In this document: positions 1 through 64,000 of the stretch, one piece after another
How the letters are laid out: every line of letters starts with the position of its first letter
How positions within the stretch are numbered: position 1 is the stretch's first letter
Assembly: GCA_964374105.1 (NCBI GenBank)
Contig: CAYJXI010000007.1
Coordinates: 13,096 to 77,095, forward strand
Source of the DNA: an uncultured Planctomycetales bacterium
GTDB taxonomy: Bacteria; Omnitrophota; Gorgyraeia; Zapsychrales; JANLHA01
Length of the DNA stretch: 64,000 nt
Direction of reading: 5' to 3'
Notes under the pieces: model-generated
Databases searched by the model: none
What the model saw: the letters and a program-made list of their open reading frames with translations, nothing else
Told to the model about the DNA's origin: nothing
Made by a program: the position numbers and the translations under genes

Positions 1-282
1 GAAGGAGAACCAGACGGATTTCTTAAAATCTTAATCAACAAAAGAAGAAAGGTTATTGGAGTACAGATGATTGCAGCGCATGCCGGAGAACTGATCCATT
101 CCTGGGTCGTCGCCTTAAATGGGAGGGTCAAATTATCAACATTGGCTCAGGCCATTTTTGCTTATCCGACTTTATCCGAAATCATGAAAAGAGCCAGTGG
201 GAATTTTCTTTCCCTTTGCCTTTTTAATGAAAAAACAAAAAAAATCTTAAAATTTTTATTTGGATTAAAAGGAAGGGGATAG
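1..282 (+). CDS. Partial 3' end of a pyridine nucleotide-disulfide oxidoreductase (dimerisation domain; dihydrolipoamide dehydrogenase / mercuric reductase-like)
   Basis: In-frame translation from position 1 reads ...GFLKILINKRRKVIGVQMIAAHAGELIHSWVVALNGRVKLSTLAQAIFAYPTLSEIMKRA, typical of the C-terminal dimerisation domain of class I FAD disulfide reductases. The ORF is open to the window edge. Confidence 0.55.
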   Translation, partial: EGEPDGFLKILINKRRKVIGVQMIAAHAGELIHSWVVALNGRVKLSTLAQAIFAYPTLSEIMKRASGNFLSLCLFNEKTKKILKFLFGLKGRG

Positions 283-349
283 AAAATTTCCTGAAACTGA
301 AAAATTGGCTTTATCCTTTCAATAATGTTATAAGAGAGGGAACATTAAG

Positions 350-1000
350 ATGCCTTTGTCTCATCGAAGAAAATGGATTGATGTGACGATTCCTTTAAAA
401 TCGGGAATGGTTCATTGGCCCAATGATCCGGAAGTTAAAATCAGAAGAATAAAAGATATGAATAAAAAGGATCATTGCAATGTTTCGCATCTTTCGCTGG
501 GGTCGCATACCGCAACGCATATGGATTCCCCGTTACATTTTTTAAGGGATGGGAGAAGTCTGGATCAGATGCCCTTAACGGCAACGGTTGGTCCGGCTAA
601 AGTCTTTATCATTCGTGACCAAGAAGCTATTAAAGTCAAGGAGATAAAACGTTTAAAGATGAGAAAAGGAGACCGGATCCTTTTTAAGACTACCAATTCT
701 AACCGCTGTTGGAGATCGAATCGGTTTTTTGAAGATTTTGTTTATATGACAAAAGAGGCGGCTCAATTTCTGGCGGAGCAGGGGGTGCAAACCATAGGGG
801 TCGATTATCTTTCGGTCGGCGGATTTAAAAAAGATGGAATCCAAACACACCAAATCTTATTGAAGAAAGGCATCTGGATTATCGAAGGGTTAAATTTAGC
901 CAAAATCAAAGAGGGAAAGTACGATTTAATTTGTCTGCCCTTGAAGATTTTCAATTCTGATGGTGCACCCGCCAGAGTCATCCTTTCTCCTAAATTCTAA
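350..1000 (+). CDS. Cyclase-family protein (kynurenine formamidase-like)
   Basis: 216-aa ORF with an HTATHMDSPLHF motif characteristic of the putative cyclase / arylformamidase family. A GA-rich RBS precedes the ATG. Confidence 0.55.
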   Translation: MPLSHRRKWIDVTIPLKSGMVHWPNDPEVKIRRIKDMNKKDHCNVSHLSLGSHTATHMDSPLHFLRDGRSLDQMPLTATVGPAKVFIIRDQEAIKVKEIKRLKMRKGDRILFKTTNSNRCWRSNRFFEDFVYMTKEAAQFLAEQGVQTIGVDYLSVGGFKKDGIQTHQILLKKGIWIIEGLNLAKIKEGKYDLICLPLKIFNSDGAPARVILSPKF

Positions 1001-1006
1001 AAGGAA

Positions 1007-1585
1007 ATGAAAAAGAATTATCAATTTTTCAAACCGATTTTTATGGTAAAATGCCTCTTGGTTATTATTTTTACTTTCCCGATTATAAAATTCGGAGTAA
1101 CGGACATGAAAGCAGACCAAAACAGTTTGAATAAGAAGATGGCAGGGAAGATCAAAATATTTAACGTCGCCCGCGGAATCTTTGAGGAAGTGGAAAGGAT
1201 AGAAAAATCCGAGGCGGAGTGGAAGAAACTTTTGACTACTGAACAATTCCGGGTCACCCGAAAAAAGGGTACCGAGAGACCTTTTTCTTCAGAATATGCC
1301 CAAAATAAAAAGAAAGGTATTTATCAATGTATTGCCTGCGCAACGGATTTGTTCGATGCTGAGGCAAAATTCGATTCGGGAACGGGTTGGCCAAGTTTTT
1401 TTAAACCTGTGTCAGAAGAAAACATTGGGTATGAAGAAGACCATAGCCTTTTCATGAAAAGAATTGAGGTCCATTGCGCCCGTTGCGGGGCTCATTTGGG
1501 GCATATTTTTGATGACGGCCCTCCCCCAACTTATAAACGTTACTGTATCAATTCGGTATCTTTGAAATTTGAAGAGAAAAAATGA
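1007..1585 (+). CDS. msrB: Peptide methionine (R)-S-oxide reductase MsrB, with N-terminal hydrophobic (signal-like) extension
   Basis: Core matches the MsrB/SelR domain: LTTEQFRVTRKKGTERPFSSEY, CIACATDLF, GWPSFF, and CARCGAHLGHIFDDGPP (two CxxC zinc pairs). The start codon is uncertain; an internal Met near 1043 is possible. Confidence 0.85.
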   Translation: MKKNYQFFKPIFMVKCLLVIIFTFPIIKFGVTDMKADQNSLNKKMAGKIKIFNVARGIFEEVERIEKSEAEWKKLLTTEQFRVTRKKGTERPFSSEYAQNKKKGIYQCIACATDLFDAEAKFDSGTGWPSFFKPVSEENIGYEEDHSLFMKRIEVHCARCGAHLGHIFDDGPPPTYKRYCINSVSLKFEEKK

Positions 1586-1673
1586 TTCTTTCTTCCTCCC
1601 ATGAGGCCAAGGTTAAGGGAAAATTTTATTAAACGGCATCCTCAAATATCTTGGGGATCGAAAGGAGGAGGTT

Positions 1674-2060
1674 ATGGAAGAGATCCTCATCGTTGATGAT
1701 GATCGATTGACACTCAAATTGCTGGAAAAGGAGTTGGTCAAAGTTAATTACAAGGTCTTTAAGGCTACTAGCGGTAAGAATGCTATTAAGTATGCTAAGG
1801 ACTCTCCCCCAAGTTTAATTCTCTTAGATATTGTTATGCCGGATATGGATGGCCCCCAAGTTGTGAAATTATTAAAGGCTGATGCAAGGACAAAGGATAT
1901 TCCGATAATTTTTATTACGGCCATTCTTTCCAAAGAAGAGCAGTCAAAGCAAGAAGTTAAAATCGATGATGAACTTTATCCCATTATTGCCAAGCCTATT
2001 GATCCCGAGGAACTAAAAGACAAAATTGAGCACACCCTAAAAAAGGTTCAAACCGACTAA
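1674..2060 (+). CDS. Single-domain response regulator (CheY-like receiver)
   Basis: ILIVDDD...LLDIVMPDMDG...IPIIFITA receiver-domain signature. Strong RBS ggaggagg upstream. Confidence 0.8.
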   Translation: MEEILIVDDDRLTLKLLEKELVKVNYKVFKATSGKNAIKYAKDSPPSLILLDIVMPDMDGPQVVKLLKADARTKDIPIIFITAILSKEEQSKQEVKIDDELYPIIAKPIDPEELKDKIEHTLKKVQTD

Positions 2061-2099
2061 AATGAATCATCATCAATTGCATCCTTGAAGGAGAATTTT

Positions 2100-2363
2100 A
2101 TGGAGTATACTTGTGGTGTTTGTGGCAAAAAGGTAGGGGCCGATATGATGGTCTACCGTGAGCACACCGAAAAGCATATTGTGGATTTGGTTAAGGTCGA
2201 CCATCCGGATTGGGTAGAGACCGATGGGATTTGCCGAAAATGTATCGAGTATTATCAGGCAGAACTGAAAGGTACTATATTCGGTGATGCCCCTTGTGCT
2301 TTAAGAATAAGGAAGATAAAAAAAATTTGGGGAAAAATTTTAAATCTGATGAAAGTTCGGTAA
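2100..2363 (+). CDS. Small zinc-ribbon-like hypothetical protein
   Basis: CGVCGK...CRKC pair of CxxC motifs. The ATG at 2100 follows a gaaggag RBS; the ORF track starts at an upstream TTG (2085). Confidence 0.35.
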   Translation: MEYTCGVCGKKVGADMMVYREHTEKHIVDLVKVDHPDWVETDGICRKCIEYYQAELKGTIFGDAPCALRIRKIKKIWGKILNLMKVR

Positions 2364-2438
2364 TTTATATTTTACGTTTAAGGAAAAAAGTTGTACGCCT
2401 CTTAAGTTTGATTTTCACGATCGGGTTTAAATAAAATT

Positions 2439-3074
2439 ATGAATTTCTTTCAGGGGATTTTACGGCCAGGGAATTTTCGTACCGATCGTTTGGATGCCTT
2501 CAGTGATGGTGTGTTTGCCATTGTGATCACTCTCTTGGTCTTAGAGTTGCCTATCCCCCAGATCCAGGGAGAAAGTGTCTCGAAAGATTTAATGGCGAGT
2601 TTGATCCCGTTGGCCCTAAATTTTTTAGTTTTGTTTTGAGTTTTGTTTATATCAGCATTTATTGGATTAATCACCATCAATTATTTCATCTTATTAAACG
2701 ATCCGACCGGGGTCTTTTTTGGTTCAATAGCCTTTTTCTTTTGTGTTTAACTTTTATTCCTTTTCCAACGGCCCTTATTGGAGAATATCCTTAAAGAATA
2801 TGTGGCCGTTGTCTTTTATGGAATTTGTATGTTAATCACGGCTTTGAGTTTTGTGGTCATGAAATGGTATGCGGTTAGCGTCGGCCGGCTGGGTGATCCC
2901 TCTATCAGTGACAAGCATTTGCAGCAATCGTCATTTAAAATTTGGGCAGGACCGATGTTGTATACCTTAGCCATTTCTTTGGCATTTTTAGAAACTTATT
3001 GGGCCATTGTCATTTATGTGATTATCCCCATCATCTATTTTCTTCCCGATCAATTTGAACGTAAAATAAATTAA
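2439..3074 (+). pseudogene. DUF1211 / TMEM175-like K+ channel family gene disrupted by two frameshifts
   Basis: Frame 1 (2439..2639) encodes RTDRLDAFSDGVFAIVITLLVLE, the DUF1211 signature. Frame 2 (about 2633..2794) continues VLSFVYISIYWINHHQLFH...IPFPTALIGEYP. Frame 3 (2778..3074) gives (E)YVAVVFYGICML... The three frames concatenate into one plausible about 205-aa six-TM protein. Confidence 0.55.
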
Positions 3075-3126
3075 TCTTCAAGGAAATCATTTTTCATCTA
3101 TCTTGGGAATCAGACGGTTTTAGAGG

Positions 3127-4167
3127 ATGTTAAAAGGACTTTCCAATTTGATTTTGTCTTTCTGTTTGCTTGGCATTATATTTTTTGGTGTTTTTATGAT
3201 GAGCCTCAATTCACCGCTTTTGACGGAATATTTATTACGACTATTCATCAAAAAGAATTTCAGTCAATATCAAATCAAAACTCTTGATATTCACCATCAG
3301 CAATTTCACTGGCCGGGTCGGCTGATTTTGCAAGATATCCACATTGACTTCAATGCCAGGGACAAACAGAGCATAAAAGTTTCTAAAATTGTCATAGATC
3401 AGTTAAATACCTTATTGGGAAATCCCAAAAGTCTTGATTTGCAATTTGATGATATCAACATTCAATTCCCTCCGTGGGTCATCCATAATCTGGATGTAAC
3501 AGCGCAAAGTTCTTGGCAAGGCTCAAATTCTTCCCAGTTCCAAGGGGCCCTCCATATAATGGATATTGAATATCAGGGAAATTACATCTATAATCTGGAA
3601 TGTCTTTTCGCGGGGAATAATCAAAGACTGGATTTTAAGGAGGTTAAGGCAAAGAGTTTCGATAGTGACCTCAAAGGGAATATTTCCATCGAATATCAGC
3701 CGGAATTTTCCTATCGTATGGATTTTAAGATGGAGCATTTGGATATCAAACAACTTAAAAACCTTTATCCAGACCTTGTCTCTCAAATTGACGGGCGAGC
3801 CCAAGGAACAGTTAAAATCCTGGGGAATAAAAAAGATTTACGTTTTTTTGAGATCAATATCTCTATGCCGCAGGATGGGAAAATTAAGGCTTCTTTATTA
3901 AAGAAACTGATGTTAAATGTCGATTTGCCGATATTAACGGAAAGGCTCAATAACCTTTCTAAGATAGAAAGTATGGTCACTCTCGAAGAGGCTCAACTGA
4001 TGTTAAAAACACTTAATTCGCAAATGCTATCCGGCCTTCTCAAAATGAAAAGCCGCCAACTGAACACAAATTTTGATATACCCATCGACATTCGACTTGA
4101 TGGGAAACTACAGACACTCCTATTTCAGGGTGTAAGGTCAATGCAGCAAAAGGAGGACATATGGTAA
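3127..4167 (+). CDS. Membrane-anchored AsmA-family / YdbH-like protein (short form)
   Basis: 346 aa with an N-terminal TM helix and a soluble domain. It sits immediately upstream of, and overlapping, the YnbE-like lipoprotein and YdbL-like genes, mirroring the E. coli ydbH-ynbE-ydbL operon. The domain call is by context plus weak similarity. Confidence 0.4.
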   Translation: MLKGLSNLILSFCLLGIIFFGVFMMSLNSPLLTEYLLRLFIKKNFSQYQIKTLDIHHQQFHWPGRLILQDIHIDFNARDKQSIKVSKIVIDQLNTLLGNPKSLDLQFDDINIQFPPWVIHNLDVTAQSSWQGSNSSQFQGALHIMDIEYQGNYIYNLECLFAGNNQRLDFKEVKAKSFDSDLKGNISIEYQPEFSYRMDFKMEHLDIKQLKNLYPDLVSQIDGRAQGTVKILGNKKDLRFFEINISMPQDGKIKASLLKKLMLNVDLPILTERLNNLSKIESMVTLEEAQLMLKTLNSQMLSGLLKMKSRQLNTNFDIPIDIRLDGKLQTLLFQGVRSMQQKEDIW

Positions 4168-4382
4168 ATGTTAAAAAGATAAAGATGTACCTATTGTTAT
4201 TGATGTATGGGCTCTTCAGCGGTTGCACGGTCAAGGCGGTGGGAGATCCCAATCGTCCCATCACAATCCAAGCCCACATTACTGTTGATATCAAGGGGTT
4301 GGAGAAGACAGCTTCCAGTATAGAAGATTACGTCAGTGGCGATAAATCCGAGTTAAAAGCAAAAGAGGGAGGAACAAAATGA
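4161..4382 (+). CDS. ynbE: YnbE-family small lipoprotein
   Basis: 73 aa with lipobox LFSGC and PNRPITIQAHITVDIKGLEK, matching the YnbE-like lipoprotein family (PxxPITINxNVKIxHEI). Confidence 0.55.
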   Translation: MVNVKKIKMYLLLLMYGLFSGCTVKAVGDPNRPITIQAHITVDIKGLEKTASSIEDYVSGDKSELKAKEGGTK

Positions 4383-4804
4383 TTAAGAGACTCTGCTTGA
4401 TCACAAGTCTTTTGATTTTCATTCTGGGAATTTGTTTGGGGGAATTACCACAAGCTATCGGTGAATCAACGTATGATCTTAAAGAAATCACTCCAGCGAT
4501 TCAGAAAGCCTTAGAAAACCGAAAAGGGCGGTATGATCAATTGCGGGCCTTCAAGGATCTAGGCATCATCGGAGAAAATAATCGGGGATATGTGGAATTA
4601 TTAAAAGACAACAAGGAAGCCAAAGCCTTGGCCGAGGCCGAAAATAAAGATCGGCAATTGATCTATTCATCTATAGTAGAACAAAACCAGCTGCCGCAAG
4701 AGTCCTTGGCTACGATTGAAAAAGTCTTTGCCCAGGTCCAACGGGAGAAAGCCAATAAAGGTGATCAAGTTCAGGATGAAAACGGACAATGGGTCAGTAA
4801 ATGA
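4379..4804 (+). CDS. ydbL: YdbL-family (DUF1318) periplasmic protein
   Basis: 141 aa with a signal peptide and a conserved RKGRYDQLRAFKDLGIIGENNRGYVELL block typical of DUF1318/YdbL. It overlaps the preceding gene by 4 nt (operonic). Confidence 0.5.
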   Translation: MIKRLCLITSLLIFILGICLGELPQAIGESTYDLKEITPAIQKALENRKGRYDQLRAFKDLGIIGENNRGYVELLKDNKEAKALAEAENKDRQLIYSSIVEQNQLPQESLATIEKVFAQVQREKANKGDQVQDENGQWVSK

Positions 4805-4879
4805 AATTCGACAAAGAATGTAGATAAGCCATTGATTTTTTTACGTTGTTTTATCGAAACTTGTGCCAGCATTTCTAAT

Positions 4880-5812
4880 ATGAAGATCGCCATTTTATCA
4901 CGCAAAAGAAATATTTACAGTACCCAGAGATTGAAGGAGGCTTGCCTTAAGAGAGGGCATCAGGTCAGGGTATGGGATCCTTTGAATTTTTCCATCTTAT
5001 TGGAAAAAGATTCTCCCCAATTGCATTATTTGAATAAACCCTTACCTAAATTTAATGCCGTGATTCCCAGGATCGGTGTCTCGATTACTTTTTTCGGGAC
5101 AGCCGTCTTAAGACAATTGGAAGGCACAGGGGTTTATTGCCTGAATTCATCTTTGGGAATTAGTCATGCAAGGGATAAATTAAAGTCCATTCAAATTTTA
5201 AGCCGACATCATATTGATATTCCTCCTTCGGTATTCATTGGTTACGGTTCTCCAGTTGTTCCGGCGATTGCAGCCGTGGGAGGGGGCCCCCTCATTATCA
5301 AGCTTCTTGAGGGAAGCCAAGGCGTTGGGGTGATTCTGGCTGAGACAAACAAAGTTGCCGAAACCGTGATTCAAACACTCCATAGTCTTAGACAGGATAT
5401 TTTGATTCAAAAATTTATCAAGGAAAGTCGAGGCAAAGATATCCGGGCCTTTGTTGTTGGTCAAAGAGTTGTGGCAGCCATGCGACGACTTGCTGTAGGG
5501 GATGAATTCAGAACCAATGTTCACCAAGGAGGTAAGGCAGAACCGCTAACGTTAGATCCAGCTTATGAAAGAATCGCCATTCAGGCGGCGCGTGTCATTG
5601 GCTTGAATGTGGCGGGAGTCGATATCTTGGAAAGTGATTTAGGACCTAAGGTCATGGAAGTGAATGCCTCTCCGGGATTGGAGGCTATTGAACAGACAAC
5701 CGGAGTGGATGTGGCGGAGAAAATCATTGAATTTCTGGAAAAGCAAGTTTTTTCAATGAATTTCGGTGCGAAATCGGAGAATCGAAAATCACCGCACAAG
5801 AGTCATCGATAA
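4880..5812 (+). CDS. rimK: RimK-family ATP-grasp ligase (ribosomal protein S6 glutamate ligase / alpha-L-glutamate ligase-like)
   Basis: MKIAILSRK...DKLKSIQIL...LIIKLLEGSQGVGVILAE...IRAFVVGQRVVAAMRR...TNVHQGG...MEVNASPGLE, the RimK ATP-grasp signature. The start is taken at the internal ATG 4880 (MKIAIL), 48 nt inside the ORF-track start. Confidence 0.8.
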   Translation: MKIAILSRKRNIYSTQRLKEACLKRGHQVRVWDPLNFSILLEKDSPQLHYLNKPLPKFNAVIPRIGVSITFFGTAVLRQLEGTGVYCLNSSLGISHARDKLKSIQILSRHHIDIPPSVFIGYGSPVVPAIAAVGGGPLIIKLLEGSQGVGVILAETNKVAETVIQTLHSLRQDILIQKFIKESRGKDIRAFVVGQRVVAAMRRLAVGDEFRTNVHQGGKAEPLTLDPAYERIAIQAARVIGLNVAGVDILESDLGPKVMEVNASPGLEAIEQTTGVDVAEKIIEFLEKQVFSMNFGAKSENRKSPHKSHR

Positions 5813-6003
5813 TTTGCAGAGATGGAAGATCACCCCGCTATTGCGGGGTGTCCTCTTAAGGTGCGAAGGCGGATGCAATTTTCAATATAAAAACTTGGAA
5901 ACTCGAAATTTTTTGATGTATAACTCATTGCTTCATAGGTTGTCATCCCCCCCCCGTATTAAATGCGCGCTGGGGATCTATCTCTAGATTCAACAAGAAA
6001 TAG

Positions 6004-7773
6004 ATGAACATTGGAACATTTAAAATTTTGGAAAAGAAAATTATCATTCGCATCCAGGATCGGATCTGCGAAAACTCGGAAGAACTGTTATCAAATAATA
6101 TTTTTCAGGAGATTTTAAAACGAGCCATCGAAGATCTCTCCCAGCGCAATTCGTTTCTTTTGAATGTCTTTGGCCAACACGAGATCAATGAAAAAACCAT
6201 TCACACGTTGATTGAAACGATGAGATTTTTGACCAAAATGCCTGGCCATTTGCTACCTAACGTGGTGAAAGGATCAGATATGTTTTTAAAGGATTCTCAC
6301 CTCTTTAATGATTTCATTGAGTATCTTTATAATTATTGGCGAAGTTATGACCGTTTTATTATCTGCGATTCTTCCGGGGACGATCTCGATAAACGACCAT
6401 ACCGGACATTCAATTCAACCATTGAACATTTGATGCATATGATTCGCTGGACCTACCGTGATATTCAGGAAAATATCACTGGGAATCATCCACGGATTTA
6501 CCGGCAGGTGACGGCTGGGGCAGAGGTGGCTACCATTGCCTCAACTAAGGATATCCCATTTCCAACTTTGGTTTATCAAAAATTGAATTCGATTTCCTTG
6601 ATCCGTCAGATGCTGCTGTATCCGCCTTTAATTCTTAATCCTCCGATGAATAAACGATCTGGCAAGTTTGATCGAATTGACAAGAATCCCCTTGAAAAAA
6701 TTGATATCAATCCAGAAGAATGGCTTTGTTATCCAGCCAAAGTAGGCCCCTTGGTCATTTTGATCTATTTTCACCAGAAATTTTTAGAGTTGGGAGTATC
6801 CTTATGTAACCTTTTTGCCTTGGCCGAGGATGAAGATTTGAATAAAAACCCCGATGCGGTCTACACCTTTGGGGTTCCGGGGAATGTGTTGGATGAATTC
6901 GGATCTTTCCCAACAGTTTTTTATGATGATGAAAAGAATAACATGATGGTTGCGGCCGTTCCCAATCGGAATGAATTTGGTTATTTTGGTTATCTAAAAA
7001 AAATGGTCCTTACCTTGCACAATATCATCATGATGAAAAGAGGCCGATTTCCTTTTCATGGGGCTTTGGTGAAAATTATTCTTAAAGGTCATCGGGAAGC
7101 CACGATTCTTTTCATTGGGGATACCGGCGCCGGTAAATCAGAAACACTGGAGGCCTTAAGAGAAATCGGGTCAAAAGAGATCCAGGATCTTATCATCATT
7201 GCCGATGATATGGGTTCTTTGGATATTAACCAAGATGGGCAGGTGCTTGGTTATGGCACTGAGATTGGAGCGTTTTTGAGGCTGGATGATTTACAACCCG
7301 GTTATGCCTTGGGACAGATTGATCGGGCTATCATCATGAGTCCTAATCAAGTGAATGCGAGAATTATCCTTCCGGTGACGAGCTATGAAAATGTGGTGAA
7401 GGGTTACCGGATCGACTTTATTCTCTATGGGAATAATTATGATGAGATTGATGAAGACCATCCAGTCATAGAGCGATTCACTTCCGTTGATCACGCCTTA
7501 GATGTTTTTCGGGAAGGGACCGTAATGAGTAAAGGCACGACCACTTCAACCGGAATTGTGCATACCTATTTTGCTAATATTTTTGGACCTCCCCAATACA
7601 AAGAAATTCACGAGATTCTCACCCGGAAATTCTTTCAAATCTTTTTTAAGCAAGGCCTCTTTGTGGGACAATTAAGGACCCGATTGGGCTTAACGGGTTG
7701 GGAGAGAACCGGTCCCTTAGAAGCAGCCCAAGAACTCCTTAAAGTGATCAGCCCTTGTCAACCTTCCCTTTAG
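6004..7773 (+). CDS. Hypothetical protein with C-terminal HPr-kinase/PEPCK-like P-loop domain (HprK-related kinase)
   Basis: FHGALVKIILKGHREATILFIGDTGAGKSETLEALREIG...IIIADD closely resembles the HprK C-terminal P-loop (HGVLV...GDSGIGKSE...ADD). The N-terminal about 330 aa are unassigned. Confidence 0.45.
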   Translation: MNIGTFKILEKKIIIRIQDRICENSEELLSNNIFQEILKRAIEDLSQRNSFLLNVFGQHEINEKTIHTLIETMRFLTKMPGHLLPNVVKGSDMFLKDSHLFNDFIEYLYNYWRSYDRFIICDSSGDDLDKRPYRTFNSTIEHLMHMIRWTYRDIQENITGNHPRIYRQVTAGAEVATIASTKDIPFPTLVYQKLNSISLIRQMLLYPPLILNPPMNKRSGKFDRIDKNPLEKIDINPEEWLCYPAKVGPLVILIYFHQKFLELGVSLCNLFALAEDEDLNKNPDAVYTFGVPGNVLDEFGSFPTVFYDDEKNNMMVAAVPNRNEFGYFGYLKKMVLTLHNIIMMKRGRFPFHGALVKIILKGHREATILFIGDTGAGKSETLEALREIGSKEIQDLIIIADDMGSLDINQDGQVLGYGTEIGAFLRLDDLQPGYALGQIDRAIIMSPNQVNARIILPVTSYENVVKGYRIDFILYGNNYDEIDEDHPVIERFTSVDHALDVFREGTVMSKGTTTSTGIVHTYFANIFGPPQYKEIHEILTRKFFQIFFKQGLFVGQLRTRLGLTGWERTGPLEAAQELLKVISPCQPSL

Positions 7774-7852
7774 GTTCTTATCCATCATTCCTAAAAAGGA
7801 AAATATCTGATATAATTGCCAGAGTCTTAATCTTTTAAAGAGGGAGGAAAAG

Positions 7853-8410
7853 ATGAATACGTCGGCTTTCATAGAATCTCCCGTTTTTTCATGGGTTGTC
7901 CTGCCTCTATTGATTTTCATAGCCAGAGTCTTGGATGTGTCTTTAGGAACGGTTCGTATCATCCTCATCTCTCGGGGGAAAAAGTATTTATCCCCGTTTT
8001 TAGGATTTGTTGAGGTTATGATATGGCTCTTAGCGATTCGACAGATCATCTTTAATTTATCAAATTGGGCCTGTTATTTTGCTTTTGCCGGTGGGTTTGC
8101 CATGGGTAATTTTGTAGGGATATATATTGAGGAAAAAATTGCCATGGGGACTCAAGTGATCCGTATCATCACCAGAATGGAGGCCACCGACTTAATCGGG
8201 AGCCTTCAGCAAAAGGGTTACGGGGTGACGGTTGTGGATGCCATGGGAACAACGGGCAAGGTCAATGTCATTTTCACCATCATCAATCGCCGGGATCAGG
8301 ACAAAGTGATTGAACTCATTAAAAAATTTAATCCCAAGGCCTTTTATTCCGTTGAGGATATCCGTTCGGTCAAAGAGGGTGTTTTCCCGGAGTATGATAA
8401 AAAATTTTAA
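7853..8410 (+). CDS. DUF2179-containing membrane protein (UPF0316-like)
   Basis: 185 aa with an N-terminal TM region and a C-terminal GYGVTVVDAMG...VIFTII domain typical of DUF2179/UPF0316. Confidence 0.45.
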   Translation: MNTSAFIESPVFSWVVLPLLIFIARVLDVSLGTVRIILISRGKKYLSPFLGFVEVMIWLLAIRQIIFNLSNWACYFAFAGGFAMGNFVGIYIEEKIAMGTQVIRIITRMEATDLIGSLQQKGYGVTVVDAMGTTGKVNVIFTIINRRDQDKVIELIKKFNPKAFYSVEDIRSVKEGVFPEYDKKF

Positions 8411-8444
8411 AGCAGAAGTTCCTGACATTAGTGTTGAAATTGTT

Positions 8445-8565
8445 AATTCGTTATTCCTGCTTTAAGCGGAATCCAGACGACCCCGCCCAAGGCGAGGGAT
8501 CCCAGATTAAAGCATTCCTGCCTGCCGGCAGGCGGGGATGACACAAATCATGTCTCCAATCAATA
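8445..8565. repeat. GC-rich palindromic intergenic repeat element (contains gcctgccggcaggc perfect palindrome)
   Basis: Shares submotifs ctgctttaagc, ggaatccaga, ggatccc, cctgNctgccgNcaggc and gtcatcccc with the element at 60690..60800. Confidence 0.45.
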
Positions 8566-8635
8566 TGATCGTTGAGAAGAAATATTTTATTTGGATGCGT
8601 ACAGATAAATTTTTTGTTAATTTAAAGAGCAAACT

Positions 8636-9310
8636 ATGAGAATCTTGATTGTGGAAGATGAAAGAAAATTGGCTAATTTTATTCAAAGAGGTTTGAAGGA
8701 AGAAAAATATTCTGTCGATGTGGCCTATGATGGTGAAAAGGCACTTTTTCTCGTTGAAGTGAATTCTTACGATCTTATTATTTTAGATATTATGATCCCG
8801 GGAAAAGATGGGATTTACATTTGCCGTGAGATCCGAAAGAAAAATATGGATGTCCCGATTTTGATTTTAACCGCCCGTGATACTGTTGAAGATAAAGTGC
8901 AAGGATTAGACGCCGGGGCGGATGATTATTTAACCAAGCCTTTTGCCTTTGAAGAGTTTTTAGCGAGGGCGCGGTCTCTATTGAGACGCAAAAGAGATCA
9001 AAAATCAACGATACTGAAGGTCGCTGATTTAGAGCTCAATCAGTTAAATCATAAAGTTAAAAGGGCCAATAAAGAAATTGTCTTAACTAGCAAAGAATAT
9101 GCTCTTCTTGAGTATCTTATGCTTAAGGCCGGTCAGGTGGTCACACGAACCATGATATCGGAACATGTTTGGAATGAAAATTTCGATAGTTTTACCAACG
9201 TCATTGATGTTTATATCAAATATCTGCGTAATAAGATTGATAAAGGATTTTCCAAGGCCTTGATTCAAACGATCCGCGGGACGGGGTATATTATGAAAAA
9301 TTCAATCTGA
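8636..9310 (+). CDS. OmpR-family winged-helix response regulator
   Basis: MRILIVEDE...LDIMIPGKDG receiver domain plus a C-terminal trans_reg_C (LTSKEYALLEYLM...VYIKYLRNKID). Confidence 0.85.
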   Translation: MRILIVEDERKLANFIQRGLKEEKYSVDVAYDGEKALFLVEVNSYDLIILDIMIPGKDGIYICREIRKKNMDVPILILTARDTVEDKVQGLDAGADDYLTKPFAFEEFLARARSLLRRKRDQKSTILKVADLELNQLNHKVKRANKEIVLTSKEYALLEYLMLKAGQVVTRTMISEHVWNENFDSFTNVIDVYIKYLRNKIDKGFSKALIQTIRGTGYIMKNSI

Positions 9311-9329
9311 TCAAGGGGTTGCCATATTT

Positions 9330-10856
9330 ATGAAACTATTCAATTCTATAAAATTTAAAATCAGTGTTTTTTATACCCTGGTCTTTGGTTTGATCATTGT
9401 CATCCACAGTGGGATATTGTATTTTAGTCTTTATCGTCAGCTCTATCATGAGTTGGATCGGGAATTGAAAGTCAAAGCCCAAGAAATAACCCGTACGATA
9501 GATCTGTATCTTAATAAATTGTCACGGGATTCGAGTGTATTCCCTTTTGTGGTGAAACGGGTCATCACTTTTGAAGGCAATCATGCGCAGCAAGAAGAGA
9601 TTAAATATTGGGAAAAAATATGGCGACAGAAAGTCGACAAATTGGGCTTAAGTCAAAACTACCTCAATTTTGTTACTCCCCGAGGACAGACCTTAGGCCG
9701 ATCTAAAAATCTTAATAATGAAATACTGGCGGTTTTTCTTAAAATTTTACCGCTTAAGCAGGAACCGAACATAACATATGCGGATATTGAGTTTGAAAAT
9801 CGGATATTACGAGTCATCAATTCCCCTTTCCTTTATAATGACCGGCTTTATTTTTTGCAAATTGGATCCTCACAGAAACCCATCTTAGAATTATTACACA
9901 ATAAACTTAAAGTGATGGCCATCAGTATTCCTGTCATTATCTTCATCACCAGCTTATTCGCTTGGTTTCTTGTTTCTAAAATGTTAGATCCCGTTGCCGA
10001 ATTGACAAAAATTGCCAAAAGAATCTCGCACGAAGATTTAAGCACGGTGATCACGGCCAAACATGTGGATGAAGAAATGAAGGATTTGGTTGTGGCCTTT
10101 AATGATATGGTGATTCGCCTGCAGAAATCGTTTAAACATATCATGGATTTCAGCTCCCAGGTGGCCCATGAATTAAGAACACCCCTAGCGATCATGCGGG
10201 GGGAATCCGAATTGGCCTTGCGTAAAGAAAGGGATCAGGAAGAATATGAGAGGGTTCTCAAAGTCAATTTAGAAGAAATTCAGCGTATGATGAAAACGAT
10301 TGATGATTTATTGCTGTTAACCAAGCTGGACTACCGGCCAGAAATTTTCAAATTTCAAGAGATAGATTTTATTCTCTTTTTTAAAGAAATGGCCGAACAA
10401 TGCAAATTACTTGCCGCTCAAAAAGGGATTGCTATTGAACTCAAACTTCCTACCGAATCGTTAAAGATCAAGGCCGATGAACTGCACTTAAGGCGTTTGT
10501 TTTTTAATATTTTGGATAATGCCATTAAATTTACGGATAAAGGCGGTCAAATTAAACTCTGTGTGGATCAACAGGACAAAGAAATTCATATCTCCATTTC
10601 CGATACGGGCCTGGGAATCCCGCCAGGCGATCTTCCCAAAATTTTTGAAAGATTTTATCATGGCAGTTGCCCATCTCATTTTGATAAAATTGGGAGTGGG
10701 TTAGGATTAAGTATTGCCCAATCCATTGCTAATATTCATCAGGGAGATATCAAGGTTGAGAGTCAAGTCAATGTTGGGACAACATTTAAAATTAACCTAC
10801 CTTTAAGTTCTCAAAGTGAACCTCCGATAGAACTTGTGTCTTTATCCTTAAGCTAA
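9330..10856 (+). CDS. Sensor histidine kinase (2 TM, HAMP, HisKA, HATPase_c), cognate to the 8636 regulator
   Basis: H-box HELRTPLAIMRGESELAL, N-box NILDNAIKFT, G-boxes DTGLGIP and GSGLGLSIA. Confidence 0.85.
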   Translation: MKLFNSIKFKISVFYTLVFGLIIVIHSGILYFSLYRQLYHELDRELKVKAQEITRTIDLYLNKLSRDSSVFPFVVKRVITFEGNHAQQEEIKYWEKIWRQKVDKLGLSQNYLNFVTPRGQTLGRSKNLNNEILAVFLKILPLKQEPNITYADIEFENRILRVINSPFLYNDRLYFLQIGSSQKPILELLHNKLKVMAISIPVIIFITSLFAWFLVSKMLDPVAELTKIAKRISHEDLSTVITAKHVDEEMKDLVVAFNDMVIRLQKSFKHIMDFSSQVAHELRTPLAIMRGESELALRKERDQEEYERVLKVNLEEIQRMMKTIDDLLLLTKLDYRPEIFKFQEIDFILFFKEMAEQCKLLAAQKGIAIELKLPTESLKIKADELHLRRLFFNILDNAIKFTDKGGQIKLCVDQQDKEIHISISDTGLGIPPGDLPKIFERFYHGSCPSHFDKIGSGLGLSIAQSIANIHQGDIKVESQVNVGTTFKINLPLSSQSEPPIELVSLSLS

Positions 10857-10994
10857 AGAGACCTCATCTTTTTAGAGGGAAGGCCAATCACAACCTTTCG
10901 AGGTTCTTTATAGTTCCTCATTAAATTTTACATTCCTCTCAGGTTAAAAATTTTTAATATTATTTTAATTTTAATTTAATTCATAGATTATAAA

Positions 10995-11170
10995 CTATGT
11001 CTAGTGCATTGTCAGATAAATTTTCTGACAATGCACGCAGGGGGACTGGGGGAAAGCCTTTCCCCCAGGTTTGGGGGGTGCTTAAGCGAGCGAAGCGAGC
11101 GCCGAAGGGGGGCTTGCCCCCCTAGCGGAAGTGCGGAGTCAGTATAAAAATTTATCTGACGGAGCACTAG
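10995..11170. repeat. Structured GC-rich element bounded by about 20-bp terminal inverted repeats (MITE-like or ncRNA)
   Basis: 5' ctagtgcattgtcagataaa pairs with 3' tttatctgacggagcactag. Internal perfect hairpins are ctgggggaaagcctttcccccag and ggggggcttgcccccc, plus a gcgagcgaagcgagcgc motif. Confidence 0.35.
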
Positions 11171-11276
11171 TAAAACGTTTCATGACAAGTAAAAAGCGCA
11201 AGGAAGTGGTAAAAGGAGAGCCGAATTTTATCATTAATTCAACCCTTGATCAATCTTTAACAAAGGAGAAGAGGAA

Positions 11277-11735
11277 ATGAAAAACAAAGGGTTAATTTTG
11301 AGTTTTTGGGTTGGTCTCATCGTATTAGGGTTTCTCACCCCGGTCTTTGCCCAACCCGAGGCCGCACCGGCTGCTGGCGATGAACCAACTGCCGCGGAAG
11401 GAACGGAAACGGCTGCAGAAGAGGAAACGATGCAATATGCTTATGGGACAGTCGTCTCAGCGGCCGCAGATCAGTTGACCATCAAGGAATATGACTATGA
11501 TGCTGATCAAGAAGTAGAGGTTGTCTACAAGGTTGAGAATCCTAAATTGCTTAATGTCAATTCCCTTCAGGAGTTAGCCGTGGGCGATAGTGTGGAAATT
11601 TTCTTTGAAGAAAAAGATGGGAATAAGATAGCGGTGCAGATCGTAAAAGAGACATTGGAAGAAGAAGAGGCAGACATTGAGGAGGAAGAAGGCGTGGAAG
11701 CAGTTGAACCGGAGGCTCCTGCAACGACAGAGTAA
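11277..11735 (+). CDS. Secreted acidic hypothetical protein
   Basis: Signal peptide ...PVFAQ followed by an Ala/Glu/Thr-rich low-complexity N-terminus and a Glu-rich C-terminus. Good RBS (aaggagaagagg). Confidence 0.5.
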   Translation: MKNKGLILSFWVGLIVLGFLTPVFAQPEAAPAAGDEPTAAEGTETAAEEETMQYAYGTVVSAAADQLTIKEYDYDADQEVEVVYKVENPKLLNVNSLQELAVGDSVEIFFEEKDGNKIAVQIVKETLEEEEADIEEEEGVEAVEPEAPATTE

Positions 11736-11763
11736 TTTAAGATAATAAGTTCATCCTAGTTTA

Positions 11764-11822
11764 AAGGGGACAGTTCCTTGATTAGAGAAAAGGGGCTGTC
11801 CCCTTTTTCTTTTTGTTGTATA
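11764..11822 (+). terminator. Rho-independent terminator (GACAG-core hairpin family)
   Basis: aggggacag ... ctgtcccct stem followed by tttttctttttg. Confidence 0.5.
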
Positions 11823-11888
11823 ATGGGGGGCAAAAATCAAATAGGGAACTGTTCCCACCTCCAATGGGAAAAAGCCTCAAATTGCGCT

Positions 11889-12080
11889 ATGATCAAGAAT
11901 AAATACCTTATGATGTTGGTGAGCTTATTCTCCATCATTATTCTTCTTCAAAACACTCAGGTGACGACCTTCCAGATCCTTTTCTGGAAGGTGAGTATGT
12001 CCAGGATCTTATTTCTGATTTTGGTTTTGTCATTGGGATTTGTATTAGGGTATTTGTTCGGGTCTCAAAGACATCGTTAA
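11889..12080 (+). CDS. LapA/DUF1049-family small inner-membrane protein
   Basis: Two TM segments with NTQVTTFQILFWKVSMS...LGFVLGYLFG resembling the LapA domain. Start taken at ATG 11889 (MIKNKY). Confidence 0.4.
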   Translation: MIKNKYLMMLVSLFSIIILLQNTQVTTFQILFWKVSMSRILFLILVLSLGFVLGYLFGSQRHR

Positions 12081-12092
12081 AATTTTTGTGAG

Positions 12093-13169
12093 ATGAAACC
12101 CAAAACTCCTAAGCTATATAAAAGTGCCTCCCTCAAGGCGGGCCTTCCTCCCGGAACACTGGTTCACATCGGTGAGAAGAAATTAGCGAAAACTGTCATT
12201 AGTGTTTTTGAATACGATCAAGATCAATATCGAGAAAGGCAAGTACAAACAATTGAAGAAAGCTTTCCGGTCAAGGATCGGACCAGCGTTACGTGGGTCA
12301 ATATTGACGGACTTGAACAAATTGATGTCATCGAAAAGATAGATGCGCATTTCGGAATTCATCCGTTGGTGTTAGAGGACATCGTCAGTACCGAACAGCT
12401 ACCCAAACTGGAGGATTACGAAGACTATCTTTTTGTCGTTTTAAAGATGTTTTATCTGGATGATAGAAAGAAAGAAATTAAAATTGAACAAATCAGCATT
12501 ATCCTCGGCCTCAATTATGTGATTTCTTTCCAAGAAACACCAGGGGATATTTTTGATCCCATTCGGGAAAGGATAAGAAATGATAAAGGCCGCATTAGAA
12601 AAATGGGAGCCGATTATCTGGCCTATTGTTTGCTGGATTCGATTGTTGATCATTATTTTATTGTCTTTGAGCACCTGGGAGGGATCCTGGATCATCTTGA
12701 GGAACAACTGCTGAAAAACCCATCGGTGGCGATGGCCCAAGAACTGCATTACCTTAAACGCGAAATGATTTATTTACGGAGATACATCTGGCCGGTCAGA
12801 GAGTTAGTCACCGGGCTTTTAAGGACTGAATCAAAGTTGATCAAGAAAACCACAAATATTTATTTACGCGATTTGTACGATCATTCCATCCAGGTTATGA
12901 ATTCCATTGATTCCTACCGAGATCTCTTGGCAGGGATGCACGATATTTATCTCTCTAGCCTCAGCCAAAAGATCAATGAGGTCATGAAGGTCTTAACGAT
13001 TATCTCCGCCGTTTTTAGTCCCATTACCTTTATTGTTGGCGTTTACGGAATGAACTTTAAATACATGCCGGAATTAGAGTATCCATGGGGGTATTTTATT
13101 GTCTTAGGTGTGATGTGGTTGATCAGTTTATCGATGTTGATGTATTTCAAGATAAAGAAGTGGTTGTAA
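12093..13169 (+). CDS. corA: Magnesium/cobalt transporter CorA
   Basis: 358 aa with the C-terminal YGMNFKYMPE (GMN motif) followed by a TM2 acidic end. Typical CorA architecture. Confidence 0.9.
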   Translation: MKPKTPKLYKSASLKAGLPPGTLVHIGEKKLAKTVISVFEYDQDQYRERQVQTIEESFPVKDRTSVTWVNIDGLEQIDVIEKIDAHFGIHPLVLEDIVSTEQLPKLEDYEDYLFVVLKMFYLDDRKKEIKIEQISIILGLNYVISFQETPGDIFDPIRERIRNDKGRIRKMGADYLAYCLLDSIVDHYFIVFEHLGGILDHLEEQLLKNPSVAMAQELHYLKREMIYLRRYIWPVRELVTGLLRTESKLIKKTTNIYLRDLYDHSIQVMNSIDSYRDLLAGMHDIYLSSLSQKINEVMKVLTIISAVFSPITFIVGVYGMNFKYMPELEYPWGYFIVLGVMWLISLSMLMYFKIKKWL

Positions 13170-13261
13170 TTGCCGTCTAAAGAGCAGGGATAGGGCATGC
13201 CCGTCTTGTTTCGCATCGAAAAGAGTGGCCTGCTCTTTTCTTCAAAGATATCCTGATTTAA

Positions 13262-13292
13262 GAAAAGTGGCCACGTGGCCACTTTTCTCTTG
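13262..13292 (+). terminator. Terminator-like perfect palindrome gaaaagtggccacgtggccacttttc followed by a T-rich tract
   Basis: 26-nt perfect inverted repeat with tctcttgg after it, about 90 nt downstream of the corA stop. Confidence 0.45.
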
Positions 13293-13775
13293 GAGGTGTG
13301 CCGAGCATGAACAGTGGTTAGAGAGGGTGAGTTCAGAACATCGTATACCCATAACAGGATTACGCCTTTTGATTATGGTTACGAGATCCGTTTCGGTCAA
13401 GGTTACGTTATTCGCTTCTTCTCAACGACAAACGTCACCGAAAGCCGATACGGTTATCGTCTCCGTAACCGAAGGATGTAAGACAGAGTGTCGTTACCAG
13501 AGTAAACGATGTCTTGATATTTGACATGTAGTTGAGGGGTCGGAGAGTTTCCGACCCCTCATGACCCCTCGGGTAAGGTAGCTTAAAAACTCCCCGAGTG
13601 GTCATGTAGTTAGAAGAGTCAATCAACAAAGAAGTGATTTTTGTTGCCTTCTCTACCCTGTGCCCTCTCAAGAAATGTGGTTTACGACCCCCACCTTGTT
13701 AATTGCTGCAAATAATTTTATACTTTTATTAAGATAAATCTTAAAATTCATCCTTATAATTTTCAAATAAAACAA

Positions 13776-16700
13776 GTGATGTTCCAAACAAAAGTTTCTA
13801 GATTGTTTTTGAAGGTCACAGCCCTTCTTGTTATTTTCTCAATGGTTGTGACATCGAATCTTTTATTTCTGGGAGAAAGGGCCTATGCCCAAGTCATTAA
13901 CCTAGGATCCAGTGGGCTTACTCTTCCCTCTCCCGGCAGTCTTGTCTCGTTGAGTGCTGGGTTTCAACCGGTTGTCCTGAAAGGTATTAAAGTATATCCG
14001 CAGAATCCATTCCATTTTGACTTTATTGTTGATACCGGCGACAGCAAACTTAAAGAAGACCAGTTAAAGCAGGAGTCGACCAGACTGATTAAATATTTTC
14101 TGGCCTCCTTGACTGTTCCAGAAGATCAGATGTGGGTGAATTTATCCCCTTATGAAAAGGAACGGATCATCCCGGAAAGCTTTGGTGTCACCGAGATGGG
14201 ACGGGATATGTTACTGCAGGATTATCTCTTAAAGCAGTTAACTGCCTCGTTGATTTACCCGGAGCATGATTTGGGGAAGGCCTTTTGGGAGAAGATCTAT
14301 CAGAAGGCCTATGAGCAGTACGGGACAACAAATATTCCGGTCAATACCTTCAACAAGGTGTGGATTCTACCAGAGCGGGCAGTTGTCTATGAACACGAAG
14401 GGATGGCCTTTGTGGGGGAATCCCGCTTGAAGGTGATGCTGGATCATGATTATCAGGCTTTAAGAAGTCAACTGCTAAAGGATCAAGGTGCCACGGATCC
14501 CTCGCTTAAGGCTAAGGAGGTTAATGATCTTTCCGGCTCAATAGTCAAGGATTTGATCGTTCCGGCGATTGAAAAAGAGGTCAACGAAGGGGAAAACTTT
14601 GCCAATTTGCGGCAGATCTATCATTCGCTAATTTTGGCGGCTTGGTATAAGCGGACTTTGAAGGAGAGTCTTCTAGGTCAACAGTATGTTGATCAAAATA
14701 AGGTCAAAGGCATTGACCTTGAAGATAAAGAGATCAAGCAAAAGATCTATGAGCAATATCTTAAGGTGTTTAAGAAAGGGGTTTACAACTATATCCGGGA
14801 GGATTACGATCCCTACACCCAAGAATCCATCCCTCGCAAGTATTTCTCAGGAGGGATTGAGTGGAAGATCAATGAAGATTTACAAGTCACTAATGTGAGG
14901 GAAAAGAAAACATTCACAAGGCTCTTTCAAGGAGTTGTGGCGGGTGTGGTCATGCTGGCGAGTGTGGCCTTAAGAAGTCCTGCCTATGCTCAAGACAATA
15001 CCATATCACCTCTTCCCCAACCTCCAGCCCCTGGCCTATTAGAAAATGAGGAAAAGCCTATCGAAAAAGAAGCCCCCAATCAAGGTGTGGTCATTAAAAA
15101 CTTGGACTCAATCGCTAAAGAAGGCCCTCTTGATGAGAAAGATTTTAAAGATGGCTTTGACTTGAGGGATGCTTTAAACGCTATCTATCAATCGGATGAA
15201 GCTGATGAGTTTAAACAGAAGGTTGTCTCAGCCAAAATATTTTCAAGGCTTTTTAATGTTTATTATGAAAATCTGATGGATGAGAAGAAGGCTGATCGTT
15301 TAAAAGTGCGTGCAGTTCACTTAGCTGAAATTGTTGGTACTATTTTAAGGCATCAGCAAAATGAGATTGAAGAAGAAATTCTTGAGAACGATATTATCGG
15401 GAAAATTCGCAATATTTATCACGCGGAGGTTGTCAATCGCAAACTGCTCTTTGAGTTAGCAAGAACCGGCCCTTCTTCTCATGAGGAGGGTTCCTCCCTG
15501 AAACAACCCAATCGAAGCTATTTCAATTGGGTGTGGCAAGAAAAAATCCAGGAACATATTGATGAAGGAAGGTTCCCCAATATTCAACAAAAGTTTGGCC
15601 CGCAAGTACCATCTTTAAGAGATCAAATGAGATTTTATAATGGAGGGGCATTTGAGCTGACCAAGGCCGTTGTTAAATTAGGCCAATCAAAAAATCAAAG
15701 AGTAATAAAGGAGATCAAAAAGGCGGGATTAATCAAATCCCTTTTTCATTACGCAACCCTTCCTTCTCCTGTTAATGGTTATGTCTCTGCCACTACCGAG
15801 ACCATGTTGGGTCTAGCCGAAATCATCGAAGCCCAGCCAGGGTTTTTCTTAGAAGAACTCAATGAGATCGATGAGGTCCTTGGCCAGAGCATAGTAGATT
15901 TTATCAAAGACAACCTTGGGAAAGAACACGCTGCCCCTTATCAAAGATTAACAGATTCTAAAGCATCACCAAGTTATGAAAAAGCCTTTAGAAAGATTAA
16001 AGAAGCTACCACAGATGCAACCTCATTCATTGATGAGGCGGATTTCTCGATAAAAGTTTCCCAAGAAGTCTTAGAAACTTTAAGAAAGACATCCAGTGGG
16101 CAAGATGAGAACGGTTATTTTCTTTTTGTGAATAAAGGAACTGGTGTCATTGAGAAAGTAACGAATAGGTATGTTCATTCAAACAGGACGAATTTTTACG
16201 TTAACGAAGGTTTTCTTCATTACGCCAATGAGCTTGCCAAAAAACATGGGTATCTTTTGATCGGAGATTTTCATGCCCATCCGGATACCTTTATTAACCT
16301 TAAAGAGATGCCAGAAGAAGGATTCAAAGATGATGGCAGGGCCTATGATTTGTTAAGTCGGGGAGATTCCGTTTCGGGTCAGGTAAGGACTAAGCAACTG
16401 AATTTTTTGGGTGTGGGTTTCGATGGGAACTTTGAGGTTTTAGTCTATTTGCCCCTTTTTGAAAAAACACTGGGTGTGGGGCATGCTTATCTTAAGAGAA
16501 AAGATGAATTTCTAGACAAAGGTGTTTTTCCGGCTAGATCGCGGGTCATCAAAAATAGAAGTCAAGAGCTCGTGAGATTAAAATTAAAGGTCGTTGATTC
16601 AACAGTTCCGAGTGACCTAGATATCTTGGATCAATATCCCCCTTTCATCAAACAGAGTAAAAAGGAATTGAATTCTCAAGAATATGGTGATCTCATTTAT

Positions 16701-19700
16701 AACCTTAAAAAGATTGGCCTTGCTAACATGACGATTACATCCGCTGGATTAAAGATAAAGGGACTCGAGGCAAGGTTACAAGCCTTACGCGATCGACTAC
16801 AGACAGAGGATGTTAAAAAAGAAATAGAGAACTTACAAGAAGAAATCCAAAAATTAAGAAAAGTCTCTTATGAAAAAGACCATGATCATTTTGATTTTGT
16901 AGGAGAAAAGGATCCGGGAGTCATTATTTTTGTGGAAAGACAAGATGGAATCTTTGTCATCAGCGGTTCGGTTAATGACATCGATGATTTCCAATTGTGG
17001 TACAAGGAACACGATGGTTCTATTGCTACTTTGCTATTTCGGGTTGGGACAAACTTATATACAGCACACGAGAAAGATGCAACGGAAGTTGCCAGATTTT
17101 TACAATCATGGATAAAAATGCATAAAGCAGGGATAGGGGAGGGTATCTTGCAAAAGGTATCAGCAATAGAGAATCTCCCTCGTCAAGTCGGTGCTTTGTT
17201 GCGGGAGAATCAGGTGGAGGAATTGGATAATTTTGTCTCGGAAGAATACCTTAAGTTCATCAATACTAATCAAACATTGCTTGAGGAGTTTACCAGGGGA
17301 GTCTTGGATCGGGGTGTTTCGATTGAAACATGGGAACTTCTTCAAAAGAAAGGTGGCCCGTGGGGAAAAATTGCTAATAGTGTCTTAAAGAAATTGGGTG
17401 GGGAGGCAGAAATTCTCAAGAAGACAAAGCAGATCATTGATGATGGCATCAAGGAAAAGCGAACTCCTCAAGAATTAAGGCAGAAACTTACGGAGCTTAT
17501 AAAATATAGCAGTATCTACCGAGATATGATCTCTGGAGGAGTGACTCGATTGATTGAAAAAAGAAAGGTTGAAAATGATTTTGCGTTGAGATTGTTTGTG
17601 GTTTATGTGGCTAAATATACCTATGTTTATCTTTTAGATCAGCTAGGTCTGAGGGGTGAGGAGTTTGATAACTTTTTAGAAGAGTTTTTAGACTCAACCA
17701 CCCCTTATTATGAGGATAAACTGATTTGGGATGGGACAATTGATTATAAAGAAGGACATATCAAACCAAATTTAAATGCCAAGATCCGCGGGATCGAATG
17801 GATATTTGATATAGTCATCCACGAAGCGATCCATAAGATTGTTGCCGCCGATTGGATGCGGGAATATTTAAGATTAAATTTTGGTGATGACATGCGTTGG
17901 CTGTTGGCTACAGCGTTGGGGAGATTCAATGCCGGCATTATGGAAGGGACATTTCTTGAAGCGGGATTTCAACCTCCCTTTGGAAAGGAGACTTTTGTGG
18001 ATCGCCAAAGAACACCCTTCTTAACCCATGCAAAATTTCGTCTTATCCCTGATACGATTAGAACATGGGATGAAGTTGTCAAATATATCGAAGAGAATAA
18101 AGGGGGAAAAACCTGGGGTGATGAGCCAGGCAAATCCTATATCGAAGGAGATCTCTTAGCGGTATACTCAGCCTATCATTATGGTAAGGGGGGGGGTCTT
18201 CTTATCAGACTTTACGGAACCCGATTCAAGGAATTGAATTTTGCTCAGATGGAGTTGGCGGCAGCGGTTCTAAGGAATATCTTAAAGGGTCATGAGGTAG
18301 AAGGGTCGTTTTTTGATTTGGAAGAGAAAATCATCGTTGAGGTAAGAAAATTAGATTTGAGAGATGATACGACCTACGAGACCTTAGAGGAAAAAGAAAA
18401 GGGACTGACCGAATCTTTAATAAAAGAGTTGAAAGAAGCCGGTCAAATTAAAGAAGTCAAAAAGACTTCCCAAAATATCCGTGATCGAGAGGAGACTAAA
18501 AAAGATCAGGCGATTCTGACGGATGGCTTAAATGCCCAAGGGATTGCTCAACTTGACTATGGAGCGATTGTCTCGGCTATCAAAAAAGCAGAAGAACAGC
18601 ATGTCAGTCCCCTTGATTTGGCTCGTGAGCTTTTCCAAAAAAACAATATATCATTGGATGAACAAAATCAATTAACTCTTTATACCTTCCTTGTCGTTCT
18701 TGATGCCTTAAGGAGAATCGGGATAGTTTATGAAAATCTTCAGCCCCCCACTTTGGTGGGGATGATGAGGGTGCTTCTCCCTCATTTAAAGAGCTTGGAT
18801 CCTCAAAACAAAGATCCTTTGGGGACCATCAGAAAAATTGAGGAAGGTATTAATGATAGAAATTCAAAGATCTTTCAAGAGTTTATTGAGCATATCCTTG
18901 ATGTTAAGGATTTAATCTCCCCCACGACCGGACGAAGCCGATATCCTGACCAGACCTTTTTCTTGCAAGAATTTGCCCTGCCGCGGTTGATTGCCTTTAA
19001 AAAGATGAGGAATGACCGGGTGATCCGAATCGGGAGTCTGGGTTCATCCACTGGAGAAGACTTAATGAAATTGGCTGAGACGGTTTCGATAGTCTTCCAT
19101 CAGACTGGGGAAAACTTAAACGATTGGAAAATCATTTTGGAAGCGCGGGATGTCTCAGCTAAGTCCCTCAATGTGTTTAGAGAAACAGCGCAAGCGGAAT
19201 TGACTCATCCTGTTTTTCAGATTGAAACAAAAGTGACGATTCTGGGGGATAAGGAAGATCTCAAGGAGATTTCCAATCTTTCCTATGACATCTTAGCGGT
19301 TCGAGCAGTTGGGGAATATTTAAGGCCGCAGATAAGGACACAATTAGGAGATGCTCTTCATTCCACTTTGCTTCTTTCCGATCGTCATATCATCCCCAAC
19401 AATGAATCTTATCTCTCTTTCGCTGAAGTGGGACCTTTTCAGAATGTGCACCAATCCCGAAAAGGGGATTTCCCTCTGATTCAACTTAAGCCTCAAGAAC
19501 AAGAAAAAATCAAAGAATATCAAATCAAGAAAATGATTCCTCTGATCCAATTGGAACTTAAAGAGGCCATCCCGCGTATCTTTGCAGAGGAAGGGCAGAT
19601 CAGAGAGCTCATTGAAACGTTAGCACAAGAAACAAAGGAATCTTCAGATACCATTTTCAAGTTCATTATGGATTCTGCCCGTCATGTCGATTTGGAAGAT

Positions 19701-22700
19701 GAAGAAAGAATCAAGGCCTTACTCTTTGATGAAACGAAAGCAGAAGAGACAGGGACTTTTGCTGAATTTAAAGAGAGGGTTATGAAAGGATGGGATAAAA
19801 GGAAGAAATCCCCTCAGGGGGAGGAAGGCATTAAGAAAGATGAGGCAATCCTGACAAGTTTAGAAAAATTGGAACAAGATTTTTTAGACGGGACTCTGTT
19901 ACAAGAAGGAATTGCTCGAATCAATCAAGAGCATCCAGAGTTAAATATTAGAAAATCTTCCGACATTTCCAAACTTAATAGCAAAGTCGCTAATTTCGAT
20001 ATTGCCTTTTTACCTTTACTGACCAAAATCCCTCAGGCGGTTTTGACCGATCAAGATTGGGGGATTTATCGACTGACTAAAGAAGGAATTGAATTGAGAA
20101 GTGGGGATGGGATTCAGAAAGAATTGATTCCCTTTACGAAAGAGGCTCAAGCGCTTATCGCTAAACTCCTAGAGAAGTATGAGGAGGTTTACTTCGACCA
20201 AAGAATTAATGCAACAACGAAATCCTATGTTGTCCACCCCTTTTATTACGATCAAGGAGATATGTCAATCGCCATTTCTTTGATTAGACGGGGTATTGAT
20301 TTGGTAAGTCAAACAATTGATATAGATCATGAAGAACACCGCAGGGTTTTATTTACCGATGAAGAATGGGACATGAATATTCATCAAGATCGACCTATGC
20401 CGGTGCAGTTTACCTTAATCATCTTAGGTCTTTTGGAAAGATTGCCAGCGATTTTAAGACCGGGGGTCACAAGAGAGGATTGGTACTGGGTCCCACGCGA
20501 GAGTGGTATTGAATTTGTCAATAAAGTGACGGGTGAACATGAATGGGTCAATTTTACTCCCGATGAAACGGTTTTGAATTTACCAGAAACTCAAAAGATC
20601 AGGCACATCTTTGAGATTTTAAGGTTATTACCTTCGCATCATGCCATGAATGACTTGGATCAGAAGTTGTTAAAAAATGAACAAGGGTTATTAACGATGT
20701 ATGATCAATTGCGATTAGCTATCCAAAGAAATTTTGATGATCATGTTCCTTTAGCCTACGATCAATATGAAATTTTAGCCGGCCTAAAAAATCGAGGGAA
20801 GGTCCTAGAGCAAGAAGCGATCAACAGCCGATTCACGTTAAGAGAATTACAACTTATCTATGCAATGTTGTCCTCCTTACCTAGAGAAATTGTTGATCAA
20901 TACCAAGATCAATTCTTTTCTTTTCGGCCTCGGGAATTAAGAAATTTTACACAATCTTATCCAGAAGATGGGCATGCCTCTTTGGTGATTGCACCTTTAA
21001 ATATGCGGGAGGTATGGATGTTTTGGGATATCATTCGAAGTAAAGAAATCCGTGGCTATTTAGGTCAATTCACGAAAGAGAAAATCATTGAACTTTCTTT
21101 TATCCGGATGCTTTTGCACGAGCTAGCCCACCGGGTCTATAAAAATCTTGATACAAAACTTCAACGTGCTTATGGTGGGATTTCCTGGGATATGAAGTCT
21201 TGGACTGGACAGGAAGCCACGAAAAAAAGGAACCAGGGGAGGCGTTTCTTGGGAAAACATTTCCTCATTGATTATGCCTTCCCTGAGGAAGATAATTCGC
21301 AAGAAGATTTTGTGGATCAGTTCTCGGCTTATATTTTATTTGGTCCCCAGTTTCGAAGGGCAGCCGAACGTTCCGCCGCCATCAAGGCCAAATATAATTT
21401 TTTTAAGAATATATTCAAAGGGAATGAGTACGAAAGGAATTTTGATTATCATGCTAAAGTCCCTCAGATCGATCAGGCAATGATCACACAGGATGAACTG
21501 AAACAAAAGCAGGCTAAAGTGGATCAGATGTTAGAGCAGGTGCGTGCCTTGCGGGAGGGGCCTCACACATCCCTTAATCTTAAAAAGACCGCTGAGGATT
21601 TTGAAAAAGTTTATCCGCGATTGTTAGAATTTTCCGATCACCTCATTCAGCGTTATCAAGAGATAGCGAATCGATACAGATTAAACCCAGGTGAGATAAG
21701 ACTTTATATGGTTGGTGGACGTGTGAGGGGAACGCCACTTAAAGAAGATAGTGATATTGATTTGATTTTTGCAGTGGAGAATCCGGGAAGTTCATTGGGA
21801 AGAATTCCGTTTGAGCGATTTTCCGATCCATTAGAAGCATGGGATTTTAAATTAGATCGGATGAAGGAATTGTTGGCTGATGTATCCAAGATTTCAAATC
21901 AGTTAGGTGTTAGGAACCTTTTTCATATTTTAAGTCTTGATGTAAAGATTCCTGAGGATGATTTGATTGTAACCCAAGAGAGACTTTTATTAGCAAAATC
22001 GAAGGGACAAACGACTGCCTTTCCCGCAACGACGACAACCCCTCAACGAGATGAGGCGATGGTGACGCCAGATCGTCAGCCCCAGCAGATCTTGATGGAA
22101 AGGATGGGCTTTGCCAGTGCTATGCTGGAATTGAAATTGAATATTCATGGTTTGGAGATGGAGAATCTCTTTCAACATTATGAGAAAGAACATGACGCTT
22201 ACATCTTAGACGATAAAGTCATGGATGTGATGGGACAACTGGGTGGGATGAAAAATGGGGAGGCTCTTAATTTGGTTGGTTTTGTTTTTATCCGCGGGAG
22301 CACGGTAGAAAAACTTAAAACAGCTGATAAGGAGGCATTCCTCTCTTTAAGGCATGAACAGAGGCACAATGATTATCATGCCATTCACGGCTATGCCATT
22401 GAATCCAGCGAACAAAAACTCATTGATGAATTGTATGCTTACTTTGCCTCATTTATCCAAATCTACGGGGTGGAAGGCCTCACAACAATCCAAGAACGAC
22501 AGATCGGCACAGGCCCCTGGGCCCAGATTGTTCTCAATGTCCTCATTCAGGATTATTTGAAGGATGAGCGTGAGGAGGCACTTAAAGCAGATCTCATTGA
22601 ACGGCTTCGCTATGTGGCCAGTATCTTAGATTGGTATTTAAAAACTCAAGATCCCAATATGATCTTGGAATTTTTAAAAACAGCCACCTCATTGAATCAA

Positions 22701-23801
22701 ATCTTGGCAATGGTGAATTTTGATTATCTCAAAGACAATTTGAAAGAAAAGATTCCTTTAGAAGAATATGAGCGGCTTGCTGGCCAATTTAGAAAATTTA
22801 GAAGTGATTTCCAAACAATGAAATCAAAAGAGGGTGGCCGTGCTTCTCAATTTGAGGCAAATCCCCAACGCGACCAGGCGATGGTGACAAAACCAGGAGA
22901 ACCATTGATCCCTCCTTTATGGGAAGGGCAGATTCGGTATGTTCCGGAAGCGATGGTCAAGAAGGGAGGCTGGAAACTCCATTTGCGGGTTCAACCGCAT
23001 GGAAGATTCGCAGAGATTATCCACAAGTGGCTGTGGAGGAATACAAAAAAAGGAGAGGTCGGTTATAAATATTTACATGGGGGAGACAAGGGAGAAAAAG
23101 ATTTTACAATTTATGTAGGACCTAAAAAAGATGCTGATCAACTGGCCATCAAAATTTCCCAAGAGATTGGGTATCTCTTAAGGAATCCAGGAGAACATAT
23201 TCTCGAAACAGACATCGAATTCGCTCCCAAAGTCTGGGGCCGGTTCGATGTGAAGGATATTGAAGGGAATCAATACTTCTATGGGATGGTAAGGGCGGGT
23301 GTTGAAGGAACAGGGATTCCCATCTTGAAGAAAGATTGGCATGAGAGGTTTAGATTATTGTTTAATTATGGGAAGCCCCGCTCACCACAACAAGAGAAAG
23401 CCGACCACAAGAAACTGCGCCAATCAGAACCATTGTTTATCCAAAGAGCGTTTGATCTCTTGAAAAATGAGTTGGGAGACTATTTTACAGGCGGGGCAGA
23501 AAATGTCGAAGGGCTTTCTCCTAAAGGAGAGAGACCTTTGGAACAAGAGGGGAAAAGTAAAGATGAAGCTATGATCACAAAGCCTGTTGGTGGGATTGAC
23601 TTTGCACCTGGGAATTTGATTTTGGATATAAAGAGAGATGCTAACGGGGCGCCACTTCCTTTGCCAGTTCAGCAGATGCAGCAGATCAAAATTGATGGAC
23701 TTGTGCCGGTGATTATTCAGATCACACCGGTGACGAATTTCCCACTTCTTTTTGGCCTGTCGGAACAAGGGACCGAAGAACAGCTTTCCTTAAAGGATTG
23801 A
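13776..23801 (+). CDS. Giant (3341 aa) secreted/membrane-anchored multidomain protein of unknown function
   Basis: Uninterrupted 10,026-nt ORF with an N-terminal hydrophobic signal/anchor (...FLGERAYAQ). Internal motifs include HEAIH, HELAH and an NTase signature GGRVRGTPLKEDSDIDLIFAVEN. Confidence 0.8.
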   Translation: MMFQTKVSRLFLKVTALLVIFSMVVTSNLLFLGERAYAQVINLGSSGLTLPSPGSLVSLSAGFQPVVLKGIKVYPQNPFHFDFIVDTGDSKLKEDQLKQESTRLIKYFLASLTVPEDQMWVNLSPYEKERIIPESFGVTEMGRDMLLQDYLLKQLTASLIYPEHDLGKAFWEKIYQKAYEQYGTTNIPVNTFNKVWILPERAVVYEHEGMAFVGESRLKVMLDHDYQALRSQLLKDQGATDPSLKAKEVNDLSGSIVKDLIVPAIEKEVNEGENFANLRQIYHSLILAAWYKRTLKESLLGQQYVDQNKVKGIDLEDKEIKQKIYEQYLKVFKKGVYNYIREDYDPYTQESIPRKYFSGGIEWKINEDLQVTNVREKKTFTRLFQGVVAGVVMLASVALRSPAYAQDNTISPLPQPPAPGLLENEEKPIEKEAPNQGVVIKNLDSIAKEGPLDEKDFKDGFDLRDALNAIYQSDEADEFKQKVVSAKIFSRLFNVYYENLMDEKKADRLKVRAVHLAEIVGTILRHQQNEIEEEILENDIIGKIRNIYHAEVVNRKLLFELARTGPSSHEEGSSLKQPNRSYFNWVWQEKIQEHIDEGRFPNIQQKFGPQVPSLRDQMRFYNGGAFELTKAVVKLGQSKNQRVIKEIKKAGLIKSLFHYATLPSPVNGYVSATTETMLGLAEIIEAQPGFFLEELNEIDEVLGQSIVDFIKDNLGKEHAAPYQRLTDSKASPSYEKAFRKIKEATTDATSFIDEADFSIKVSQEVLETLRKTSSGQDENGYFLFVNKGTGVIEKVTNRYVHSNRTNFYVNEGFLHYANELAKKHGYLLIGDFHAHPDTFINLKEMPEEGFKDDGRAYDLLSRGDSVSGQVRTKQLNFLGVGFDGNFEVLVYLPLFEKTLGVGHAYLKRKDEFLDKGVFPARSRVIKNRSQELVRLKLKVVDSTVPSDLDILDQYPPFIKQSKKELNSQEYGDLIYNLKKIGLANMTITSAGLKIKGLEARLQALRDRLQTEDVKKEIENLQEEIQKLRKVSYEKDHDHFDFVGEKDPGVIIFVERQDGIFVISGSVNDIDDFQLWYKEHDGSIATLLFRVGTNLYTAHEKDATEVARFLQSWIKMHKAGIGEGILQKVSAIENLPRQVGALLRENQVEELDNFVSEEYLKFINTNQTLLEEFTRGVLDRGVSIETWELLQKKGGPWGKIANSVLKKLGGEAEILKKTKQIIDDGIKEKRTPQELRQKLTELIKYSSIYRDMISGGVTRLIEKRKVENDFALRLFVVYVAKYTYVYLLDQLGLRGEEFDNFLEEFLDSTTPYYEDKLIWDGTIDYKEGHIKPNLNAKIRGIEWIFDIVIHEAIHKIVAADWMREYLRLNFGDDMRWLLATALGRFNAGIMEGTFLEAGFQPPFGKETFVDRQRTPFLTHAKFRLIPDTIRTWDEVVKYIEENKGGKTWGDEPGKSYIEGDLLAVYSAYHYGKGGGLLIRLYGTRFKELNFAQMELAAAVLRNILKGHEVEGSFFDLEEKIIVEVRKLDLRDDTTYETLEEKEKGLTESLIKELKEAGQIKEVKKTSQNIRDREETKKDQAILTDGLNAQGIAQLDYGAIVSAIKKAEEQHVSPLDLARELFQKNNISLDEQNQLTLYTFLVVLDALRRIGIVYENLQPPTLVGMMRVLLPHLKSLDPQNKDPLGTIRKIEEGINDRNSKIFQEFIEHILDVKDLISPTTGRSRYPDQTFFLQEFALPRLIAFKKMRNDRVIRIGSLGSSTGEDLMKLAETVSIVFHQTGENLNDWKIILEARDVSAKSLNVFRETAQAELTHPVFQIETKVTILGDKEDLKEISNLSYDILAVRAVGEYLRPQIRTQLGDALHSTLLLSDRHIIPNNESYLSFAEVGPFQNVHQSRKGDFPLIQLKPQEQEKIKEYQIKKMIPLIQLELKEAIPRIFAEEGQIRELIETLAQETKESSDTIFKFIMDSARHVDLEDEERIKALLFDETKAEETGTFAEFKERVMKGWDKRKKSPQGEEGIKKDEAILTSLEKLEQDFLDGTLLQEGIARINQEHPELNIRKSSDISKLNSKVANFDIAFLPLLTKIPQAVLTDQDWGIYRLTKEGIELRSGDGIQKELIPFTKEAQALIAKLLEKYEEVYFDQRINATTKSYVVHPFYYDQGDMSIAISLIRRGIDLVSQTIDIDHEEHRRVLFTDEEWDMNIHQDRPMPVQFTLIILGLLERLPAILRPGVTREDWYWVPRESGIEFVNKVTGEHEWVNFTPDETVLNLPETQKIRHIFEILRLLPSHHAMNDLDQKLLKNEQGLLTMYDQLRLAIQRNFDDHVPLAYDQYEILAGLKNRGKVLEQEAINSRFTLRELQLIYAMLSSLPREIVDQYQDQFFSFRPRELRNFTQSYPEDGHASLVIAPLNMREVWMFWDIIRSKEIRGYLGQFTKEKIIELSFIRMLLHELAHRVYKNLDTKLQRAYGGISWDMKSWTGQEATKKRNQGRRFLGKHFLIDYAFPEEDNSQEDFVDQFSAYILFGPQFRRAAERSAAIKAKYNFFKNIFKGNEYERNFDYHAKVPQIDQAMITQDELKQKQAKVDQMLEQVRALREGPHTSLNLKKTAEDFEKVYPRLLEFSDHLIQRYQEIANRYRLNPGEIRLYMVGGRVRGTPLKEDSDIDLIFAVENPGSSLGRIPFERFSDPLEAWDFKLDRMKELLADVSKISNQLGVRNLFHILSLDVKIPEDDLIVTQERLLLAKSKGQTTAFPATTTTPQRDEAMVTPDRQPQQILMERMGFASAMLELKLNIHGLEMENLFQHYEKEHDAYILDDKVMDVMGQLGGMKNGEALNLVGFVFIRGSTVEKLKTADKEAFLSLRHEQRHNDYHAIHGYAIESSEQKLIDELYAYFASFIQIYGVEGLTTIQERQIGTGPWAQIVLNVLIQDYLKDEREEALKADLIERLRYVASILDWYLKTQDPNMILEFLKTATSLNQILAMVNFDYLKDNLKEKIPLEEYERLAGQFRKFRSDFQTMKSKEGGRASQFEANPQRDQAMVTKPGEPLIPPLWEGQIRYVPEAMVKKGGWKLHLRVQPHGRFAEIIHKWLWRNTKKGEVGYKYLHGGDKGEKDFTIYVGPKKDADQLAIKISQEIGYLLRNPGEHILETDIEFAPKVWGRFDVKDIEGNQYFYGMVRAGVEGTGIPILKKDWHERFRLLFNYGKPRSPQQEKADHKKLRQSEPLFIQRAFDLLKNELGDYFTGGAENVEGLSPKGERPLEQEGKSKDEAMITKPVGGIDFAPGNLILDIKRDANGAPLPLPVQQMQQIKIDGLVPVIIQITPVTNFPLLFGLSEQGTEEQLSLKD

Positions 23802-23885
23802 AATCCTTTAAAAAGCAGGGAGAGACATTGATCAAGCCGACGTTGAAGAATTAAAGTTGATTAAAAAGCTTAAAAGAAGATACCG

Positions 23886-24053
23886 ATGATTTTTAGATGG
23901 GAAACTAAAGAAGAGCGGATATTGCGTTTCCTCAAGATCCCTCCAGAAAAGAAATTAGAATGGCTCCGTAAGATGCAGGAGTTTACAAAGAAAACTTCCT
24001 CTAGGCGCCTTCTTTTAATCCGAAAAAGATTACGGGAATTAAGAAGGCGCTAA
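23886..24053 (+). CDS. Possible small basic protein (55 aa) immediately downstream of the giant gene
   Basis: ATG..TAA ORF MIFRWETKEERILRFLKIPPEKKLEWLRKMQEFTKKTSSRRLLLIRKRLRELRRR. It is not in the supplied track (<60 aa) and has a weak RBS. Confidence 0.2.
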   Translation: MIFRWETKEERILRFLKIPPEKKLEWLRKMQEFTKKTSSRRLLLIRKRLRELRRR

Positions 24054-24156
24054 CAGATATCTTATGCCCTTGAGGTTAATGAGAGGGAGACCCGAGACGG
24101 GAAGAAAAAAAAGGAACTTGACAATTTTATCCCAATAGTGTAAACATGAGAGTGCA

Positions 24157-24540
24157 ATGAAAAGAATTTACGAAATATCAACCTTTTTGATGATCTCCAT
24201 TCTTATTTTGGGTTTGGTTTCTTGCTGTTGTGCCAGTGAGATTAACTGGGGGGCTTTAAATACTGAGACCTGCCATCAAGACCCCTTTCATCATCAACAA
24301 TCGCCCCAAAATTCGACGGATGACAATCATTGTGATTGCCCAGTTCTTATTGGTGTCAACCCATCGTTTGGTATTGACTTTAAGTCTCAGATGGCTTTTA
24401 GCCAACAACTCCATTTTGAGAATTTAAGCCATTTGGGTTCTTCAATTCAAATTGTTCTCACCGTGAATTACAATCAAGGACCTCCCAAAGGTTCTTTAAC
24501 CCTCCCGCTGTATCTTAAGAATTCTGTCCTTCGGCTTTAA
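24157..24540 (+). CDS. Small secreted His/Cys-rich hypothetical protein (possible metal-binding)
   Basis: Signal peptide/lipobox-like LVSCCC, then HQDPFHHQQSPQNSTDDNHCDCP. Sits directly upstream of the cusCBA-like operon. Confidence 0.35.
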   Translation: MKRIYEISTFLMISILILGLVSCCCASEINWGALNTETCHQDPFHHQQSPQNSTDDNHCDCPVLIGVNPSFGIDFKSQMAFSQQLHFENLSHLGSSIQIVLTVNYNQGPPKGSLTLPLYLKNSVLRL

Positions 24541-24656
24541 TCCGCCTTAAAGATAATCATTCTTATTTTTCTTCATTATTTCATACAAACTTTGTCTCAA
24601 AGTTGTTACAATTGACTTGTTGTAAATTCTTTTTAAGGAGAAGACAAGGAGAGAAA

Positions 24657-25922
24657 ATGAAAAAATTGGGGTTAGTATCATTGATTTTGATTCCCATGAT
24701 TTTTCCTGGGCAGATTGCGGCTGAGGAGGCCTTGCCTTCGAACCTGTCGGATTTGATTGAACAGGCCGTTAAAAATAATCCCTCGATTAAGGCGCAATAT
24801 AGCCAATGGCAGGCCGCCAAAAACCGTGTCCCGCAGGCTTCGAGTTTACCCGATCCTATGGGTGGCTACGCGGTCATGGGGCCGATGCTGGAGACGCGGT
24901 TAGGTCCCCAGAAAGATATGTACGAATTTGAACAAATGATTCCCTTTCCTGGGAAACTCTTTGAGCGAAGAAAAATGGCGGAAGCCCAGGCCCGGATGGC
25001 TGAGGCCAAATACAAAATGACCGAGCAAGAGGTGATCTTGAGGGTCAAAGAGGTCTATTACGATCTTTTTTCCGTGGAGGCCTCTTTAAGGATTTTAGAG
25101 GAAATCCGAGATTTAATGAGGAACTTTGAATCGATTGCCCAAGCGAGGTATGCCAGTCAGTCCGCAGGTCAGGGGGAGGTGGCCAAGGCCCAGGCCGAAG
25201 TTTCCGAGGCGTTAAAACAGATTTTTACGCTTCGCCAACAGAAAGAAACTCTGGTAAGCCTGATGAATTCTCTTCTTAATCGCGATCATTCCACTCCTTG
25301 GGAAGGACTCATAACCGAACCCACCTTGCCGCCCTTGGATCTCAATCTCGAAGAATTACTCACCGAGGCTAGAAACAATCGTCCCGAACTGAAAGAAGCA
25401 TTGGCTATGCAAAAAAGAGAAGAGCACGGCAAGTCTTTAGCCAAGTATGAATATGCCCCGGATCTGACGGTGGGTTTCCAATATTTTCGTATTGGAGAAC
25501 GTGAAACCAATGAGGCCGATGATGGTCGGGATGCCTGGATGATTCCCATTAAATTTACTATCCCTTTGTGGCAGAATCGAATTGTCCCCACCATCGCGGA
25601 GGCCAAAAACAATTTAAAAGCCAGTGAAGCACGCTTTAGGGAAGTTAGCAATGAAACCGAATATGAAATCAAGCGTGCTTTTTTTCAATTTACAAATCAG
25701 AAACAAATTGTGGAGCTCTATCGGAATGCCTTTATCCCGCAGGCCGAGTTAGCTTTTCGCTCGGATCAAGCGGGGTATGAATCGGGGTCAACCGATATTT
25801 TACAACTGATTGACAGCGAAAGGGTTTATCTTAATGCAAAAATGTCTTATTATCAGACATTAGCTGAGGTCATGAAGAGTTTTGCAGTTATCGAAAGAAT
25901 TGTGGGAAAAGAATTGAAATAA
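24657..25922 (+). CDS. TolC-like outer membrane efflux protein (CusC/OMF family)
   Basis: Signal peptide, then two OEP-type repeats (LSDLIEQAVKNNPSIKA... and LEELLTEARNNRPELKEALA...). The ATG at 24657 follows aaggagag. Confidence 0.8.
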   Translation: MKKLGLVSLILIPMIFPGQIAAEEALPSNLSDLIEQAVKNNPSIKAQYSQWQAAKNRVPQASSLPDPMGGYAVMGPMLETRLGPQKDMYEFEQMIPFPGKLFERRKMAEAQARMAEAKYKMTEQEVILRVKEVYYDLFSVEASLRILEEIRDLMRNFESIAQARYASQSAGQGEVAKAQAEVSEALKQIFTLRQQKETLVSLMNSLLNRDHSTPWEGLITEPTLPPLDLNLEELLTEARNNRPELKEALAMQKREEHGKSLAKYEYAPDLTVGFQYFRIGERETNEADDGRDAWMIPIKFTIPLWQNRIVPTIAEAKNNLKASEARFREVSNETEYEIKRAFFQFTNQKQIVELYRNAFIPQAELAFRSDQAGYESGSTDILQLIDSERVYLNAKMSYYQTLAEVMKSFAVIERIVGKELK

Positions 25923-25938
25923 GAAGGGAGTAAGCATC

Positions 25939-27357
25939 ATGTCACGAAATAAATTTGTGGTCCTACTCATAATCATTCTTATGATCACGGGAGTGATTCT
26001 CACCATCAAAGGAGGGAATCTTCCCCGCTCTCAAAATAAAAAGGAAAAGGCGGTTTACTATTGTCCTATGCACCCAACTTACATCAGTGATAAGCCCGGG
26101 GATTGCCCTATCTGTTATATGAAGTTAGTCAAGAAAGAAGATTCCAATCCCGTGCCAGCAAAAGAACAAATGGTGCAAAGGATGAAAGACATTTGCATCA
26201 TGCACAATTGTCCTAAAAAACATGAGGGTAAAATTTGTCCGATGTTGATGGTGACCGAAGAAGGTGAAAAGGTTACCTGTCCTATTTGCGGGATGCATGT
26301 GGTGGGAGAAACGGCCGCACTTAAAGAGAAAAGAATTTTGTATTGGACGGACCCCATGATCTCGGGATATAAATCAGAAAAACCGGGGAAATCACCCATG
26401 GGAATGGATTTGATTCCTGTTTATGAAGAAGAGGGTGTAACTCAATCCCAAGGATCAACTCCTGAAGGTTATGCCTCAGTTGTTCTTTCTACTCAAAAGC
26501 AGCAATTGATCGGTATCAAAACGGCAAAGATCGAGAAAAAAAGGCTCAACAAAACAATTCGAACAGTTGGTACCATTGCCCATGACCCAGAACTTTATCA
26601 AGCCCAATCGGAATATATTCAAGCGATTAAGGCTTACCAACAGGCGCAAGCAAGTTCTATCCCAGAAATTGTTGACCAATCCAAACGCCTGCTGGAATCC
26701 ACTCGAATTCGTTTGAAACATCTAGGCCTCAGTGATGATCTGATTGAAGAAATCGCCACATGGAAAGAGCCGGAGCACAGCCTGCTTTTTGCCCATCCGG
26801 GAGATCCAGTATGGATGTATGCCCAAATCTACGAATTTGAACTGCCCCTGATTAAAGTTGGGCAGGAAGTTGATGCGGGAATCCCTTCTCTTCCCGGTGA
26901 AGTTTTTAAAGGGAAAATACGTGCGATTGATCGAATGGTTGAACCAACGACAAGAACGACCCGAATTCGGGTCTTAATAGAAGATCTTAAAGGGCACCTT
27001 AAACCGGATATGTATGTCAATGTCACGCTCAACATTGATCTGGGGGAAACTCTCACCGTTCCGGTTGAGGCGGTTTTTAATACCGGCACACGACAGATTG
27101 TTTTTCTTGATGAAGGTCAGGGGATCTTTACTCCCCGCGATGTTGTCTTAGGAACAAAGACAGAAAATGATTATGAGGTTAAAGAGGGTCTTAAAGAACA
27201 GGAAAGTGTCGTTGTCAGCGGCAACTTCTTGATTGATTCCGAAAGCCGTCTTAAATCGGCCATTGAGGGAATGATTTCTGAAAAAGGAAGTCCTAAAGGC
27301 AGCCCAATGGCTGAAGAGCCATCCTCAACGACAGGAGGCAATCGCCATGGACAATAG
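25939..27357 (+). CDS. Efflux RND periplasmic adaptor (CusB-like) with N-terminal tandem metal-binding motifs
   Basis: N-terminus carries YYCPMHPTYISDKPGDCPICYMKLV (heavy-metal-binding domain), two further Cys-rich copies, and a degenerate copy YWTDPMISGYKSEKPGKSPMGMDLIPV. This is followed by the membrane-fusion-protein body (HlyD-like beta-barrel/lipoyl regions). Confidence 0.8.
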   Translation: MSRNKFVVLLIIILMITGVILTIKGGNLPRSQNKKEKAVYYCPMHPTYISDKPGDCPICYMKLVKKEDSNPVPAKEQMVQRMKDICIMHNCPKKHEGKICPMLMVTEEGEKVTCPICGMHVVGETAALKEKRILYWTDPMISGYKSEKPGKSPMGMDLIPVYEEEGVTQSQGSTPEGYASVVLSTQKQQLIGIKTAKIEKKRLNKTIRTVGTIAHDPELYQAQSEYIQAIKAYQQAQASSIPEIVDQSKRLLESTRIRLKHLGLSDDLIEEIATWKEPEHSLLFAHPGDPVWMYAQIYEFELPLIKVGQEVDAGIPSLPGEVFKGKIRAIDRMVEPTTRTTRIRVLIEDLKGHLKPDMYVNVTLNIDLGETLTVPVEAVFNTGTRQIVFLDEGQGIFTPRDVVLGTKTENDYEVKEGLKEQESVVVSGNFLIDSESRLKSAIEGMISEKGSPKGSPMAEEPSSTTGGNRHGQ

Positions 27358-30300
27358 TCTTAAAAAATCCAATCCATCTCCCATTGAAGAAACAGGGGGG
27401 GAGCGGGAAAATAATGATGGCATTATTGAAAAGGTGATTGACTTCTCGGCCCGCAACAAGTTTATCATTTTCATTCTCATCATTGCCGCTATGATGGCCG
27501 GGTATGTCTCTTTAATAAATATCCCTTTGGATGCGATTCCTGATCTTTCTGACACTCAGGTCATTATTTACTCTCGGTGGGATCGTAGTCCCGATATCAT
27601 TGAGGACCAAGTGACTTACCCGATTGTGACAGCGATGCTGGGGGCGCCTCAAGTCAAGGCGATCCGCGGATTTTCGGATTTCGGATTTTCTTATGTTTAT
27701 GTCATCTTTAAGGATGGAACTGATGTTTACTGGGCGCGCAGTCGCACCTTGGAATACTTAAGTAAGATCATCCCGCGTTTGCCCGAAGGGGTTAGAACCG
27801 AATTGGGACCGGATGCCTCCGGGGTGGGGTGGGTCTATCAGTATGCCTTGGTGGATAAATCTGGGCAGCATAGCCTGCAAGAGTTAAGAAGCTTTCAAGA
27901 TTGGTACCTGCGTTATCATCTGCAGAGTGTTCCGGGAGTCGCGGAGGTTGCTTCTCTAGGAGGGTTTGTCAAACAGTATCAAATCACAATTGATCCTAAT
28001 AAACTCCTTGCGTACAACATATCTCTCCCTAGGGTTATTGAGGCCGTCCGCAAAGGGAATCAGGAGGTGGGAGGCAGACTCCTGGAATTTTCCGGGGCCG
28101 AGTATATGGTTCGGGGGCGTGGTTATGCAAAGTCCATCAAGGATTTGGAAGACATTGTGGTAGAGACCAAGGAGAAGGGAACGCCTATTTTGGTTAAAAA
28201 TTTGGGCAATGTGGCCTTGGGGCCGGAAATCCGTCGGGGATTGGCGGATCTGGATGGAGAAGGAGATGTGGTGACCGGAACTGTGGTGATGCGTTATGGA
28301 GAAAATGCCCTCAATGTCATCAACAGGGTCAAAACGAAACTCAAAGAGATTGAACCCTCTCTTCCTAAGGGCGTGGAAGTGGTCAGCCTTTATGATCGTT
28401 CGGAACTCATCAAACGTTCCATTGATACATTAAAGGAAAAACTCCTTGAGGAAATGATTACCGTGAGTTTGGTCATTCTTCTTTTCCTCTGGCATTTAAG
28501 GAGTGCCCTGATTCCGATTTTTACCTTACCGATTGCGGTTCTGATTTCTTTTATACCAATGTATTCGATGAAATTGACCTCCAATATCATGTCTTTGGGG
28601 GGTATCGCTATTGCCATTGGAGCGATGGTGGATGCCTCGATTGTCCTCATTGAAAATGCCCACAAACGCATTGAACGTTGGAAAGAGGAAGGCCGAAGAG
28701 AACCTTATAATGAAGTTTTGATTTCAGCGGCCAAGGAAGTAGGCCGTCCGATCTTTTTTTCTCTGCTAGTGATTGCGGTGTCATTTATTCCGATCTTCAG
28801 TCTGGAGGCCCAGGAGGGGCGGCTTTTTAAACCCCTCGCCTTCACCAAGAATTATGCGATGGCCTTTGCCGCTCTTTTGTCGGTCACGTTAGCACCCGCC
28901 TTGATGCTTTTATTAATTCGGGAGACAAAGTTTACCTTTAAACCCCGCTGGCTCAGTTCCCTTCTAACCTTCTTTGCCGGTGGAGAAATTCATGCCGAGG
29001 AAAAACATCCCGTCAGCCGTATCTTATTTCATCTTTATGAACCGATTGTCAAATGGGTGGTGGATTACCGTCAAGGTGTGATTGGCTTGGCTGTCATCTT
29101 GGTTCTTCTGACCGTGCCGGTTTACTTCTGGATTGGCCAAGAATTCATGCCGCAGCTGAATGAAGGATCTCTCCTCTATATGCCCACCACTTTACCCGGG
29201 ATTTCTGTTACTGAGGCCCAGCGTTTACTGCAGACTCAGGATAAAATCCTTAAAGGATTTGAAGAAGTCGAAAGAGTCTTCGGAAAGGCGGGACGAATAG
29301 AAAGCTCAACAGATCCTGCCCCCTTTTCAATGATGGAAACCGTGGTGACCTTAAAACCGCAGAACCAATGGTCACGCAAAATCTCTTATGAAGAACTGAT
29401 CTCCCAAATGGATGAGGTTTTAAGGATCCCCGGTTCCACCAATGCCTGGACCATGCCGATCAAGAATCGGATTGATATGCTCACAACGGGAGTAAGGACT
29501 CCTATTGGAATTAAGATATTCGGAGATGATCTTAAAAAAATAGAAGGGATCGGGATTGAGCTTGAGGTGATTTTAAAAGGAATTCCTGGGACACGGAGTA
29601 TTTATGCCGAACGGGTTGCCGGCGGATATTTTCTTGATTTCGATTTGAAACGCGGGGAATTAGCCCGTTACGGGCTAACCGTGGAAGACGCCCAGATGAT
29701 TATTATGACTGCTATCGGAGGAGAAAATATCACCACAACAATCGAAGGCCGGGAACGGTATCCGGTGAATATCCGTTATCCTCGGGAATTACGTGATGAT
29801 GTCGAGAAACTCAAACGGGTTTTGGTCCCCACTCCTTTGGGACAACATATTCCCTTGGTTCAAATCGCTGACATCGTTTTACGTTCAGGGCCGGCGATGG
29901 TCCGCAATGAGAATGGGTTACTGGCTGGTTACGTTTATGTGGATATGACCGGACGCGACCTGGGGGGTTACGTCAAGGAAGCCAAACGGATTGTCCGCGG
30001 AAAATTAAAGCTTCCCACCGGTTATGCCATTGTCTGGAGTGGTCAGTATGAAAATATGGCAAGGGTCATGCAACGGTTGGTAGTGGTCCTTCCCATGACC
30101 TTATTTATCATTTTCTTTTTGCTATACGTCAATACTAAATCCTTAGTCAAAACTTTTATTGTTTTGTTGGCTGTTCCTTTTTCTCTGATTGGGGCTTTAT
30201 GGCTCTTGTGGTTGTTGGGTTACAATATGTCGGTTGCGGTTTGGGTGGGGTTGATTGCCTTAGCCGGAGTGGATGCCGAGACAGGGGTCATTATGCTTTT

Positions 30301-30613
30301 GTATCTTGATTTGGCCTATGAGGAAGCAAGACGCAAAGGCACGATGAAAACTTTTGAACAATTGAAAGAAGCGATCATTCACGGGGCCGTGAAACGAATC
30401 CGTCCCAAAATGATGACGGTGGGGACAACGTTTATGGGACTCTTGCCTATTATGTGGGCCGCCAGTTGGGAAACCGGCGCCGATGTGACGAAACGCATCG
30501 CCGCTCCCATGGTGGGGGGCATCTTCACGTCCTTTATTATGGAATTATTGGTTTATCCGGCGATTTATGCGGTCTGGAAATGGAATTTTGAAATGAAGAA
30601 AGGTAACCGCTAA
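27347..30613 (+). CDS. cusA: Heavy-metal efflux RND transporter, CusA/CzcA family
   Basis: 1088 aa with 12 TM segments and two large periplasmic loops. Conserved HME-RND blocks are present (e.g. GIAIAIGAMVDASIVLIEN, AVWVGLIALAGVDAETGVIM). It overlaps the adaptor gene by 11 nt. Confidence 0.9.
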   Translation: MDNSLKKSNPSPIEETGGERENNDGIIEKVIDFSARNKFIIFILIIAAMMAGYVSLINIPLDAIPDLSDTQVIIYSRWDRSPDIIEDQVTYPIVTAMLGAPQVKAIRGFSDFGFSYVYVIFKDGTDVYWARSRTLEYLSKIIPRLPEGVRTELGPDASGVGWVYQYALVDKSGQHSLQELRSFQDWYLRYHLQSVPGVAEVASLGGFVKQYQITIDPNKLLAYNISLPRVIEAVRKGNQEVGGRLLEFSGAEYMVRGRGYAKSIKDLEDIVVETKEKGTPILVKNLGNVALGPEIRRGLADLDGEGDVVTGTVVMRYGENALNVINRVKTKLKEIEPSLPKGVEVVSLYDRSELIKRSIDTLKEKLLEEMITVSLVILLFLWHLRSALIPIFTLPIAVLISFIPMYSMKLTSNIMSLGGIAIAIGAMVDASIVLIENAHKRIERWKEEGRREPYNEVLISAAKEVGRPIFFSLLVIAVSFIPIFSLEAQEGRLFKPLAFTKNYAMAFAALLSVTLAPALMLLLIRETKFTFKPRWLSSLLTFFAGGEIHAEEKHPVSRILFHLYEPIVKWVVDYRQGVIGLAVILVLLTVPVYFWIGQEFMPQLNEGSLLYMPTTLPGISVTEAQRLLQTQDKILKGFEEVERVFGKAGRIESSTDPAPFSMMETVVTLKPQNQWSRKISYEELISQMDEVLRIPGSTNAWTMPIKNRIDMLTTGVRTPIGIKIFGDDLKKIEGIGIELEVILKGIPGTRSIYAERVAGGYFLDFDLKRGELARYGLTVEDAQMIIMTAIGGENITTTIEGRERYPVNIRYPRELRDDVEKLKRVLVPTPLGQHIPLVQIADIVLRSGPAMVRNENGLLAGYVYVDMTGRDLGGYVKEAKRIVRGKLKLPTGYAIVWSGQYENMARVMQRLVVVLPMTLFIIFFLLYVNTKSLVKTFIVLLAVPFSLIGALWLLWLLGYNMSVAVWVGLIALAGVDAETGVIMLLYLDLAYEEARRKGTMKTFEQLKEAIIHGAVKRIRPKMMTVGTTFMGLLPIMWAASWETGADVTKRIAAPMVGGIFTSFIMELLVYPAIYAVWKWNFEMKKGNR

Positions 30614-30623
30614 CCAAAAGTAG

Positions 30624-30643
30624 GGGCACGGCATGCCGTGCCC
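30624..30643. repeat. Perfect 20-bp palindrome gggcacggcatgccgtgccc (family member)
   Basis: The same arms recur at 31076..31126 (interrupted by a 26-nt insert) and at 37974..37999. Confidence 0.5.
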
Positions 30644-30674
30644 TGCCAGGCTTATTTTAAAGGAGGGGAAAACG

Positions 30675-31061
30675 ATGATTTACTTAATGACCATTCTAGG
30701 ATTCATGAGTCTAATTTTGGGAACATGGCAGGGAGCGATCAACAAAGAACAAACAAACAAGAAGAACACAGAATCGCAAGTACAAGTGATCGCCAAGGAA
30801 AAAGATTCCCAAGCCAATACCCAAGGGAAACAAGAAGTTGGTAATAAGATTTGTCCGGTCAGTGGGGAAGAGGTCGGTACAATGGGTGAGGTTGTCAAAT
30901 ACGAACATAAGGGCAAGGTTTATAATTTCTGCTGCAAGATGTGTGTCAAGGATTTTAAGAAGGATCCACAGAAATTTATTAAGAAGGTGGAGGAGGAAAT
31001 GAAAAAAGGAGAGTCTGCCTCTCCCGAGAACAAAGATGCCCATCATGAGCATAAACATTAG
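30675..31061 (+). CDS. YHS/TRASH-domain small metal-binding protein
   Basis: KICPVSGEEV...YEHKGKVYNFCCKMCVKDFKKDPQKF (YHS-like) with a His-rich C-terminus HHEHKH. The start at 30675 follows aggagggg. Confidence 0.55.
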   Translation: MIYLMTILGFMSLILGTWQGAINKEQTNKKNTESQVQVIAKEKDSQANTQGKQEVGNKICPVSGEEVGTMGEVVKYEHKGKVYNFCCKMCVKDFKKDPQKFIKKVEEEMKKGESASPENKDAHHEHKH

Positions 31062-31073
31062 AAAAAAGACGGT

Positions 31074-31128
31074 AGGGGGCACGGCATGCTCGCCTCGCTT
31101 CGCATCGGCGCAGCGGGCCGTGCCCCTC
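31074..31128. repeat. Split copy of the GGGGCACGGC palindrome with nested GCTTCGC-containing insert
   Basis: gggggcacggcatgc + tcgcctcgcttcgcatcggcgcagcg + ggccgtgcccc. Confidence 0.45.
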
Positions 31129-31155
31129 CTAATATTTAAAATAAAGGACCACTAA

Positions 31156-31578
31156 ATGAATTTCCATTTCCCCATCCATCCTGTCTTCGTTCACTTTCCC
31201 ATTGCCCTATTTTTTGCCAGTCTGATTTTTGAGATGATGGGAATCATTTTTAAAAGAGAAGACTTGCATCAATGTGGATTTTGGGTTTTTCATTTGGCGG
31301 TCATCAGTACACCCTTAGCGGTTGTGAGTGGCCTCTGGGAGGCGAACAAACATCATCTTCACCATCCTGTTATAGATCTCCACAGAAATTTGGGTTTGTT
31401 GACGATGGGGGAAGCGATCTTCTTGACCCTCATCTTGTGGTATGTTAAAAAGCGCTTACCCTCTTTATTTAGAGGGGTGTATCTCATATCATTACTTCTG
31501 ATTGTTATGGCTGTGTTTTTAACCGCTTATCAGGGGGGACGTTTGGTTTATGAATATGCCATTGGAGTTGAACTATGA
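31156..31578 (+). CDS. DUF2231-family membrane protein
   Basis: HPVFVHFPIALF N-terminal motif and four TM helices. Confidence 0.5.
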   Translation: MNFHFPIHPVFVHFPIALFFASLIFEMMGIIFKREDLHQCGFWVFHLAVISTPLAVVSGLWEANKHHLHHPVIDLHRNLGLLTMGEAIFLTLILWYVKKRLPSLFRGVYLISLLLIVMAVFLTAYQGGRLVYEYAIGVEL

Positions 31579-32747
31579 AAAAAGATCCAATCTGCGGGAT
31601 GAATGTCGATGAGAAAAAGGCTTACCGCTTGATGACCCAAAATGCCGAAGCTATCTATTTTTGCAGCCAGCATTGCTTAGAAAAATTCGCAAAGCAAGAG
31701 AACATCAATTTGAAGGAAATCGCCATTTCCTGTTATCCAAAAGAAGCGGGTTGGTATTTGAACAAGACAGTTTGGGTGGCTGGGGTGTTGTTGGCATTGG
31801 GCGGGTTGTCTTATTATTTTCCTATTTTAATTCCTTTTAGAAACACGCTCCTTATGTATGTCCATACCATTTGGTGGGCTATTCTTTTGGGATTGATTTT
31901 GGGAGGCATCATCGATCATTTTGTCCCTCGGGAATATATCTCCCATGTCTTAGCCCGTCCTTCCAAACGAACGATTTTGCACGCCGTCACTCTGGGATTT
32001 TTTATGAGCGCCTGCAATCATGGGATCCTGGCTTTGTCCATGGAGCTTTATAAAAAAGGGGCCTCGACCTCCTCAGTCATTGCATTTCTTCTGGCAAGTC
32101 CGTGGGCCAATTTTTCCCTGTCCTTAATGCTTTTTGGATTATTCGGACTGCTTAAAACAATTTATATCATTTTGGGGGCGGTTGTCATCGCCATTGTCAC
32201 CGGATTGATTTATCAAATCCTGGAAAGAGAAAAATGGGTTGAGAAAAATGAAGGCAGTCTTGCTTTCAATGAGAATTATTCTATCCTTTCCGATTTTAAA
32301 ATTCGCTACCAAAATTATCATCTGACCCGACAACAAATCCTTGATGATTTAAAGGGAGTTTATAAAGGGATGATCTCCTTAGGGAATATGGTCCTCTGGT
32401 GGACCTTTCTGGGAATTGGCTTGGCCAGTTTTTTTGGAGCGTATGTTCCTGAGAAGTTTTTTCATCAATATATGGGTCCCACCGTTAGGGGAATGATGGT
32501 GACGCTGTTTGTGGCTACCGTTCTTGAGGTTTGTTCGGATGGCATGTCTCCCTTGGCTTTTGAATTGTATCGCCAAACCAAAGCCTTGGGAAATAGTTTT
32601 GTTTTCCTCATGTCCGGTGTTGTGACCGATTACACAGAGATTGGACTGATTTGGCAGAATATTGGTAAGAAGGCGGCCATTTGGTTACCGATCATTACTG
32701 TCCCTCAGGTGATTGTCTTAGGTGTTATTGCCAATTTAATTTTTTAA
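31575..32747 (+). CDS. YHS-domain fused to a DUF318/COG0701-type permease
   Basis: N-terminal DPICGMNVDEKKAYRL...YFCSQHC (YHS metal-binding motif) followed by about 340 aa of polytopic membrane protein resembling predicted permeases (two internal repeats). Confidence 0.55.
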   Translation: MKKDPICGMNVDEKKAYRLMTQNAEAIYFCSQHCLEKFAKQENINLKEIAISCYPKEAGWYLNKTVWVAGVLLALGGLSYYFPILIPFRNTLLMYVHTIWWAILLGLILGGIIDHFVPREYISHVLARPSKRTILHAVTLGFFMSACNHGILALSMELYKKGASTSSVIAFLLASPWANFSLSLMLFGLFGLLKTIYIILGAVVIAIVTGLIYQILEREKWVEKNEGSLAFNENYSILSDFKIRYQNYHLTRQQILDDLKGVYKGMISLGNMVLWWTFLGIGLASFFGAYVPEKFFHQYMGPTVRGMMVTLFVATVLEVCSDGMSPLAFELYRQTKALGNSFVFLMSGVVTDYTEIGLIWQNIGKKAAIWLPIITVPQVIVLGVIANLIF

Positions 32748-32757
32748 AATGAAATGA

Positions 32758-32797
32758 AGTAGGTGACAGTCACTGTAAAATGACAGTCACCATTGTT
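32758..32797. terminator. Bidirectional terminator-like hairpin between convergent genes (two copies of palindrome gtgacagtcac)
   Basis: ggtgacagtcactgtaaaatgacagtcacc lies between the convergent 31575..32747(+) and 32803..34644(-) genes. Confidence 0.4.
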
Positions 32798-32802
32798 CAG
32801 TT

Positions 32803-34644
32803 TTATCGGGAACAACCGCATTTTGGTTTGAGCTGTTCTCCTTGGGTTTGCAAGGCTTTATTCAAGACTCCTAAATGATTTACGCCTGGCGAATTTTCAC
32901 TTTGAGGATTCCATCCCTCCAACCTCGAATCTTTTTGAGGGTCTTTCCCGCCACCCGGCGTTGTGTCACTTTGAGGATCAGTGACAATAGCTGTAAAGTT
33001 GCAAAGACATTCGGGTGGTTGCCCGCCACAATCACTTTTACCGATTGAACAACCGAGAGTATTTTTACTTCCAAAAAATTTGCAGAAACCTGTTCCCGCT
33101 CCCGCACCAGGACTCCCTAAATTGAGAGGCGAAGCAATGGTCATAATATCGATAGAGACTGGTATCTGATCTGGCATCCGACGTCCACACCAAACGCGGC
33201 CAAGGGCATCATAATGACAGGGAAGGCTTTCGGCCGTATTGATTGCGACAATACCTCCCGCTGAATAACCAATCAAATGAAAGAATATTTTCCTAAGCCC
33301 CGTAAGTTTAAAGTCAGGGTTAGATATTATATTGGCAAAGTAATTATTAAAATAAGCAATAACGTGGTCGGCATTTTGCCGGGCCGTTTTAGTATGGTCA
33401 TAATTGACGGCGAATAACATCTTTCGACAACATTCATTCGCAGTAACAGTTTTAGCCTTACTAGCCAAAACGCCCAAAAAAACAATTTTTTCAGCGGCGA
33501 ACACTTTACCATCTTTTCCTTTATCACCTAAACCACGAAAATAAATTGTTATCGAAAGATCCCATCCTGTATAGCAAGGATTGCAGGTGGGAATGAAATA
33601 ATTATCAGCCATTTTTTTAACTCCCACTGGCATCTTTTGATAATCTTGGTTATCAACAGCGGCATTATTCGCCGCAAGTAAATTTGCGGCGGTCGTAGTA
33701 GATAGGGTAGACTTCATGATTGCTTCGTACAATGCCCTGATCATATGTTCAGGGACACCATTGTCACGCAATTTACTGGTCAATCGATATCCCTTCAATT
33801 TTAGATCCTTTAAAATAAGGATCAATTCTTCAAGATCGCGGATATTAAACGGATCCAATCCTTTGATTCTCATGAAGGCTTGATACAGATCTGGATTGTG
33901 CCCTAACAATGTTAGGATCTCCTCATCTGACATGGCTTTGATTAAAATCATCGTTTTATAAAATGGATTAATGTCCAAATCGGTGAGAAAGGTATCTAAG
34001 AGGCCCGGCTCATCTCCTAAGGAAAAGGATTGTTCTCCTGGAAAGAGTTGGTTGGGATCTTCCGGGAATTGTTCAACTTGACCACCGTATAAAGCCACCC
34101 AGTCTTCGTGATCAAGCTTCACAGTTTCAACCCAATCAACTAAATTTTGCGGAGCATCACAGAGCTTATAGGGATCGTTGATTGTGAAGTCCCACCCAGC
34201 CTCAGGATGGGGATAAGGAATCGCTCGGCCTTGAAAGAATAAGAAGTTATTTAGAAATATTTGATCTGAGACATCGAGAAAACCATCATCATTGACATCT
34301 AAGGCATCGAGACAAATGGGTCCCGGACCTTCTTAGAATAAATAATTGAGAATAGTAACTCCATCAGAGATATCTAAAATTCGATCATTATTACAATGTC
34401 CGCGTACAAAAGTAGGAGGGGGAATATCAGGGACAATATTAGGGATAATATCCTCACTGAGGGATATGGGATTAAATTGAAAGAAGGAAAAAATGGTAAT
34501 AAGGATTACCCTTACTGTTGGCGACTTTTTTATATTTTTAAATGTTATGCTCATTGATTGGTCCTCCAATAAAATGATGATAATTTTATTTGTTGATAAA
34601 AGTTTAACACTTTTATTGTAGGGGAAACAAGGAGGGCGAGGCAT
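32803..34644 (-). pseudogene. Secreted dockerin-like + alpha/beta-hydrolase (lipase GxSxG) protein interrupted by an in-frame TAA
   Basis: The upper ORF (34333..34644) ends ...CNNDRILDISDGVTILNYLF then TAA (34333..34335). The same frame continues EGPGPICLDALDVNDDGFLDVSDQIFLNNFLF... into the 439-aa ORF with IGYSAGG (nucleophile elbow) and a Cys-rich C-terminus. Confidence 0.5.
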
Positions 34645-34834
34645 TTAAAGGAAACGTTTTCTTTAGAATGCACTTAGCGAATCTTAAAACAGAGGTAAAG
34701 GAAGAATGAGAGATTTAAGAATTTGACTATGGTCTTTTCATTGCGTATGCTAAACTTTTTAAAAGAAATCTGAGAATTGAAGGTGAACTGTGAATTTTTT
34801 AAAGAGAGTCTATTTTAAAAAAGGAGAAAGTTAA

Positions 34835-35182
34835 ATGAAAAAGAGATCTCTCTTTGGTATCATTTTAGCTTTGGCACATCTTTACTTAGTCATTTATACG
34901 ATCAATTCAATCTTGTATAATAGAGAACCAGACTGGCCGATGTACTGGATGTTATTCATGGGAATAGATTTCCCATTTTCTTTATTCCTGCTTCCTTTGA
35001 GTTTTTTATTAGATTTCTTAAATTTGGGTGTGCTGGTTGAGGCTTTCCCATCTCCCCTCAATGACGTTACTGATTTTTGGTTACCTGCATTCTTCTTTGG
35101 AATATTGGGAACGATCTGGTTCTTTTTTATACCAACGATAGTGATGAAGATTGTGTCTTGGCGAACAAGTCGTGTGAAGTGA
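34835..35182 (+). CDS. Small polytopic membrane protein, hypothetical
   Basis: 115 aa with 3-4 predicted TM helices. RBS aaaggagaaag. Confidence 0.35.
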   Translation: MKKRSLFGIILALAHLYLVIYTINSILYNREPDWPMYWMLFMGIDFPFSLFLLPLSFLLDFLNLGVLVEAFPSPLNDVTDFWLPAFFFGILGTIWFFFIPTIVMKIVSWRTSRVK

Positions 35183-35211
35183 TCAGTGTTTCTAAATAAT
35201 CTGTTTGAAAT

Positions 35212-37383
35212 ATGAATGATGTGATCGAAATCTTTACCTCCGCCTCTCATCAAGATGTCCTGGCCCTTGTGACCCAGATTGCCGTCCTCCTTTTTACAGC
35301 TAGACTTTTTGGAGAGTGTGCACAGCGTTTAGGACAACCGGTTGTCTTAGGTGAAATCCTTGCCGGCATTTTCTGGGGACCGTCTTTTTTGGGAAAATTT
35401 TTCCCTTTCCTAGTTGGGATTATCATCCCTGGCAATCCGACCCAGGGGCATCTGATTGAAGCCATCAGTTTGCTAGGAGCCATATTTCTTCTGCTTTTGA
35501 CCGGGTTAGAGACGGATATCAATTTGATTCGTCGGCATGCCAAGACAGCGTTAGGTGTTTCTCTGGGAGGAATTTTTGTTACCTTTATCTCGGGTTTTGT
35601 TTTGGGGCAATATCTTCCGGATTTTCTTCTGGTGAATCAAGAAGGAAGATTGGTTTTTTCTCTATTTATGGCAACAGCCTTTTCTATTTCCTCGATTCCG
35701 GTCATCGCAAAGGTCTTAATGGATCTTAAATTGATGCGCCGCGACATTGGTCAGACAATTATTGCCGCAGGAATGAGCGATGACACCATAGGATGGATTA
35801 TTCTCTCGGTAGTGGCCGGATTAGCCTCAGGTAAGGTCGTGACTTTGGGAGGGGCATTTTCTAATGCCTTGACTGTCGTTTTCTTTTTGATTGTGAGTTG
35901 CACTTTAGGCAAATGGATTGTTAAGAAATCTTTAGATTTTGTCCAAGATCATACAACAGGCAAAGATCGTCTTTTGACATTAGTCGTAGTATTGAGTTTC
36001 TTCTGGGGGGCGTTTTGCAAGGCCCTTCATCTTGAACCAGTCTTTGGCGCCCTTGTGATGGGGATCTTATTTAATCAAATGCCTAGACTTCCCAATTATG
36101 TTCATCAGAAATTAGAAAGTATTGCTTTGGGAATCTTTGCCCCTATCTTTTTTTCGGTGACGGGTTTAAAGGTCAATATCCTAACTCTATTAAATCTCCC
36201 GTTGTTATGGTTGACACTGGTAACGATATCAGTGGCTGTTTCAAGCAAAATGATCGGAACCTTCTTGGGGGCTCGATGGTTAGGAGGCAAGGATTTCTGG
36301 TCATCCTTAAGTTATGGCTCTGGCTTAACCGCGCGGGGAGCTATGGGCATTATCATTGCCACCATCGGATTATCCTTAGGTGTGCTAACCCAAGAGATGT
36401 TTTCCATCCTTATTCTGATGGCTGTTGTAACATCTCTGGTGGCTCCATTTTTATTAAGGTGGACGATTAAGCATGTCAAACCAAACGAAGAAGAATCGAG
36501 GCGTCTTAAGGAAGAACAGCTTGCGCAAGGAAGTTCAATAGGCCGAATCCATCGCGTTCTTGTTCCAGTCAGACGATGGGAATCCAAGATTCATTTGAGT
36601 GTGATGCAGACAATCAAATCCCGCCTCTTGCAAAGGATTGCTAAGAAGGCAAAACTCTCCATTACCCTTCTTAATGTGGATAAATTAGGGCACAAAACCA
36701 AAAACATTGAGTTTCTCAATGAATTGGGTTCTCTTTTCACTCACCAAGAAGTGATCAAAAGAATCGTTGAAAGTACCGATGTGATTAATGTAGTTCTGGA
36801 TGAATCGCAGAAGAATTACGATCTTTTAGTCCTGGGGGCATCCGAAACCCAAAACGATTCTGAATATATTTTTTCTAAGGTCATTGATTCCATTCTCAGT
36901 TTATCCACCTGCATGACGATTGTAGTTCATGCCAAGGAGGTTAAAGAAGGCTGGGAGCCTAAACGGATTCTTGTCCCAACTAACGGTTCCTTTGCCGCCA
37001 AACGGGCAGCGGAGTTTTCCTTTCTGTTGATAGCTTCAGAACAGGAAAGGGTTTATGTCCTCAATGTGATTGAACGAGATCAAAATCAATGGCAACAAGA
37101 TCTCTCCTCGGATCTGTTTAAGAGACAGTTTAAGGTATCAGAAAGCATAGTAGAGGAGTTAAAGGTCTTAGGGACAGCCCATGGGGTGAAGACATTGGCC
37201 GATGTTAAAATCGGTCCTGCTCCAGAAAAAGTTATTTTGGATTATGCCAAAGAGGAAAATATTGATCTCATCATTTTAGGTACAGATGTCCGTCCTGCTT
37301 CAGAACGTCTGTTTCTTGGGCCACGGGTGGAAAGGATCATCAAGAATTCCCCTTGCCCCGTGATCATCTTGAATTCAGGTTAA
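35212..37383 (+). CDS. CPA2-family (Kef-type) cation:proton antiporter fused to C-terminal universal stress protein (UspA) domains
   Basis: N-terminal about 400 aa Na+/H+ exchanger-type membrane domain (GEILAGIFWGPSFLG...). The C-terminal soluble region carries two Usp-like alpha/beta domains (...LILGTDVR...SPCPVIIL). Confidence 0.75.
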   Translation: MNDVIEIFTSASHQDVLALVTQIAVLLFTARLFGECAQRLGQPVVLGEILAGIFWGPSFLGKFFPFLVGIIIPGNPTQGHLIEAISLLGAIFLLLLTGLETDINLIRRHAKTALGVSLGGIFVTFISGFVLGQYLPDFLLVNQEGRLVFSLFMATAFSISSIPVIAKVLMDLKLMRRDIGQTIIAAGMSDDTIGWIILSVVAGLASGKVVTLGGAFSNALTVVFFLIVSCTLGKWIVKKSLDFVQDHTTGKDRLLTLVVVLSFFWGAFCKALHLEPVFGALVMGILFNQMPRLPNYVHQKLESIALGIFAPIFFSVTGLKVNILTLLNLPLLWLTLVTISVAVSSKMIGTFLGARWLGGKDFWSSLSYGSGLTARGAMGIIIATIGLSLGVLTQEMFSILILMAVVTSLVAPFLLRWTIKHVKPNEEESRRLKEEQLAQGSSIGRIHRVLVPVRRWESKIHLSVMQTIKSRLLQRIAKKAKLSITLLNVDKLGHKTKNIEFLNELGSLFTHQEVIKRIVESTDVINVVLDESQKNYDLLVLGASETQNDSEYIFSKVIDSILSLSTCMTIVVHAKEVKEGWEPKRILVPTNGSFAAKRAAEFSFLLIASEQERVYVLNVIERDQNQWQQDLSSDLFKRQFKVSESIVEELKVLGTAHGVKTLADVKIGPAPEKVILDYAKEENIDLIILGTDVRPASERLFLGPRVERIIKNSPCPVIILNSG

Positions 37384-37745
37384 TCCCTATTTGCCTTGTA
37401 TATGATAGAGTGATGTAGTTTTTTTAGGGAAGGGAGGAACTATTAGCCTTGAAGGAAAGATTCATAACAACCTATTTTACCTGTTGAGATAAATAATCTT
37501 AAAGGGAGCCTAATGGGTTGCTTAGGGGAATGAAACTCAGCCCTAGTTTTCTTAGGATATTAATTGACAAATATATTGCAAAAAGGTATTCTTTTTACTG
37601 AACACAAGTTAATGACTTAGAAAATAGTAAATATAAGCTTCAATTGTTTCTGTCCGCAAAAATTTAGAACTCTAAAAGGTGGCGGGTCTTCCTTCTGGTG
37701 TTATTTGCTATTTTCGAAGTTGATAATGAGAGGAGGAAGTCAATA

Positions 37746-37946
37746 ATGGCAAAGGGTAAAGTGAAATGGTTTAATGCCAAGAAAGGGTATGGTTTTATAG
37801 CCTCTGAATCTGGAGAGGATGTCTTTGTCCACTACAGCGAGATCCAAGGCAGTGGCTATAAGTCTCTGGAGGAAGGCCAGGCGGTAGAGTTTGAAATTGA
37901 GCAAAACCCCAAAGGTTTAAAAGCCAAAAATGTCATAGTTCCCTAG
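37746..37946 (+). CDS. cspA: Cold-shock protein (CspA family)
   Basis: [50 protein letters not shown] (RNP1/RNP2 motifs). A long about 360-nt leader upstream is typical of csp genes. RBS gaggagg. Confidence 0.9.
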
Positions 37947-37967
37947 GATGACATTAAATTGTTTATA

Positions 37968-38010
37968 AACAAGCAGGGGCACGGCAGGCCGTGCCCCTGC
38001 TTGTTTTGTG
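37968..38010 (+). terminator. Rho-independent terminator (GGGGCACGGC palindrome family)
   Basis: caagcaggggcacggc-agg-ccgtgcccctgcttg followed by ttttgtg. Confidence 0.6.
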
Positions 38011-38087
38011 CGCGCGGCATGATATGAGAAGTCTCCTTTTTCCCGATAGGTATAGTATAATTATATTGAGGACGGTTACCCCAACCC

Positions 38088-38834
38088 GTGGAAAATAAAA
38101 TGGAATCTCGTGGAAAAATACTTGTTGTGGACGATGATAAGACAATCACCACCCTTCTTGAGGCCAGGTTATCCGACTACGGTTTTCAAGTGATGTCTGC
38201 CTTTGATGGAATCGAGGCTATGGAAAAATATATTCACTTTGAACCAGATCTTATTATTCTTGATATATTGATGCCTCGGATGGATGGGTATACATTTGTT
38301 TTGGAATTCAAAAAGATTGCTAACATTAAAACTACACCTATCATTATCTTGACCTCTCGGGAGAATATGCAGGATATCTTTGAGATGGAAGGAATTAACG
38401 ATTACATGGTCAAGCCTTTTAAAATGGAAGATTTGTTACGAAAGATCAACAAACGGTTGATATCTAAGGAGAAAAAGATTTTGGTCGTTGATGATGAAGT
38501 TGATTTAGCCAACCTGATTGAATATCGTCTCACCCAAAGTGGTTATGATGTTTTTAAGGCCTACGACGGCCTGCAAGGATTGACCGCTGCCCAGCGAATG
38601 AATCCTGATTTAATGGTTATAGATGTGATGATGCCGAAATTGGATGGGTTTCGTGTCTGTCGCATGCTCAAATTTGACGAAAAATTTAAGAATATTCAGA
38701 TTGTTCTATTATCTTCTCTTCGACGAGAGAACGATCGAATTTTGGGCAAAGAAGTGGGCGCGGATGCCTATCTTACGAAACCCTACAATGGCAAAGTTCT
38801 TCTGCAGACCATGAAGGAATTATTGTGGGATTGA
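38088..38834 (+). CDS. Response regulator with two tandem receiver domains (no output domain)
   Basis: KILVVDDDKTITTLL...LDILMPRMDG and KILVVDDEVDLANLI...IDVMMPKLDG. Confidence 0.8.
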   Translation: MENKMESRGKILVVDDDKTITTLLEARLSDYGFQVMSAFDGIEAMEKYIHFEPDLIILDILMPRMDGYTFVLEFKKIANIKTTPIIILTSRENMQDIFEMEGINDYMVKPFKMEDLLRKINKRLISKEKKILVVDDEVDLANLIEYRLTQSGYDVFKAYDGLQGLTAAQRMNPDLMVIDVMMPKLDGFRVCRMLKFDEKFKNIQIVLLSSLRRENDRILGKEVGADAYLTKPYNGKVLLQTMKELLWD

Positions 38835-38935
38835 TTTCTCACGGGTCCATTTTATTCCCTCATTATCCCCAACACCCGGTGTTTGGGTGGTCGAATTTTT
38901 ATAAATATCATAGCAAAAAGCCTTGAGAATTTCCC

Positions 38936-40864
38936 ATGACTAAGAGATTGACCTACAAGGAACTACTAAACTATTATCAACTCTTTCAAGATTTCATGGA
39001 TCATATCCCGGATGTGATTTATTTTAAAGATACCAAGGGCAGGCTTATTTTAGTCAATGCGGCTCACGCCAAAGGGTTAGGGTTAAAACCAAAAGAAGTG
39101 GTTGGCAAAACAGATTTTGATATCTTCCCTTCCCAACGTGCCGAAAGGATGAACAAAGACGATCAATATGTCTTGAAGACAGGAAAACCGATCATCGATA
39201 AGATTGAGCGGGGCACCCGTCCGGATGGTGTAGATAATTATGTTTCCACAACCAAAATTCCTCGATTTGATAAAAAAGGACGCGTGACGGGATTAGTGGG
39301 GGTCACCCGGGATGTGACCAAACGCATGCAATTGGAACGTCTGCGGGAAGAACGAAAGCAAATCGAGAAGAAGCTTCAGATGCTGGAAGATTTAAATAAA
39401 CTGAAGTCAGAGTTTCTTTCTGCAGTTTCCCACGAATTAAGAACCCCTTTGGCCATCATCAAACAGCTGTTATTACTTATTTATGATGAAACCGTTGGGG
39501 AAATCAATGATAAGCAACGAGAAGTCTTGGTCAAAGCAAAGGAGAATATCGAACGGCTCAAAAGAATCATTGACCAATTGCTAGATATTTCTGCCATTGA
39601 AGGGAAACGGCTTAAATTGAATTATTCTTTGGTGAATTTTAATGAGTTATTTAAAGACTCCCAGGATTTTTTTAAAGAACAGGCTAAAAAGAAGAATATC
39701 AGATTGAAATATGACCTTCCCAAAAAGGAAATTAATATTTTTATTGATGTGGAGAGGGTGATCCAGGTCATTTCGAATCTCATTGAAAACGCCCTAAAGT
39801 ATACTGAGGAAAATGGCCAGATTATCGTTGAAGTTGATATGTTAGAAACCAAAGTCAGGGTCGGCGTTCATGATACCGGCATCGGGATTCCTAAGGCCCA
39901 TTTGCCAAAAATATTTGAGAAGTTTGTTCAAGTCGCAGAAAAAGACACCCCCGGGGCCAAGGGATTGGGTTTGGGATTAGCCATTGCCAAGGAAATCGTG
40001 GAGAAACATAGCGGAGAAATCTGGGCAGAATCCCAAGCGGGGGTGGGGAGCAAATTTTATTTTACTTTACCTCGATTTTTTACTGCTGATATCCTGGAGA
40101 AATCGATCAAAGATAAAATCAGGAATTTGTTAAATCAGGGAGCACCTGTCTATTTGATTAATCTATTGATTGTAAATTTTCAAGAATTTACCAGAAGAAT
40201 TGGTATCGGATCTCAACAATTATCTAGGGATTTGAAATCGATCCTTGATTCCGGCTTTAAGAGGTTCCCTAAGCTCAAGCATAATCAGATATTCATCAGT
40301 GATATCAAACACGGGAAATATAGCATTATTTTTCCAGAATCTTCTGAAAAGCGAGTCGTCACTTTCTGTGAGTTGATTAGAAATAGAACCAAGAATTATT
40401 TTAACAAACATAAAATTGAAGATGTCTTCATTGCCTTAGGGATTTTATCTTACCCGGCAATGGCCAAAGGAGTTAAGGAAGAGTTTGACAGAAATTTAAA
40501 CATCAAGGAAATCTATATTGGTTCAGAGGTGAGGCGTTTTAAGAGAATCAATTATAAAACCGATATACAAATTTCCCTCCCCAACGAGAAAGGGTATGTT
40601 TCTTCCACCATCGATCTTTCTTTGGGTGGGGTCTGTTTTTTGAGCCAAGAACTTTTAAAAACAGATGCCAAAATTAAAATGAAATTATTTCTTCTTAAGA
40701 AAAATACCCTCATTACGGCTTTAACCCGGGTCGCTTGGATTAGGAAAATGGATCTTTTACCCGGAGAAAATTTCCATCGATATAAGATAGGGCTTGAATT
40801 CATCAGAATGGATAGGCAAGATCGCAAATCCCTAGTGCAAGAGTTGAAATTATATTATGAATAA
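38936..40864 (+). CDS. PAS-domain sensor histidine kinase with C-terminal PilZ (c-di-GMP-binding) domain
   Basis: PAS (VIYFKDTKGRLILVNAAHAK...), H-box SHELRTPLAII, HATPase (HDTGIGIP, GLGLGLAIAKEIV). The C-terminus has RRFKRINYKTD...IDLSLGGVCF (RxxxR...DxSxGG, PilZ). Confidence 0.7.
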   Translation: MTKRLTYKELLNYYQLFQDFMDHIPDVIYFKDTKGRLILVNAAHAKGLGLKPKEVVGKTDFDIFPSQRAERMNKDDQYVLKTGKPIIDKIERGTRPDGVDNYVSTTKIPRFDKKGRVTGLVGVTRDVTKRMQLERLREERKQIEKKLQMLEDLNKLKSEFLSAVSHELRTPLAIIKQLLLLIYDETVGEINDKQREVLVKAKENIERLKRIIDQLLDISAIEGKRLKLNYSLVNFNELFKDSQDFFKEQAKKKNIRLKYDLPKKEINIFIDVERVIQVISNLIENALKYTEENGQIIVEVDMLETKVRVGVHDTGIGIPKAHLPKIFEKFVQVAEKDTPGAKGLGLGLAIAKEIVEKHSGEIWAESQAGVGSKFYFTLPRFFTADILEKSIKDKIRNLLNQGAPVYLINLLIVNFQEFTRRIGIGSQQLSRDLKSILDSGFKRFPKLKHNQIFISDIKHGKYSIIFPESSEKRVVTFCELIRNRTKNYFNKHKIEDVFIALGILSYPAMAKGVKEEFDRNLNIKEIYIGSEVRRFKRINYKTDIQISLPNEKGYVSSTIDLSLGGVCFLSQELLKTDAKIKMKLFLLKKNTLITALTRVAWIRKMDLLPGENFHRYKIGLEFIRMDRQDRKSLVQELKLYYE

Positions 40865-41234
40865 GAAAAGAATTCTTTTAGTTGATGATGAGAAGGATTT
40901 AGTCTATGCTGTGAAATTGCAGCTAGAGAAGAATTATTTTGAGGTTTTAACCGCTTATGATGGCCAAGAAGCCTTGGAAAAGGCCCGGGATGAAAATCCG
41001 GATATTATCATTTTGGATTTGATGTTGCCTAAGATCCACGGATACAAAGTATGCCGCATGTTAAAATTCGATGAAAAATACAAAGATATCCCCATTATCA
41101 TTTTTACCGCCCGCGCGCAGGAAAGTGATAAAAAATTGTCGTTTGAGGTAGGGGCGGATGCCTATATCACCAAACCCTTTGAGCCACAGATGTTGTTGGA
41201 TAAAATCAAGGACCTGTTGGATATACGCCCCTGA
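40857..41234 (+). CDS. Single-domain response regulator (PilH/CheY-like)
   Basis: RILLVDDEKDLVYAVKL...LDLMLPKIHG...IPIIIFTA. Confidence 0.8.
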   Translation: MNKKRILLVDDEKDLVYAVKLQLEKNYFEVLTAYDGQEALEKARDENPDIIILDLMLPKIHGYKVCRMLKFDEKYKDIPIIIFTARAQESDKKLSFEVGADAYITKPFEPQMLLDKIKDLLDIRP

Positions 41235-41253
41235 ATAAAAGAATAAAAGGTGA

Positions 41254-41285
41254 CAGTCCCGCCAAGGCGGGACTGTCATCTCAAT
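41254..41285. repeat. GACAG-core hairpin ggtgacagtcccgcc-aa-ggcgggactgtcatc between the regulator and pilB
   Basis: Perfect 15-bp stem with no U-tract. It gives the spurious mirror ORF starts MTVPP... on both strands. Confidence 0.45.
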
Positions 41286-41297
41286 CTGGGAGGCAAA

Positions 41298-42968
41298 ATG
41301 GATAAAACCAGAGAAGTAGTTGATTTATTAATTAAGGAAGGATTAATAACAGATGAGAATTTACAGAAAGCCAGGGAGGAATCCAAACGCACTGGTCTGC
41401 CGGTGGATAAGGCATTGGAAAAATTAGGTTTTATCAGTGATAAAGAAATTTTAAGAGTCCGTGCCTCGACCTTAAGTCTTCCCTATATTGATTTAGCGGA
41501 TTATATGATCGATAAAAGCCTTATTCCTTTGATCCCGGAACAAGTGGCAAAGAAATACAAGGCCGTTCCCCTTTTTCGGATCAATAATAGTTTAACGGTG
41601 GGGATGGTTGATCCGCAGGATGTGGCGGCCTTGGATCATATCCGCCGGGTAAGTCATATGGACATGATTGAACCGGTTTTGATTTCAGAGAAAGGAGTCC
41701 AGCTTGTCCTAGATACCTGTTATACCGCCGAAGAAACTTTTGAAGACATTGTCCGGTCCATAGACAAAGAAAAGATTCAGGAGTCCGATCGCAAAGGTTT
41801 GGTGGAAGTTGCGGAAGATGCCCCGGTTATCAAATTGGTGAATAACATCATCAGCCAGGCCATTAAAGATCGAGCCTCGGATATTCATATGGAACCAGAA
41901 GAGGACAGTGTTAGAATCCGTATCCGAATTGATGGTTTATTAAATGAAATGGCCGTTTTCCCCAAGAAACTCCAAAATGCCCTTGTCTCCCGAGTGAAGG
42001 TCTTAGCGAAAATGGATATTGCCGAGAGCCGAAAACCCCAAGATGGGAGAATCCGACTGAAGATGGAGAATAAAGATTTGGATATGCGGATTTCCACATT
42101 CCCGACCGTTCATGGAGAGAATGTGGTGATGAGATTATTGGATAAATCTTCGGTGGTGATGGGGTTGAAGGAATTGGGCTTATTGGAAGAAGACCTTCAG
42201 ATGTTTAACAAATTAATCCGACGACCCCATGGGATTATCTTGGTGACCGGTCCCACGGGGAGTGGGAAAACAACGACCCTTTATACGGCCTTATCCACGA
42301 TCAGTTCCATGGAAAAAAATATTGTCACCATCGAAGACCCGGTGGAGTATGAACTGCCGTTGATTCGCCAGACCCAGGTCAACACAAAAGCGGGAATTAC
42401 CTTTGCCAATGGATTAAGAAGTCTTTTAAGACAGGATCCAGATGTCATGATGGTGGGGGAGATCCGTGATAAAGAAACCGCCGAAGTCGCTATTCAGGCT
42501 TCCTTAACCGGACATCTTGTTTTCGCTACTCTTCATACCAACGATGCCCCATCCTCCTTGACCAGACTGATTGATATGGAGATTGAATCCTTTCTCATTT
42601 CCAGCTCTATTGTGGGAATCATCGCGCAGCGGTTGGTCAGATTAATCTGCGATAAATGCAAAGAAAGATATGAGCCCACAGCAGAGGTGATAAAGGAATT
42701 GGGGATTACGGAAAAAATGGAATTTTCTCACGGAAAAGGATGTCATCATTGTAAAAAGACAGGATTTATAGGACGAAGTGGAATTTTTGAGATCCTTACC
42801 CTTAATGATGAGATAAGAAGGATGATTGACCAAAGAAGTTCCGCGGACGATATCAAAAAGAAAGCAATCACGTTAGGCATGAAAACATTAAGAAAGGATG
42901 GCCTTATCAAAGTCCAAAAAGGAATAACCGTTCCTGAGGAAGTATTGAGGGTAACGGAAATTGAATGA
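41298..42968 (+). CDS. pilB: Type IV pilus assembly / type II secretion ATPase (PilB/GspE family)
   Basis: N-terminal T2SSE_N domain, Walker A GPTGSGKTTTLY, Asp/His boxes, and a tetracysteine zinc motif CDKC...CHHC. Confidence 0.9.
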   Translation: MDKTREVVDLLIKEGLITDENLQKAREESKRTGLPVDKALEKLGFISDKEILRVRASTLSLPYIDLADYMIDKSLIPLIPEQVAKKYKAVPLFRINNSLTVGMVDPQDVAALDHIRRVSHMDMIEPVLISEKGVQLVLDTCYTAEETFEDIVRSIDKEKIQESDRKGLVEVAEDAPVIKLVNNIISQAIKDRASDIHMEPEEDSVRIRIRIDGLLNEMAVFPKKLQNALVSRVKVLAKMDIAESRKPQDGRIRLKMENKDLDMRISTFPTVHGENVVMRLLDKSSVVMGLKELGLLEEDLQMFNKLIRRPHGIILVTGPTGSGKTTTLYTALSTISSMEKNIVTIEDPVEYELPLIRQTQVNTKAGITFANGLRSLLRQDPDVMMVGEIRDKETAEVAIQASLTGHLVFATLHTNDAPSSLTRLIDMEIESFLISSSIVGIIAQRLVRLICDKCKERYEPTAEVIKELGITEKMEFSHGKGCHHCKKTGFIGRSGIFEILTLNDEIRRMIDQRSSADDIKKKAITLGMKTLRKDGLIKVQKGITVPEEVLRVTEIE

Positions 42969-43009
42969 TCTGAGCAGGCTTAAGTTTTAAACCTTTTTTA
43001 AGGTCAAGC

Positions 43010-44224
43010 ATGACCACCTACCATTATAAAGCGCGGGATCAATTTTCCAAATCACTGGAAGGCATCATGGCCGCGGAATCAGAGAATGCCGTGGCCTTAA
43101 AGTTAAAACAGATGGGCTATATCCCCATTTCCATCATTCAGACTAGGGGAAAACAGAAATTTGATTCGATCTTTGACGGGTTAAGAGGGATTAAGTCTTC
43201 GGAGTTGAATATGTTTAGTCGACAACTATATGCCCTCCAAAAAGCAGGGCTCCCCCTTTTAGGTAGTCTCATGGCCCTGCGGGATCAGGCCGCCAACAGA
43301 ACCTTTAAGAATGTTTTGGGACAAATAATAAGAGATATTGAAGGAGGGGTTAATTTATCATTGGCCCTCGAAAGTCATCCGCGGATTTTTGACAACATCT
43401 ATGTTAATATGATCCGATCTGGAGAAGTCTCGGGACGATTGTCGGAGATTTTAGAAAGGCTTACCTCATTGGGAGAACGTGATGAAAAAATCCGCTTAAG
43501 GATTAAAACCGCTTTGCGTTACCCTATGATTGTTGTTTTGGCTATTACCATTGCCTTTATAATTCTGATTATAGTGGTGTTGCCTAAATTTGCCCAATTG
43601 TACAGCCAGTTTAAAACGCAACTTCCTCTGCCAACACGGATTCTTATAGGTTTAAATTTCTTCCTTACCCATTATTGGTGGTTAATAATCATTTTATTAA
43701 TATTGGGGAGTATTGCTTTTATCGCTCTGATCAGAACCAAAAAGGGAAAATATTATTGGGATCAATTGAAATTGCGACTTCCTATTTTTGGGCCGTTGTT
43801 GTTAAAATTGGCCCTCTCCCGATTTGGACGAATCAACGGAACCCTTATGAAAAGTGGAGTGCCTTTGTTACAGATTTTGGATTTGGTTGCTGAAGGCGAA
43901 GGGAATGTGATCATTTCAAAAACTTACACCCAAGTCAAAAAGAGCGTCAATGAAGGCAAGGGGATGCTTGAGCCGATGAAGACCAGTGGATTATTCCCGC
44001 CGGTTGTAACCCAGATGGTGGCGGTGGGGGAGGAAACCGGAAAACTGGATGAGTTGTTATTGCATGTGTCCGATTATTATGATACTGAGATTGATTATAC
44101 CATTAATAATCTGGTGACACTGATTGAACCCATCTTAACTTTTTTTTTAGCCATTGTTGTTCTTTTCATTGCTTTAGGGGTCTTCATGCCGATGTGGAAT
44201 ATGATCCATTTGTATAAGAGATAA
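43010..44224 (+). CDS. pilC: Type IV pilus assembly inner-membrane platform protein PilC/GspF
   Basis: Two T2SSF repeats, 3 TM segments, 404 aa. Confidence 0.9.
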   Translation: MTTYHYKARDQFSKSLEGIMAAESENAVALKLKQMGYIPISIIQTRGKQKFDSIFDGLRGIKSSELNMFSRQLYALQKAGLPLLGSLMALRDQAANRTFKNVLGQIIRDIEGGVNLSLALESHPRIFDNIYVNMIRSGEVSGRLSEILERLTSLGERDEKIRLRIKTALRYPMIVVLAITIAFIILIIVVLPKFAQLYSQFKTQLPLPTRILIGLNFFLTHYWWLIIILLILGSIAFIALIRTKKGKYYWDQLKLRLPIFGPLLLKLALSRFGRINGTLMKSGVPLLQILDLVAEGEGNVIISKTYTQVKKSVNEGKGMLEPMKTSGLFPPVVTQMVAVGEETGKLDELLLHVSDYYDTEIDYTINNLVTLIEPILTFFLAIVVLFIALGVFMPMWNMIHLYKR

Positions 44225-44231
44225 AGGAAAA

Positions 44232-44276
44232 AGGGGACAGCGCCCTTTAAAGAAAGGGTGCTGTCCCCTTTTTCAC
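44232..44276 (+). terminator. Rho-independent terminator after pilC (GACAG-core family)
   Basis: ggggacagcgccc-tttaaagaaa-gggtgctgtcccc followed by ttttt. Confidence 0.55.
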
Positions 44277-44436
44277 GGAGCGGAATAGTTTTAAGCAAAA
44301 TTGAAAGCGTTTTCTTAAATTTTCACTGATTTGAGAAATTTTTTGTCTCACCTTGACTTTAATTTTTTTAGATAGTATATTTATAACGTAAAAGATCAAT
44401 TTGGTTTGATGAAAAAGGTAAACCATTCGTAAGAAT

Positions 44437-44560
44437 GGGGCCCCCCGCGAAAAGCGGAGGCCCCCGCTGAACTTAAAGCGGGGGACAAAGCTAGAGGGTC
44501 CTGCTTCCGCGAAGCCTGACTGCGTCAGGCAGACGGCGGGATAGCCAGCTGCCATCAATG
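44437..44560. repeat. Cluster of GC-rich hairpins (cccccgct...agcggggg; gcctgactgcgtcaggc; contains gcgaagc) upstream of the pilin gene
   Basis: Three or more short perfect stems in about 120 nt; the surrounding DNA is AT-rich. Confidence 0.4.
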
Positions 44561-44713
44561 TGGATTTCAACTTAGAAACTAAAGGCCTATTCTACGAATG
44601 TGGAATAGGCCTTAAATATTTTGTGGGGAGCAAGAAAATTAAATTTAAACACCCCTTAAAAAGAAAAACGAAGTATAATAAATTTGAATTTGTAAAGCAA
44701 AAGGAGGAAAGAG

Positions 44714-45088
44714 ATGAATAACAAAAGCGGGTTTACATTGATCGAGTTGATCATGATCATTGTGATCATTGGTATTTTGGCTATTGTTGCGATCCCACAG
44801 TATCGTGATCTATCGAATCAAGCCAATCAGGCTGCGGAAGATGGTGTCGTGGGGGCGGTGCGCTCAGGGATATTAGCGTCTTTCGCCCAGAATAGGGTAT
44901 TCCCGGCTACTTTAGATACGGTTGCCGCTGGTGGCTCCTGTATTGCTGGTAGTCCTTGCTTTGACAATGTCCTGGCTCAGGGTGGCCTAAGTACAGGCGG
45001 TTGGACGAAGAATGCCGCTGGGAATTATGTGGCACCGGATGGGACGGTTTATGTGTATTCCGGACCCCCGAATGGGACATTTCAATAA
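44714..45088 (+). CDS. pilA: Type IV pilin (prepilin with N-terminal methylation motif), probable major pilin
   Basis: MNNKSGFTLIELIMIIVIIGILAIVAIPQY is the class III signal peptide: G|FTLIE with Glu at +5. Confidence 0.8.
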   Translation: MNNKSGFTLIELIMIIVIIGILAIVAIPQYRDLSNQANQAAEDGVVGAVRSGILASFAQNRVFPATLDTVAAGGSCIAGSPCFDNVLAQGGLSTGGWTKNAAGNYVAPDGTVYVYSGPPNGTFQ

Positions 45089-45214
45089 TAAAGTGATTTT
45101 TGCCTGAAATTTAATTCATTTTTATTATATTGATTCCCCTGCCTATTTGATGTTTAATAGGCAGGGGGATTTTCGTTTTTGAATAATGCATTTGTTAAAT
45201 AGGGAAGATAAAGA

Positions 45215-46036
45215 GTGAATCCTTTCCAAAGACGTGGTTTCATTCTGTTAGCCTTCATTATCCTTCTTGTCTTTGCCTCCCTTGCCGTTTTGGGTGTAAC
45301 GTTCTTAGTGACCCAACGGCTTTCCTTTGTCGTTACCCAACAGATTCAAGCCTCCTGCATTGATCTTGCCCATGCGGGAATCCATCAAGCTATCTATTTC
45401 TATCGCGAGAGGGATAGAACCGGAAACGGTTATTTTAGTCTGGGACAAACTAACATCGATGCTAATAATTTTTTCGTGCTGGGAGGGGGGGGATCTTTAG
45501 TCGATTTATTAATGGTGAATACCTCCCAAACAAGGATTCAAAACCGTTTTTTAAACCGTTTATATCTTCAGAATGCGACGAATTCCCAACCCATAACGAT
45601 CGATAGCATGTTAGTTACTTGGACCAATCCCAATCCGCAGAGGAGACTCAACCGGATTCGGATTCGCCCCCGGCCAACCGGGGGATGGACTACGGTTTGG
45701 AGCAATGGGGGTCAGAATGGAGGGTTATTTTCACCCGTGAATGCTAATATTAGTGATTACAGTCTTAATACCACACCCAGTACTTATGAAGTGGAGTTAA
45801 GATTCAGCGGGAATTTACCTCCTGACACAACGATCATTGATATTCAATTTAGTATGACAGATGGGTCTACAAAAGCATTAAGGGTTTATAATGGGGGGGC
45901 CGCTCTCAATAATTTTAATTTCAATTTCACGGTTAGATCAACGGGAAGAACCAGCGGTTCCAATATCTATCGGACTATCTCAGCAGAGTATAATGCCTTA
46001 ACTGGAAGGATCATCAGTTACAATGAGATTAATTAA
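45215..46036 (+). CDS. PilX-N-terminal-domain-like pilus assembly protein
   Basis: MNPFQRRGFILLAFIILLVFASLAVLGV...QQIQASCIDLAHAGIHQAI resembles the PilX_N domain. Confidence 0.4.
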   Translation: MNPFQRRGFILLAFIILLVFASLAVLGVTFLVTQRLSFVVTQQIQASCIDLAHAGIHQAIYFYRERDRTGNGYFSLGQTNIDANNFFVLGGGGSLVDLLMVNTSQTRIQNRFLNRLYLQNATNSQPITIDSMLVTWTNPNPQRRLNRIRIRPRPTGGWTTVWSNGGQNGGLFSPVNANISDYSLNTTPSTYEVELRFSGNLPPDTTIIDIQFSMTDGSTKALRVYNGGAALNNFNFNFTVRSTGRTSGSNIYRTISAEYNALTGRIISYNEIN

Positions 46037-46451
46037 GAAATCACATCATGATCGAATAGGGAAATGGACAAACGTCCTTGGATTGACTTTAGTTGAACTC
46101 ATCATGACCATTGTGGTGGTGAGTATCCTTGCGATTCCTTTAGCCCTCCTTTTAAGGGAACATATTGAAGGGGCATTTCAATCCCAGGATGACACAACAG
46201 CACTCAATTTAGCGCGAAAGGAAATGGAAACAGTCAAGAATATGAGTTATGATAATATCCTCATTGGGAATTTTAATTTACCTCCTGAACAGGGTTTTGA
46301 TAAAGAAAGACGTGTGAGATATGTTCAGGGATCCGGTTCAACACAAGAAAGACTGAAAGAAATTCGAGTGAACATAAGAAGATCAGGAGATCCCTCTGTC
46401 CTTTTTAGCTTGGTCACGTATCTGGCCAGGAATGTGAGTTATGGAATTTAA
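46023..46451 (+). CDS. Minor pilin / pseudopilin (prepilin-type N-terminal cleavage/methylation domain)
   Basis: GLTLVELIMTIVVVSILAIPLAL. Confidence 0.6.
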   Translation: MRLIKKSHHDRIGKWTNVLGLTLVELIMTIVVVSILAIPLALLLREHIEGAFQSQDDTTALNLARKEMETVKNMSYDNILIGNFNLPPEQGFDKERRVRYVQGSGSTQERLKEIRVNIRRSGDPSVLFSLVTYLARNVSYGI

Positions 46452-46998
46452 ATACAAGAAAGGGTTTACATTTGTCGAAGGGCTGATGGTTATCGTGATC
46501 ATCGCTATTTTAGCTGCCTCAGGAGCCGTGCTTTTGATCTCTTTTGTCCAAAATGAAGTCTTTGTCCCTAGTCAGCTTAAGAGTGGTATGGTCGCCGCGG
46601 AAGCGTTAGAGATTATGATTGAAGGAGACAATCAGGCTAAGGGATTGAGAACGAGCCGGATAGTGACCAATATCCAAGATTATCAAGTGACATTTATCAA
46701 TCAAGACAACCAGACTGTCCGCTTTCGATTAGATACGGGTTCAAACAAATTGTATCGATCTATCAATGGGGGTCAGGAAACCCTAATTCCCTATTACGTC
46801 GCTCCCGCGATGAATATGCTGGTACAAAATAATCGTTTGTTTACTTATTTTGATGCCGCTGAGATTATAACAACTGATCCTGCCAATGTGCGAAGAATAG
46901 AGGTGACTCTTATAGCGAGAACTGGGAGCGGTTCGTATACCGATTGGGAAGGGCAGACCGAGTTGACGTCAGCGGTTGCGGTTAAAAAATTTCAATAA
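46441..46998 (+). CDS. Minor pilin / pseudopilin (prepilin-type)
   Basis: KKGFTFVEGLMVIVIIAILAA. Confidence 0.65.
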   Translation: MEFKYKKGFTFVEGLMVIVIIAILAASGAVLLISFVQNEVFVPSQLKSGMVAAEALEIMIEGDNQAKGLRTSRIVTNIQDYQVTFINQDNQTVRFRLDTGSNKLYRSINGGQETLIPYYVAPAMNMLVQNNRLFTYFDAAEIITTDPANVRRIEVTLIARTGSGSYTDWEGQTELTSAVAVKKFQ

Positions 46999-47004
46999 GC
47001 AGTA

Positions 47005-47043
47005 GGGGCGACCCCTGCCTGCCGGACAGGCAGGGGTCGCCCT
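47005..47043. repeat. Long perfect hairpin ggggcgacccctgcctgcc-gga-caggcaggggtcgccc after the pilin genes (GCCTGNC...CAGGC family)
   Basis: About 17-bp GC-rich stem with no U-tract. Confidence 0.45.
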
Positions 47044-47131
47044 TACGCCTAAACGCATGTTAGCAGCGAGAGATTTAGGAACTTCCCCTCGTGGTCAAAA
47101 ACTTTTTTAACAAAACACTGAAAAAAACCAA

Positions 47132-48751
47132 ATGAAACGATTAAACTTTCTTCCTTCCAAAGGACGAAGATTTTTAGCCATCGATTTTGGCCATTCCCGA
47201 GTGGTGATAACGCATGTGTCTTTGGTGTTTGATCGATATAAGCTCCTCCATTATGAAATCAAAGAGGTTGTGCCCAAAAGAGAAAATGAAAAGGAAGATA
47301 TCCCCAATTTTATTATCGGTTTTATCAAAAAGAATTCCATCCGGCACAGGGATGTCATTTTAAGCATTTCTGATCTTGATTCGGTGGCGATTAAAACTTT
47401 AATTTTACCGGAATTGCCGGAAAGGGAAATTCCTAAGGCGGCCAAATGGCAGTTGAAAGAAGAAGTCCCGTTCGATCTGGAGGAGGCCTTGATCGAATGG
47501 CAGATCCTTGATCAATTTTTTGATAATGAGAATATCAAGAAAAGCAGGATTATTTTTATTGCGATTGAGAAACGAATCGCGGACCGATATTTATCCATTC
47601 TTGCCCAATGTCGACTTCGACCTTTAAGCATCGTGAGCGGGTTTTTCAATTTCGCTCATCTTTTAAAGACCTTTCCTAAAATCCTTGAGAATGTGGCTGT
47701 TCTGGATTTGGATGATAAAGATTCCAGCCTAGGCATTTACTGTCATAGCAAATTAAATTTCGTAAGAAGACTCCCTATCGCTATGGAGAAACTTACCGAA
47801 TCATTAACCAATGTAGTCGTGACCGAAAAAGGAAAGATGGAATTGACTTTACAAGAGGCCAAAGAGATTGAAAATACGATCGGGATCCCTTTAGAAGAAT
47901 CCCAAATCCTCAAAGATCAAATTGAAGCTTCCCATATCATTCCCCTGATTCGTCCCCACCTTGAGACCTTGGTTCGGGAGATCAAATCTTCTTTCTACTA
48001 TTTTACTTCCAACTTTGGTATTGAACGCGCCAGCCAATTGTTCTTAACGGGTAAAGGTGCTTATTTAAAGAATCTTGATTCCTATTTATCCAAGGAGTTG
48101 GGAATTAAAGTCTCGCTGTTTCCCTGGCCACCGACATTGGAGAAAAGCGTCACAAAAAATAAAGGATTGCTGCTTCCAGATGAGCTGAAGATATCGAAAT
48201 GTTTGGGGGCGACCTTAGGGTTAACCCAAGGGATCAATGTCCTACCATTGGATTTAAAGACAAAGAATGTTGAAATTTTTCAGAAGGCACTGGTGAGAAT
48301 CATTTCGATTACATTAACGATCGTCTTATCGTTTCTTATTTTTATAACGGAATTTCAGATCAAGGATTACCAAAATCGGTTAAGCAATGCCCAAACCCAA
48401 TTAACGATCATCAGCGGAATTAAGTATTTAAAAGTGGGAATCAAAGGCTACGAGGAACTCATTGATAAAATTCAATATCATGAGATCCCCACCCACGGGA
48501 TTTTAAAGGTCCTTAGCAATACCATCCCCGAGGAGATAATCTTAGATGAATTTGTTTGGTATCGCGGCAATGCGCAAATGATCTTGAAAGGTAAGGTTTT
48601 AACCAAGGAAGATCAAAATCAATCTGTTTTAACGCATTTCATGGAGCGGCTGGAGAGATCACAGTTTATAACGGATGCGGTGCTTGTTTCTTCCAACAAA
48701 GGTGTGGGGATCCAGATTTTTGAAATCCGATGTGATCTCCTCCACAATTAA
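47132..48751 (+). CDS. pilM: PilM (actin-like ATPase) fused to PilN-like TM/coiled-coil domain
   Basis: N-terminal FLAIDFGHSRVVIT... actin-like fold (about 350 aa). A TM helix (LVRIISITLTIVLSFLIF) and a PilN-like periplasmic domain follow. Total 539 aa. Confidence 0.65.
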   Translation: MKRLNFLPSKGRRFLAIDFGHSRVVITHVSLVFDRYKLLHYEIKEVVPKRENEKEDIPNFIIGFIKKNSIRHRDVILSISDLDSVAIKTLILPELPEREIPKAAKWQLKEEVPFDLEEALIEWQILDQFFDNENIKKSRIIFIAIEKRIADRYLSILAQCRLRPLSIVSGFFNFAHLLKTFPKILENVAVLDLDDKDSSLGIYCHSKLNFVRRLPIAMEKLTESLTNVVVTEKGKMELTLQEAKEIENTIGIPLEESQILKDQIEASHIIPLIRPHLETLVREIKSSFYYFTSNFGIERASQLFLTGKGAYLKNLDSYLSKELGIKVSLFPWPPTLEKSVTKNKGLLLPDELKISKCLGATLGLTQGINVLPLDLKTKNVEIFQKALVRIISITLTIVLSFLIFITEFQIKDYQNRLSNAQTQLTIISGIKYLKVGIKGYEELIDKIQYHEIPTHGILKVLSNTIPEEIILDEFVWYRGNAQMILKGKVLTKEDQNQSVLTHFMERLERSQFITDAVLVSSNKGVGIQIFEIRCDLLHN

Positions 48752-48753
48752 AT

Positions 48754-49329
48754 ATGGAAAGAGATCTTACCCCCTCTCAGAGAAAGATTTTTATATTGGC
48801 GATACTGCTGGGGGTTGTGTTTTTCCTGGTTTGGATATTCATTGTTATCCCTCGGCAGATAACTTTAAGTCGTATGAAAGAAGAGTTGAAATCTATTCAA
48901 AATCAAATTTTGGAAATCGAGTCGATCGTACCTAAAGATGCAAAAATTGATCAGGTCATACGGGCTTTTGATGAAGAGAAACAACGTCTCGTTTCCAAAT
49001 TTCCCAATCGGGATGAAGAGGGAATCAAAATGCTTTCTGACTATGCGCGTAAGTTTAACATTGAAATCGTTTCTCTGCGATCGCAGACCAAGGTATTATT
49101 TTTTGACCGGGATCAAAAGAAAGTTGAGATTGAGGGAAAAAACTGTTATCAAGTTCTTGTATCGATCGAGTTGAAAAGTCAATTTAAGAATCTGGTTCAA
49201 TATCTTCAGGATTTAAAAAAGACATTCCCCCGCTACATCACGTTAGAAAAAGTGAAAATCAATAAAGATTTTTCTTCTCCCAACTCGTTGTATGTAACCG
49301 TGGACCTTTATTTGTATCTTTTAACTTGA
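48754..49329 (+). CDS. pilO: PilO-like pilus assembly protein
   Basis: Single N-terminal TM and a coiled-coil (LSRMKEELKSIQNQILEIES). Its position after pilMN supports the call. Confidence 0.55.
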   Translation: MERDLTPSQRKIFILAILLGVVFFLVWIFIVIPRQITLSRMKEELKSIQNQILEIESIVPKDAKIDQVIRAFDEEKQRLVSKFPNRDEEGIKMLSDYARKFNIEIVSLRSQTKVLFFDRDQKKVEIEGKNCYQVLVSIELKSQFKNLVQYLQDLKKTFPRYITLEKVKINKDFSSPNSLYVTVDLYLYLLT

Positions 49330-49330
49330 G

Positions 49331-49771
49331 ATGAAAAGTAAGGAAAAAATTGAAGTTGGGGTAACCGTAATCTTAATTATCATATTCTGTTTTCTTTTCT
49401 TTTGGACTGTCTTTAAGAAAAATAATTCCCAACCTTTATTAAAGGGCATTCCATCTCCCCCTTTGAATCTCGTTATTTATAATCCTCAATCAGTTAAAAA
49501 TTTATATAAAACCCTTGAAGAAGAGATTCTCAATCAAGAAATCCCTAGGGATCCTTTCTACAAAGTGCCGGTCATCGCAAGCGATGAGACCCCCAAATTG
49601 ATCTTGTATGGCATTGCTTGGGATGAGAATAAACCAACGGCGATGATTAATAATGAAATTGTAGAAGAGGGAAGTACCATCCTTGGCTATAGTGTGGTGG
49701 CTATCAAAGAAGATCGCGTTATTCTTCTGGACAATGAAAATAAAATATTAGAATTGGTGATTGGGCCTTGA
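49331..49771 (+). CDS. pilP: PilP-like pilus assembly lipoprotein/periplasmic protein
   Basis: N-terminal TM/signal, RDPF motif, and a C-terminal beta-domain GIAWDENKPTAMINNEIVEEGSTILGYSVVAI. Confidence 0.45.
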   Translation: MKSKEKIEVGVTVILIIIFCFLFFWTVFKKNNSQPLLKGIPSPPLNLVIYNPQSVKNLYKTLEEEILNQEIPRDPFYKVPVIASDETPKLILYGIAWDENKPTAMINNEIVEEGSTILGYSVVAIKEDRVILLDNENKILELVIGP

Positions 49772-49800
49772 AGAGAGGTTAAGTGGTGGCGGCTTCTTCC

Positions 49801-50460
49801 TTAATCCGTAATATGATGCTTAATCACCTTTCCATCGACCATATAGATCACATCCTCGCAGATGTTGGTGGAATGATCCGCAACCCTTTCTAAGTTTTTG
49901 GCGACCAAGATCAAATCAATCACCCGTTCCACGGGCGATTGGTCTTCCGGCTTGGCCTTCAATATTTCCATGAAAATTTCATGATTGAGATCATCCACTT
50001 CGTCATCGCGTTTGCAGACTTCGTAAGCCAGCTTGGAATCTTTATTGACAAAGGCATTGAGGCTGTCTTTAAGCATCCCTTGGGCGGCCTGCGCCATTTT
50101 AGGAATGTTGAGTCGCAATTTGAGCGGAGGGACTTTTAATAAATCTAACGTTCTTTGCGCAATGTTGACCGCGAGATCCCCGATCCTTTCTAGGTCACTG
50201 TTGATCTTCAGGGTGGAGGTGATAAAGCGAAGATCTCCCGCTGTCGGTTGATACAAGGCAAGAAGTTTTAAACAAAGTTCATCGATCTCAATTTCCAGGA
50301 GATTGACGGCATCATCCGATTTGATCACCTTGTAAGACAATTCGGCATCTCGTTCCATCAAGGCCTTGATAGAGGAGCTGATGCTCTCTTCCACAAGTCC
50401 ACTCATTCTTAAAAGTTTTTCTTTTAAGTTCCTTAAGGCCTCATCAAAATGACGTTGCAT
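49801..50460 (-). CDS. phoU: Phosphate signalling complex protein PhoU
   Basis: Two PhoU repeats (...DLERIGDLAVNIA... / ...NLERVADHSTNIC...). Confidence 0.9.
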   Translation of the reverse strand: MQRHFDEALRNLKEKLLRMSGLVEESISSSIKALMERDAELSYKVIKSDDAVNLLEIEIDELCLKLLALYQPTAGDLRFITSTLKINSDLERIGDLAVNIAQRTLDLLKVPPLKLRLNIPKMAQAAQGMLKDSLNAFVNKDSKLAYEVCKRDDEVDDLNHEIFMEILKAKPEDQSPVERVIDLILVAKNLERVADHSTNICEDVIYMVDGKVIKHHITD

Positions 50461-50483
50461 GGGTTACTCCTCTCGATTGTGTT

Positions 50484-51305
50484 TTATCCGAACCGTCCGG
50501 TAATGTAAGCATCGGTGCGTTGATCACGAGGATTTGTAAAAATATTTTTTGTTTTTCCAAACTCAATCAATTCTCCTAAAAGCATAACCCCGGTATCATC
50601 TGAGACACGGGCGGCCTGCTGCATATTGTGCGTGACAATAATGATGGTGTAATTCTCTTGAAGGACCCGCATCAATTCTTCAATCCGGTCGGTGGCGATG
50701 GGGTCCAGGGCCGAACAAGGCTCATCCATTAAAAGGATTTCTGGTTTTACTGGTAAAAGTCTAGCGATGCACAGACGCTGTTGTTGTTCCAGGGAAAGAT
50801 TTAAAGCATTGGTATGCAGTTTGTCTTTAAGATCATCCCACAGTAAAACAGCCTTTAAAGATTCCTCCACAATTGTATCATAATCTTGTCTTTTCGCACT
50901 CTGATGGATTTTGGGTCCAAAGAGGATATTTTCATAAACACTTAAAGGGAAGGGATTGGGTCTCTGGAAGACCATTCCGACCTTTTTTCTTAAACCTACC
51001 AGATTTGTTTTTTCGTTTAAGATATTTTCCTCATCGATGAGGACTTCTCCGGTAATCTTGACCCCTTCAATAAGATCATTCATACGATTAAGGGTTCGTA
51101 AAAAAGTGGACTTGCCACAACCGGAAGGTCCGATGAGAGCGGTGATAGAGTTTTTCTCAACTTTGATATCGATGTCCTTTAAAGCATGAAAACCACTATA
51201 GAATAAATTAAGGTCTTTCGTTTTAACGATAGGTGTGGGCTTGAGGGAGGACTTCGCCCGGCTGTAGATGTTTGATTTTCTTTCCAACATATCATTATTC
51301 TTCAT
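50484..51305 (-). CDS. pstB: Phosphate ABC transporter ATP-binding protein PstB (copy 2)
   Basis: Walker A GPSGCGKST, ABC signature LSLEQQQRL, Walker B LLMDEP. Pst-type C-terminus. Confidence 0.9.
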   Translation of the reverse strand: MKNNDMLERKSNIYSRAKSSLKPTPIVKTKDLNLFYSGFHALKDIDIKVEKNSITALIGPSGCGKSTFLRTLNRMNDLIEGVKITGEVLIDEENILNEKTNLVGLRKKVGMVFQRPNPFPLSVYENILFGPKIHQSAKRQDYDTIVEESLKAVLLWDDLKDKLHTNALNLSLEQQQRLCIARLLPVKPEILLMDEPCSALDPIATDRIEELMRVLQENYTIIIVTHNMQQAARVSDDTGVMLLGELIEFGKTKNIFTNPRDQRTDAYITGRFG

Positions 51306-51307
51306 GA

Positions 51308-52069
51308 TTAACCAAACCTCCCAGAGATATAATCATTCGTTCTTTGATCGGAAGGATTGGTAAATATTTTCTCCGTGCGATCAATTTCGATCAATTCTCC
51401 CATGAGAAAAAAGGCAGTTCGCTCGCTGACTCGGGCGGCCTGTTTGGTATTGTTGGTGACAAGGATCTGGGTGTATTTATTTTGAAACTTTACCATGGCT
51501 TCTTCAATCTTTGCCGTTGAAATAGGGTCTAAGCCAGAACAAGGTTCATCGTATAAAATGACCTCAGGATCAACAGCCAGCGTCCTGGCTAAACATAATC
51601 GTTGCTGTTGCCCACCGGATAATTTTAAGGCGGAGGAATTCAGCCGGTCTTTCACTTCCTCCCATAGATAGGCTGCTTTTAAAGATGTTGCAACAATCTT
51701 CTCTAGCTGTTTTTTATCATGTATCCCATGGCGTCGGGGTCCGTAAACAACATTTTCAAATATGGTTAATGGCAAGGGTACAGGTAAAGCAAACACCATT
51801 CCCATCCTTTTTCTTAACTGACCAATTTCGATATCTTTATAAATATCCAGGTTGTCCAAAGTAATTTTCCCTTGATATTTGAAATGGACATTGAGATCAT
51901 TCAGGCGATTCAAAGAACGTAAAAGAGTACTTTTGCCACTGTTGGCAGGACCAATGACACTTAAGATCTCGTTCTCATAGACCTTAATGTTGATAGATTT
52001 TAAAGAATGAGCGAAGCCAAACCAGGCATTCAGATCGTCTGTCTTAATTTTAACTTTTTGTGTCACCAT
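51308..52069 (-). CDS. pstB: Phosphate ABC transporter ATP-binding protein PstB (copy 1)
   Basis: GPANSGKST, LSGGQQQRL, ILYDEP. Confidence 0.9.
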   Translation of the reverse strand: MVTQKVKIKTDDLNAWFGFAHSLKSINIKVYENEILSVIGPANSGKSTLLRSLNRLNDLNVHFKYQGKITLDNLDIYKDIEIGQLRKRMGMVFALPVPLPLTIFENVVYGPRRHGIHDKKQLEKIVATSLKAAYLWEEVKDRLNSSALKLSGGQQQRLCLARTLAVDPEVILYDEPCSGLDPISTAKIEEAMVKFQNKYTQILVTNNTKQAARVSERTAFFLMGELIEIDRTEKIFTNPSDQRTNDYISGRFG

Positions 52070-52914
52070 TTTTTCTTTTTTCTAAACTGGGCACGAACAA
52101 GGATCGCTAAAAAATTCATGGATAAAACCATGACTAATAAAACCAGCGCTGTTCCATAACGAACACGCTCCTCAACATTGGGGACCTGCGTTGAAATGAC
52201 GAAGAGATGATAAGGCAAGGCCATGGCTTGATCAAAAATCGATTGCGGCAATTTGGGAAGATAAAATGCCGCTACGGTAAATAAAATAGGGGCCGTTTCT
52301 CCTGCCGCACGGCTGATCCCTAAGATCACACCGGTGAGAATCCCCGGCATGGCATGAGGGAGAACTGAATAACGAATTGTCTGCCATTTGCTGGCACCTA
52401 AGGAGAGACTGACCTCACGGAAAGATTGAGGCACGCTATCCAGTGCTTCTTTCGAAGTCGTAATGATAATAGGAAGAACCATAATCGCCAAGGTTAGAGA
52501 GCCCGCCAGGATGGAAGCCCCGAATTTAAGGAAAATCACAAAAATCCCTAAGCCAAAGAGACCGTAAACTACGGATGGGACCCCCGCCAAATTGATGATG
52601 GCGAGTTTTACCAACCGAGTTAATAGATTATCTTTGGCATATTCCGTCAAATAAATAGCTGAAAAAACCCCTAAGGGAAGAGCAAAAATGAGTGTTCCCA
52701 AGACTAGACAAAGTGTGCCAACGATGGCAGGGAAGATGCCGCCTTCCCGCATTCCCATTTTGGGCATTGTGGTTAAAAACTCTAGGGAAATTGCCGGGAT
52801 TCCCTTCTTGATGATAATCAACAATATAAAAATGACCGGAAGGACAACCAGAACAGTCGCCAAGAAAAGGATAGAAAAGGCAATTCTTTCCGTAAAATAA
52901 GGATTATTTTTCAT
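52063..52914 (-). CDS. pstA: Phosphate ABC transporter permease PstA
   Basis: 6 TM with an EAA-like loop (SLGASKWQTIRYSVLP...). Confidence 0.85.
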   Translation of the reverse strand: MKNNPYFTERIAFSILFLATVLVVLPVIFILLIIIKKGIPAISLEFLTTMPKMGMREGGIFPAIVGTLCLVLGTLIFALPLGVFSAIYLTEYAKDNLLTRLVKLAIINLAGVPSVVYGLFGLGIFVIFLKFGASILAGSLTLAIMVLPIIITTSKEALDSVPQSFREVSLSLGASKWQTIRYSVLPHAMPGILTGVILGISRAAGETAPILFTVAAFYLPKLPQSIFDQAMALPYHLFVISTQVPNVEERVRYGTALVLLVMVLSMNFLAILVRAQFRKKKKW

Positions 52915-52927
52915 GTTTTGATTTGCA

Positions 52928-52966
52928 GAAAAGTGACAGTCACCAAAAGGTGACTGTCACTTTTCT
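52928..52966. repeat. Intra-operon perfect hairpin aaaagtgacagtcacc-aaaa-ggtgactgtcactttt between pstC and pstA
   Basis: 16-bp perfect stem in the 51-nt pstC-pstA gap. A T-tract follows on the transcribed (minus) strand. Confidence 0.45.
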
Positions 52967-53835
52967 TATAACTTCCGATGAATCGCTAAATCCGCAAAAA
53001 AGTTAATAATGAATGTGATCACAAAAAGGACAATCCCAATAGCAAACAGGGCATGATAATGATCACTTCCTTGGACCGTTTCTCCCATTTCGGCAGCGAT
53101 CGTTGCCGTTAAGGTTCGGACCGGTTGAAAAAGGGAGGATGGAATTTTAACGGCATTCCCGGTGATCATCATAACCGCCATAGTTTCCCCTATGACTCGT
53201 CCAATTCCCAGCATGACCGCTGCTACTATTCCCGAGGAAGCAGCCCGTAATACAACCCGCCAAATAGCCTGCCAACGAGTGGCTCCCAAGGCTAAAGCCG
53301 CTTCTTTATATTTTTTGGGGACCGCGGTCAAGGCATCCTCGGCAATACTAACAATTGTCGGCATCGCCATAAAGGCCAGTATCAAAGAACCAGAAAAAGC
53401 TGTCAGGCCGGTGGGAAGATGAAAAAAATTTTTAACAAAAGGAACAAGGGTTGTCATTCCGATAAATCCTAAAACAACACTGGGGATCGCGGCCAAGATT
53501 TCAATTCCGGATTTGAGGATTTCTTTAATGCGTGGGGAGGCAACCTCGGCAATGTAAACCGCACTGGCCACCCCTATTGGAACAGAGAGGATCGTTGCGC
53601 CGAGGGTGACATAGAGGGACCCCAGGATTAAAGGTAAAATCCCAAATTTAGCCGGGTCAGAGATGGGATACCACTGTCGTCCTAAGAGAAAGTCAAAAAG
53701 AGAAATTTTTTGAAAAAGAGAAAGCCCCTCTTTAGCAAGGAAGGTAAATATCAACAAAACGACGACAATGGAGGTGATTCCACAGGCCAGGATGATTTTT
53801 TCAATAAGGAATTCTTTAAGATTTTTCAGGAGCAT
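52966..53835 (-). CDS. pstC: Phosphate ABC transporter permease PstC
   Basis: 6 TM with an EAA loop (ALALGATRWQAIWRVVL). Confidence 0.85.
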   Translation of the reverse strand: MLLKNLKEFLIEKIILACGITSIVVVLLIFTFLAKEGLSLFQKISLFDFLLGRQWYPISDPAKFGILPLILGSLYVTLGATILSVPIGVASAVYIAEVASPRIKEILKSGIEILAAIPSVVLGFIGMTTLVPFVKNFFHLPTGLTAFSGSLILAFMAMPTIVSIAEDALTAVPKKYKEAALALGATRWQAIWRVVLRAASSGIVAAVMLGIGRVIGETMAVMMITGNAVKIPSSLFQPVRTLTATIAAEMGETVQGSDHYHALFAIGIVLFVITFIINFFADLAIHRKL

Positions 53836-53837
53836 GA

Positions 53838-54746
53838 TTATTGGACGGGAACAAAATCAATCTGACGAATAATCTGTTGCCCTTCTTTACTTAAAATAAA
53901 ATCTATAAATTCTTTAACGATCCCTTGCGGTTCTCCATTGGTATACATAAGAAGGGGCCGAGAGATATAGTATTGACCGCTTTTTACATTTTCAATTGTA
54001 GGGAGGATAAAGGGGCTGTTTTTATCCTTGGCAATGGCAAGGATTTTTTGAGTGGAATTGGCATAACCCATCCCATAATAGCCAATGCCATTTGGGTTTT
54101 GATTGATTTCATCCGCAATGGCCTGGGAGGAAGGCATCAATAATGCCCCTTGTGCAAATTCTTCTTTGCGGGATTCATCTCCTCCTCTTAAAACATGCTC
54201 CTTAAAATAAACATGGGTCCCGGAATTAACTTCCCGGGATAAAAGAACGATGGGGGTGTCAACGCCTCCAACTTCTTTCCAATTCTTAATTTTCCCTGTG
54301 AAAATGTCAGCGACCTGATCGACCGTCAATTGAGTCACAGGATTTTGCGGGCTAACGACAACGGCCAACCCATCCAAGGCCACAGTTAATTCTTTGGGTT
54401 CAATCCCATTGGTTCGAGCTTGAACTAATTCCTTGTCTTTCATTTTACGGGAAGTAGCGGCAAGATCGCATGTCCCATTGAGCAGGGCGGCAATGCCGGT
54501 GCCGGATCCCCCTCCTGTCACGGCTACAAAAGCGTTTGGATTTTTTTTCATAAAACCTTCAGCCCAGGCTTGCCCCAGATTAACCATTGTATCGGATCCT
54601 TTGATCTGAATGGAATGGGCGGAATCAGAGGAATGGCCTGATCGTGAAGAATCATTCAATGATTCGCGGGTGGTATTTCGTTCGCAAGCAGAAAGCAATC
54701 CGATGCAGAGTAATAAAGATATCAATAAATTTTCAGAAATCTTCAT
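53838..54746 (-). CDS. pstS: Phosphate-binding protein PstS (lipoprotein)
   Basis: Lipobox LLSAC, then a PBP superfamily fold (TGGGSGTGIAAL...). Confidence 0.85.
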   Translation of the reverse strand: MKISENLLISLLLCIGLLSACERNTTRESLNDSSRSGHSSDSAHSIQIKGSDTMVNLGQAWAEGFMKKNPNAFVAVTGGGSGTGIAALLNGTCDLAATSRKMKDKELVQARTNGIEPKELTVALDGLAVVVSPQNPVTQLTVDQVADIFTGKIKNWKEVGGVDTPIVLLSREVNSGTHVYFKEHVLRGGDESRKEEFAQGALLMPSSQAIADEINQNPNGIGYYGMGYANSTQKILAIAKDKNSPFILPTIENVKSGQYYISRPLLMYTNGEPQGIVKEFIDFILSKEGQQIIRQIDFVPVQ

Positions 54747-54802
54747 CTTGACTCCTATTTGAAAGGTTTGTTAGTTGTTAATATACTTCTAAATTATTAA
54801 AT

Positions 54803-54832
54803 AAGGATTAATGAATTGTAAAGATTAGGTTA
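54803..54832 (-). promoter_or_regulatory. Putative Pho boxes upstream of pstS
   Basis: On the minus strand cTTAACCtaatcTTTACAattcaTTAATCc gives three TT(A/T)A(C/T)(C/A)-like direct repeats with exact 11-bp periodicity, about 60-85 nt upstream of the pstS start. Confidence 0.35.
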
Positions 54833-54899
54833 AGAAAAGGCTCAAAGAAAGGATACTTTCTAACCTCTTCATGTTCAAATTATTAAAAAAATCAATCGG

Positions 54900-56267
54900 C
54901 TAGCGAGAATGTTGAATGGGGAGGAAGACGGAAAATAGTGAACCCTTCTGAAGTTCACTTTCGACAGAAACTTTACCTTTATGAACTTGCACCAGATGTT
55001 TGACTATGGCGAGACCCAGACCGGTACCCCCTAAGTCTCGGGATCGACCCTTGTCCACTCGATAAAACCGCTCAAAAATTCGATCGAGATGTTCAGATCC
55101 TATCCCAATTCCTGAATCTTGAACATTGATACGGATATATTCATTTTCTTTTACGGCTTTGATTGTGATGATCCCTCCCGGAGGGGTGAATTTAATAGCA
55201 TTATCCAAGAGATTTAAGAAAACTTGTTCCATTTTAGGAGGATCAATAAAGACCGAAGGAAGACCTTCCGGGATATTGACAATGATTTTGTGTTGTCGGC
55301 TTTCTATTTGATCTTTGCATAAATGGATCACGGGTTCAATAATAGAATTGAGGGAGGTTTTTTCCAGGTTCAAGGTGATTTCCCTTGTTTCGATAGAGGA
55401 CAAACTTAAAATATCATTGACTAAGTTCTCCAATCGATGAGTATGCCTTTGGATAATATCTAAGAATTTCTGCGCTTTCTCTTTATCTTTTAAGGCTCCA
55501 TCCTTAAGTGTTTCCACAAATCCTTTAATAGAGGTTAAGGGTGTTTTTAACTCATGGGAAACATTGGCCACAAACTCGGATCTTAAGCGTGCCAATTTTT
55601 TCATTTCTGTGATGTCATGAAAGACGGCCACCACTGCCGACAAGTTCCCTGAATCGGATATGATGCAGGAGACTTGCATAGAAAATTGGCTTTCTTGCAG
55701 GGAGATAATCGTTATCTCCCTCCTTAATGATTTTTTTTCAGCCATGGCCTCTTTGAGTAAGGAATTGATTTCTTCATTCCGGATCACTTCCCAGTAGGGT
55801 TTACCAATGATATCTCGGGAGCGAAGGTCTAGCATCGTATAGACCGGAGAGTTCATCAGGATCACCCTTTCATCCTTCCCTATGACAATAACCCCCTCTA
55901 CCATACTGGATAGAATAGCCTTGAGTTCATTTTTGTCTTGAGTGATTTCCTTGATTTTATTCTGCAAATCAATCGACATAAACTGAAGGTGTTGGGCGAG
56001 TTCTCCTAATTCATCTTTTCTTCCGAGAGAAATACGACCTTTAAATTCTCCTTGCCGTATTTGTTGGGCCGCATTTTGTATTTCAAGAAGGGGTTTTAAA
56101 TAAACTCGAGTCATAATCCAGTCCAGGATCAGGGCCATGACCGCCCCGATGAAAATCACAATAACAAACTCAAGAGAAGAGAGTTCAAGGATCAATCCTA
56201 ATATAAAAAGACAGACAAAGATGATGCAGGAATTAAAAAAAAATAATTTTTTTACACCCTTATTCAT
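54900..56267 (-). CDS. phoR: Phosphate regulon sensor histidine kinase PhoR
   Basis: TM, HAMP, PAS, HisKA (SHELKTPLTSIKGFVETL) and HATPase (DSGIGIG, GGTGLGLAIV). It overlaps phoB by 8 nt. Confidence 0.85.
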   Translation of the reverse strand: MNKGVKKLFFFNSCIIFVCLFILGLILELSSLEFVIVIFIGAVMALILDWIMTRVYLKPLLEIQNAAQQIRQGEFKGRISLGRKDELGELAQHLQFMSIDLQNKIKEITQDKNELKAILSSMVEGVIVIGKDERVILMNSPVYTMLDLRSRDIIGKPYWEVIRNEEINSLLKEAMAEKKSLRREITIISLQESQFSMQVSCIISDSGNLSAVVAVFHDITEMKKLARLRSEFVANVSHELKTPLTSIKGFVETLKDGALKDKEKAQKFLDIIQRHTHRLENLVNDILSLSSIETREITLNLEKTSLNSIIEPVIHLCKDQIESRQHKIIVNIPEGLPSVFIDPPKMEQVFLNLLDNAIKFTPPGGIITIKAVKENEYIRINVQDSGIGIGSEHLDRIFERFYRVDKGRSRDLGGTGLGLAIVKHLVQVHKGKVSVESELQKGSLFSVFLPIQHSR

Positions 56268-56964
56268 GATCCTGGTCTTCTAAATCCTTAAAACGATAAC
56301 CCACGCCTCTCACTGTTTCTATCAAATGGGCAGCAGTTTTAAGTTTTTTCCTTAACCCACGGATATGCACATCTACCGCACGATCCACAATAAATTTACC
56401 TTCTTTCCAAACTTTATCCATGATCTGGTCACGGCTAAAGACGCGTCCGGGATAACGGGAAAGGAATTCTAAAATATTAAATTCGATCATGGTCAAAGTA
56501 ATAGGTTTGCCTTGATAAGTGATTTTGTGTTTGGGAATATCGATCCTTATTCTGGCGATTTCCCGCATTTCCAGGGGAGTTTTATGATCGGTAAAGCGGC
56601 GTAAAATGGCCTTGACTCGCGCGATTAAAACTTTTGGGCTGAAGGGTTTGGTTACATAATCATCAGCTCCCAGTTGGAGACCCACCACCACATCTGATTC
56701 CTCACTTTTTGCGGTTAACATGAGGATGGGGATTGAGCTAGTTTTATTTTCTTGTTTGAGCAAACGGCAAGTTTCAAGACCGTCCATGCCGGGTAACATC
56801 AGATCAAGAATTATGAGATCAACGGATTGGTGCTGTAAAATCTTAACGGCTTCTTCACCGGTATTGACCGCAACAGTAGACAATCCTTCCCGTTCAAGAT
56901 TGTATTGTACTAATTCCACAATATCTTTTTCATCTTCTACAATGAGAATCTTTGCCTTTTTCAT
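56260..56964 (-). CDS. phoB: Phosphate regulon response regulator PhoB (OmpR family)
   Basis: KILIVEDEKDIVELV...LDLMLPGMDG receiver and a winged-helix (LTMIEFNILEFLSRYPGRVFSRDQI). Confidence 0.85.
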   Translation of the reverse strand: MKKAKILIVEDEKDIVELVQYNLEREGLSTVAVNTGEEAVKILQHQSVDLIILDLMLPGMDGLETCRLLKQENKTSSIPILMLTAKSEESDVVVGLQLGADDYVTKPFSPKVLIARVKAILRRFTDHKTPLEMREIARIRIDIPKHKITYQGKPITLTMIEFNILEFLSRYPGRVFSRDQIMDKVWKEGKFIVDRAVDVHIRGLRKKLKTAAHLIETVRGVGYRFKDLEDQDHE

Positions 56965-57297
56965 GGGTTAATCTTCCTTGATGAAATAGTTCTTTTGATC
57001 AATGGGGATTATGAATTTGGGAAATCATTTATCTGTCTACGCATAAGACCCCCCGCCGTTTTGGTTCGCCTGTTGACAGGCAGGCAAAGCGAAGCAGCGC
57101 AGGATGAATACGAAAAAAATGCTTCAGAGGATTTCGCCCGAAGAGGCAAGCCCATGGGATTCCATTGGATAATATTATACTCGAAATTAGGATTCCTAAG
57201 ACAAATTTTCCTTAAAGGTCACTTATCCGTGCGATATGTGAGGGGAGATATTTAAAGTTGAGGAAAGTTAAGATTGTGACGAGTTTATTCTGATTCA

Positions 57298-58551
57298 TCA
57301 AAATTTAAAATTCATGTCGGTCTGCCAAAGATGTTCTACGGTGGCCTTTCGGGAATCGATTTCCTCTCCTCCAATAGGTGCACTGCGATAATAATCCAGA
57401 TCTAGGCTGACATTTTTGCCTAAACTATAACTGAGAATAGCCTCGTGTCCCTGAACATGAGTCCTACCGCTGTAAAAATCCGAGTCAGGGAAAATGTCTA
57501 AAACCGCGTTTCTTTCCAGTCGTCGGTAATTATAGGAAAGTTGCCATTGGCGAGGGCCAGCGACTTTTTTATCACCTATCGTGATCCCTAAAAGAAATCC
57601 CTGATCATGTTCATCGGCATTTGGATTATTGATATATTCTCCAAAGAGGCTTAAGTGGGGGAGGGATTGAAGGCCAAAAGGATTAAAGAACATAATTTCC
57701 GACCCTACCGAAAAGGCATCGTAATCGTAAACATAAAGAGAACTGCTATTGACTGTATTGGTGCTACTTGAGTGGGCCAATTGAGAATAGTTTTTGATTG
57801 TTTCAAAGCCGTAGTAAGCCCCGGCCAATTTTAGTTGGGTTTGAGAGTTAGGCGAAAATGTGATACCGGGTTGTACCCCGTACATAAGGGGATCATAATT
57901 TTCGGTTGAGTTTTCATCTAAAATAAAAAATCCGGTGTTGAAAAAGGGTTCCCATTGATCATTGATTTTCTTTTTGAGGTTGGCCCCGGCCCCATCAAAG
58001 GTAATATCGGTATCAAAGATCAAATCCTTCGGGTTCCAAAAAGGCCTGGGAATTTTTCCTCCTGAGACAGCGGCCCAATCGGCAGGGGTGTATTGAGCAT
58101 AGGCATAATCCAAGCGCACATCGGATTTCTCAAAAGAATTTTCCAGTGTCTCATTGGTGGCACGGGGATCGCCTGTTCCCGTGGCCAATCCCAGGGCGGC
58201 TTTCAGTTTGTCATTCACATTTGTTTCAACGCCAAATCTGAGGCGGATCCTTCCTCGATCTCTGGTATTAGTCGATTCCCTTTGTTCATGCTGATAACGA
58301 ACACGTAAGTCTCCCTTAAATTTCATGTCTTGGACCCAAGAGGGGAGGCTGGTTTTAAGGCCTTCCTCCCGTAGTAATTTTTCATCCGTTGCAATTTCCT
58401 CTTTCAATTCCAACGCCTCTTGTTGGGTCAAGATTCCTTTTTCCACCAGTTTTCTAATCAAGGCATCAACTTGTGTGCTATCGGCCATACCAGTGTGGGG
58501 GAGTCCCAGTAACCCCAAAATCGTTAAACTTAAGAGAATAAGTTTTTTCAT
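57298..58551 (-). CDS. Outer-membrane beta-barrel porin, probably phosphate-selective porin O/P family
   Basis: Signal peptide ...GMA|DST, an N-terminal coiled-coil segment, beta-strand-rich body and a C-terminal aromatic (…MNFKF). Sits at the head of the phoBR-pst cluster. Confidence 0.5.
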   Translation of the reverse strand: MKKLILLSLTILGLLGLPHTGMADSTQVDALIRKLVEKGILTQQEALELKEEIATDEKLLREEGLKTSLPSWVQDMKFKGDLRVRYQHEQRESTNTRDRGRIRLRFGVETNVNDKLKAALGLATGTGDPRATNETLENSFEKSDVRLDYAYAQYTPADWAAVSGGKIPRPFWNPKDLIFDTDITFDGAGANLKKKINDQWEPFFNTGFFILDENSTENYDPLMYGVQPGITFSPNSQTQLKLAGAYYGFETIKNYSQLAHSSSTNTVNSSSLYVYDYDAFSVGSEIMFFNPFGLQSLPHLSLFGEYINNPNADEHDQGFLLGITIGDKKVAGPRQWQLSYNYRRLERNAVLDIFPDSDFYSGRTHVQGHEAILSYSLGKNVSLDLDYYRSAPIGGEEIDSRKATVEHLWQTDMNFKF

Positions 58552-58902
58552 ATTCCTTCCTCCTTCAATAGGGATTGTTAAAATAAAACTTCCTTGACCA
58601 ACGAATATCTTCTTCTACACTTTTTAAACTGTCTTGAACGTAACCATCAATGGGATTCCCATTCTCAACATATTGAAGAATCTTAAGCAGAATTTTAATA
58701 TTGGTATCCAAGACGTTGACTAGGAGATCTTCTTTGAGGATGAAATATCCTTGATTTTCATATTCCCTTTTCCATTTTCTGCCAGAAGTATAATGGACGA
58801 GATTAAAAATAGAATAAAGGTTCTGTTAATTTCGGGTTAAGTAGACAACAGCAATAGAGAAGAGAGAAATGTAGCTAAGCAAGATGATTAGGCCTGGGGT
58901 TT

Positions 58903-58931
58903 GCGCTTCCCCGACAAATTCCTTGACAAAA
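58903..58931 (+). promoter_or_regulatory. Strong sigma70-type promoter TTGACA-N17-TATATT
   Basis: Exact -35 consensus at 58903..58908, a 17-nt spacer, and -10 TATATT at 58926..58931. Confidence 0.45.
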
Positions 58932-59009
58932 AAGACCTTTTTCTTTATATTAGAAAAGTTCTGAATAATGGAGAAGATCCTCAAATATTCGGATAGGCAA
59001 TATGCCATT

Positions 59010-59046
59010 GGCGGCTGTATGAGTAGCCGCCTTTTTATTTTTTAAA
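59010..59046 (+). terminator. Rho-independent terminator (ggcggct-gtatgagt-agccgcc + tttttatttttt)
   Basis: 7-bp GC stem plus a long U-tract, about 80 nt upstream of the GGDEF gene start. Confidence 0.55.
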
Positions 59047-59124
59047 TTTTTTGTTTGAAGATAAGAAGCTTTGTATTAAACCACGGGTTGTAAGTTAACT
59101 GCGCAGGGGTTAGCGACTTAAGTA

Positions 59125-60534
59125 ATGTCTTATTTTGCCAATAATAAAGAAATTAATCTCCTCCATCCGGAAGCTCAGAAAATTTTCCGTAATCTGATTG
59201 AATCGGTGAAAGCCGGAATCTATATGGCCGATTCTAAAGGGAAATTATTCTTTGTCAATCAGACCTTTGTGGATATTTTGGGTTATAACAATAAACAAGA
59301 GGTTTTAGGACTGGACTTAGTCCAGGTTTTATATACGGACTTAGAAAAACGAAATGTCTTTTTGAAAACGATGGAAAAGGTGGGTTTTGTACGTGATGAT
59401 GGAGTTAAGATTATGCGAAAAGATGGATCGATGGTGAATGTGTCTACCACCAGCCATGTTATTCGAAATGAAAAGAATGAAGTGATTGGCTTTGAAGGGA
59501 TCATTCAGGATATCACCGAAAAAAAAGAATTGGAAGATAATTTAAAAATCGAAAAATTCAAATTGGAACAAATCCTCTCTTTCGAGGAAAAAATCCGCTC
59601 GATTCATAAATTTGATGAATTGGTCAACTTTATTGTGGAGAAAACAACCCAGATTCTCAATGCGGCAAGATGTTCCCTTATGCTTGTGGAGGAGGGTACC
59701 CAAGAATTGTCGATTAAGGCGGCCATTGGTTTAGATAAGGAAGTGATGAAAAACACCCGAGTTAAATTAGGAGAGCCGATTGCCGGGCTGGTGGCCCAAG
59801 AGGAAGATCCTGTTTTGGTCAAGAATATTGAATACGATCAGCGTTTCAAAAGGGGTAATAAACCCTATTATCGAGGCCGATCTTTTATGAGTGCTGCTAT
59901 CAGGCAGGATCATAAACTGATCGGAGTCGTCAATGTCTCGGATAAAAATCCCCAGAATTCTGATAATTTCAATGAACTTGATTTGAAAATTTTAAGTACC
60001 ATTGTCCGTCAGGCGGCTGGGATCATTGAGAATGCCAAATTGTACAATGAATTGGAATATCTGTCTAAAATGGATCCTTTAACGGATCTTTATAATTATC
60101 GAAGTTTTGTTAAGAGTTTAGATCAGGAAATCAATCGTCTTAAACGCTATCCCGGCAGTTTAAGTTTACTGATGATAGACGTGGATGATTTTAAGACCTA
60201 CAATGACACCCACGGACATCTGGAAGGAGATATCCTTCTAAAGAAACTGAGTGACGTTTTCAAACAGCATTTGCGTTCGGTTGATACCATCTGTCGCTAT
60301 GGAGGAGATGAGTTTGCGGTGATCCTGCCCGGTACGGATAGCCAGCAGGCGAAGCTGGTTGCCGAAAAACTCAGGAAAAATGTGGAAGAGGTTCCCTTTA
60401 AAGATAAGATCACCTTAAGTATCGGGATTTCTGATTACCAGTCCCATTTAAGCCGGTTTGATTTAACCCGCCTGGCGGATAAAGCCCTTTATCAAGCTAA
60501 ACGAGAGGGGAAAAACCGAATTGGGATTTATTAA
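59125..60534 (+). CDS. PAS-GAF-GGDEF diguanylate cyclase
   Basis: PAS (FVNQTFVDILGY...), GAF (...ARCSLMLVEEG...), and GGDEF with an intact RYGGDEFAVIL active site. Confidence 0.85.
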   Translation: MSYFANNKEINLLHPEAQKIFRNLIESVKAGIYMADSKGKLFFVNQTFVDILGYNNKQEVLGLDLVQVLYTDLEKRNVFLKTMEKVGFVRDDGVKIMRKDGSMVNVSTTSHVIRNEKNEVIGFEGIIQDITEKKELEDNLKIEKFKLEQILSFEEKIRSIHKFDELVNFIVEKTTQILNAARCSLMLVEEGTQELSIKAAIGLDKEVMKNTRVKLGEPIAGLVAQEEDPVLVKNIEYDQRFKRGNKPYYRGRSFMSAAIRQDHKLIGVVNVSDKNPQNSDNFNELDLKILSTIVRQAAGIIENAKLYNELEYLSKMDPLTDLYNYRSFVKSLDQEINRLKRYPGSLSLLMIDVDDFKTYNDTHGHLEGDILLKKLSDVFKQHLRSVDTICRYGGDEFAVILPGTDSQQAKLVAEKLRKNVEEVPFKDKITLSIGISDYQSHLSRFDLTRLADKALYQAKREGKNRIGIY

Positions 60535-60689
60535 ATGCCTTCTTCATCTTCTTAAAAAAACCTTCCCACCTTTTCTAATCCAATACCCTCCCCAATTCAT
60601 AAAAATTAATGAAACAATTAATCATCTTCTCCTTCTGTATGTTATATTTTAAAGAACATTATGAAACATGACTGTCCAAATTACCAAAT

Positions 60690-60800
60690 TGTCATTCCTG
60701 TCCCGCATTAAATGCGGGATAAACTTGCTTCTGCTTTAAGCAGGGGGCAGGAATCCAGATGGGAAATCTGGATCCCCGACCTGTCTGCCGACAGGCAGGT
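60690..60800. repeat. GC-rich palindromic intergenic repeat element (paralogue of 8445..8565)
   Basis: cccgcattaaatgcggg, ctgctttaagcag, ggaatccagatgggaaatctggatcc, cctgtctgccgacaggcagg. Confidence 0.45.
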
Positions 60801-60917
60801 TAAAACATTCGGGGGTGACAGAATCCATGTCTTAAATTAGCATTATCTTCGATAACTTATTACTATTTTGGACACGCATGATTATGAAAGGATAATAAAA
60901 ACGAAAGTGAGAAATCT

Positions 60918-62552
60918 GTGTCGATAAATAAAAAGATAATTATGATTTGGTTGATGACGGGGTTTTTGGGCTTAGCCGTCTTTATTGGTTTTTATGACTT
61001 TACAAACCCCGAGGCCTCGGTTGATATTCGAGTGAGCCGAACAAAAGCCGAGGGAATTGCCGAGTCCTTCATTAAAGAGAGAGGACTTGATCTTAAGGGA
61101 TTTGATAAAACAATTGTCTTTAGTGATTGCGGTGAGACCCCCATTGTTTATTTACAAAAAAGCCAAGGGCTTAAAAGGGCGAATGACCTGTTACGTTTTG
61201 AGATTCCGTGTTGGGCCTGGGAAATCCAATATTTCAAAGAACTCAACAAAGAAAGATTCTTTGTTCACGTGACTCCCTCAAATGGGAAAGTCACCTATTT
61301 TGATCATGCCCTTATGGAAGATGATCCCGGAGGGAGGTTAACCCAAGGGGAAGCCCGCAAGATTGCCGAGGATATACTGATACTGCAGGGAGAGATATTA
61401 GAGGAATATGAACTCAAATCATTTTCTACCGATGAACGGAAAAATCGTACCGACCATCATTTTGAATGGGAGAAAAAGGGTTACAAGATTGCGGATGGGA
61501 CAATGCGAATTGCTGTCTCTATCGATGGAGATAAATTGGGATATTATGGTAAATACTTTCATATCCCTGAGCAGTTTGAAAGAGACTTCACGAAAGAGAA
61601 AACTCCGGGCTACATTCTAAGCTTTGTGTTTGGTTCTTTTATTTTTCTACTTGTTATTGCCGCTATCTTTATCTTGATTGTCCAGTATAAAAACAGTCGT
61701 ATCCGATGGTCTTTGGCATTTTGGTTTAGTATCATTTTTATTCCTTTAAATCTTCTTTCGTTTTTTAACGATTTACCTATTCTTTGGAGTAACTATATTG
61801 ATACGTTAAGTAAAAATGTTTTTTTGGGGATTAGTTTTGGTGGGGTGTTGGTGGGAACCTTGTTTGGGGGACTTCTGATTTTTCTCTTCTGTGCTTCTGG
61901 GGAATCCTTAAGTTATGATCTTAAACACAATTGCTTGCCCATCATCAATGCCTTCAAAGAAAGGACATTAAGGCTACAGGACCTTTCCTTAAGAATTATG
62001 ATTGGATATTCTTTGGGATTGTTTGGATTAGGGTATGTGACCATTTTTTATTTGATCGCGGAGAATTATCTTCATGTCTGGAAACCTTTATCTCCGGATT
62101 ATTCCAATATGTTGGGGACTTCTATGCCGTTTTTATATCCTTTAACGATTGCTTCCTTTGCTGCGATCAGCGAGGAATTTATGGATCGGATGTTTGCAAT
62201 CTCCTTTTTCAAGAAATATTTTAAACGAACATGGCTAGCGATTCTCATCCCAGCGATCCTCTGGGGTTTTGCTCATTCGGGGTATGCCATTTACCCTATG
62301 TATGTCAGGGGAATTGAATTGACGATAGTAGGGATTATTTGGGGAATGATTTATCTAAAATACGGTGTGGAGACGGTGATCATTGCTCATTATGTCTATA
62401 ATGCCGTTATGATCGGCTTGCCTTTGCTGCGTTCCCAAAATTATTATTATTTGATATCAGGGTTGATTGTGATTGTTTTATTGTTAATCCCTGTCTTAAT
62501 TCTCCCTTTATTGATAAAGATTCCTAAAAAAGAATCAAGCTCGCCATTGTGA
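60918..62552 (+). CDS. CPBP-family (CAAX protease / Abi) intramembrane metalloprotease with large N-terminal extracytoplasmic domain
   Basis: The C-terminal membrane domain carries the three CPBP motifs: EEFMDRMF (EExxxR), FAHSGY (FxxxH) and HYVYNAV (HxxxN). Confidence 0.6.
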   Translation: MSINKKIIMIWLMTGFLGLAVFIGFYDFTNPEASVDIRVSRTKAEGIAESFIKERGLDLKGFDKTIVFSDCGETPIVYLQKSQGLKRANDLLRFEIPCWAWEIQYFKELNKERFFVHVTPSNGKVTYFDHALMEDDPGGRLTQGEARKIAEDILILQGEILEEYELKSFSTDERKNRTDHHFEWEKKGYKIADGTMRIAVSIDGDKLGYYGKYFHIPEQFERDFTKEKTPGYILSFVFGSFIFLLVIAAIFILIVQYKNSRIRWSLAFWFSIIFIPLNLLSFFNDLPILWSNYIDTLSKNVFLGISFGGVLVGTLFGGLLIFLFCASGESLSYDLKHNCLPIINAFKERTLRLQDLSLRIMIGYSLGLFGLGYVTIFYLIAENYLHVWKPLSPDYSNMLGTSMPFLYPLTIASFAAISEEFMDRMFAISFFKKYFKRTWLAILIPAILWGFAHSGYAIYPMYVRGIELTIVGIIWGMIYLKYGVETVIIAHYVYNAVMIGLPLLRSQNYYYLISGLIVIVLLLIPVLILPLLIKIPKKESSSPL

Positions 62553-62633
62553 AAAAAGATGGACAAACTTTGTGCCCATTTTCCTTGAAGGTGTGGTAGG
62601 AAATAAAACCCGGGTTTTGAACTTTTATCTATT

Positions 62634-63290
62634 ATGAATGGAACTTCTCTTGTATTAAGGATCATAAGGAAGTCAAAATGGAGTTTATTCTTTGGGATTA
62701 TTTTGAATTTGAGCATGCTAGCAGCGTTATCTGCCAAGACATTTTGGCCTCCTCAGTTAGGCGAATCTTATCCGGATTTGATATTAATGGATAGTCATGG
62801 TCAAAAGATTCGCCTTTCCGATTTGACAGGTAAAGTTATTATTATTGAATATGTTGGCATGACCTGTCCTGCTTGCCAGGCCTTCAGTGGAGCACACATT
62901 TATGGCGCTTATCAAAACATCGAGCCGCAGCAGGGATTGGCCTCTTTTAAAGAATACTTTACGGAATATACAAAAGGTATCTCGTTAAAGGATGATCGCA
63001 TCGTTTTTATTCAGATGATATTGTATAGTATGACTATGGGTGTTCCTTCTCTCGAAGATGTTCACCATTGGGCAAAGCATTTCCATTTGGACCAGCATAG
63101 CAATTTTCTTGTCTTGATGGGGACAAAAGAGATGTTAGGAGAAGACAGTTACAATCTTATTCCAGGCTTTCAATTGATTGATAAAAATTTTATTCTACGC
63201 TACGATAGTACTGGCCATCATCCTCGGCATAATCTTTTTACGGAACTGTTACCAATGGTCCCCAAAATTTTAGAAGAGTCATATCAATAA
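62634..63290 (+). CDS. Thioredoxin-fold thiol:disulfide oxidoreductase (TlpA/redoxin-like)
   Basis: N-terminal TM/signal. GKVIIIEYVGMTCPACQAF has the CxxC (CPAC) in the context typical of redoxin/AhpC-TSA proteins. Confidence 0.5.
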   Translation: MNGTSLVLRIIRKSKWSLFFGIILNLSMLAALSAKTFWPPQLGESYPDLILMDSHGQKIRLSDLTGKVIIIEYVGMTCPACQAFSGAHIYGAYQNIEPQQGLASFKEYFTEYTKGISLKDDRIVFIQMILYSMTMGVPSLEDVHHWAKHFHLDQHSNFLVLMGTKEMLGEDSYNLIPGFQLIDKNFILRYDSTGHHPRHNLFTELLPMVPKILEESYQ

Positions 63291-63307
63291 TTAGGTTCAT
63301 TAACCGT

Positions 63308-63853
63308 ATGGATTTTTTTCTCATTATCTTAGGGTTTGTTTTATTGTTAGTAGGACGGAGGCTTTTTTGGCTTTTTGTAGGAGTTCTGGGTTTTATTTAT
63401 GGGATGGAAAATGCAAAATTCATTTTTTCCCAAGAGTATCAGTGGGTGACGATCTTACTGGGATTGCTTTTGGGAATATTGGGGGCCCTCTTAGCGATTT
63501 TTCTTCAAAAAATTGCTATCGGTTTAGCGGGATTCATTTCGGGAGGATATCTTATCTTCCTTTTGGATGCCTTTCTAGGATTAAAGGATGTCATTTTCTG
63601 GCCGCTTTTTGTTTTTAGCGGATTGGTGGGTTGTGTTCTGGGATTGATTTTGCTGGATTGGGCTTTGATTATCTTTTCCTCTCTTTTGGGAGCCATTTTG
63701 ATTGTTGAGAATATTCATTTTTTTCCTCTTCCTTTTGTTAGTGTGGTGTGTATCATTTTGATCGTTGTTGGTTTTACATTTCAGGCTAAAGGATTAGAAG
63801 GAAGACGATCAGTTGCATCAAAAAAGGAAAAAGAGGGTGGGGAGAAGAAATAA
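63308..63853 (+). CDS. Polytopic membrane protein, hypothetical
   Basis: 181 aa with about 5 TM helices and a Lys/Glu-rich C-terminal tail. Confidence 0.4.
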   Translation: MDFFLIILGFVLLLVGRRLFWLFVGVLGFIYGMENAKFIFSQEYQWVTILLGLLLGILGALLAIFLQKIAIGLAGFISGGYLIFLLDAFLGLKDVIFWPLFVFSGLVGCVLGLILLDWALIIFSSLLGAILIVENIHFFPLPFVSVVCIILIVVGFTFQAKGLEGRRSVASKKEKEGGEKK

Positions 63854-63902
63854 AGATATCAGAACTTAAGTTTCTACGAATCAAAGGAATGAAAAGATTA
63901 TG

Positions 63903-64000
63903 GAGATAGGGATTGTTGGGTTACCCAATGTGGGGAAATCAACCCTTTTTAATGCTTTAACGGGAGCCTCAGCGGCGGCCGAAAATTTTCCATTTACAAC
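63903..64000 (+). CDS. ychF: Ribosome-binding ATPase YchF (5' partial, runs off window)
   Basis: [32 protein letters not shown] is the canonical YchF/OLA1 N-terminal G1 motif. Confidence 0.8.

Follow-up and report, generated by a model that had tools for sequence, protein, structure and literature searches.

[quoted passage not shown] The protein belongs to an Omnitrophota-like bacterium and has a modular architecture. The domain is PF01909-like, comprises about 170 residues and has as its core the peptide MVGGRVRGTPLKEDSDIDLIFAVEN, which is read in the forward-strand frame of the giant open reading frame (ORF). An NTase signature at this place had been proposed in a first-pass annotation, and it was borne out by a profile match to PF01909, by an AF2 model with the NTase order of elements and by about 125 relatives in which the motif is conserved. 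The peptide is present at the position given there (21709-21790), except that this range starts 1 nt late and ends 8 nt beyond the peptide. The coordinates of all features are listed in Table 1.

Table 1. Features of the giant ORF, in positions of the window
Feature	Position	Strand	Remark
Giant ORF	13776..23801	+	3,341 aa, GTG start; contains every module listed
Signal-peptide-like N-terminus, aa 1-39, ends AYA-Q	13776..13892	+	hydropathy peak aa 14-32
Conserved N-terminal domain (N-domain), aa 50-362	13923..14861	+	common to NTase-bearing Omnitrophota giants
Second hydrophobic segment, aa 381-405, ends AYA-Q	14916..14990	+	absent from relatives
Junction DQAILT	18504..18521	+	
Junction DEAILT	19839..19856	+	
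Junction DQAMIT	21471..21488	+	directly before NTase module
NTase-fold domain, aa 2575-2742	21498..22001	+	family profile match; PF01909; AF2 model; Foldseek
Active-site core MVGGRVRGTPLKEDSDIDLIFAVEN, aa 2645-2669	21708..21782	+	conserved in about 125 relatives
Polymorphic base, A here, G in independent assembly	21754	+	GAT to GGT, D2660G
H2717 on strand b3	21924..21926	+	at or near third-carboxylate site of classical NTases
Junction DEAMVT	22050..22067	+	directly after NTase module and its Thr/Pro-rich linker
RHEQRH, aa 2859-2864, in module aa 2759-3032	22350..22367	+	fits Rx4H and HExxH (HEQRH)
Junction DQAMVT	22872..22889	+	
Junction DEAMIT and C-terminal 'GGIDF...PVIIQITP...LFGL' domain (~70 aa)	23562..23798	+	

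Detection of the NTase fold

The excised NTase module (aa 2566-2758) was scanned against Pfam and matched NTP_transf_2 (PF01909) with 25.6 bits (E 1.6e-5), above the gathering cut-off of 21 bits, so that the search suggested in the first-pass annotation supports the proposal. The scan of the whole 3,341-aa protein did not report the domain; only the excised module scored. The weaker profile matches of the module were all to NTase-fold families (GlnE, archaeal CCA-adding enzyme, GlnD and the CD-NTase 'Cyclase'). A GlnE-type adenylyltransferase was rejected because PF03710 scored 14.3 bits against a cut-off of 24, and the NCBIfam GlnE and GlnD models scored far under their cut-offs. A CD-NTase or oligonucleotide cyclase was rejected as well, since the PADLOC 'Cyclase' model matched module residues 67-117 only (profile positions 25-72 of 261, E 4.6e-4) and no full-length match including the C-terminal helical domain was obtained. 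PF01909 was matched independently by 29 of 48 relatives at E≤0.01, and others matched GlnE, Polbeta and ANT(2'').

The AF2 model of the module, built from 10 sequences, reached a pLDDT of 84.8 and a pTM of 0.81, with low pLDDT beyond module residue ~178. Two long N-terminal helices (H7-28 and H35-68) are followed by b1 (E76-81), the GG loop, b2 with the DxD (E96-102), a helix (H120-144), b3 (E151-159) and b4 (E171-177), which is the NTase order. A structural model had been named as a check of the fold, and the result agrees with it: NTases were 11 of the 14 best Foldseek matches in the PDB. They included 2rff, a Sulfolobus minimal NTase, the MNT of HEPN-MNT (8xeh_E/8xeo), GlnE (3k7d/1v4a), MntA (7bxo/6m6u) and 7ae9_G, with AAD(9), DrrA and AadA as further NTases. 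These matches are weak in absolute terms (E 7e-3 to 0.9; best TM 0.27/0.42). The PDB profile search with the NTase family gave OAS2, HI0073 and 2rff at E~0.1 only, and the single-sequence PDB search with the module returned only coiled-coil noise from the N-terminal helices.

The active-site residues were then compared among about 125 relatives. Strand 1 ends with M-V-G-G (aa 2645-2648), which fits the hG[GS] pattern of PF01909-type NTases, and S-D-I-D-L (aa 2659-2663), on predicted strand E96-102, fits [DE]h[DE]h. The core residues are G2647-G2648 (nt 21714-21719), S2659, D2660 (21753-21755), D2662 (21759-21761) and E2668 (21777-21779). The GG loop has G in 126/128, then G in 122/127 and G/S in 126/127, and an Arg is kept in 120/127; within S-D-x-D, S/T occurs in 122/124 and the two Asp in 123/125 and 124/125. 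Thus the GG, R, S/T and DxD positions are all at least 94% conserved in the clade. The downstream acidic residue claimed from the sequence was also found, because the E2668 position, at the end of b2, is E/D in 97/121 relatives (80%). The third carboxylate at the classical b3 site is not conserved across the clade: His occupies the H2717 position in 44/59 relatives and does not vary among the 10 closest, and the position of D2722 is Gly in 49/56.

The bare pattern G[GS]x(9-13)Dx[DE] occurred once in the giant protein versus 1.06 times expected from composition-preserving shuffles (probability of at least one occurrence, 0.63). It therefore has no weight alone, and the significance comes from the profile, the family and the fold. 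The richer MNT-like pattern hhG[GS]xx[RKQ][GDN]x4-7[ST]DhDhh was found 0 times in 2,000 shuffles.

A clade of free-standing and embedded relatives

A profile search of 1.84 billion proteins yielded 126 cluster representatives at E≤1e-3. The clade profile spans aa 2575-2742 of the giant protein and did not retrieve the large MNT family. The clade is small and distinct, while its fold and chemistry are already well known; its members have diverged to 20-45% identity. About 100 are free-standing proteins of 160-220 aa, typically ~180 aa, and about 19 (~15%) lie inside large Omnitrophota proteins of 517-3,803 aa. The free-standing homologues cover the same ~170 residues as the embedded module, which, together with the flanking junction motifs, indicates that the NTase module is autonomous. 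The NTase-bearing Omnitrophota giants carry the N-domain of the giant protein, and some also carry its C-terminal GGID(L/F) domain.

Free-standing members occur in Patescibacteria, in Micrarchaeota-like archaea (a Micrarchaeaceae archaeon) and in other genomes. An N-terminal hydrophobic segment or signal peptide was present in 0/93 of them. They stand among housekeeping genes: one of the genes belongs to a ribosomal-protein operon, where map and infA flank it, another lies upstream of infC-rpmI-rplT, and a third adjoins scpAB in an archaeon. At locus L001 the order is NUDIX, 100-aa ORF, NTase and 183-aa ORF, and a NUDIX-sized ORF upstream of the NTase was also seen in Patescibacteria (L003). 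No HEPN gene adjoined the free-standing homologues that were examined.

Conserved motifs at the module junctions

The motif D[EQ]A[MI][ILV]T was observed six times between modules of the giant protein versus 0.0016 expected, and D[EQ]AM[IV]T bounds the NTase module on both sides. Corresponding motifs are enriched in relatives, namely [DE]xAM (6-7 versus ~0.3 expected) and, in another subfamily, SSP[ILVM] (7 versus ~0.15 expected), and they lie immediately ahead of the NTase modules and also ahead of the C-terminal GGID domain. In P0051 and P0045, [DE]xAM stands directly ahead of the NTase module; junction motifs precede the NTase in P0125 and P0096 as well, and xAM was found ≤25 aa upstream of the C-terminal GGID domain in 10 of 23 proteins. 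The synonymous sites at the six junctions vary, indicating that it is the peptide that is under selection. That the motif marks an internal translation start or RBS was rejected on the same ground and because Ile replaces Met at 2 of the 6 sites; moreover, the SSP[ILVM] of the sister subfamily has no Met. The junction-bearing relatives P0051, P0045, P0125 and P0096 have no HExxH, so processing in cis by a zincin cannot be the rule.

N-terminus and membrane topology

The N-domain, ~310 aa ending in ...RKYFSGG, shares 33-52% identity with P0051, P0134, P0026, P0125 and P0041, and P0125/P0135 and P0026 are named Candidatus Omnitrophota. Relatives of the N-domain have N-termini equivalent to the signal-peptide-like one seen here, and this is their single hydrophobic segment, which fits export. 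Since they lack the second segment, their NTase would be exported. In the giant protein, aa 381-405 acting as a stop-transfer anchor would make the NTase cytoplasmic. On the other hand, this segment is preceded by Lys/Arg and followed by acidic residues, which favours an N-in/C-out, signal-peptide-like orientation. The first-pass annotation had described the protein as extracellular and the NTase as an effector module. Judged from the sequence, such a status is plausible: the signal-like N-terminus fits export, but aa 381-405 and the free-standing relatives may point elsewhere.

Neighbouring modules and the HEPN question

The RHEQRH peptide, ~195 residues downstream of the NTase core in the next module, had been described as HEPN-like. 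This description found no support. No HEPN match was found for aa 2759-3032 in Pfam (E≤10), PADLOC or the PDB sequence search. Rx4H occurs 9 times in the giant protein versus 3.8 expected and is so common by chance that RHEQRH carries no information on HEPN; its residues can also be read as HExxH, a motif seen 3 times versus 0.13 expected. The single-sequence AF2 model of this module (pLDDT 39.7) is too low in confidence to use. A search with aa 2759-3341 returned one homologue, which matched the 'GGWKLHL' module only, so that the RHEQRH module has no detectable relatives. BLAST of the HELAH against the HEQRH module showed no paralogy, and no Pfam family was matched when the HEQRH, HEAIH, 'HAHPD' (JAB-like) and WKLHL regions were scanned as separate segments. 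Among the other modules, a CheR-like methyltransferase match (20.7 bits, cut-off 27) and a WLM-like match (19.7 bits, cut-off 26) stayed below threshold, and the remaining enzymatic candidates were recognised by motif. The other payloads may comprise the 'GGWKLHL' module, as many as three modules with HExxH and one resembling a CheR methyltransferase.

The C-terminal domain GGID(L/F)...PVI..I.P...L..(F)LG(L), aa 3263-3341, is uncharacterised; it is shared with the Omnitrophota giants P0045/L005 and P0051 and with 24 other proteins, and a literature search on GGIDL found nothing relevant. The modular proteins of Omnitrophota that have this N-domain in common and end in GGID(L/F) form an uncharacterised family, defined here by sequence, and the giant protein carries both domains.

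Gene neighbourhood and a polymorphism at the first catalytic Asp

The giant ORF is chromosomal and lies between corA and a cus-like efflux operon; its neighbours are a histidine kinase, CorA and the Cus-like OEP/HlyD/AcrB operon. No secretion-system genes were found adjoining it, P0051 or P0125, and the Rfam scan of the window gave no match. An ATG at 13779 would give a 3,340-aa form, which is the version in public data, where the identical 3,340-aa protein (P0011) is present in three assemblies. A metagenome scan for relatives returned one locus only, already known. The GC and GC3 of the NTase module match the rest of the gene, and a recent foreign insertion was thereby ruled out. A phage link was likewise not seen: there was no PHROGs match at E<0.1, no viral relative in IMG/VR and no significant Foldseek match among viral structures.

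The window was compared with Logan contig ERR3478686_3684059 over 13,542 aligned nt, and the sole difference was the A/G at 21754. It changes D2660, the first Asp of the DxD, to Gly in the other allele. The existence of the D2660G allele suggests that in some cells the activity may be unnecessary or selected against.

Comparison with known systems

Minimal NTases (PF01909; HI0073, MntA of MntA-HepT, 2rff) have the same hydrophobic strand-G-[GS]-loop-S-D-x-D core and are the best sequence-profile and structure matches of the module. In MntA-HepT, the MNT antitoxin AMPylates its protein partner. AMPylation of a protein partner by MNT antitoxins is also given in the titles of PDB 7bxo and 7ae9. 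Unlike MNTs, the module has ~170 aa with a conserved two-helix N-terminal extension of ~70 residues, has a HEPN partner neither fused nor adjacent, appears to have its third metal ligand off the classical position, and belongs to a separate clade, here embedded in a 3,341-aa protein. In GlnE, GlnD and DrrA (SidM) the NTase core likewise follows helices, and the module gave weak GlnE/GlnD profile matches and weak GlnE/DrrA structural matches; however, the scores are under the family thresholds and the additional domains of GlnE and DrrA are absent. With DrrA, an AMPylator of the NTase fold is already known to act as a delivered effector.

Polyvalent proteins and NTox45 contain a four-strand, three-helix NTase, solo or fused in huge multi-enzyme polypeptides, and polyvalent proteins carry interspersed HExxH peptidases and methyltransferases, the NTase being proposed to nucleotidylate a protein (PMC5512222). 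Compared by description, they belong to Firmicutes conjugative elements with an ArdC-N fusion and T4SS genes nearby, whereas the giant protein is chromosomal, starts with a signal-peptide-like segment, ends with a GGID(L/F) domain and has no IMG/VR relatives. As to several catalytic domains, the NTase is solid, the CheR-like and WLM-like matches are sub-threshold and three HExxH are present; as to phage or conjugative surroundings, no virion or T4SS genes were found among the neighbours of the giant ORF. MARTX toxins, likewise, are one huge polypeptide of unrelated enzymatic modules joined by short linkers with a recurring site. That site is Leu-(Ala/Ser/Gly) in MARTX versus [DE]xA[MI], a putative cleavage site, in the giant protein, and the latter showed neither RTX repeats nor a cysteine protease domain, nor a T1SS partner nearby.

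The relatives of the N-domain, the NTase and the C-terminal domain come from Omnitrophota MAGs. For Omnitrophota giants, an SP+TM architecture is common, and it has been proposed that they are cleaved into several products (bioRxiv 10.1101/2023.11.21.568195; 10.64898/2026.06.07.730766); NTase domains, linkers and junction motifs have 0 occurrences in these two papers. At 3.3 kaa, the giant protein is far under the class of at least 10 kaa of West-Roberts et al. 2023 and Nielsen & Lui 2026.

Proposed function and alternative explanations

The NTase module would quite likely be an active Mg2+-dependent enzyme. It would take a nucleoside monophosphate, with AMP as the most probable one, from an NTP and attach it to a hydroxyl, which, if MNT, GlnE and DrrA-type enzymes are a guide, would most likely belong to a protein side chain. 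Within the giant protein the NTase would serve as an enzymatic payload beside several others that act independently of it and would work without a HEPN partner, and the candidate sites of action are the producer cytoplasm, the cell surface or the inside of a host or prey cell.

That the motif is a chance match and the NTase domain absent might be argued from the bare pattern, expected about once, and from the whole-protein Pfam scan, empty at this place, but the excised module above the Pfam threshold, the motif invariant in the family and the confident NTase order of the AF2 model make this extremely improbable. An inactive remnant, a fold that has lost catalysis and serves as a scaffold or for binding, would agree with a third carboxylate that appears to be off its classical position and with the D2660G allele in an otherwise identical gene. 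It is nonetheless unlikely, given the 80-99% conservation of G-G, S-D-x-D and E/D among about 125 diverged relatives, a pattern expected of an active site and not of a scaffold, and given that the window allele retains all conserved residues. Pairing of the NTase with a HEPN RNase in the next module, with RHEQRH as active site, as in MNT-HEPN, draws on the fit of RHEQRH to Rx4H and on the MNT antitoxins among the closest structural matches. We consider it very improbable: besides the missing HEPN match, the chance frequency of Rx4H and the overlapping HExxH, a linker and a junction motif divide the two modules as they do other unrelated modules, the free-standing homologues examined have no HEPN neighbour, the RHEQRH module has no detectable homologues, and the domain lies inside a 10-kb gene where a small two-gene operon of ~100-140-aa proteins is absent.

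With regard to the site of action, it is possible that the enzyme is cytoplasmic and self-directed. Two segments would anchor the protein in the inner membrane with aa 406-3341 inside, and the NTase would act as its free-standing relatives do, nucleotidylating a target in a housekeeping or regulatory role that may be connected with translation. A signal peptide with one stop-transfer would keep the C-terminal 2,900 aa where NTPs are available, and none of the 93 free-standing relatives has a hydrophobic N-terminus, their genes standing beside map/infA, infC-rpmI-rplT, scpAB and a NUDIX ORF. The charges around aa 381-405 and the relatives that have the same N-domain and NTase but no second segment leave us doubtful of it. 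Delivery is a further, tentative possibility, which refines the explanation preferred above and does not contradict it: the giant protein would be exported by way of its N-terminal signal, cleavage at the D[EQ]A[MI][ILV]T junctions would separate the enzymes, and the freed NTase would AMPylate a host or prey target, as DrrA/SidM does or as is proposed for the NTases of polymorphic toxins and polyvalent proteins. Consistent with delivery are the signal-like N-terminus with an N-domain common to giants that have no further hydrophobic segment, the six junctions with varying synonymous sites, the equivalent motifs ahead of the NTase and GGID domains of relatives, and the enrichment of HExxH. Moreover, post-translational cleavage of Omnitrophota giants has already been proposed (bioRxiv 10.1101/2023.11.21.568195), and polyvalent proteins join minimal Pol-beta NTases with interspersed HExxH peptidases (PMC5512222). 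Against it, the cleavage is predicted from sequence motifs, P0051, P0045, P0125 and P0096 have junctions but no HExxH, aa 381-405 would hold the NTase in the cytoplasm, secretion-system genes do not adjoin the gene here, at P0051 or at P0125, the free-standing homologues look cytoplasmic and housekeeping, and IMG/VR holds no viral relatives. A joint reading, which we regard as rather speculative and unlikely in full, would make the giant protein and its Omnitrophota relatives chromosomal polyproteins, chains of autonomous NTase, methyltransferase-like, HExxH and other enzymes, whose lineage-specific junctions are processing points that free the NTase into a host or prey cell. Each module would then start with [DE]xA[MI] in one subfamily or SSP[ILVM] in another, and D2660G would be a mark of selection on an activity that is costly or toxic.

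The NTase is among the very few parts of an otherwise unannotatable large Omnitrophota protein with an assignable chemistry. The same module is free-standing in Patescibacteria and a Micrarchaeaceae archaeon and fused in Omnitrophota. Patescibacteria, Micrarchaeaceae and Omnitrophota are generally held to be small-celled and host-dependent. The boundary motifs offer concrete candidates for sites of processing or recognition in a class of proteins proposed to be cleaved at unspecified points. If the NTase is a delivered AMPylator, it would give a handle on host manipulation by these organisms.

Assignment of the nucleotidyltransferase domain

The first-pass annotation had proposed a nucleotidyltransferase (NTase) signature inside the giant protein, to be checked by profile search and structural modelling. 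The flagged peptide, MVGGRVRGTPLKEDSDIDLIFAVEN, was read from the ORF, although its position had been set one base late at the start and 8 bases beyond the peptide at the end. Only short ORFs (≤71 aa) were found in the other frames across the NTase region, the Rfam scan of the window gave no match, and the GC and GC3 of the module were in line with the remainder of the giant gene. In public collections the unchanged 3,340-aa giant protein (P0011) was found in three assemblies. By way of a neighbouring gene, the locus was traced to NCBI assembly GCA_947085705.1.

Features of the giant gene, its product and its neighbours (nt, window positions; aa, residues of the giant protein)
Feature	aa	nt	Strand	Remarks
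Giant ORF		13776-23801	+	10,026 nt; 3,341 aa from GTG, 3,340 aa from ATG one codon on
Signal-peptide-like N-terminal segment	14-32	13776-13892 (to aa 39)	+	...AYA-Q; hydropathy
N-domain, ~310 aa	between the two hydrophobic segments		+	
Second hydrophobic segment	381-405	14916-14990	+	again ...AYA-Q; hydropathy
DFHAHPD...SRGD	~830-875	about 16260-16400		
HEAIH	1349	17820-17834	+	HExxH
Junction motif 1	1577	18504-18521	+	
Module	1577-2021			sub-threshold CheR-type methyltransferase match
CheR SAM-binding match	1726-1802	18951-19181		20.7 bits; cut-off 27
Junction motif 2	2022	19839-19856	+	
Module	2022-2565			HELAH; sub-threshold WLM match
HELAH	2448	21117-21131	+	HExxH; within WLM/DUF4344 metallopeptidase-like match below cut-off, WLM 19.7 bits
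Junction motif 3	2566	21471-21488	+	
Module	2566-2758			NTase
Flagged peptide	2645-2669	21708-21782	+	read from ORF
Junction motif 4	2759	22050-22067	+	
Module	2759-3032			HEQRH
RHEQRH	2859-2864	22350-22367	+	read from ORF
HEQRH	2860	22353-22367	+	HExxH; within RHEQRH
Junction motif 5	3033	22872-22889	+	
Module	3033-3262			GGWKLHL...DFTIY domain; one homologue, P0010
GGWKLHL...GGD.GE.DFTIY.G	3059-3244	22950-23507		
Junction motif 6	3263	23562-23579	+	
C-terminal GGIDF...PVIIQITP...LFGL domain	3263-3341	23562-23798	+	79 aa incl. junction motif; domain ~70 aa
Upstream neighbour		12093-13169		CorA Mg2+ transporter
Downstream neighbour		24603-30613		Cus-like heavy-metal efflux operon: outer-membrane factor, HMBD membrane-fusion protein, RND pump

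By itself, the pattern G[GS]x(9-13)Dx[DE] is no more than chance, with one occurrence in the giant protein versus a mean of 1.06 in composition-preserving shuffles (P≥1 = 0.63). A stricter pattern of the minimal nucleotidyltransferase (MNT) kind occurred in none of 2,000 shuffles. When the module was excised between its two flanking junction motifs and scanned against Pfam, it matched PF01909 (NTP_transf_2) with an E value of 1.6e-5 and a score of 25.6 bits, which exceeds the curated threshold of 21 bits; the match was absent from the output for the entire giant protein. The weaker Pfam, NCBIfam and PADLOC matches of the module were all of the NTase fold (GlnE, archaeal CCA-adding enzyme, GlnD, oligonucleotide cyclase).

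The module was also modelled with AlphaFold2 from a 10-sequence alignment (pLDDT 84.8, pTM 0.81). A pair of long helices (residues 7-28 and 35-68 of the module) preceded the strand LYMVGG (76-81) with a short loop, the strand DIDLIFA (96-102), a helix (120-144) and strands at 151-159 and 171-177; this is the element order of minimal NTases. Confidence falls past module residue ~178, at the onset of the Thr/Pro-rich linker. The top Foldseek matches in the PDB were NTases (2rff, MNT of HEPN-MNT complexes, GlnE, MntA, AAD(9), DrrA, AadA), with weak scores (E 7e-3 to ~1, TM-score ≤0.42) that are partly due to the long N-terminal helices. The family profile retrieved OAS2, HI0073 and 2rff from the PDB sequences, each at E~0.1, and Foldseek against the viral structure library gave no match.

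A small clade of mostly free-standing NTases

A word-indexed search retrieved nine homologues, all free-standing and of 170-194 aa. When 1.84 billion cluster representatives were searched exhaustively with a profile, 126 proteins were retrieved at E≤0.001, about 100 of them free-standing (160-220 aa) and about 19 lying within larger proteins (517-3,803 aa), the giant protein being one. The clade is small and separate, because the profile failed to retrieve the very large general MNT family. PF01909 was matched independently by 29 of 48 relatives.

Conservation was counted across about 125 clade members. G2647 (126/128), G2648 (122/127), R2649 (120/127), D2660 (123/125) and D2662 (124/125) were conserved, and S2659 was Ser or Thr in 122 of 124. 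The downstream acidic residue that had been pointed out corresponds to E2668 and is retained as Glu or Asp in 97 of 121 relatives. In strand 3, which bears the third carboxylate in classical NTases, the conserved residue is His (H2717, 44/59), and the Asp of the giant protein (D2722) is usually Gly elsewhere (49/56). The structural check agreed with the proposal in strand and helix order and in the top Foldseek matches, weak as their scores were. With PF01909 over threshold, a conserved family and an NTase-ordered model, the predicted NTase fold of aa 2566-2758 is well supported, and the NTase interpretation of the flagged peptide was correct. By the Pfam criterion, applied to sequence, the predicted domain belongs to the Pol-beta-superfamily MNTs, and it would work as they do.

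On contig L001 the gene order was NUDIX, a 100-aa ORF, the NTase (10001-10552) and a 183-aa ORF overlapping the NTase stop, which by eye resembles a MOSC domain. A Patescibacteria contig, L003 (NTase at 9911-10423), had a 168-aa ORF at the position matching the L001 NUDIX. Free-standing NTase genes were also found between map and infA in the ribosomal-protein operon of one genome, upstream of infC-rpmI-rplT, and adjoining scpA-scpB on an archaeal contig, the loci concerned being the contig of protein P0008 and contigs L010 (5001-5534) and L008 (5001-5585). Such conserved housekeeping positions may point to a core function of the cell in small-genome lineages. In a distant subgroup of large proteins that contain the NTase (P0102, P0108 and P0123; 955-2,729 aa), a common ...PEGGIRLG... 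motif directly follows the NTase core, in Pro/Ala/Glu-rich surroundings.

HEPN and HExxH motifs

RHEQRH, downstream of the NTase, had been noted as HEPN-like, though possibly by chance. Neither HEPN nor anything above noise was found in aa 2759-3032 with Pfam (E≤10), PADLOC, PHROGs, NCBIfam or PDB sequences. Homology search detected no homologues of this module, and its single-sequence AlphaFold model had a pLDDT of 39.7. Rx4H occurs 9 times in the giant protein versus 3.8 expected, so RHEQRH is uninformative as a HEPN signature. Nor were HEPN neighbours of free-standing homologues found in the neighbourhoods read, and on these grounds an MNT-HEPN pair was ruled unsupported.

The same residues also spell HEQRH, one of three HExxH motifs in the giant protein (0.13 expected). 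Among the three sites only HELAH had profile support (WLM and DUF4344, both sub-threshold), and no HExxH was found in the other NTase-bearing giants.

Modules and junction motifs

The motif D[EQ]A[MI][ILV]T occurs six times in the giant protein versus 0.0016 expected, and nowhere else in the six frames of the window. The copies come after low-complexity Pro/Thr/Gln/Lys-rich linkers and split the C-terminal 1,765 residues into modules. Their codons differ at synonymous positions, indicating that selection acts on the peptide. The CheR-like region carries a G-S-S-T-G-E-D motif similar to the CheR SAM-binding signature. The GGWKLHL module had no match to known families and shared 35% identity with the C-terminal portion of P0010, a 485-aa metagenomic protein. 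Outside these modules, DFHAHPD...SRGD is similar to the JAB/MPN HxH...SxxD metalloprotease motif with unusual spacing; no profile match was obtained for it.

The C-terminal domain, GGID(L/F)...G(L/F)VPVI..I.P...LP..LG(L), is shared with Omnitrophota large proteins. Neither Pfam nor NCBIfam has a model for it, and nothing relevant was found in the literature searched. At least 24 further relatives were found, mostly metagenomic short ORFs on short contigs, and xAM lay ≤25 residues upstream of the domain in 10 of 23.

The N-domain of the giant protein shared 33-52% identity with the N-termini of several other large proteins that carry the NTase (P0051, P0134/P0111, P0026, P0125/P0135 and P0041), two of which are named Candidatus Omnitrophota by NCBI. 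L005 and L006 are Omnitrophota MAG contigs with the NTase inside very long ORFs. On this basis the window probably comes from a member of the Omnitrophota or from a closely related bacterium. [DE]xAM was enriched in P0051 (6 versus 0.32 expected) and in P0045, the protein of L005 (7 versus 0.36), each with one copy immediately preceding the NTase and another immediately preceding the C-terminal GGIDL domain, which is also the arrangement in the window. In a second subfamily SSP[ILVM] takes its place (P0125, 7 versus 0.16 expected; P0096, the protein of L006, 7 versus 0.13), with one copy before the NTase in both and, in P0125, one before GGIDM.

For Omnitrophota giant proteins, two papers put forward a cleavage that would yield several products, and state the cleavage points as unknown; NTases, linkers and junction-type motifs are not mentioned in them. 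From their placement we infer that the junction motifs are candidate processing or recognition sites. Zincin processing in cis was ruled out as a general mechanism, because HExxH is absent from the relatives that carry junction motifs.

Where the NTase acts

The second hydrophobic segment, which the relatives with a matching N-domain do not have, decides which side of the membrane holds the 2,900-aa cargo. Export of the NTase as a delivered effector would fit the signal-peptide-like N-terminus of the giant protein, and also those relatives that share both the N-domain and the NTase cargo, in which no other hydrophobic segment is present. It is opposed by the gene surroundings, since no secretion genes are adjacent to the giant gene, P0051 or P0125. 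The neighbours of the giant gene (histidine kinase, CorA, Cus-like OEP/HlyD/AcrB operon) are ordinary, with no evident functional link to it.

An enzyme acting inside the cell carries roughly equal weight. With a signal peptide and a single membrane segment, the C-terminal part stays inside, where alone NTPs are available; a hydrophobic N-terminus was found in none of 93 free-standing relatives, and genes of the latter lie among housekeeping genes. The charges around aa 381-405, on the other hand, favour an N-in/C-out orientation. The effector reading of the module is thus plausible, and a cytoplasmic NTase about equally so.

A difference at the catalytic site

L014, a Logan contig from an independent assembly (run ERR3478686), was the same as the window across 13,542 aligned bases save one A to G at position 21754 (codon 21753-21755). 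This changes GAT to GGT and gives D2660G, at the first Asp of the NTase DxD. G598V was the only difference in a third assembly. The chance that a single difference in 13.5 kb falls on one of ~6 near-invariant catalytic codons is of the order of 1 in 1,000, a post hoc figure with n=1. D2660G could be an assembly error or a real loss-of-function allele.

Comparison with known systems

By the membership tests, the NTase module is neither an MNT-HEPN system, nor a member of the GlnE family, nor a CD-NTase. Compared with minimal NTases, the clade is separate and small, with a two-helix N-terminal extension and a seemingly unusual third-ligand position. The giant protein, as a huge polypeptide of several enzymes, is alike in logic to the polyvalent proteins of mobile elements, which unite minimal Pol-beta NTases, methyltransferases and interspersed HExxH peptidases, and whose NTases also occur solo (PMC5512222). 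It is similar as well to MARTX-type multi-effector toxins. However, it is chromosomal, with no phage or conjugation context, no viral relatives in IMG/VR and no RTX or CPD domains, and is therefore a member of neither group. The domain would represent a distinct new clade within a known kind of NTase; the junction motifs and the catalytic-site polymorphism are the more unusual features.

Follow-up and report, generated by a model that had tools for sequence, protein, structure and literature searches.

A premature in-frame stop inside a dockerin-type module points to a recent nonsense pseudogene of a secreted α/β-hydrolase in an Omnitrophota bacterium

Public gene calls place two hypothetical proteins of 73 and 439 amino acids side by side, in the same frame, on the minus strand of an Omnitrophota contig. 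Do they represent two genes or one and, if one, what is the stop codon between them? The initial annotation, made on the same 64,000-nucleotide stretch of DNA (the window, by which we mean the whole stretch analysed), had seen a single gene interrupted by a TAA and offered a pseudogene, a sequencing error or stop-codon read-through as explanations. Our analysis favours the first of these, as the stop splits a domain that is uninterrupted in homologues, and turns against the other two: the locus is most probably a recent nonsense pseudogene of a secreted, dockerin-tagged α/β-hydrolase. For annotation this would mean that the two ‘hypothetical proteins’ are fragments of one inactivated gene.

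The open reading frame (ORF) list of the window contains a 103-residue ORF (34644..34333), which ends at the TAA, and in the same frame of the minus strand a 439-residue ORF that opens with GTG (34122..32803). Reading this frame confirmed that the TAA lies between two dockerin repeats of one gene, with helix 1 of the first repeat before it and the loop of the second after it; the peptides quoted earlier, an IGYSAGG motif and a Cys-rich C terminus were all found in the translation (Table 1). Counted from ATG 34554, 73 codons precede the stop, and the 509 codons that follow it stay open down to 32803. The first candidate start codon past the stop is GTG 34122, which lies 70 codons into this stretch. 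The true start is likely ATG 34554 (MSITFKNIKK...) and not ATG 34644, the first ATG of the ORF, because a GGAGG precedes the former and the public gene calls also use it. There is no Shine–Dalgarno (SD) motif before either ATG 34644 or GTG 34122; by the test applied to ATG 34554, one is present before 18 of the 40 window genes.

The 73-residue piece begins with a predicted leader, comprising a basic n-region (K6, K9, K10 and R15), the hydrophobic core VILITIFSFF and then ...SLS|ED. Its signal-peptide-like character, which the initial annotation had pointed out, is borne out by this reading of the sequence, and hydrophobic leaders also begin the full-length homologues. For the linker between the dockerin-type module and the hydrolase domain we found no family match at residues 136–305; it is modelled as helices, with pLDDT values of about 67–87 in the core and low values elsewhere.

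Table 1 Parts of the disrupted gene (window coordinates) and loci of members of its hydrolase family (coordinates within the locus named)
Feature	Position	Strand	Details
Whole disrupted gene	32803..34554	-	583 codons including the internal TAA; terminal TAA 32805..32803
Premature in-frame TAA, codon 74	34335..34333	-	Next base G
Sequence context around the codon-74 TAA			TTATTCTAAGAAGGT
Shine–Dalgarno GGAGG	34567..34563	-	8 nt upstream of ATG 34554
Signal-peptide-like N terminus, residues 1–33	34456..34554	-	Predicted by reading the sequence
Dockerin-type module, residues 47–135	34150..34416	-	Two F-hand Ca-binding repeats and an extension; TAA inside
Helical linker/middle domain, residues 136–305	33640..34149	-	Conserved in full-length homologues (alignment)
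Cys-rich α/β-hydrolase domain, residues 306–583	32806..33639	-	
Ser431 codon TCA, in G-Y-S-A-G	33262..33264	-	Predicted nucleophile; conserved 30/30
Asp530 codon GAC	32965..32967	-	Probable catalytic acid; conserved 28/30
His560 codon CAT	32875..32877	-	Predicted catalytic histidine; conserved 30/30
Two strain polymorphisms, K261I and N265Y, in the linker	33762..33773	-	Relative to MAG GCA_947085705.1
Hydrolase family locus, Woesearchaeota	L002 6001..6777		
Hydrolase family locus, Polyangiales	L003 5992..6915		
Hydrolase family locus, Verrucomicrobiales	L004 2565..3371		

Whether the two pieces belong to one protein is decided by the dockerin-type module. We compared them with a leave-one-out profile of 10 homologous dockerin modules from which the module of the disrupted gene itself was excluded. 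The piece before the stop matches profile positions 1–27 (25 bits, E value 7 × 10−10 for a single comparison, Z = 1) and the piece after it positions 30–83 (60 bits), while the fused reading gives a single ungapped match of 99 bits in which the stop occupies profile position 28. As one contiguous profile match runs across the stop, the TAA replaces exactly one codon inside one domain, and the continuity of the reading over it is far beyond chance. The Pfam family Dockerin_1 (PF00404) also matches the fused translation, at residues 54–105 and thus across codon 74. It does so without reaching the gathering threshold of 22.9 bits, either in the fused protein (16.6 bits, E value 0.009) or in the excised module (20.5 bits); all 11 aligned modules match PF00404, and several pass the gathering threshold (best E value 4.7 × 10−12). 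A profile of all 11 modules, with the gene's own module included, matches the solved dockerins 8x39, 4fl4, 3ul4, 2y3n and 1daq at E values from 6 × 10−11 to 2 × 10−7 over profile positions 4–66, which take in both repeats.

The initial annotation had called both repeats canonical Ca-binding repeats, which needs correcting for the first. A canonical loop has D or N at positions 1, 3, 5, 9 and 12. That of the second repeat, DVNDDGFLDVSD, is canonical, whereas that of the first, HCNNDRILDISD, carries a His at loop position 1 and an Arg at position 6, and calcium binding by repeat 1 is, as judged from these residues, uncertain. Gln or Arg at position 6 of this loop is common to the full-length homologues, and the substitution is therefore a family trait and not a sign of decay.

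Modules of this type, which we call PVC-type, have in common a conserved extension at the C terminus, P-[YF]-P..G.D.T.D...C (here at window 34150..34230 on the minus strand), and a conserved pair of Cys, one placed between the repeats and the other at the module end; the pattern suggests a disulfide clasp. The module has hundreds of relatives in Planctomycetota-type proteins. That dockerin-bearing enzymes are rare outside cellulosome producers, as had been assumed for this gene, is an out-of-date view: non-cellulosomal dockerins are reported in giant ORFs of Omnitrophota (PMC10066038; bioRxiv 10.1101/2023.11.21.568195; bioRxiv 10.64898/2026.06.07.730766) and occur widely across the PVC group (PMC10066038; bioRxiv 10.1101/2023.11.21.568195), and the Omnitrophota papers cite Peer et al. 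(2009) for their wide occurrence outside cellulosome producers. With dockerins documented in Omnitrophota, a dockerin-bearing enzyme in this phylum is unsurprising. The search for cohesin partners that the initial annotation had proposed returned no match to PF00963 in the 40 window proteins scanned with Pfam, including a 3,341-residue ORF scanned at lax thresholds.

If the TAA interrupts one domain, homologues should tell what stood in its place. Orthologues were sought with the fused protein in a word-index search, with phmmer run exhaustively against 1.84 billion representatives, by a contig scan with the family alignment, by a scan of JGI metagenomes with the protein and with a DNA pattern that had NNN at the stop. 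Apart from the same species, these searches gave nothing closer than about 40% identity, and the comparison is therefore limited to the family level. The phmmer search returned 821 hits at E ≤ 1 × 10−3, most of which cover only the dockerin segment and about 30 the C-terminal domain. Four homologues have all the parts, from leader and dockerin to helical linker and Cys-rich domain, without interruption (P0017, 564 residues; P0012, 537; P0033, 572; P0057, 558), at 27–32% identity. All four have a sense codon at the stop column, as the check suggested earlier had looked for, and the residues are V, I, L and D, respectively. The P0033 gene reads TTA there, which a single transversion would turn into TAA, and the P0012 gene reads ATT. 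The genomic contexts of homologues at loci L003, L009 and L010 offered no functional clue.

A stop seen in a metagenome-derived genome, which is known here from assemblies, could be a sequencing or assembly error, with a sense codon at 34333..34335 in the true genome. The 439-residue product, however, leads to contig CAMTXN010000022.1 of an independently deposited metagenome-assembled genome (MAG), GCA_947085705.1, which is collinear with window 22803..44122 and, with 3 mismatches in 21,320 bases (99.986% identity), has the same TAA. Exact-sequence look-ups further found the gene in the Logan assemblies of ERR4904390, ERR4904391, ERR4904392 and ERR3478686, four separate runs that belong to two accession series; each assembly is 100% identical to the window and has the TAA. 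Six assemblies thus agree on the stop, an agreement of assemblies rather than of reads, at which level a minority intact allele is possible. For some of the six, 100% identity to the window genome makes shared samples probable, whereas at least the MAG, with its single-nucleotide polymorphisms (SNPs), is separate data, and so are the two run series. The same TAA in these makes an assembly error very unlikely. The TAA is also a substitution in non-repetitive sequence and not a homopolymer indel, and we regard the error that the initial annotation had allowed for as very improbable. An intact 583-residue allele was absent from a collection of 15 billion proteins, in which the gene appears only as 439-residue and 73- or 103-residue fragments. 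The nonsense allele is best read as fixed, or nearly so, in the sampled population.

Two of the three SNPs that distinguish the MAG from the window fall in the disrupted gene (Table 1), and both are non-synonymous. This fits relaxed constraint weakly, since the two sites are only 11 nt apart. The third, at window position 27268, lies in a CusB-like gene (25939..27357), where a GGA in the window is a TGA in the MAG (L001 16853..16855) that cuts this membrane-fusion protein from 472 to 443 residues. All three differences over 21.3 kb therefore alter a protein, and two genes of the neighbourhood have nonsense alleles in one strain or the other. Two Logan contigs break within the disrupted gene: one (L006) starts at window position 34349, 14 nt upstream of the TAA, and the other (L008) ends at 33769, 4–7 nt from the two SNP sites, which hints at strain microdiversity in those samples.

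A real stop may still be translated. Programmed read-through or suppression, for instance by a suppressor tRNA, would yield the full-length secreted enzyme, and the frame that stays open for 509 codons past the stop would then be explained, as would the assembly of the nonsense allele as the only one in several data sets. The codon itself speaks against it. UAA is the most efficiently recognised stop in bacteria and is read by both RF1 and RF2. TAA terminates 31 of the 49 window ORFs (TGA, 14; TAG, 4), and the tetranucleotide TAAG, the context found here, ends seven other window genes. The RNA downstream of the stop is no more stably folded than shuffled sequence (minimum free energy z = 0.09). 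We found no tRNA and no Rfam element within the window; the suppressor-tRNA check extends over the window, one part of the genome. Recoding should moreover leave other in-frame TAA codons, as the initial annotation had reasoned, but no other stop that splits a domain turned up in the window. The remaining scanned pairs of same-frame ORFs across one stop are distinct adjacent genes with starts of their own and unrelated domains, such as Cyclase and SelR at 350..1585 or DUF1318 and the next ORF at 4379..5812. With ordinary sense codons at the site in homologues, read-through is highly unlikely, and the disrupted gene tells nothing new about the genetic code.

What, then, did the gene encode past its dockerin? 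Neither Pfam nor NCBIfam has a family that matches the C-terminal 278 residues at threshold, and all homologues are annotated as hypothetical. Around the nucleophile elbow, family members match Abhydrolase_2 weakly (six of nine, best E value 6 × 10−5), as well as the carboxylesterase 4f21. We modelled the hydrolase domain with AlphaFold2 (pLDDT 80.3, pTM 0.86) and searched the model with Foldseek, which gave 156 PDB matches at E ≤ 1 × 10−3, with probability 1.0 to esterases and thioesterases, E values from 2 × 10−6 and TM-scores of 0.4–0.5. Among the 50 matches listed, almost all are α/β-hydrolases, including a feruloyl esterase, PKS/NRPS thioesterases, a Pseudomonas fluorescens esterase and a monoacylglycerol lipase; one is an engineered protein whose fold is not stated. 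A full-length model of the 509-residue protein after the stop reached a pLDDT of 59 and was left out of the fold search.

These results support an α/β-hydrolase fold for the C-terminal domain. In the model, Ser431 sits at a strand-to-helix turn and Asp530, in the loop that follows the penultimate core strand, is the probable catalytic acid, with Asp469 as an alternative. The earlier description of an α/β-hydrolase with a GxSxG elbow and a Cys-rich tail thus holds, on the fold of the model and on the conservation of Ser431, Asp530 and His560 (Table 1), and about ten Cys are conserved in the family. The term ‘lipase’ was over-specific, as the fold matches esterases and thioesterases in general. 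With some 30 representatives of the domain among 1.84 billion, the family is rare and unnamed, and its definition as a Cys-rich α/β-hydrolase family is a modest gain in annotation. It spans bacteria and archaea (Omnitrophota, Polyangiales, Verrucomicrobiales and Woesearchaeota) and its members are either fused to an N-terminal PVC-type dockerin or leaderless and stand-alone. The family profile also has a weak match (E value 0.11) to the type VI secretion system phospholipase effector Tle1 (6sjl).

The stand-alone form raises another possibility, that of a split but partly functional gene from which a leaderless hydrolase is made at an internal start, either GTG 34122 (439 residues) or ATG 33612. 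Many family members have neither signal peptide nor dockerin, and many are about 270–320 residues long and start with MPA.. or MPS.. some 15 residues before the CxxC motif. ATG 33612, on the minus strand, is placed where these members begin, nine codons before the hydrolase CxxC, and has an SD-like GGGAG at the right spacing, which may be there by chance; the catalytic residues have been kept, as have most conserved positions. However, the same loose test finds SD-like motifs before 6 of the 28 internal in-frame starts, so that the motif at 33612 is not significant, and GTG 34122 has none. Translating ribosomes would stop 240 codons upstream of ATG 33612, and a scan for promoters and terminators found no promoter that stands out and nothing decisive. 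The closest relatives by architecture are, furthermore, all secreted and dockerin-bearing, and the window protein has a Cys at the otherwise conserved Tyr509. A leaderless product is thus unlikely, although, if the start at 33612 were true, one point mutation would have moved the enzyme from a surface tether into the cytoplasm. It is equally doubtful that continued function of the locus is what preserves the nonsense allele, be it through low-level read-through, which would supply the secreted enzyme in small amounts, or through the internal start at 33612.

A recent nonsense pseudogene remains our preferred reading, and it implies the following course of events. Intact, the gene would have encoded a Sec-exported protein of about 580 residues in which a signal peptide is followed by a dockerin-type Ca-binding module of the non-cellulosomal kind, then by a helical linker and finally by a Cys-rich hydrolase, whose predicted triad of Ser431, Asp530 and His560 would act on an ester-type bond. 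If other dockerin proteins are a guide, the module may have tethered the enzyme to a cell-surface partner or scaffold protein; if Omnitrophota do tether enzymes to surface scaffolds through dockerins, this hydrolase family is a candidate cargo. A point mutation would then have changed codon 74 to TAA, most simply from TTA (Leu). Translation from the sole SD-equipped start would now end after 73 residues, that is, after the leader and half a dockerin, and any product of the next in-frame start would be leaderless. With a stop after 73 residues and no SD before the next in-frame start, the locus is best read as a young pseudogene.

The age of the lesion can be judged from what has been kept. Of 27 strongly conserved positions, at which 85% or more of 30 homologues agree, 24 are retained, and the three changes are F430Y, V471M and Y509C. 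Only the last, at a Tyr that is conserved in 27 of the 30, is non-conservative. The GC content of the gene is like that of the rest of the window. Together with the 509 open codons and the intact Ser and His, these features make the lesion look recent, and the hydrolase–dockerin gene appears to have been lost recently in the window organism. We found no second disabling lesion in the downstream 509 codons, which would also be expected if that part were still expressed, and the leaderless stand-alone forms in other lineages mean that a leaderless product is not necessarily useless. Horizontal acquisition of the gene was also considered and was rejected on its GC content, which matches that of the window.

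The neighbourhood of the gene has features of its own. Convergent with it lies a Cus-like heavy-metal RND efflux cluster (24603..32747, plus strand) that encodes an OEP, a CusB-like protein with an HMBD and an RND pump, followed by a YHS/TRASH protein, a DUF2231 protein and a permease of the ArsP type that bears a YHS domain at its N terminus. The ORF of 3,341 residues (13776..23801, plus strand) matches no Pfam family at E ≤ 1 × 10−3 and gives only chance-level matches at E ≤ 10; giant ORFs are a known trait of Omnitrophota. A type II secretion or type IV pilus-like locus (41250..49771) lies near this ORF, and its PilB/GspE-like ATPase (41250..42968) has its best named relatives, at 64–73% identity, in Omnitrophica/Omnitrophota MAGs. 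Upstream of the pilus/type II secretion genes, at 38936..40864 on the plus strand, precomputed Pfam hits identify a 642-residue PAS histidine kinase with a PilZ domain, which is flanked by response regulators.

Set beside known systems, the module shares with type I dockerins (PF00404, for example in the cellulosomal enzymes of Clostridium thermocellum) the duplicated EF-hand-like Ca loop plus helix of about 22 residues, the F-hand. It stands at the N terminus, right behind the leader, whereas in most cellulosomal enzymes the dockerin is C-terminal, and, unlike a canonical type I dockerin, it has a degenerate first loop. The extension with its Cys pair is absent from clostridial dockerins. The module here is, in addition, cut by a stop codon, its own Pfam score is below the gathering threshold, and the window holds no cohesin. 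The hydrolase domain, for its part, has the GxSxG at a strand–helix turn in common with Abhydrolase_2 (PF02230) and with the structures 4f21, 7xrh, 3lcr and 3hea, and the canonical order of Ser, Asp and His in common with carboxylesterases and thioesterases. It differs from the reference esterases in that TM-scores reach only 0.4–0.5 at 10–18% identity and no Pfam or NCBIfam model matches at threshold, and the conserved Cys of its family (in CxxC, CC, CLC and, at the C terminus, CxC) are missing from the reference esterases and thioesterases.

As a lesion, the locus resembles ordinary bacterial nonsense pseudogenes, with a single premature stop inside a conserved domain, an otherwise intact gene, uninterrupted homologues and the same pattern of public annotation as two adjacent same-frame hypothetical ORFs. 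It differs from them in nothing material; what is notable is that several metagenomic data sets show the nonsense allele alone.

Follow-up and report, generated by a model that had tools for sequence, protein, structure and literature searches.

Type IV pilus (T4aP) clusters have been reported for nearly all Omnitrophota, where TXSScan typing calls them T4aP and V. archaeovorus expresses T4a pili (Seymour et al. 2023), and a fused PilM-PilN protein is known from C. difficile (PMC6916266). In the 64,000-nucleotide stretch of DNA analysed here (the window), genes for a REC-REC protein, a PAS-kinase-PilZ protein, a single REC protein, PilB and PilC are followed, after a 489-bp gap, by genes for a pilin, three pilin-like proteins, a PilM-PilN fusion, a PilO-like protein and a PilP-like adaptor (Table 1). 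All ORFs of the preliminary description were found at their coordinates with agreeing domains (Pfam), so that its gene order and its reading as a type IV filament cluster headed by a two-component module hold; the end of the cluster is convergent, as described, because phoU lies on the minus strand. The contig belongs to a Candidatus Omnitrophota MAG; its host is diderm, since an OEP and RND efflux system plus a porin are encoded in the window. The same cluster was present in about 40 related loci, and the PilMN relatives in genome records all came from Omnitrophota or from MAGs mislabelled 'Planctomycetes', with identical gene order. We put at roughly 70% the probability that the region as a whole is the T4aP-like assembly cluster that Candidatus Omnitrophota typically carry, with its secretin encoded elsewhere and under c-di-GMP control.

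Table 1. Features of the pilus cluster and its convergent neighbour (window positions).
Feature	Position	Strand	Basis or remark
REC-REC protein	38088-38834	+	two Response_reg domains (Pfam), no output domain; public gene call start 38100
Soluble sensor kinase	38936-40864	+	PAS, HisKA, HATPase_c, middle region of ~140 aa, C-terminal PilZ (Pfam)
Single-domain CheY-like receiver	40857-41234	+	Pfam Response_reg, 99.8 bits
Inverted repeat, 16 bp, between REC and pilB	41248-41281	.	inverted-repeat search
PilB-type extension ATPase	41298-42968	+	T2SSE 462.9 bits and MshEN (Pfam); ORF as first listed 41250-42968
PilC/GspF platform protein	43010-44224	+	T2SSF x2 (Pfam)
Terminator-like 22-bp hairpin flanked by A and T runs, end of pilBC unit	44227-44274	.	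inverted-repeat search
Sigma-70-like promoter TTGACT-17-TATATT for pilin operon	44353-44381	+	consensus match only
c-di-GMP-I riboswitch-like aptamer	44406-44558	+	Rfam c-di-GMP-I-GGC model, sub-threshold
14-bp hairpin then AAATATTTTG, candidate expression platform or terminator of riboswitch	44582-44613	+	inverted-repeat search
Major pilin, 124 aa, leader MNNKSG/FTLIE (cleavage at slash), Glu at +5	44714-45088	+	N_methyl (Pfam)
15-bp hairpin plus T run past pilin gene, attenuator or terminator-like	45133-45170	+	inverted-repeat search
273-aa pilin-like protein	45215-46036	+	RRG/FILLA, no Glu at +5
Minor pilin, G/LTLVE	46023-46451	+	N_methyl E 1e-3; syntenic orthologues
Minor pilin, KKG/FTFVE	46441-46998	+	N_methyl and TIGR02532; syntenic orthologues
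GC-rich 20-bp hairpin, no T run	47002-47046	.	inverted-repeat search
PilM-PilN fusion	47132-48751	+	PilM_2 E 1.4e-13, PilN E 1e-3 (Pfam)
PilO-like bitopic protein	48754-49329	+	weak Pfam PilO match, E 6e-4, below cutoff
PilP/GspC-HR-like adaptor	49331-49771	+	N-terminal transmembrane helix, RDPF motif, C-terminal beta domain (alignment)
phoU	49801-50460	-	convergent neighbour of cluster

The fusion proposed for PilM and PilN was confirmed by structure prediction (AlphaFold2, pLDDT 78.6), which gave an actin-like PilM domain (residues ~1-345), the PilN N-terminal motif INVLP (residues 368-372), a transmembrane helix (387-406) and, past a coiled coil, a ferredoxin-like PilN domain (457-536). The best Foldseek matches were PilM structures (5EOU, 2YCH, 3JC8_M) with a target-normalised TM-score of up to 0.71-0.75, no GspL was among the top 50 matches, and the protein also matched the TIGR pilM model; its N-domain thus folds like PilM, unlike GspL of T2SS. 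With 687 representatives at E<=1e-30 the family is no rarity, and the term 'non-canonical' used in the preliminary description was too strong for a cluster that recurs across Omnitrophota and a large fusion family with a clostridial precedent. The PilO-like gene kept its position after PilMN in all loci.

PilB most likely starts at ATG 41298 rather than at the upstream GTG, because the public gene call uses this ATG and the 16-bp hairpin covers the GTG. By sequence it is of a class between T4aP PilB and T2SS GspE: the NCBIfam GspE and PilB models scored 611 (cutoff 630) and 606 (cutoff 676), respectively, and the nearest labelled relative was a clostridial T4aP PilB (46% identity overall and 55% in the core, vs 50-51% for GspE). 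PilC gave 345.8 bits with GspF and 335.2 bits with Thermus-type PilC, and for PilB, PilC and the relatives' secretin T2SS and T4aP models scored about equally, all below the equivalog cutoffs. It had been argued that a canonical pilQ-pilT set elsewhere together with a PilB firmly within T4aP would make the system ordinary; because PilB lies firmly inside neither T4aP nor T2SS (NCBIfam scores, PDB ranking, identities), this argument carries only half way.

Such scores are also what would be expected if the cluster encoded a functional T2SS-like system, in which a short pseudopilus instead of a long pilus pushes proteins, perhaps the secreted giant proteins or hydrolases of Omnitrophota, through the secretin, a reading that we consider rather improbable. 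The slight lead of GspE over PilB and of GspF over PilC (346 vs 335) fits it, but the GspE, GspF and GspG equivalog cutoffs were not reached and the nearest labelled PilB is of the T4aP type. Fuller clusters of relatives (L021, L044) run E-F-G-(four pilin-like genes)-L-like fusion-M-like-C-like-D like a T2SS operon, and some relatives have a GspG-like pseudopilin between pilC and pilin; however, the cytoplasmic domain of the fusion matches PilM, with Foldseek, Pfam PilM_2 and TIGR pilM in agreement. Four loci (L044, L049, L057, L059) carry after the secretin an AAA_22 ATPase and a small protein (weak or faint CdsD_C-like match in three of the four), a pair that we take to resemble GspA/GspB, and the adaptor matches T2SSB and T2SSC, not Pfam PilP. 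PilT was found neither in the window nor in any locus examined, the sole short ATPase noticed (L026) being FlaI/TadA-like; according to the literature, T2SS/T4P genes are the usual neighbours of giant proteins in Omnitrophota, and an ORF of 3341 aa, its N-terminus resembling a signal peptide, is found 14 kb upstream. Against secretion, in turn, stand the 273-aa protein, which is not GspK-like, and the published T4aP typing with its expressed T4a pili.

Among the pilins of this T4aP-like cluster, the major one matched GspG, ComGC and PilA models across its N-terminus only. The 273-aa protein, which had no Pfam or NCBIfam match, was predicted to have a beta-sandwich head on an N-terminal helix of 65 residues (AlphaFold2 pLDDT 91.9) with weak PDB matches to a modular pilin, archaellins and adhesin Ig domains. 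Its earlier label 'PilX-like' found no support at the level of the fold and a GspK-like assignment was likewise rejected, as neither PilX nor GspK occurred among the 50 structure matches listed. Most of its 68 homologues carry no taxon name; those that do are all Omnitrophota/Omnitrophica except one labelled '[bacterium]', and the orthologues in L005, L008 and L010 contain large insertions.

In agreement with the preliminary description, the cluster lacks a secretin and a retraction ATPase, and this extends to the whole window: no secretin, PilT or prepilin peptidase was detected among its ORFs of at least 120 aa, and tblastn of the window with three Omnitrophota secretins gave no match. The adaptor alone had no Pfam match; hhalign related it to the PilP-position protein of the pilMNOPQ module of L015 (probability 97.5%), and 16 orthologues gave weak recurrent Pfam matches (T2SSB 15/16, CdsD_C 11/16, T2SSC 8/16). 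The name 'PilP' is thus apt for a GspB/GspC-HR-like domain and for nothing beyond it, Pfam PilP not being matched. A PF00263 gene lies 15-350 bp past the adaptor in four of the 22 informative relatives (L018, L021, L044, L047), in two others (L015, L037) the secretin is inside an adjacent second, unfused pilMNOPQ module, and 16 of the 22 have no secretin downstream of the adaptor; L059 has a pilMNOPQ module on its own, away from pilBC. The four candidate secretins examined are genes of other MAGs, and the family is large (1374 matches at E<=1e-30; 55-81% identity among the 120 listed). Because the adaptor keeps its GspB/GspC-HR-like domain and some relatives carry a secretin after it or in an adjoining module, the secretin is probably encoded elsewhere in the genome, as had been considered, a conclusion that draws on the relatives. 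A filament without secretin, staying periplasmic or crossing the outer membrane otherwise, would agree with the secretin-free 64 kb and with the 16 similar relatives; yet every cluster retains the HR-like domain and RDPF motif, and Omnitrophota abound in secretins of a strongly conserved family, encoded directly behind the adaptor in four lineages and in a separate module in others, which makes this reading, and with it the 'different outer-membrane route' once suggested, very unlikely.

Of the regulators, the single REC has the closest link to pilB: in each of the 15 loci showing that region, a homologue (52-78% identity) is encoded ~3 genes or fewer upstream of pilB. It has the conserved acidic pair, the TAR threonine and the KPF lysine, and shares the motif CRMLKFDEK(Y/F)K with the second receiver of the REC-REC protein, whose orthologue was seen in L013 only (64% identity). 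In the kinase, the H-box reads SHELRTPL and the PilZ domain (50.6 bits vs a cutoff of 22.5, Pfam) has intact RRFKR (RxxxR) and DLSLGG (DxSxxG) motifs, which are kept in four orthologous kinases (L005, L011, L013, L026); the middle region of ~140 aa had no Pfam or PDB sequence match. In L037 a stand-alone PilZ protein (RRAKR, DISATG) is encoded between REC and pilB, and the window itself encodes an intact PAS-GAF-GGDEF cyclase. PilB does not provide the link to c-di-GMP: by motif comparison with MshE (5HTL), the RLG...Q residues are missing from its MshEN-type domain, which appears to have lost c-di-GMP binding, the motif being degenerate in all 11 Omnitrophota PilB aligned (window and 10 orthologues), where even the relaxed motif as defined by Wang et al. 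2016 is absent.

The gap between pilC and the pilin gene (44225-44713) contains the GC-rich hairpins described before, but a riboswitch-like RNA had been overlooked in it. The hairpin behind pilC and the promoter-like site suggest two transcription units, one of regulators and pilBC ending at the strong hairpin and one pilin operon headed by that promoter-like site, the aptamer and a terminator-like hairpin. In the predicted aptamer, P1 pairs 44406-44411 with 44553-44558 and P2 pairs 44423-44428 with 44433-44438 around a GUAA loop, followed by a GC-rich insertion of 43 nt (44442-44484) and an extended P3. Its score was 27.8 bits against a gathering score of 59 (Rfam c-di-GMP-I-GGC; E 6.5e-5 for 196 nt searched), its folding z-score -3.4. 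A bona fide c-di-GMP-I element (60.2 bits vs a gathering score of 35) occupies the same position in L005, where an equivalent TTGACA-17-TATATT site and a stronger downstream hairpin plus U6 are present too.

It is conceivable, though we regard it as doubtful, that this RNA is a decayed c-di-GMP-I remnant, broken by the insertion and no longer sensing, which would leave c-di-GMP control to the PilZ kinase. The score is well under the gathering threshold and the 43 extra nt lie within the P2 bulge, beside the ligand-pocket junction; however, each of the 26 modelled pairs is a standard one in the window as well as in L005, with seven compensatory double changes, the GUAA loop is kept, and the insertion folds as self-contained hairpins. 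In the unconstrained minimum-energy fold P1 is still closed and P2 forms, the insertion gives two hairpins and a helix stands where P3 would be, whereas in simple folding the downstream hairpin forms with P1 open or closed, with no exclusive alternative structure. Among ~38 loci searched the element was found in two, the window and L005; most related loci lacked it, that of the closest relative (L013) among them. Promoter hexamers and downstream hairpin are, on the other hand, also conserved with L005, and the nucleotides aligned with what we take to be positions G20, C44, A47, G83 and C92 in the Vc2 aptamer are kept. A sensing RNA remains our preferred reading, and c-di-GMP is probably sensed twice, by the gap RNA and by the kinase PilZ domain; the c-di-GMP-responsive pilus of the preliminary description is plausible by these two routes and not through PilB.

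Taken together, the cluster is an ordinary system for Omnitrophota with new regulatory detail. By analogy with T4aP and T2SS machines, PilB would drive assembly of the 124-aa pilin into a fibre on the platform formed by PilC, the three pilin-like proteins, one of them beta-sandwich-headed and lacking Glu5, would prime or tip the fibre, and the fused PilM-PilN, PilO-like and PilP/GspC-HR-like proteins would form an inner-membrane alignment complex. The conserved C-terminal domain of the adaptor suggests continued docking of the machine onto a secretin. The secretin gene, which in some relatives comes right behind that of the adaptor, would here and in most other lineages have become detached from it and may lie in an unfused pilMNOPQ-AAA_22 ATPase module. 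In the soluble PAS kinase, the PilZ domain would sense c-di-GMP and tune phosphotransfer to the CheY-like REC, which may act on PilB, to which gene adjacency links it, or on the machine, while the riboswitch-like RNA would gate transcription of the pilin operon.

The open reading frames of the pilus locus lie at exactly the positions given in the preliminary description, and their domains were confirmed by Pfam (see the table). A gap of 489 bp separates pilC from the major pilin gene. The true start of PilB is probably the ATG at 41298, as in the public gene call; an exact-match lookup from the GTG at 41250 returned nothing because the public call begins at 41298, and a 16-bp hairpin spans this GTG. 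This hairpin (41248-41281, between REC and pilB) and a second one with 20-bp GC-rich arms between the last minor pilin gene and pilMN (47002-47046) are two strong hairpins of the cluster without a T run, and may serve in RNA processing or stability. Further short islands of 75% GC or more (11086-11138, 11338-11379, 25158-25197, 31075-31131 and 54485-54524) stand out from a genome of about 41% GC and may represent structured RNAs or hairpins. Upstream of the pilus genes, a copper/silver-type efflux cluster (24603-32747, plus strand) encodes an OEP, a CusB-like protein with a heavy-metal-binding domain, an RND pump, YHS-domain proteins and an ArsP-type permease; the OEP and Cus-type RND pump, together with a porin encoded in the window, indicate a diderm host. 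An ORF of 3341 aa (13776-23801, plus strand) with a signal-peptide-like N-terminus lies 14 kb upstream of the pilus cluster and gave no Pfam match at 1e-5; secreted proteins of large or giant size, with T2SS/T4P genes at their flanks, have been reported as typical of Omnitrophota (bioRxiv 10.64898/2026.06.07.730766).

Features of the pilus cluster, and positions of two further gene types in related loci from other genomes (L numbers)
Feature	Position	Description
REC-REC	38088-38834	two receiver domains (Pfam)
kinase	38936-40864	PAS, HisKA, HATPase_c and C-terminal PilZ domains (Pfam; PilZ 50.6 bits, cutoff 22.5)
REC	40857-41234	one receiver domain (Pfam)
pilB	41250-42968 as first read	T2SSE (462.9 bits) and MshEN (Pfam)
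pilC	43010-44224	T2SSF twice, 179.6 bits (Pfam)
N-methyl prepilins	44714-45088, 46023-46451, 46441-46998	Pfam
p273	45215-46036	pilin-like protein of 273 aa
pilMN fusion	47132-48751	PilM_2 (E 1.4e-13) and weak PilN (E 1e-3) (Pfam)
PilO-like	48754-49329	weak Pfam PilO match (E 6e-4) and conserved position
adaptor p146	49331-49771	no Pfam match by itself
phoU, then pst genes		downstream of p146, minus strand
Extra GspG-like pseudopilin	L007 6659-7075; L015 5353-5757; L020 6838-7236; L026 7271-7585; L037 7135-7533	related loci
Secretin-following AAA_22 pair	L044 12279-13543; L049 9565-10886; L057 4492-5782; L059 7562-8859	related loci

Across the related loci the order REC-PilB-PilC-pilin-p273-two minor pilins-PilMN-PilO-p146 is syntenic. 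Among species-representative genomes, all 17 PilMN relatives belong to Candidatus Omnitrophota or to same-cluster MAGs labelled Planctomycetes, and further related loci came from a metagenome scan and exact look-ups; an identical copy of the PilMN protein is present on a contig of MAG GCA_947085705.1. 'T4aP' clusters have been described in nearly all Omnitrophota (Seymour et al. 2023). The system had been read as non-canonical, a label that goes too far: the locus is a normal Omnitrophota pilus cluster and its PilMN fusion represents a large family. The terms secretin, PilT and PilQ return no mention in the main text and in supplementary files of Seymour et al. 2023, and the fusion and the regulation of the system therefore appear undescribed in those parts of the source. 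Two relatives carry small ORFs (118-131 aa) inside the cluster (L006 5604-5999 and L011 4107-4463), which by eye look like four-helix-bundle '23S rRNA intervening sequence' proteins.

The fusion of PilM and PilN, first read from the sequence, was borne out by structure prediction. In the AlphaFold2 model of PilMN (pLDDT 78.6), the actin-like domain has as its best PDB matches in Foldseek the PilM proteins of P. aeruginosa, Thermus and Myxococcus (target-normalised TM-score up to 0.71-0.75), and GspL is absent from the top 50 matches. An INVLP motif at residues 368-372, which most homologues keep as IN(L/V)(L/I/A)P, matches the N-terminal peptide of PilN in its complex with PilM, 5EOU (entry title PilM:PilN1-12), the equivalence being based on what we take to be the sequence of that peptide. 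It is followed in the model by a transmembrane helix (387-406), a long helix and a ferredoxin-like PilN domain. PilM, PilN and PilO of T4aP are thus all represented, the first two as one polypeptide and PilO weakly. A profile search against 1.84 billion representatives recovered 687 proteins at E<=1e-30, with both halves covered in most of the top 150 matches; given a family of this size, the fusion is no oddity.

Assignment of the system to T4aP or T2SS was approached through PilB and PilC, both of which miss the equivalog cutoffs: PilB scored 611.1 with the GspE model (cutoff 630.25) and 606 with TIGR02538 PilB (cutoff 675.65), and PilC, a platform protein with two T2SSF domains as in T4aP whose subtype (PilC or GspF) the models do not separate, scored 345.8 with GspF (cutoff 424). 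The T2SS equivalogs GspE, GspF and GspG were all below cutoff (GspG 34.2 against 88.85, N-terminus only), and neither a GspL cytoplasmic domain nor GspK was found (Foldseek top 50 of the fusion; sequence and fold of p273). Against PDB sequences, PilB matched Thermus PilF and the PilB proteins of Geobacter and Myxococcus (474-485 bits) better than Vibrio GspE (421-429 bits). Its best match among annotated plasmid and chromid records was the T4aP PilB of the clostridium Acetoanaerobium (46%), in whose locus PilT is present and PilM and PilN are separate. In a comparison of 376 core columns, PilB was 55% identical to the Acetoanaerobium PilB; two GspE proteins reached 50-51%, a PilF-like protein of Deinococcus 50%, and a PilB homologue of Aeromonas, unannotated in its record and taken by us to be TapB, 45%. 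A neighbour-joining tree with few labelled references, indicative only as its branch supports are unusable, placed the Omnitrophota PilB clade beside clostridial PilB. PilB is thus nearer to T4aP proteins in the PDB ranking and in the tree, without clustering firmly among them and with scores below the cutoffs.

The most fitting name for the system is T4aP-like, its single-operon layout being T2SS-like. With classical diderm T4aP (PilB/PilF, PilC and PilMNOPQ of Myxococcus xanthus, Pseudomonas aeruginosa and Thermus thermophilus) it shares the closest PDB relatives of PilB, the PilM fold, prepilins with G-1, F+1 and E+5, an INLLP-type motif in PilN and a putative PilP-like adaptor; unlike these systems, it has PilM and PilN in one polypeptide, has lost the MshEN c-di-GMP motif, combines all genes except those for secretin, PilT and PilD in one operon-like cluster, misses the equivalog cutoffs and has a different set of minor pilins, with p273 lacking a PDB homologue. 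The gene order, in turn, resembles gspE-F-G-...-L-M of T2SS (GspC-M), and it is the GspE and GspF models that give the top scores, by a small margin. In architecture, a fused PilM-PilN is equivalent to GspL, with PilO as the counterpart of GspM and PilP as that of the HR domain of GspC (PMC4471445). In contrast to T2SS, the cytoplasmic domain is PilM-like and not GspL-like, the adaptor has no PDZ or coiled-coil part, the window holds no GspK-like or GspG-equivalog protein, and all scores are below the equivalog cutoffs.

The major pilin (MNNKSG|FTLIE) and the minor pilins (G|LTLVE and G|FTFVE) have the short leader, Gly-1, hydrophobic +1 residue and Glu+5 of T4aP prepilins. The N-terminus of p273 is prepilin-like without Glu5, and its model (pLDDT 91.9) consists of a 65-residue helix and a beta-sandwich head with weak PDB matches to a modular streptococcal pilin, archaellins and adhesin Ig domains; neither PilX nor GspK was among the 50 structure matches listed, which leaves the former designation of p273 as PilX-like unsupported at the level of the fold. 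Of its 68 homologues most are without a taxon name, and all named ones except one ('[bacterium]') are Omnitrophota/Omnitrophica. Some orthologues (L005 7631-8722, L008 4041-5282 and L010 1268-2737) have insertions of about 90-220 aa in the head domain, Cys-rich and repeat-like in L005 and L008, and because of these large insertions the sequences suggest a role as a variable tip, adhesin or surface module. An extra GspG-like pseudopilin gene (104-138 aa) is located between pilC and the major pilin gene in L007, L015, L020, L026 and L037, as judged from an NCBIfam GspG match (L015), BLAST (L026 and L037) and the sequences themselves (L007, L015 and L020). The window lacks this gene and has the riboswitch-containing gap in the same position.

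The last gene of the cluster, p146, encodes 146 aa with an N-terminal transmembrane helix, a conserved RDPF motif and a C-terminal beta domain. Pfam PilP gave no match in p146. The C-terminal domain was linked by hhalign (probability 97.5%) to the protein in PilP position of the pilM-N-O-P-Q module of L015, and weak Pfam matches recurred among p146 orthologues (T2SSB in 15 of 16, CdsD_C in 11 and T2SSC in 8). On account of this link and these recurring matches, p146 is a predicted secretin adaptor of the PilP/GspB/GspC-HR type, and its first reading as PilP would fit in function.

As described before, the cluster lacks a secretin and PilT: no secretin, PilT or prepilin peptidase (Peptidase_A24, PilD) was found among window ORFs of at least 120 aa, and tblastn with three Omnitrophota secretins gave no match within the 64-kb window. 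A second T2SSE-family gene, as expected for PilT, was seen neither in the window nor adjoining any related cluster, and Peptidase_A24 was absent from the annotated related loci. A short PilB paralogue at the start of L026 was considered as PilT; NCBIfam identifies it as FlaI/TadA-like and it is therefore part of another system. Among the 22 loci whose sequence extends 2 kb or more beyond the cluster, a secretin gene (PF00263) follows the adaptor after 15-350 bp in four (L018, L021 in the closed genome CP070684.1, L044 and L047) and lies 3-6 kb downstream in a second module in two (L015 and L037), the remaining 16 having no downstream secretin. In L015, the fused-PilMN cluster is followed by a second pilin-like gene set with unfused PilM, PilN, PilO, PilP and a secretin (11102-18935); in L037, only a secretin with 79% identity to that of L015 was detected, about 3 kb downstream of the cluster (about 15630-17339). 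No second pilB or pilC was visible in either locus, which suggests that two alignment complexes share one ATPase, platform and secretin.

The secretins of the relatives score 236 bits with TIGR PilQ and belong to an Omnitrophota family with 1374 matches at E<=1e-30 (55-81% identity among the 120 matches listed). A module of PilM, PilN, PilO, PilP, secretin, AAA_22 ATPase and a small protein occurs beside pilBC (L049) or alone amid housekeeping genes (L059). The 265-aa AAA_22 ATPase and the 156-175-aa protein stand 3' of the secretin in L044, L049, L057 and L059, the latter with a weak or faint CdsD_C-like match in three of these four loci; the pair presumably resembles the secretin-assembly factors GspA/GspB (ExeA/ExeB). 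In our reading, the ancestral cluster ended in a secretin gene and this adjacency was lost in most lineages, including the present one. Candidate secretins of the MAG itself, obtained by a search with the L044 secretin (P0034, P0120, P0054 and P0048), all came from other MAGs. The suggestion that the missing secretin may be elsewhere in the genome thus becomes probable from the retained adaptor and the adjacent secretins of relatives, and the retention of the adaptor argues that such a secretin is still in use.

Upstream of pilB, a homologue of REC (52-78% identity) was present in all 15 loci that show this region. The best-matching copy (61-78%) abuts pilB in most loci and is placed one or two genes further upstream in L007, L015 and L017. 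REC keeps the conserved acidic pair, the threonine of the TAR motif and the lysine of KPF, and its closest solved relatives are generic receiver domains. The kinases differ between loci, and apart from the window only L013 showed REC-REC. These sequences suggest, as the simplest model, a CheY-like protein that would act on PilB or on the PilM ring under lineage-specific kinases. From its adjacency to pilB, we infer that REC would be controlled by phosphorylation and would receive its input from these kinases, of which the one in the window would integrate a PAS signal with c-di-GMP. Such a mode of action resembles that of PilG and PilH in the Pil-Chp system, to which REC is not assigned. Kinase residues ~390-530 (~140 aa, between the ATPase domain and PilZ) are conserved in L011, L013 and L026. 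They were read by eye as a degenerate GGDEF domain, an idea that was dropped because Pfam (E<=10, four orthologues) and a PDB sequence search gave nothing.

[quoted passage not shown] The N-terminus of PilB belongs to the same fold family as those of MshE and other c-di-GMP-binding MshEN ATPases (67 bits to V. cholerae MshE 5HTL, in addition to the Pfam match). The MshEN motif consists of 24 residues in two tandem copies, RLGxx(L/V/I)(L/V/I)xxG(L/V/I)(L/V/I)xxxxLxxxLxxQ or, in relaxed form, [RKPN]hGxxhhxx[GAS]hhxxxxhxxxhxx[QNKRYWST] (Wang et al. 2016, PMC5013675). In the window PilB, motif I is EVVDLLIKEGLITDENLQKAREES and motif II PVDKALEKLGFISDKEILRVRAST; unlike MshE, which has RLG...Q twice, they read EVV...S and PVD...T, with neither Arg/Leu-Gly at the start nor Gln at the end. 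In place of Gly3, 11 of 11 aligned Omnitrophota PilB proteins have Val or Ile in motif I and Asp or Glu (occasionally Asn) in motif II, so that even the relaxed motif fails at this position in both halves (window and 10 orthologues). The NF053729 score was 34.4 (cutoff 38). Because both motifs lack the defining residues, also in the relaxed form, direct binding of c-di-GMP by PilB appears unlikely. The PilZ domain of the kinase, by contrast, has both motifs of the family, RRFKR (RxxxR) and DLSLGG ((D/N)xSxxG), which are kept in the kinases of L005, L011, L013 and L026. In L037, a stand-alone PilZ protein of 109 aa (3886-4215; RRAKR, DISATG) is encoded between REC and pilB and is an alternative way to attach a PilZ sensor to the cluster. 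About 9 kb downstream of the cluster, the window encodes a PAS-GAF-GGDEF protein with an intact GGDEF motif (59125-60534, plus strand), a possible source of c-di-GMP for the PilZ kinase and the leader RNA.

When the gap downstream of pilC was scanned permissively with Rfam, it gave a full-length match to a model of the c-di-GMP-I clan (44408-44557; RF03167, 27.8 bits) with E-values of 1.8e-4 (531 nt) and 6.5e-5 (196 nt), or about 0.02 when scaled to 64 kb by our own arithmetic; with 27.8 bits against a gathering score of 59, it is unreported at the gathering threshold. In the related locus L005, the same position between pilC and the pilin gene is occupied by a bona fide c-di-GMP-I riboswitch (60.2 bits, gathering score 35). 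TTGAC(A/T)-17-TATATT precedes the aptamer in both loci, and that of L005 is followed by a hairpin and U6. A 43-nt insertion in the window RNA (44442-44484) was removed before structural alignment because MAFFT mis-paired it with P2 in the full aptamer. In the resulting alignment, all 26 modelled pairs are standard in both RNAs; in seven of them both bases have changed in a compensatory way, and five of these seven belong to P2 with its GUAA loop. Slid controls were only 27-53% paired. The unconstrained minimum-energy fold of 44404-44560 has P1, P2 and two self-contained GC hairpins formed by the insertion, and in place of P3 a helix without the modelled pairs. The bases aligned to Vc2 G20, C44, A47, G83 and C92 are identical in the window and L005, a soft comparison in which the 5' half was aligned by MAFFT and the 3' half by eye, with the Vc2 sequence and numbering as we take them to be.

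The leader RNA thus has the architecture of c-di-GMP-I (GEMM-I; RF01051, CL00126), with P1-P2-P3, a GNRA (GUAA) loop on P2, the conserved junctions AAAGG(U/C)AAAC and ACAAAGC and the 3' strand AGCCAGCUGCC; it differs in that the P2 bulge is expanded by the 43-nt two-hairpin insertion and P3 is extended by about 14 nt, and the likeness is one of sequence and predicted structure at a score below the gathering threshold. No further copy was found in about 38 loci with Rfam and our covariance model R1, the window and L005 being the only occurrences; the riboswitch is therefore a sporadic addition. In constrained folding, the downstream hairpin formed in every state, with no clear ON/OFF logic. In the MAFFT alignment, the insertion fell on the J1/2-P2 half of the L005 riboswitch (GAAAAGCGGAGGCCCCCGCU...AGCGGGGGACAAAGC against GAAAAGGGUAAACUGCCU...AGGCAGGGCACAAAGC), and it may have arisen from the 5' half of the aptamer by partial tandem duplication. 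A repeated element was considered as another origin; the GC-rich insertion is not repeated within the window.

Among the closest known systems is also the primary T4P locus of C. difficile (pilA1-pilB1-pilC1-pilMN-pilO...), which is under the control of the Cdi-2-4 riboswitch and in which PilM and PilN are also fused (PMC6916266). There too, a c-di-GMP riboswitch is directly upstream of the major pilin gene, acting via transcription termination (PMC6366702), and the nearest labelled PilB relative of the present system is clostridial (Acetoanaerobium). However, C. difficile is monoderm and without secretin or PilP, whereas the diderm host of the window keeps an HR-like adaptor; its riboswitch is of class II, and the RNA described here resembles class I and bears a 43-nt insertion. 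The window also differs from the C. difficile locus in its genes for a PilZ kinase and a CheY-like REC upstream of pilB. The clostridial PilB examined (Acetoanaerobium) keeps RLG in its MshEN domain and has PilT adjoining, and the window has neither.

The observation first made from the sequence was correct, and of its interpretation the connection to c-di-GMP and a secretin probably encoded elsewhere stand, while the locus is not unusual. What is new here is the riboswitch-like leader with its insertion, the PilZ kinase together with an invariant REC, the degenerate MshEN motif and the retention of the adaptor without the secretin gene in most such clusters. We give a chance of about one in four to the joint reading that Omnitrophota have a distinct fused-PilMN filament that borrows the secretin, and perhaps PilD and PilT, of an unfused pilMNOPQ module and is governed by a layered c-di-GMP circuit undescribed for any pilus. 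In the RNA arm of such a circuit, a class-I aptamer would tolerate a 43-nt two-hairpin insertion in the P2 bulge and would represent a new structural subtype. In the protein arm, a soluble PilZ kinase would respond to the c-di-GMP level by phosphorylating a CheY-like protein that acts on PilB, a route that would functionally replace the direct MshEN binding lost from PilB.

Omnitrophota are uncultured, mostly ultra-small bacteria that are thought to live attached to other cells or to prey on them; as organs of attachment, pili are the leading candidate (Seymour et al. 2023). Our results do not overturn the current picture of type IV filaments. The PilMN fusion and riboswitch-controlled pilin genes both have precedents in C. 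difficile. The common pilus cluster of the phylum has a fused PilMN, usually lacks its own secretin gene while keeping the adaptor, and has a CheY-like receiver invariably linked to pilB, and some lineages would receive c-di-GMP input through a PilZ kinase and a riboswitch and not through the MshEN domain of PilB. These points provide testable handles on when such cells make pili.

Follow-up and report, generated by a model that had tools for sequence, protein, structure and literature searches.

Genes and features of the locus

The window, i.e. the whole stretch of 64 kb of DNA that was analysed and that stems from an uncultured Omnitrophota population, carries on its plus strand a gene for a diguanylate cyclase of 469 aa (59125..60534), the PAS, GAF and GGDEF domains of which were assigned by Pfam matches. 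This GGDEF gene is divergent from a pho-type operon on the minus strand with a porin gene starting at 58551. The space between both genes, given as a divergent region of 570 bp in a preliminary description of the locus, measures 573 bp. It is not empty: a small gene together with its Pho-box promoter occupies part of the minus strand. On the plus strand a promoter and an intrinsic terminator are found in front of the GGDEF gene, and no plus-strand gene lies 5' of this unit.

The small gene (58565..58761, minus strand) is located immediately 5' of the porin gene. It belongs to a conserved family of 63-65 aa (phmmer E = 2.5e-12 to P0121, plus five more small proteins) with the motif ..EDL.V..L..Q...L.KVL.H.E.GNPIN.YV.ENLK..EKD.RWLRKF, for which no Pfam or NCBIfam model was found. 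The gene order small gene, Porin_5, PstS is kept in other Omnitrophota contigs. A good ATG with SD sequence is present in the window at 58761. Near 58733-58735, the frame breaks: at TCA AAG the frame that begins with the ATG (MKIKDISSSK) is shifted by one base against the conserved frame (EDLLVNVL...), such that a -1 shift or one extra A is needed to reach the latter. The break is identical in independent assemblies. Judged by the sequence, it would represent either a pseudogene with a deletion of 1 nt or a case of -1 frameshifting.

The putative Pho-type promoter of the small gene and porin operon (58787..58841, minus strand) is divergent from the plus-strand unit. It consists of the direct repeats CTTAAC, ATTAAC(A), CTTTAT and TTTTAA every 11 nt (58841-58803; consensus (C/A)TTAAC(A), period 11 nt), followed by the -10 hexamer TATACT (58792-58787). 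The same arrangement of repeats and TATACT is seen 5' of the small gene in L093, L094, L095/L096, L097 and L098. About 80 nt separate the outermost repeat (58841) from the -35 hexamer (58923) of the divergent promoter on the plus strand. The mRNA of the porin operon is predicted to begin near 58780 and thus would not overlap with an RNA from the plus-strand unit. Moreover, relatives having the small gene and the porin show no antisense promoter/terminator unit upstream of them, which argues that the unit is not part of the pho operon. The Pho-box fits the OmpR/PhoB-type response regulator (56260-56964) and the histidine kinase (54900-56267) that are encoded in the same operon.

The promoter of the GGDEF gene

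A consensus scan revealed a sigma-70-type promoter on the plus strand, composed of the -35 hexamer TTGACA (58923-58928), a spacer of 17 nt (AAAAAGACCTTTTTCTT) and the -10 hexamer TATATT (58946-58951). The hexamers match the consensus in 11/12 positions, their spacing falls within the usual 16-18 nt, and transcription is predicted to start at about 58958. Both hexamers and their spacing had been recognised correctly before, but at coordinates 20 nt too low (58903 and 58926 instead of 58923 and 58946).

The -35 hexamer is preceded by a conserved element (CTTCCCCGACAAATTCC, 58905..58922) which aligns with the GGDEF promoters of two orthologous loci, L088 and L090. The upstream block CTTCCCC.A.A belongs to the conserved part of the promoter. 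The -35 block is repeated nearly in tandem (TTCCCCGACAAA, then TTCCTTGACAAA); among the compared loci the 12-mer TTCCTTGACAAA has an exact match only in identical copies of the window. Within the spacer the palindrome AAAAAG-AC-CTTTTT is located (58929-58942). Inverted repeats of an A-run and a T-run are likewise seen in the spacers of L088 (AAAAT-CCC-ATTTT) and of L087, the locus of the closest ortholog (AAATT-ATTTG-AATTT). Based on their arrangement, the repeats and the inverted repeat of the spacer could represent an operator for a dimeric regulator.

On the two strands of the 64-kb window (128 kb of strand), promoter-like sites of at least 11/12 number just three. Strong terminators, defined by at least 7 pairs, at least 5 G-C and at least 6 T, are equally few, with three on both strands together. 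The probability of finding one promoter and one terminator within 200 nt on the same strand was roughly estimated as p of about 0.01. This genome seems to contain few canonical terminators, so the one upstream of the GGDEF gene stands out. The other two strong terminator-like sites are located at 41251-41278 (minus strand) and 45132-45171 (plus strand) and comprise 12 and 16 pairs.

A second promoter-like site of 11/12 (TTGACA-16-TAGAAT, 59231-59258, minus strand) is antisense within the GGDEF coding region. If active, it would generate an antisense RNA over the gene start and the region upstream of it. We rejected it as a real promoter: its -35 hexamer derives from the conserved codons for FFVNQ, and L087 has the -35 but no matching -10. 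According to the sequence the site is probably fortuitous.

Predicted RNA and terminator

The RNA predicted from this unit extends from about 58958 to about 59040. Its length would be about 85 nt, and not about 100 nt as initially estimated. The predicted fold (-29.8 kcal/mol, z = -4.2 versus shuffles) begins with a 5' stem-loop, continues with a small hairpin and ends with the terminator; the part in front of the terminator alone reaches z = -2.8 versus shuffles. The 5' stem-loop (58960..58993, UCUGAAUA...UAUUCGGA) has an apical GAG/CUC stem, and MFE and centroid structures agree on it. The small hairpin GGCA-AUA-UGCC follows at 58996..59006.

The intrinsic terminator is a hairpin at 59010-59031 (GGCGGCUG-UAUGAG-UAGCCGCC; in DNA letters GGCGGCTG-TATGAG-TAGCCGCC) with a predicted energy of -13.6 kcal/mol. 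The stem of 8-9 bp includes 6 G-C pairs, all pair probabilities are 0.995 or higher, and the U-tract UUUUUAUUUUUU (59032-59043) follows directly after the stem, as expected for an intrinsic terminator. The hairpin and its tail TTTTTATTTTTT are thus found exactly where the preliminary description placed them. The hairpin begins 58 nt past the -10, however, rather than about 70 nt downstream. It was also considered that the hairpin might be a bidirectional terminator of an upstream gene. This does not hold, since the flank on the minus strand (AATGGCATATTG) contains no T-run and no gene precedes the unit on the plus strand.

Between terminator and GGDEF start the remaining 5' UTR (59044..59124) is predicted to be unstructured (fold z = +1.2). 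A consensus scan with spacers of 15-19 nt, which weak promoters or those of other sigma factors could escape, detected no promoter-like site of at least 8/12 in the interval from the terminator to the ATG (59025-59124).

The 3' GCC of the small hairpin may alternatively pair with the GGC which starts the 5' arm of the terminator, making it a weak antiterminator candidate. As long as the 3' arm is missing, the 5' arm of the terminator pairs with 59003-59006, at zero energy cost compared to the small hairpin. This alternative pairing is about 14 kcal/mol weaker than the terminator.

Conservation among GGDEF orthologs

Many Omnitrophota encode an ortholog of about 470 aa. The start codon of the GGDEF gene can be assigned from the N-terminus M(x)SYF, which is conserved in these proteins. 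The closest orthologs are 58-64% identical and form a small clade (P0001-P0005) in a NJ tree, with P0002 from L087 being the closest of all (64% aa identity). When genomes were scanned with the GGDEF protein, even the nearest species representatives, which belong to Omnitrophota, reached only 48-49% identity. Three or four Logan assemblies as well as the MAG GCA_947085705.1 contain identical proteins and DNA. A blastn search of the intergenic region against the window and all loci returned only contigs of 100% identity from the same population, hence there is no shallow comparative signal.

The region 58905-58953 of the window is homologous to the sequence directly 5' of the GGDEF gene in L088 (P0003) and L090 (P0005) with z = 11.7 and 8.6 (e.g. 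window CTTCCCCGACA-AATTCCTTGACAAAAAAGACCTTTTTCTTTATA-TTAG versus L088 CTTCCCCAATAGTATTTCTTGACAAAAAATCCCATTTTCCCTATAGTTAG). In both loci only about 35 nt of UTR separate the promoter from the ATG, and no terminator is found. In L087 the hexamers and their spacing are identical to those of the window (AATTCCTTGACAAA, 17 nt, TATATT; 2807-2835). The upstream genes differ from those of the window in all loci sharing the promoter. As the promoter is kept despite these differing upstream genes, it travels with the GGDEF gene. Based on this comparison we regard it as the ancestral promoter of the cyclase gene itself. Given that the genes are only about 60% identical, the promoter (58905-58945) is unusually well kept.

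The terminator has a counterpart in L087. There a G+C-rich hairpin of 10 bp (AGCGGCGG..CGCCGCT with TTTTTTGTTTG, 2903-2928) starts 67 nt past the -10 and has a T-run behind it; the ATG (3001) is located 73 nt past the hairpin. In the interval between the two, promoter-like sites reach only 8/12. Hence window and L087 share the layout of promoter, terminator and gene in different neighbourhoods, whereas this layout is absent from L088, L090, L092 and about 90 other GGDEF loci that were scanned. In one distant homolog (L035), a hairpin precedes the start by 197 nt. The check for conservation in relatives, as originally suggested, therefore turned out positive for the promoter in L087, L088 and L090 and for the terminator in L087 only. 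Since L088 and L090 are clade members without such a leader, the leader is dispensable for the gene. According to the NJ tree its distribution would require either a loss in one branch or two separate gains.

When window and L087 are compared segment by segment, the terminator segments are similar (z = 4.9), while the segments in front of and behind the terminator are no more similar than shuffles (z = -0.2 each). The L087 leader likewise consists of a 5' stem-loop and a terminator and folds better than shuffles (pre-terminator part z = -2.3), but the sequence of its stem-loop is unrelated to that of the window. A possible remnant of the terminator 3' arm in the UTR of L090 (TAGCTGCCTAATTATCTGTTAAA versus TAGCCGCCTTTTTATTTTTTAAA) was discarded: z = 3.9 is marginal in view of the 12 comparisons made, and no support comes from L087.

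In both leaders the 5' arm of the terminator can be tied up in a weak hairpin before the 3' arm is made. Candidates are UGCC/GGCG or GCC[AUUGGC]GGC in the window and AAAACC[AGCGGC]GGUUUU in L087. Simple fold-energy arithmetic assigns -3 to -4 kcal/mol to these competing hairpins, compared to the above energy of the window terminator and -15.8 kcal/mol for that of L087. As the terminators are more stable by about 11-14 kcal/mol, these hairpins alone would be insufficient to block termination.

Comparison with known RNA families

No Rfam family matched anywhere in the window at gathering thresholds, and a tRNA/tmRNA scan found nothing. With E values up to 10, the leader region and L087 gave only sub-threshold matches driven by the terminator. 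The best of these is the enterobacterial sRNA Esr41 with 27.7 bits (gathering threshold 102), which reflects a generic terminator alone. For the ribosomal protein L20 leader (23.9 bits, gathering threshold 58.7) the aligned part corresponds to the G+C-rich hairpin and the U-tail.

Riboswitches for c-di-GMP form part of the 5' leader of genes such as those for GGDEF/EAL and related proteins, and in many cases they operate via a terminator. The leader of the window shares the position and the terminator with c-di-GMP-I (GEMM-I) and c-di-GMP-II riboswitches. In contrast to their aptamers, its pre-terminator part comprises only about 50 nt and is AU-rich and unconserved, i.e. too small and too variable. 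In line with the initial impression that no GEMM consensus is recognisable, neither c-di-GMP family was among the Rfam matches. We also looked for a novel riboswitch, but the two leaders from window and L087 (n = 2) share no conserved structured aptamer. Given the lack of conservation in the pre-terminator sequence, nothing indicates a riboswitch aptamer. Moreover, no RNA-only switch and no strong antiterminator were seen in the window leader. The riboswitch-like control that had been envisaged is therefore not borne out.

The general architecture is a familiar one. Like transcription attenuators, the locus combines a promoter, a short structured leader, an intrinsic terminator and a gene with no second promoter detected. 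It differs from known attenuators in that no aptamer, leader peptide, T-box or known protein-binding motif was identified. Furthermore, leaders of this type are seen in two lineages, with a sequence conserved only in promoter and terminator. Terminator-containing 5' leaders are known to release short RNAs, which are catalogued by Term-seq; examples are 5'-UTR-derived sRNAs of the rnTrpL and SreA type.

The target of ANTAR proteins reportedly consists of two small hairpins having hexaloops with A1 and G4, the second of which overlaps the 5' arm of a terminator. In L087 this pattern is found: ACC[AUGGAC]GGU and AAAACC[AGCGGC]GGUUUU carry A1 and G4 in both hexaloops, and the second hairpin overlaps the terminator arm. 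In the window GCC[AUUGGC]GGC is possible at the matching place, but only in a non-optimal fold, and position 4 in the loop of the first hairpin (AAGAUC) is not a G. The pattern is therefore present in L087 and not in the window. A crude scan of the window for an ANTAR-like protein, using one signature motif of the ANTAR domain ([AS]KG plus two aliphatic residues), gave nothing convincing. ANTAR-mediated antitermination is a lead only. In the literature we found nothing on such a leader or on the regulation of cyclases in Omnitrophota.

A probable terminator-containing leader of the cyclase gene

Promoter, intrinsic terminator and start codon of the GGDEF gene follow each other on one strand, and the layout recurs together with the gene in L087. 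The elements themselves, the orthologous promoter, the layout in a second lineage and the lack of a detectable downstream promoter are observations. The locus was first proposed to encode either an independent sRNA or a leader. Since the promoter is the conserved promoter of the gene itself, the short RNA would most likely be the leader of this gene, and the orthologous promoter, the layout in L087 and the terminator-to-ATG interval with no promoter detected together favour a leader over an independent sRNA. We therefore favour the second of the two options. With a probability of about 0.6 the unit represents a terminator-containing 5' leader of the PAS-GAF-GGDEF gene that also yields a short RNA.

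Transcription would begin at the conserved sigma-70 promoter at about 58958. RNA polymerase would produce the 5' stem-loop and the small hairpin and then meet the strong terminator (59010-59043). Most transcripts are expected to end at 59036-59043, giving the RNA of about 85 nt, and only polymerases reading through would reach the GGDEF start codon 81 nt beyond the terminator. In this way the terminator would set, and probably conditionally gate, the expression of the cyclase. We infer that termination actually occurs at this site. That read-through is regulated is a conjecture, as the terminator exceeds the alternative hairpin in stability by about 11-14 kcal/mol. Conditional antitermination of the leader is a tentative assumption to which we assign roughly half of the probability of the leader itself. 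If read-through is regulated, this would most likely involve a protein or another factor, which either stabilises the weak hairpin overlapping the 5' arm of the terminator or acts on the polymerase.

An independent trans-acting sRNA of about 85 nt is the competing explanation with the best standing, yet an unlikely one. The ancestral GGDEF promoter would then serve mainly for this RNA, which would base-pair with other mRNAs. The cyclase would be transcribed from a downstream promoter which escaped recognition, and none was detected between the terminator and the GGDEF gene. A promoter and a terminator around a short structured RNA are the standard anatomy of an sRNA. The terminator is strong, the RNA is more stable than its shuffles, and the promoter-terminator unit is also present in L087. 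However, the body of the RNA is not conserved between window and L087, hence there is no support from a conserved seed or target. No Rfam match was obtained, and neither the window nor the compared loci contain a second copy or relative of the RNA. Moreover, in L088 and L090 the GGDEF gene is driven directly by the orthologous promoter. A short RNA would in turn be compatible with the leader if it were a 5'-UTR-derived sRNA.

Alternatively, the leader might contain a constitutive, unregulated terminator, which either damps a strong promoter in order to hold the cyclase low or is a nearly neutral insertion. A conserved aptamer, a convincing antiterminator or a leader peptide would speak against this and was not found, and close orthologs manage without the leader. 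Still, we regard this explanation as doubtful: the layout persists in two lineages with cyclases that now share 64% aa identity, and both leaders show a structured 5' stem-loop as well as a weak hairpin competing for the 5' arm of the terminator.

A more specific variant of the terminator-containing leader can be envisaged. The leader could be the target of a factor-dependent antitermination switch, not described before, that gates the sensory diguanylate cyclase in Omnitrophota. It might work with an ANTAR-like or different RNA-binding protein acting on the CC[A..GGC]GG hairpin, which overlaps the 5' arm of the terminator in both lineages, and maybe it is tied to phosphate, considering the neighbouring Pho-box operon and the order pstB-phoU-GGDEF in L103. 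We treat this variant as speculative and rather improbable.

The RNA might also be a cis-antisense regulator or type I antitoxin directed against a 60-codon ORF on the minus strand (59008..58826) or against the mRNA of the porin operon. The predicted RNA overlaps the start codon and the first 17 codons of this ORF on the opposite strand; besides the 25-codon frame on the plus strand, formerly named as the only ORF inside the unit, the 60-codon ORF thus overlaps it. The minus-strand frame has the best codon-usage score of all six frames and, with one TAA tolerated, extends over 158 codons (p = 0.005). We rejected the complete frame (60 codons, TAA, 86 open codons) as a single pseudogene, since homologs were found just for its final 55 or so residues, and it represents the real small gene plus a spurious ORF. 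The real small gene (58565-58761) explains the long open frame only partly. The 60-codon ORF itself has no homolog among 5.8 billion or 1.84 billion proteins, no Pfam or NCBIfam match and no SD sequence, its C-terminus is hydrophobic, and its 3' end overlaps the Pho-box promoter. L087 has the RNA unit but no related minus-strand ORF. As the Pho-box promoter (58841-58787) is downstream of the RNA on the minus strand, the operon mRNA would not overlap with it either. We thus judge the ORF to be spurious and an antisense function to be very improbable.

Finally, a ribosome-coupled attenuator, in which translation of the 25-codon ORF (58968..59045) would block formation of the terminator, deserves hardly any credit: the ORF does span the whole terminator with its stop in the T-run, a geometry resembling the pyrBI attenuator of E. 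coli, but as already noted in the preliminary description it lacks an SD sequence, it has no Pfam match, only about 10 nt separate its AUG from the predicted transcription start, and in L087 its place is taken by merely four codons (ATGGACGGTGATTAA) ending well before the terminator, so that we do not consider it a gene.

Implications

The terminator-containing leader is a new, lineage-restricted case of a well-known kind of element and of ordinary control. It does not constitute a new class of RNA: nothing points to a new aptamer, riboswitch or mechanism, and the leader occurs in two lineages only. To our knowledge almost no cis-regulatory RNAs have been described for Omnitrophota. If the leader assignment is true, the element would be one of very few proposed for this uncultured phylum, and the cyclase would be controlled at the level of transcription elongation in addition to its PAS and GAF sensor domains. 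Moreover, the presence or absence of a terminator behind one conserved promoter among orthologs provides a small natural experiment on the turnover of attenuators.

With respect to a physiological context, the ortholog P0010 in L103 (73-2903) is located directly downstream of pstB-like and phoU genes. Together with the divergent Pho-box operon of the window, this gene order hints at a possible link of this cyclase family to phosphate signalling.
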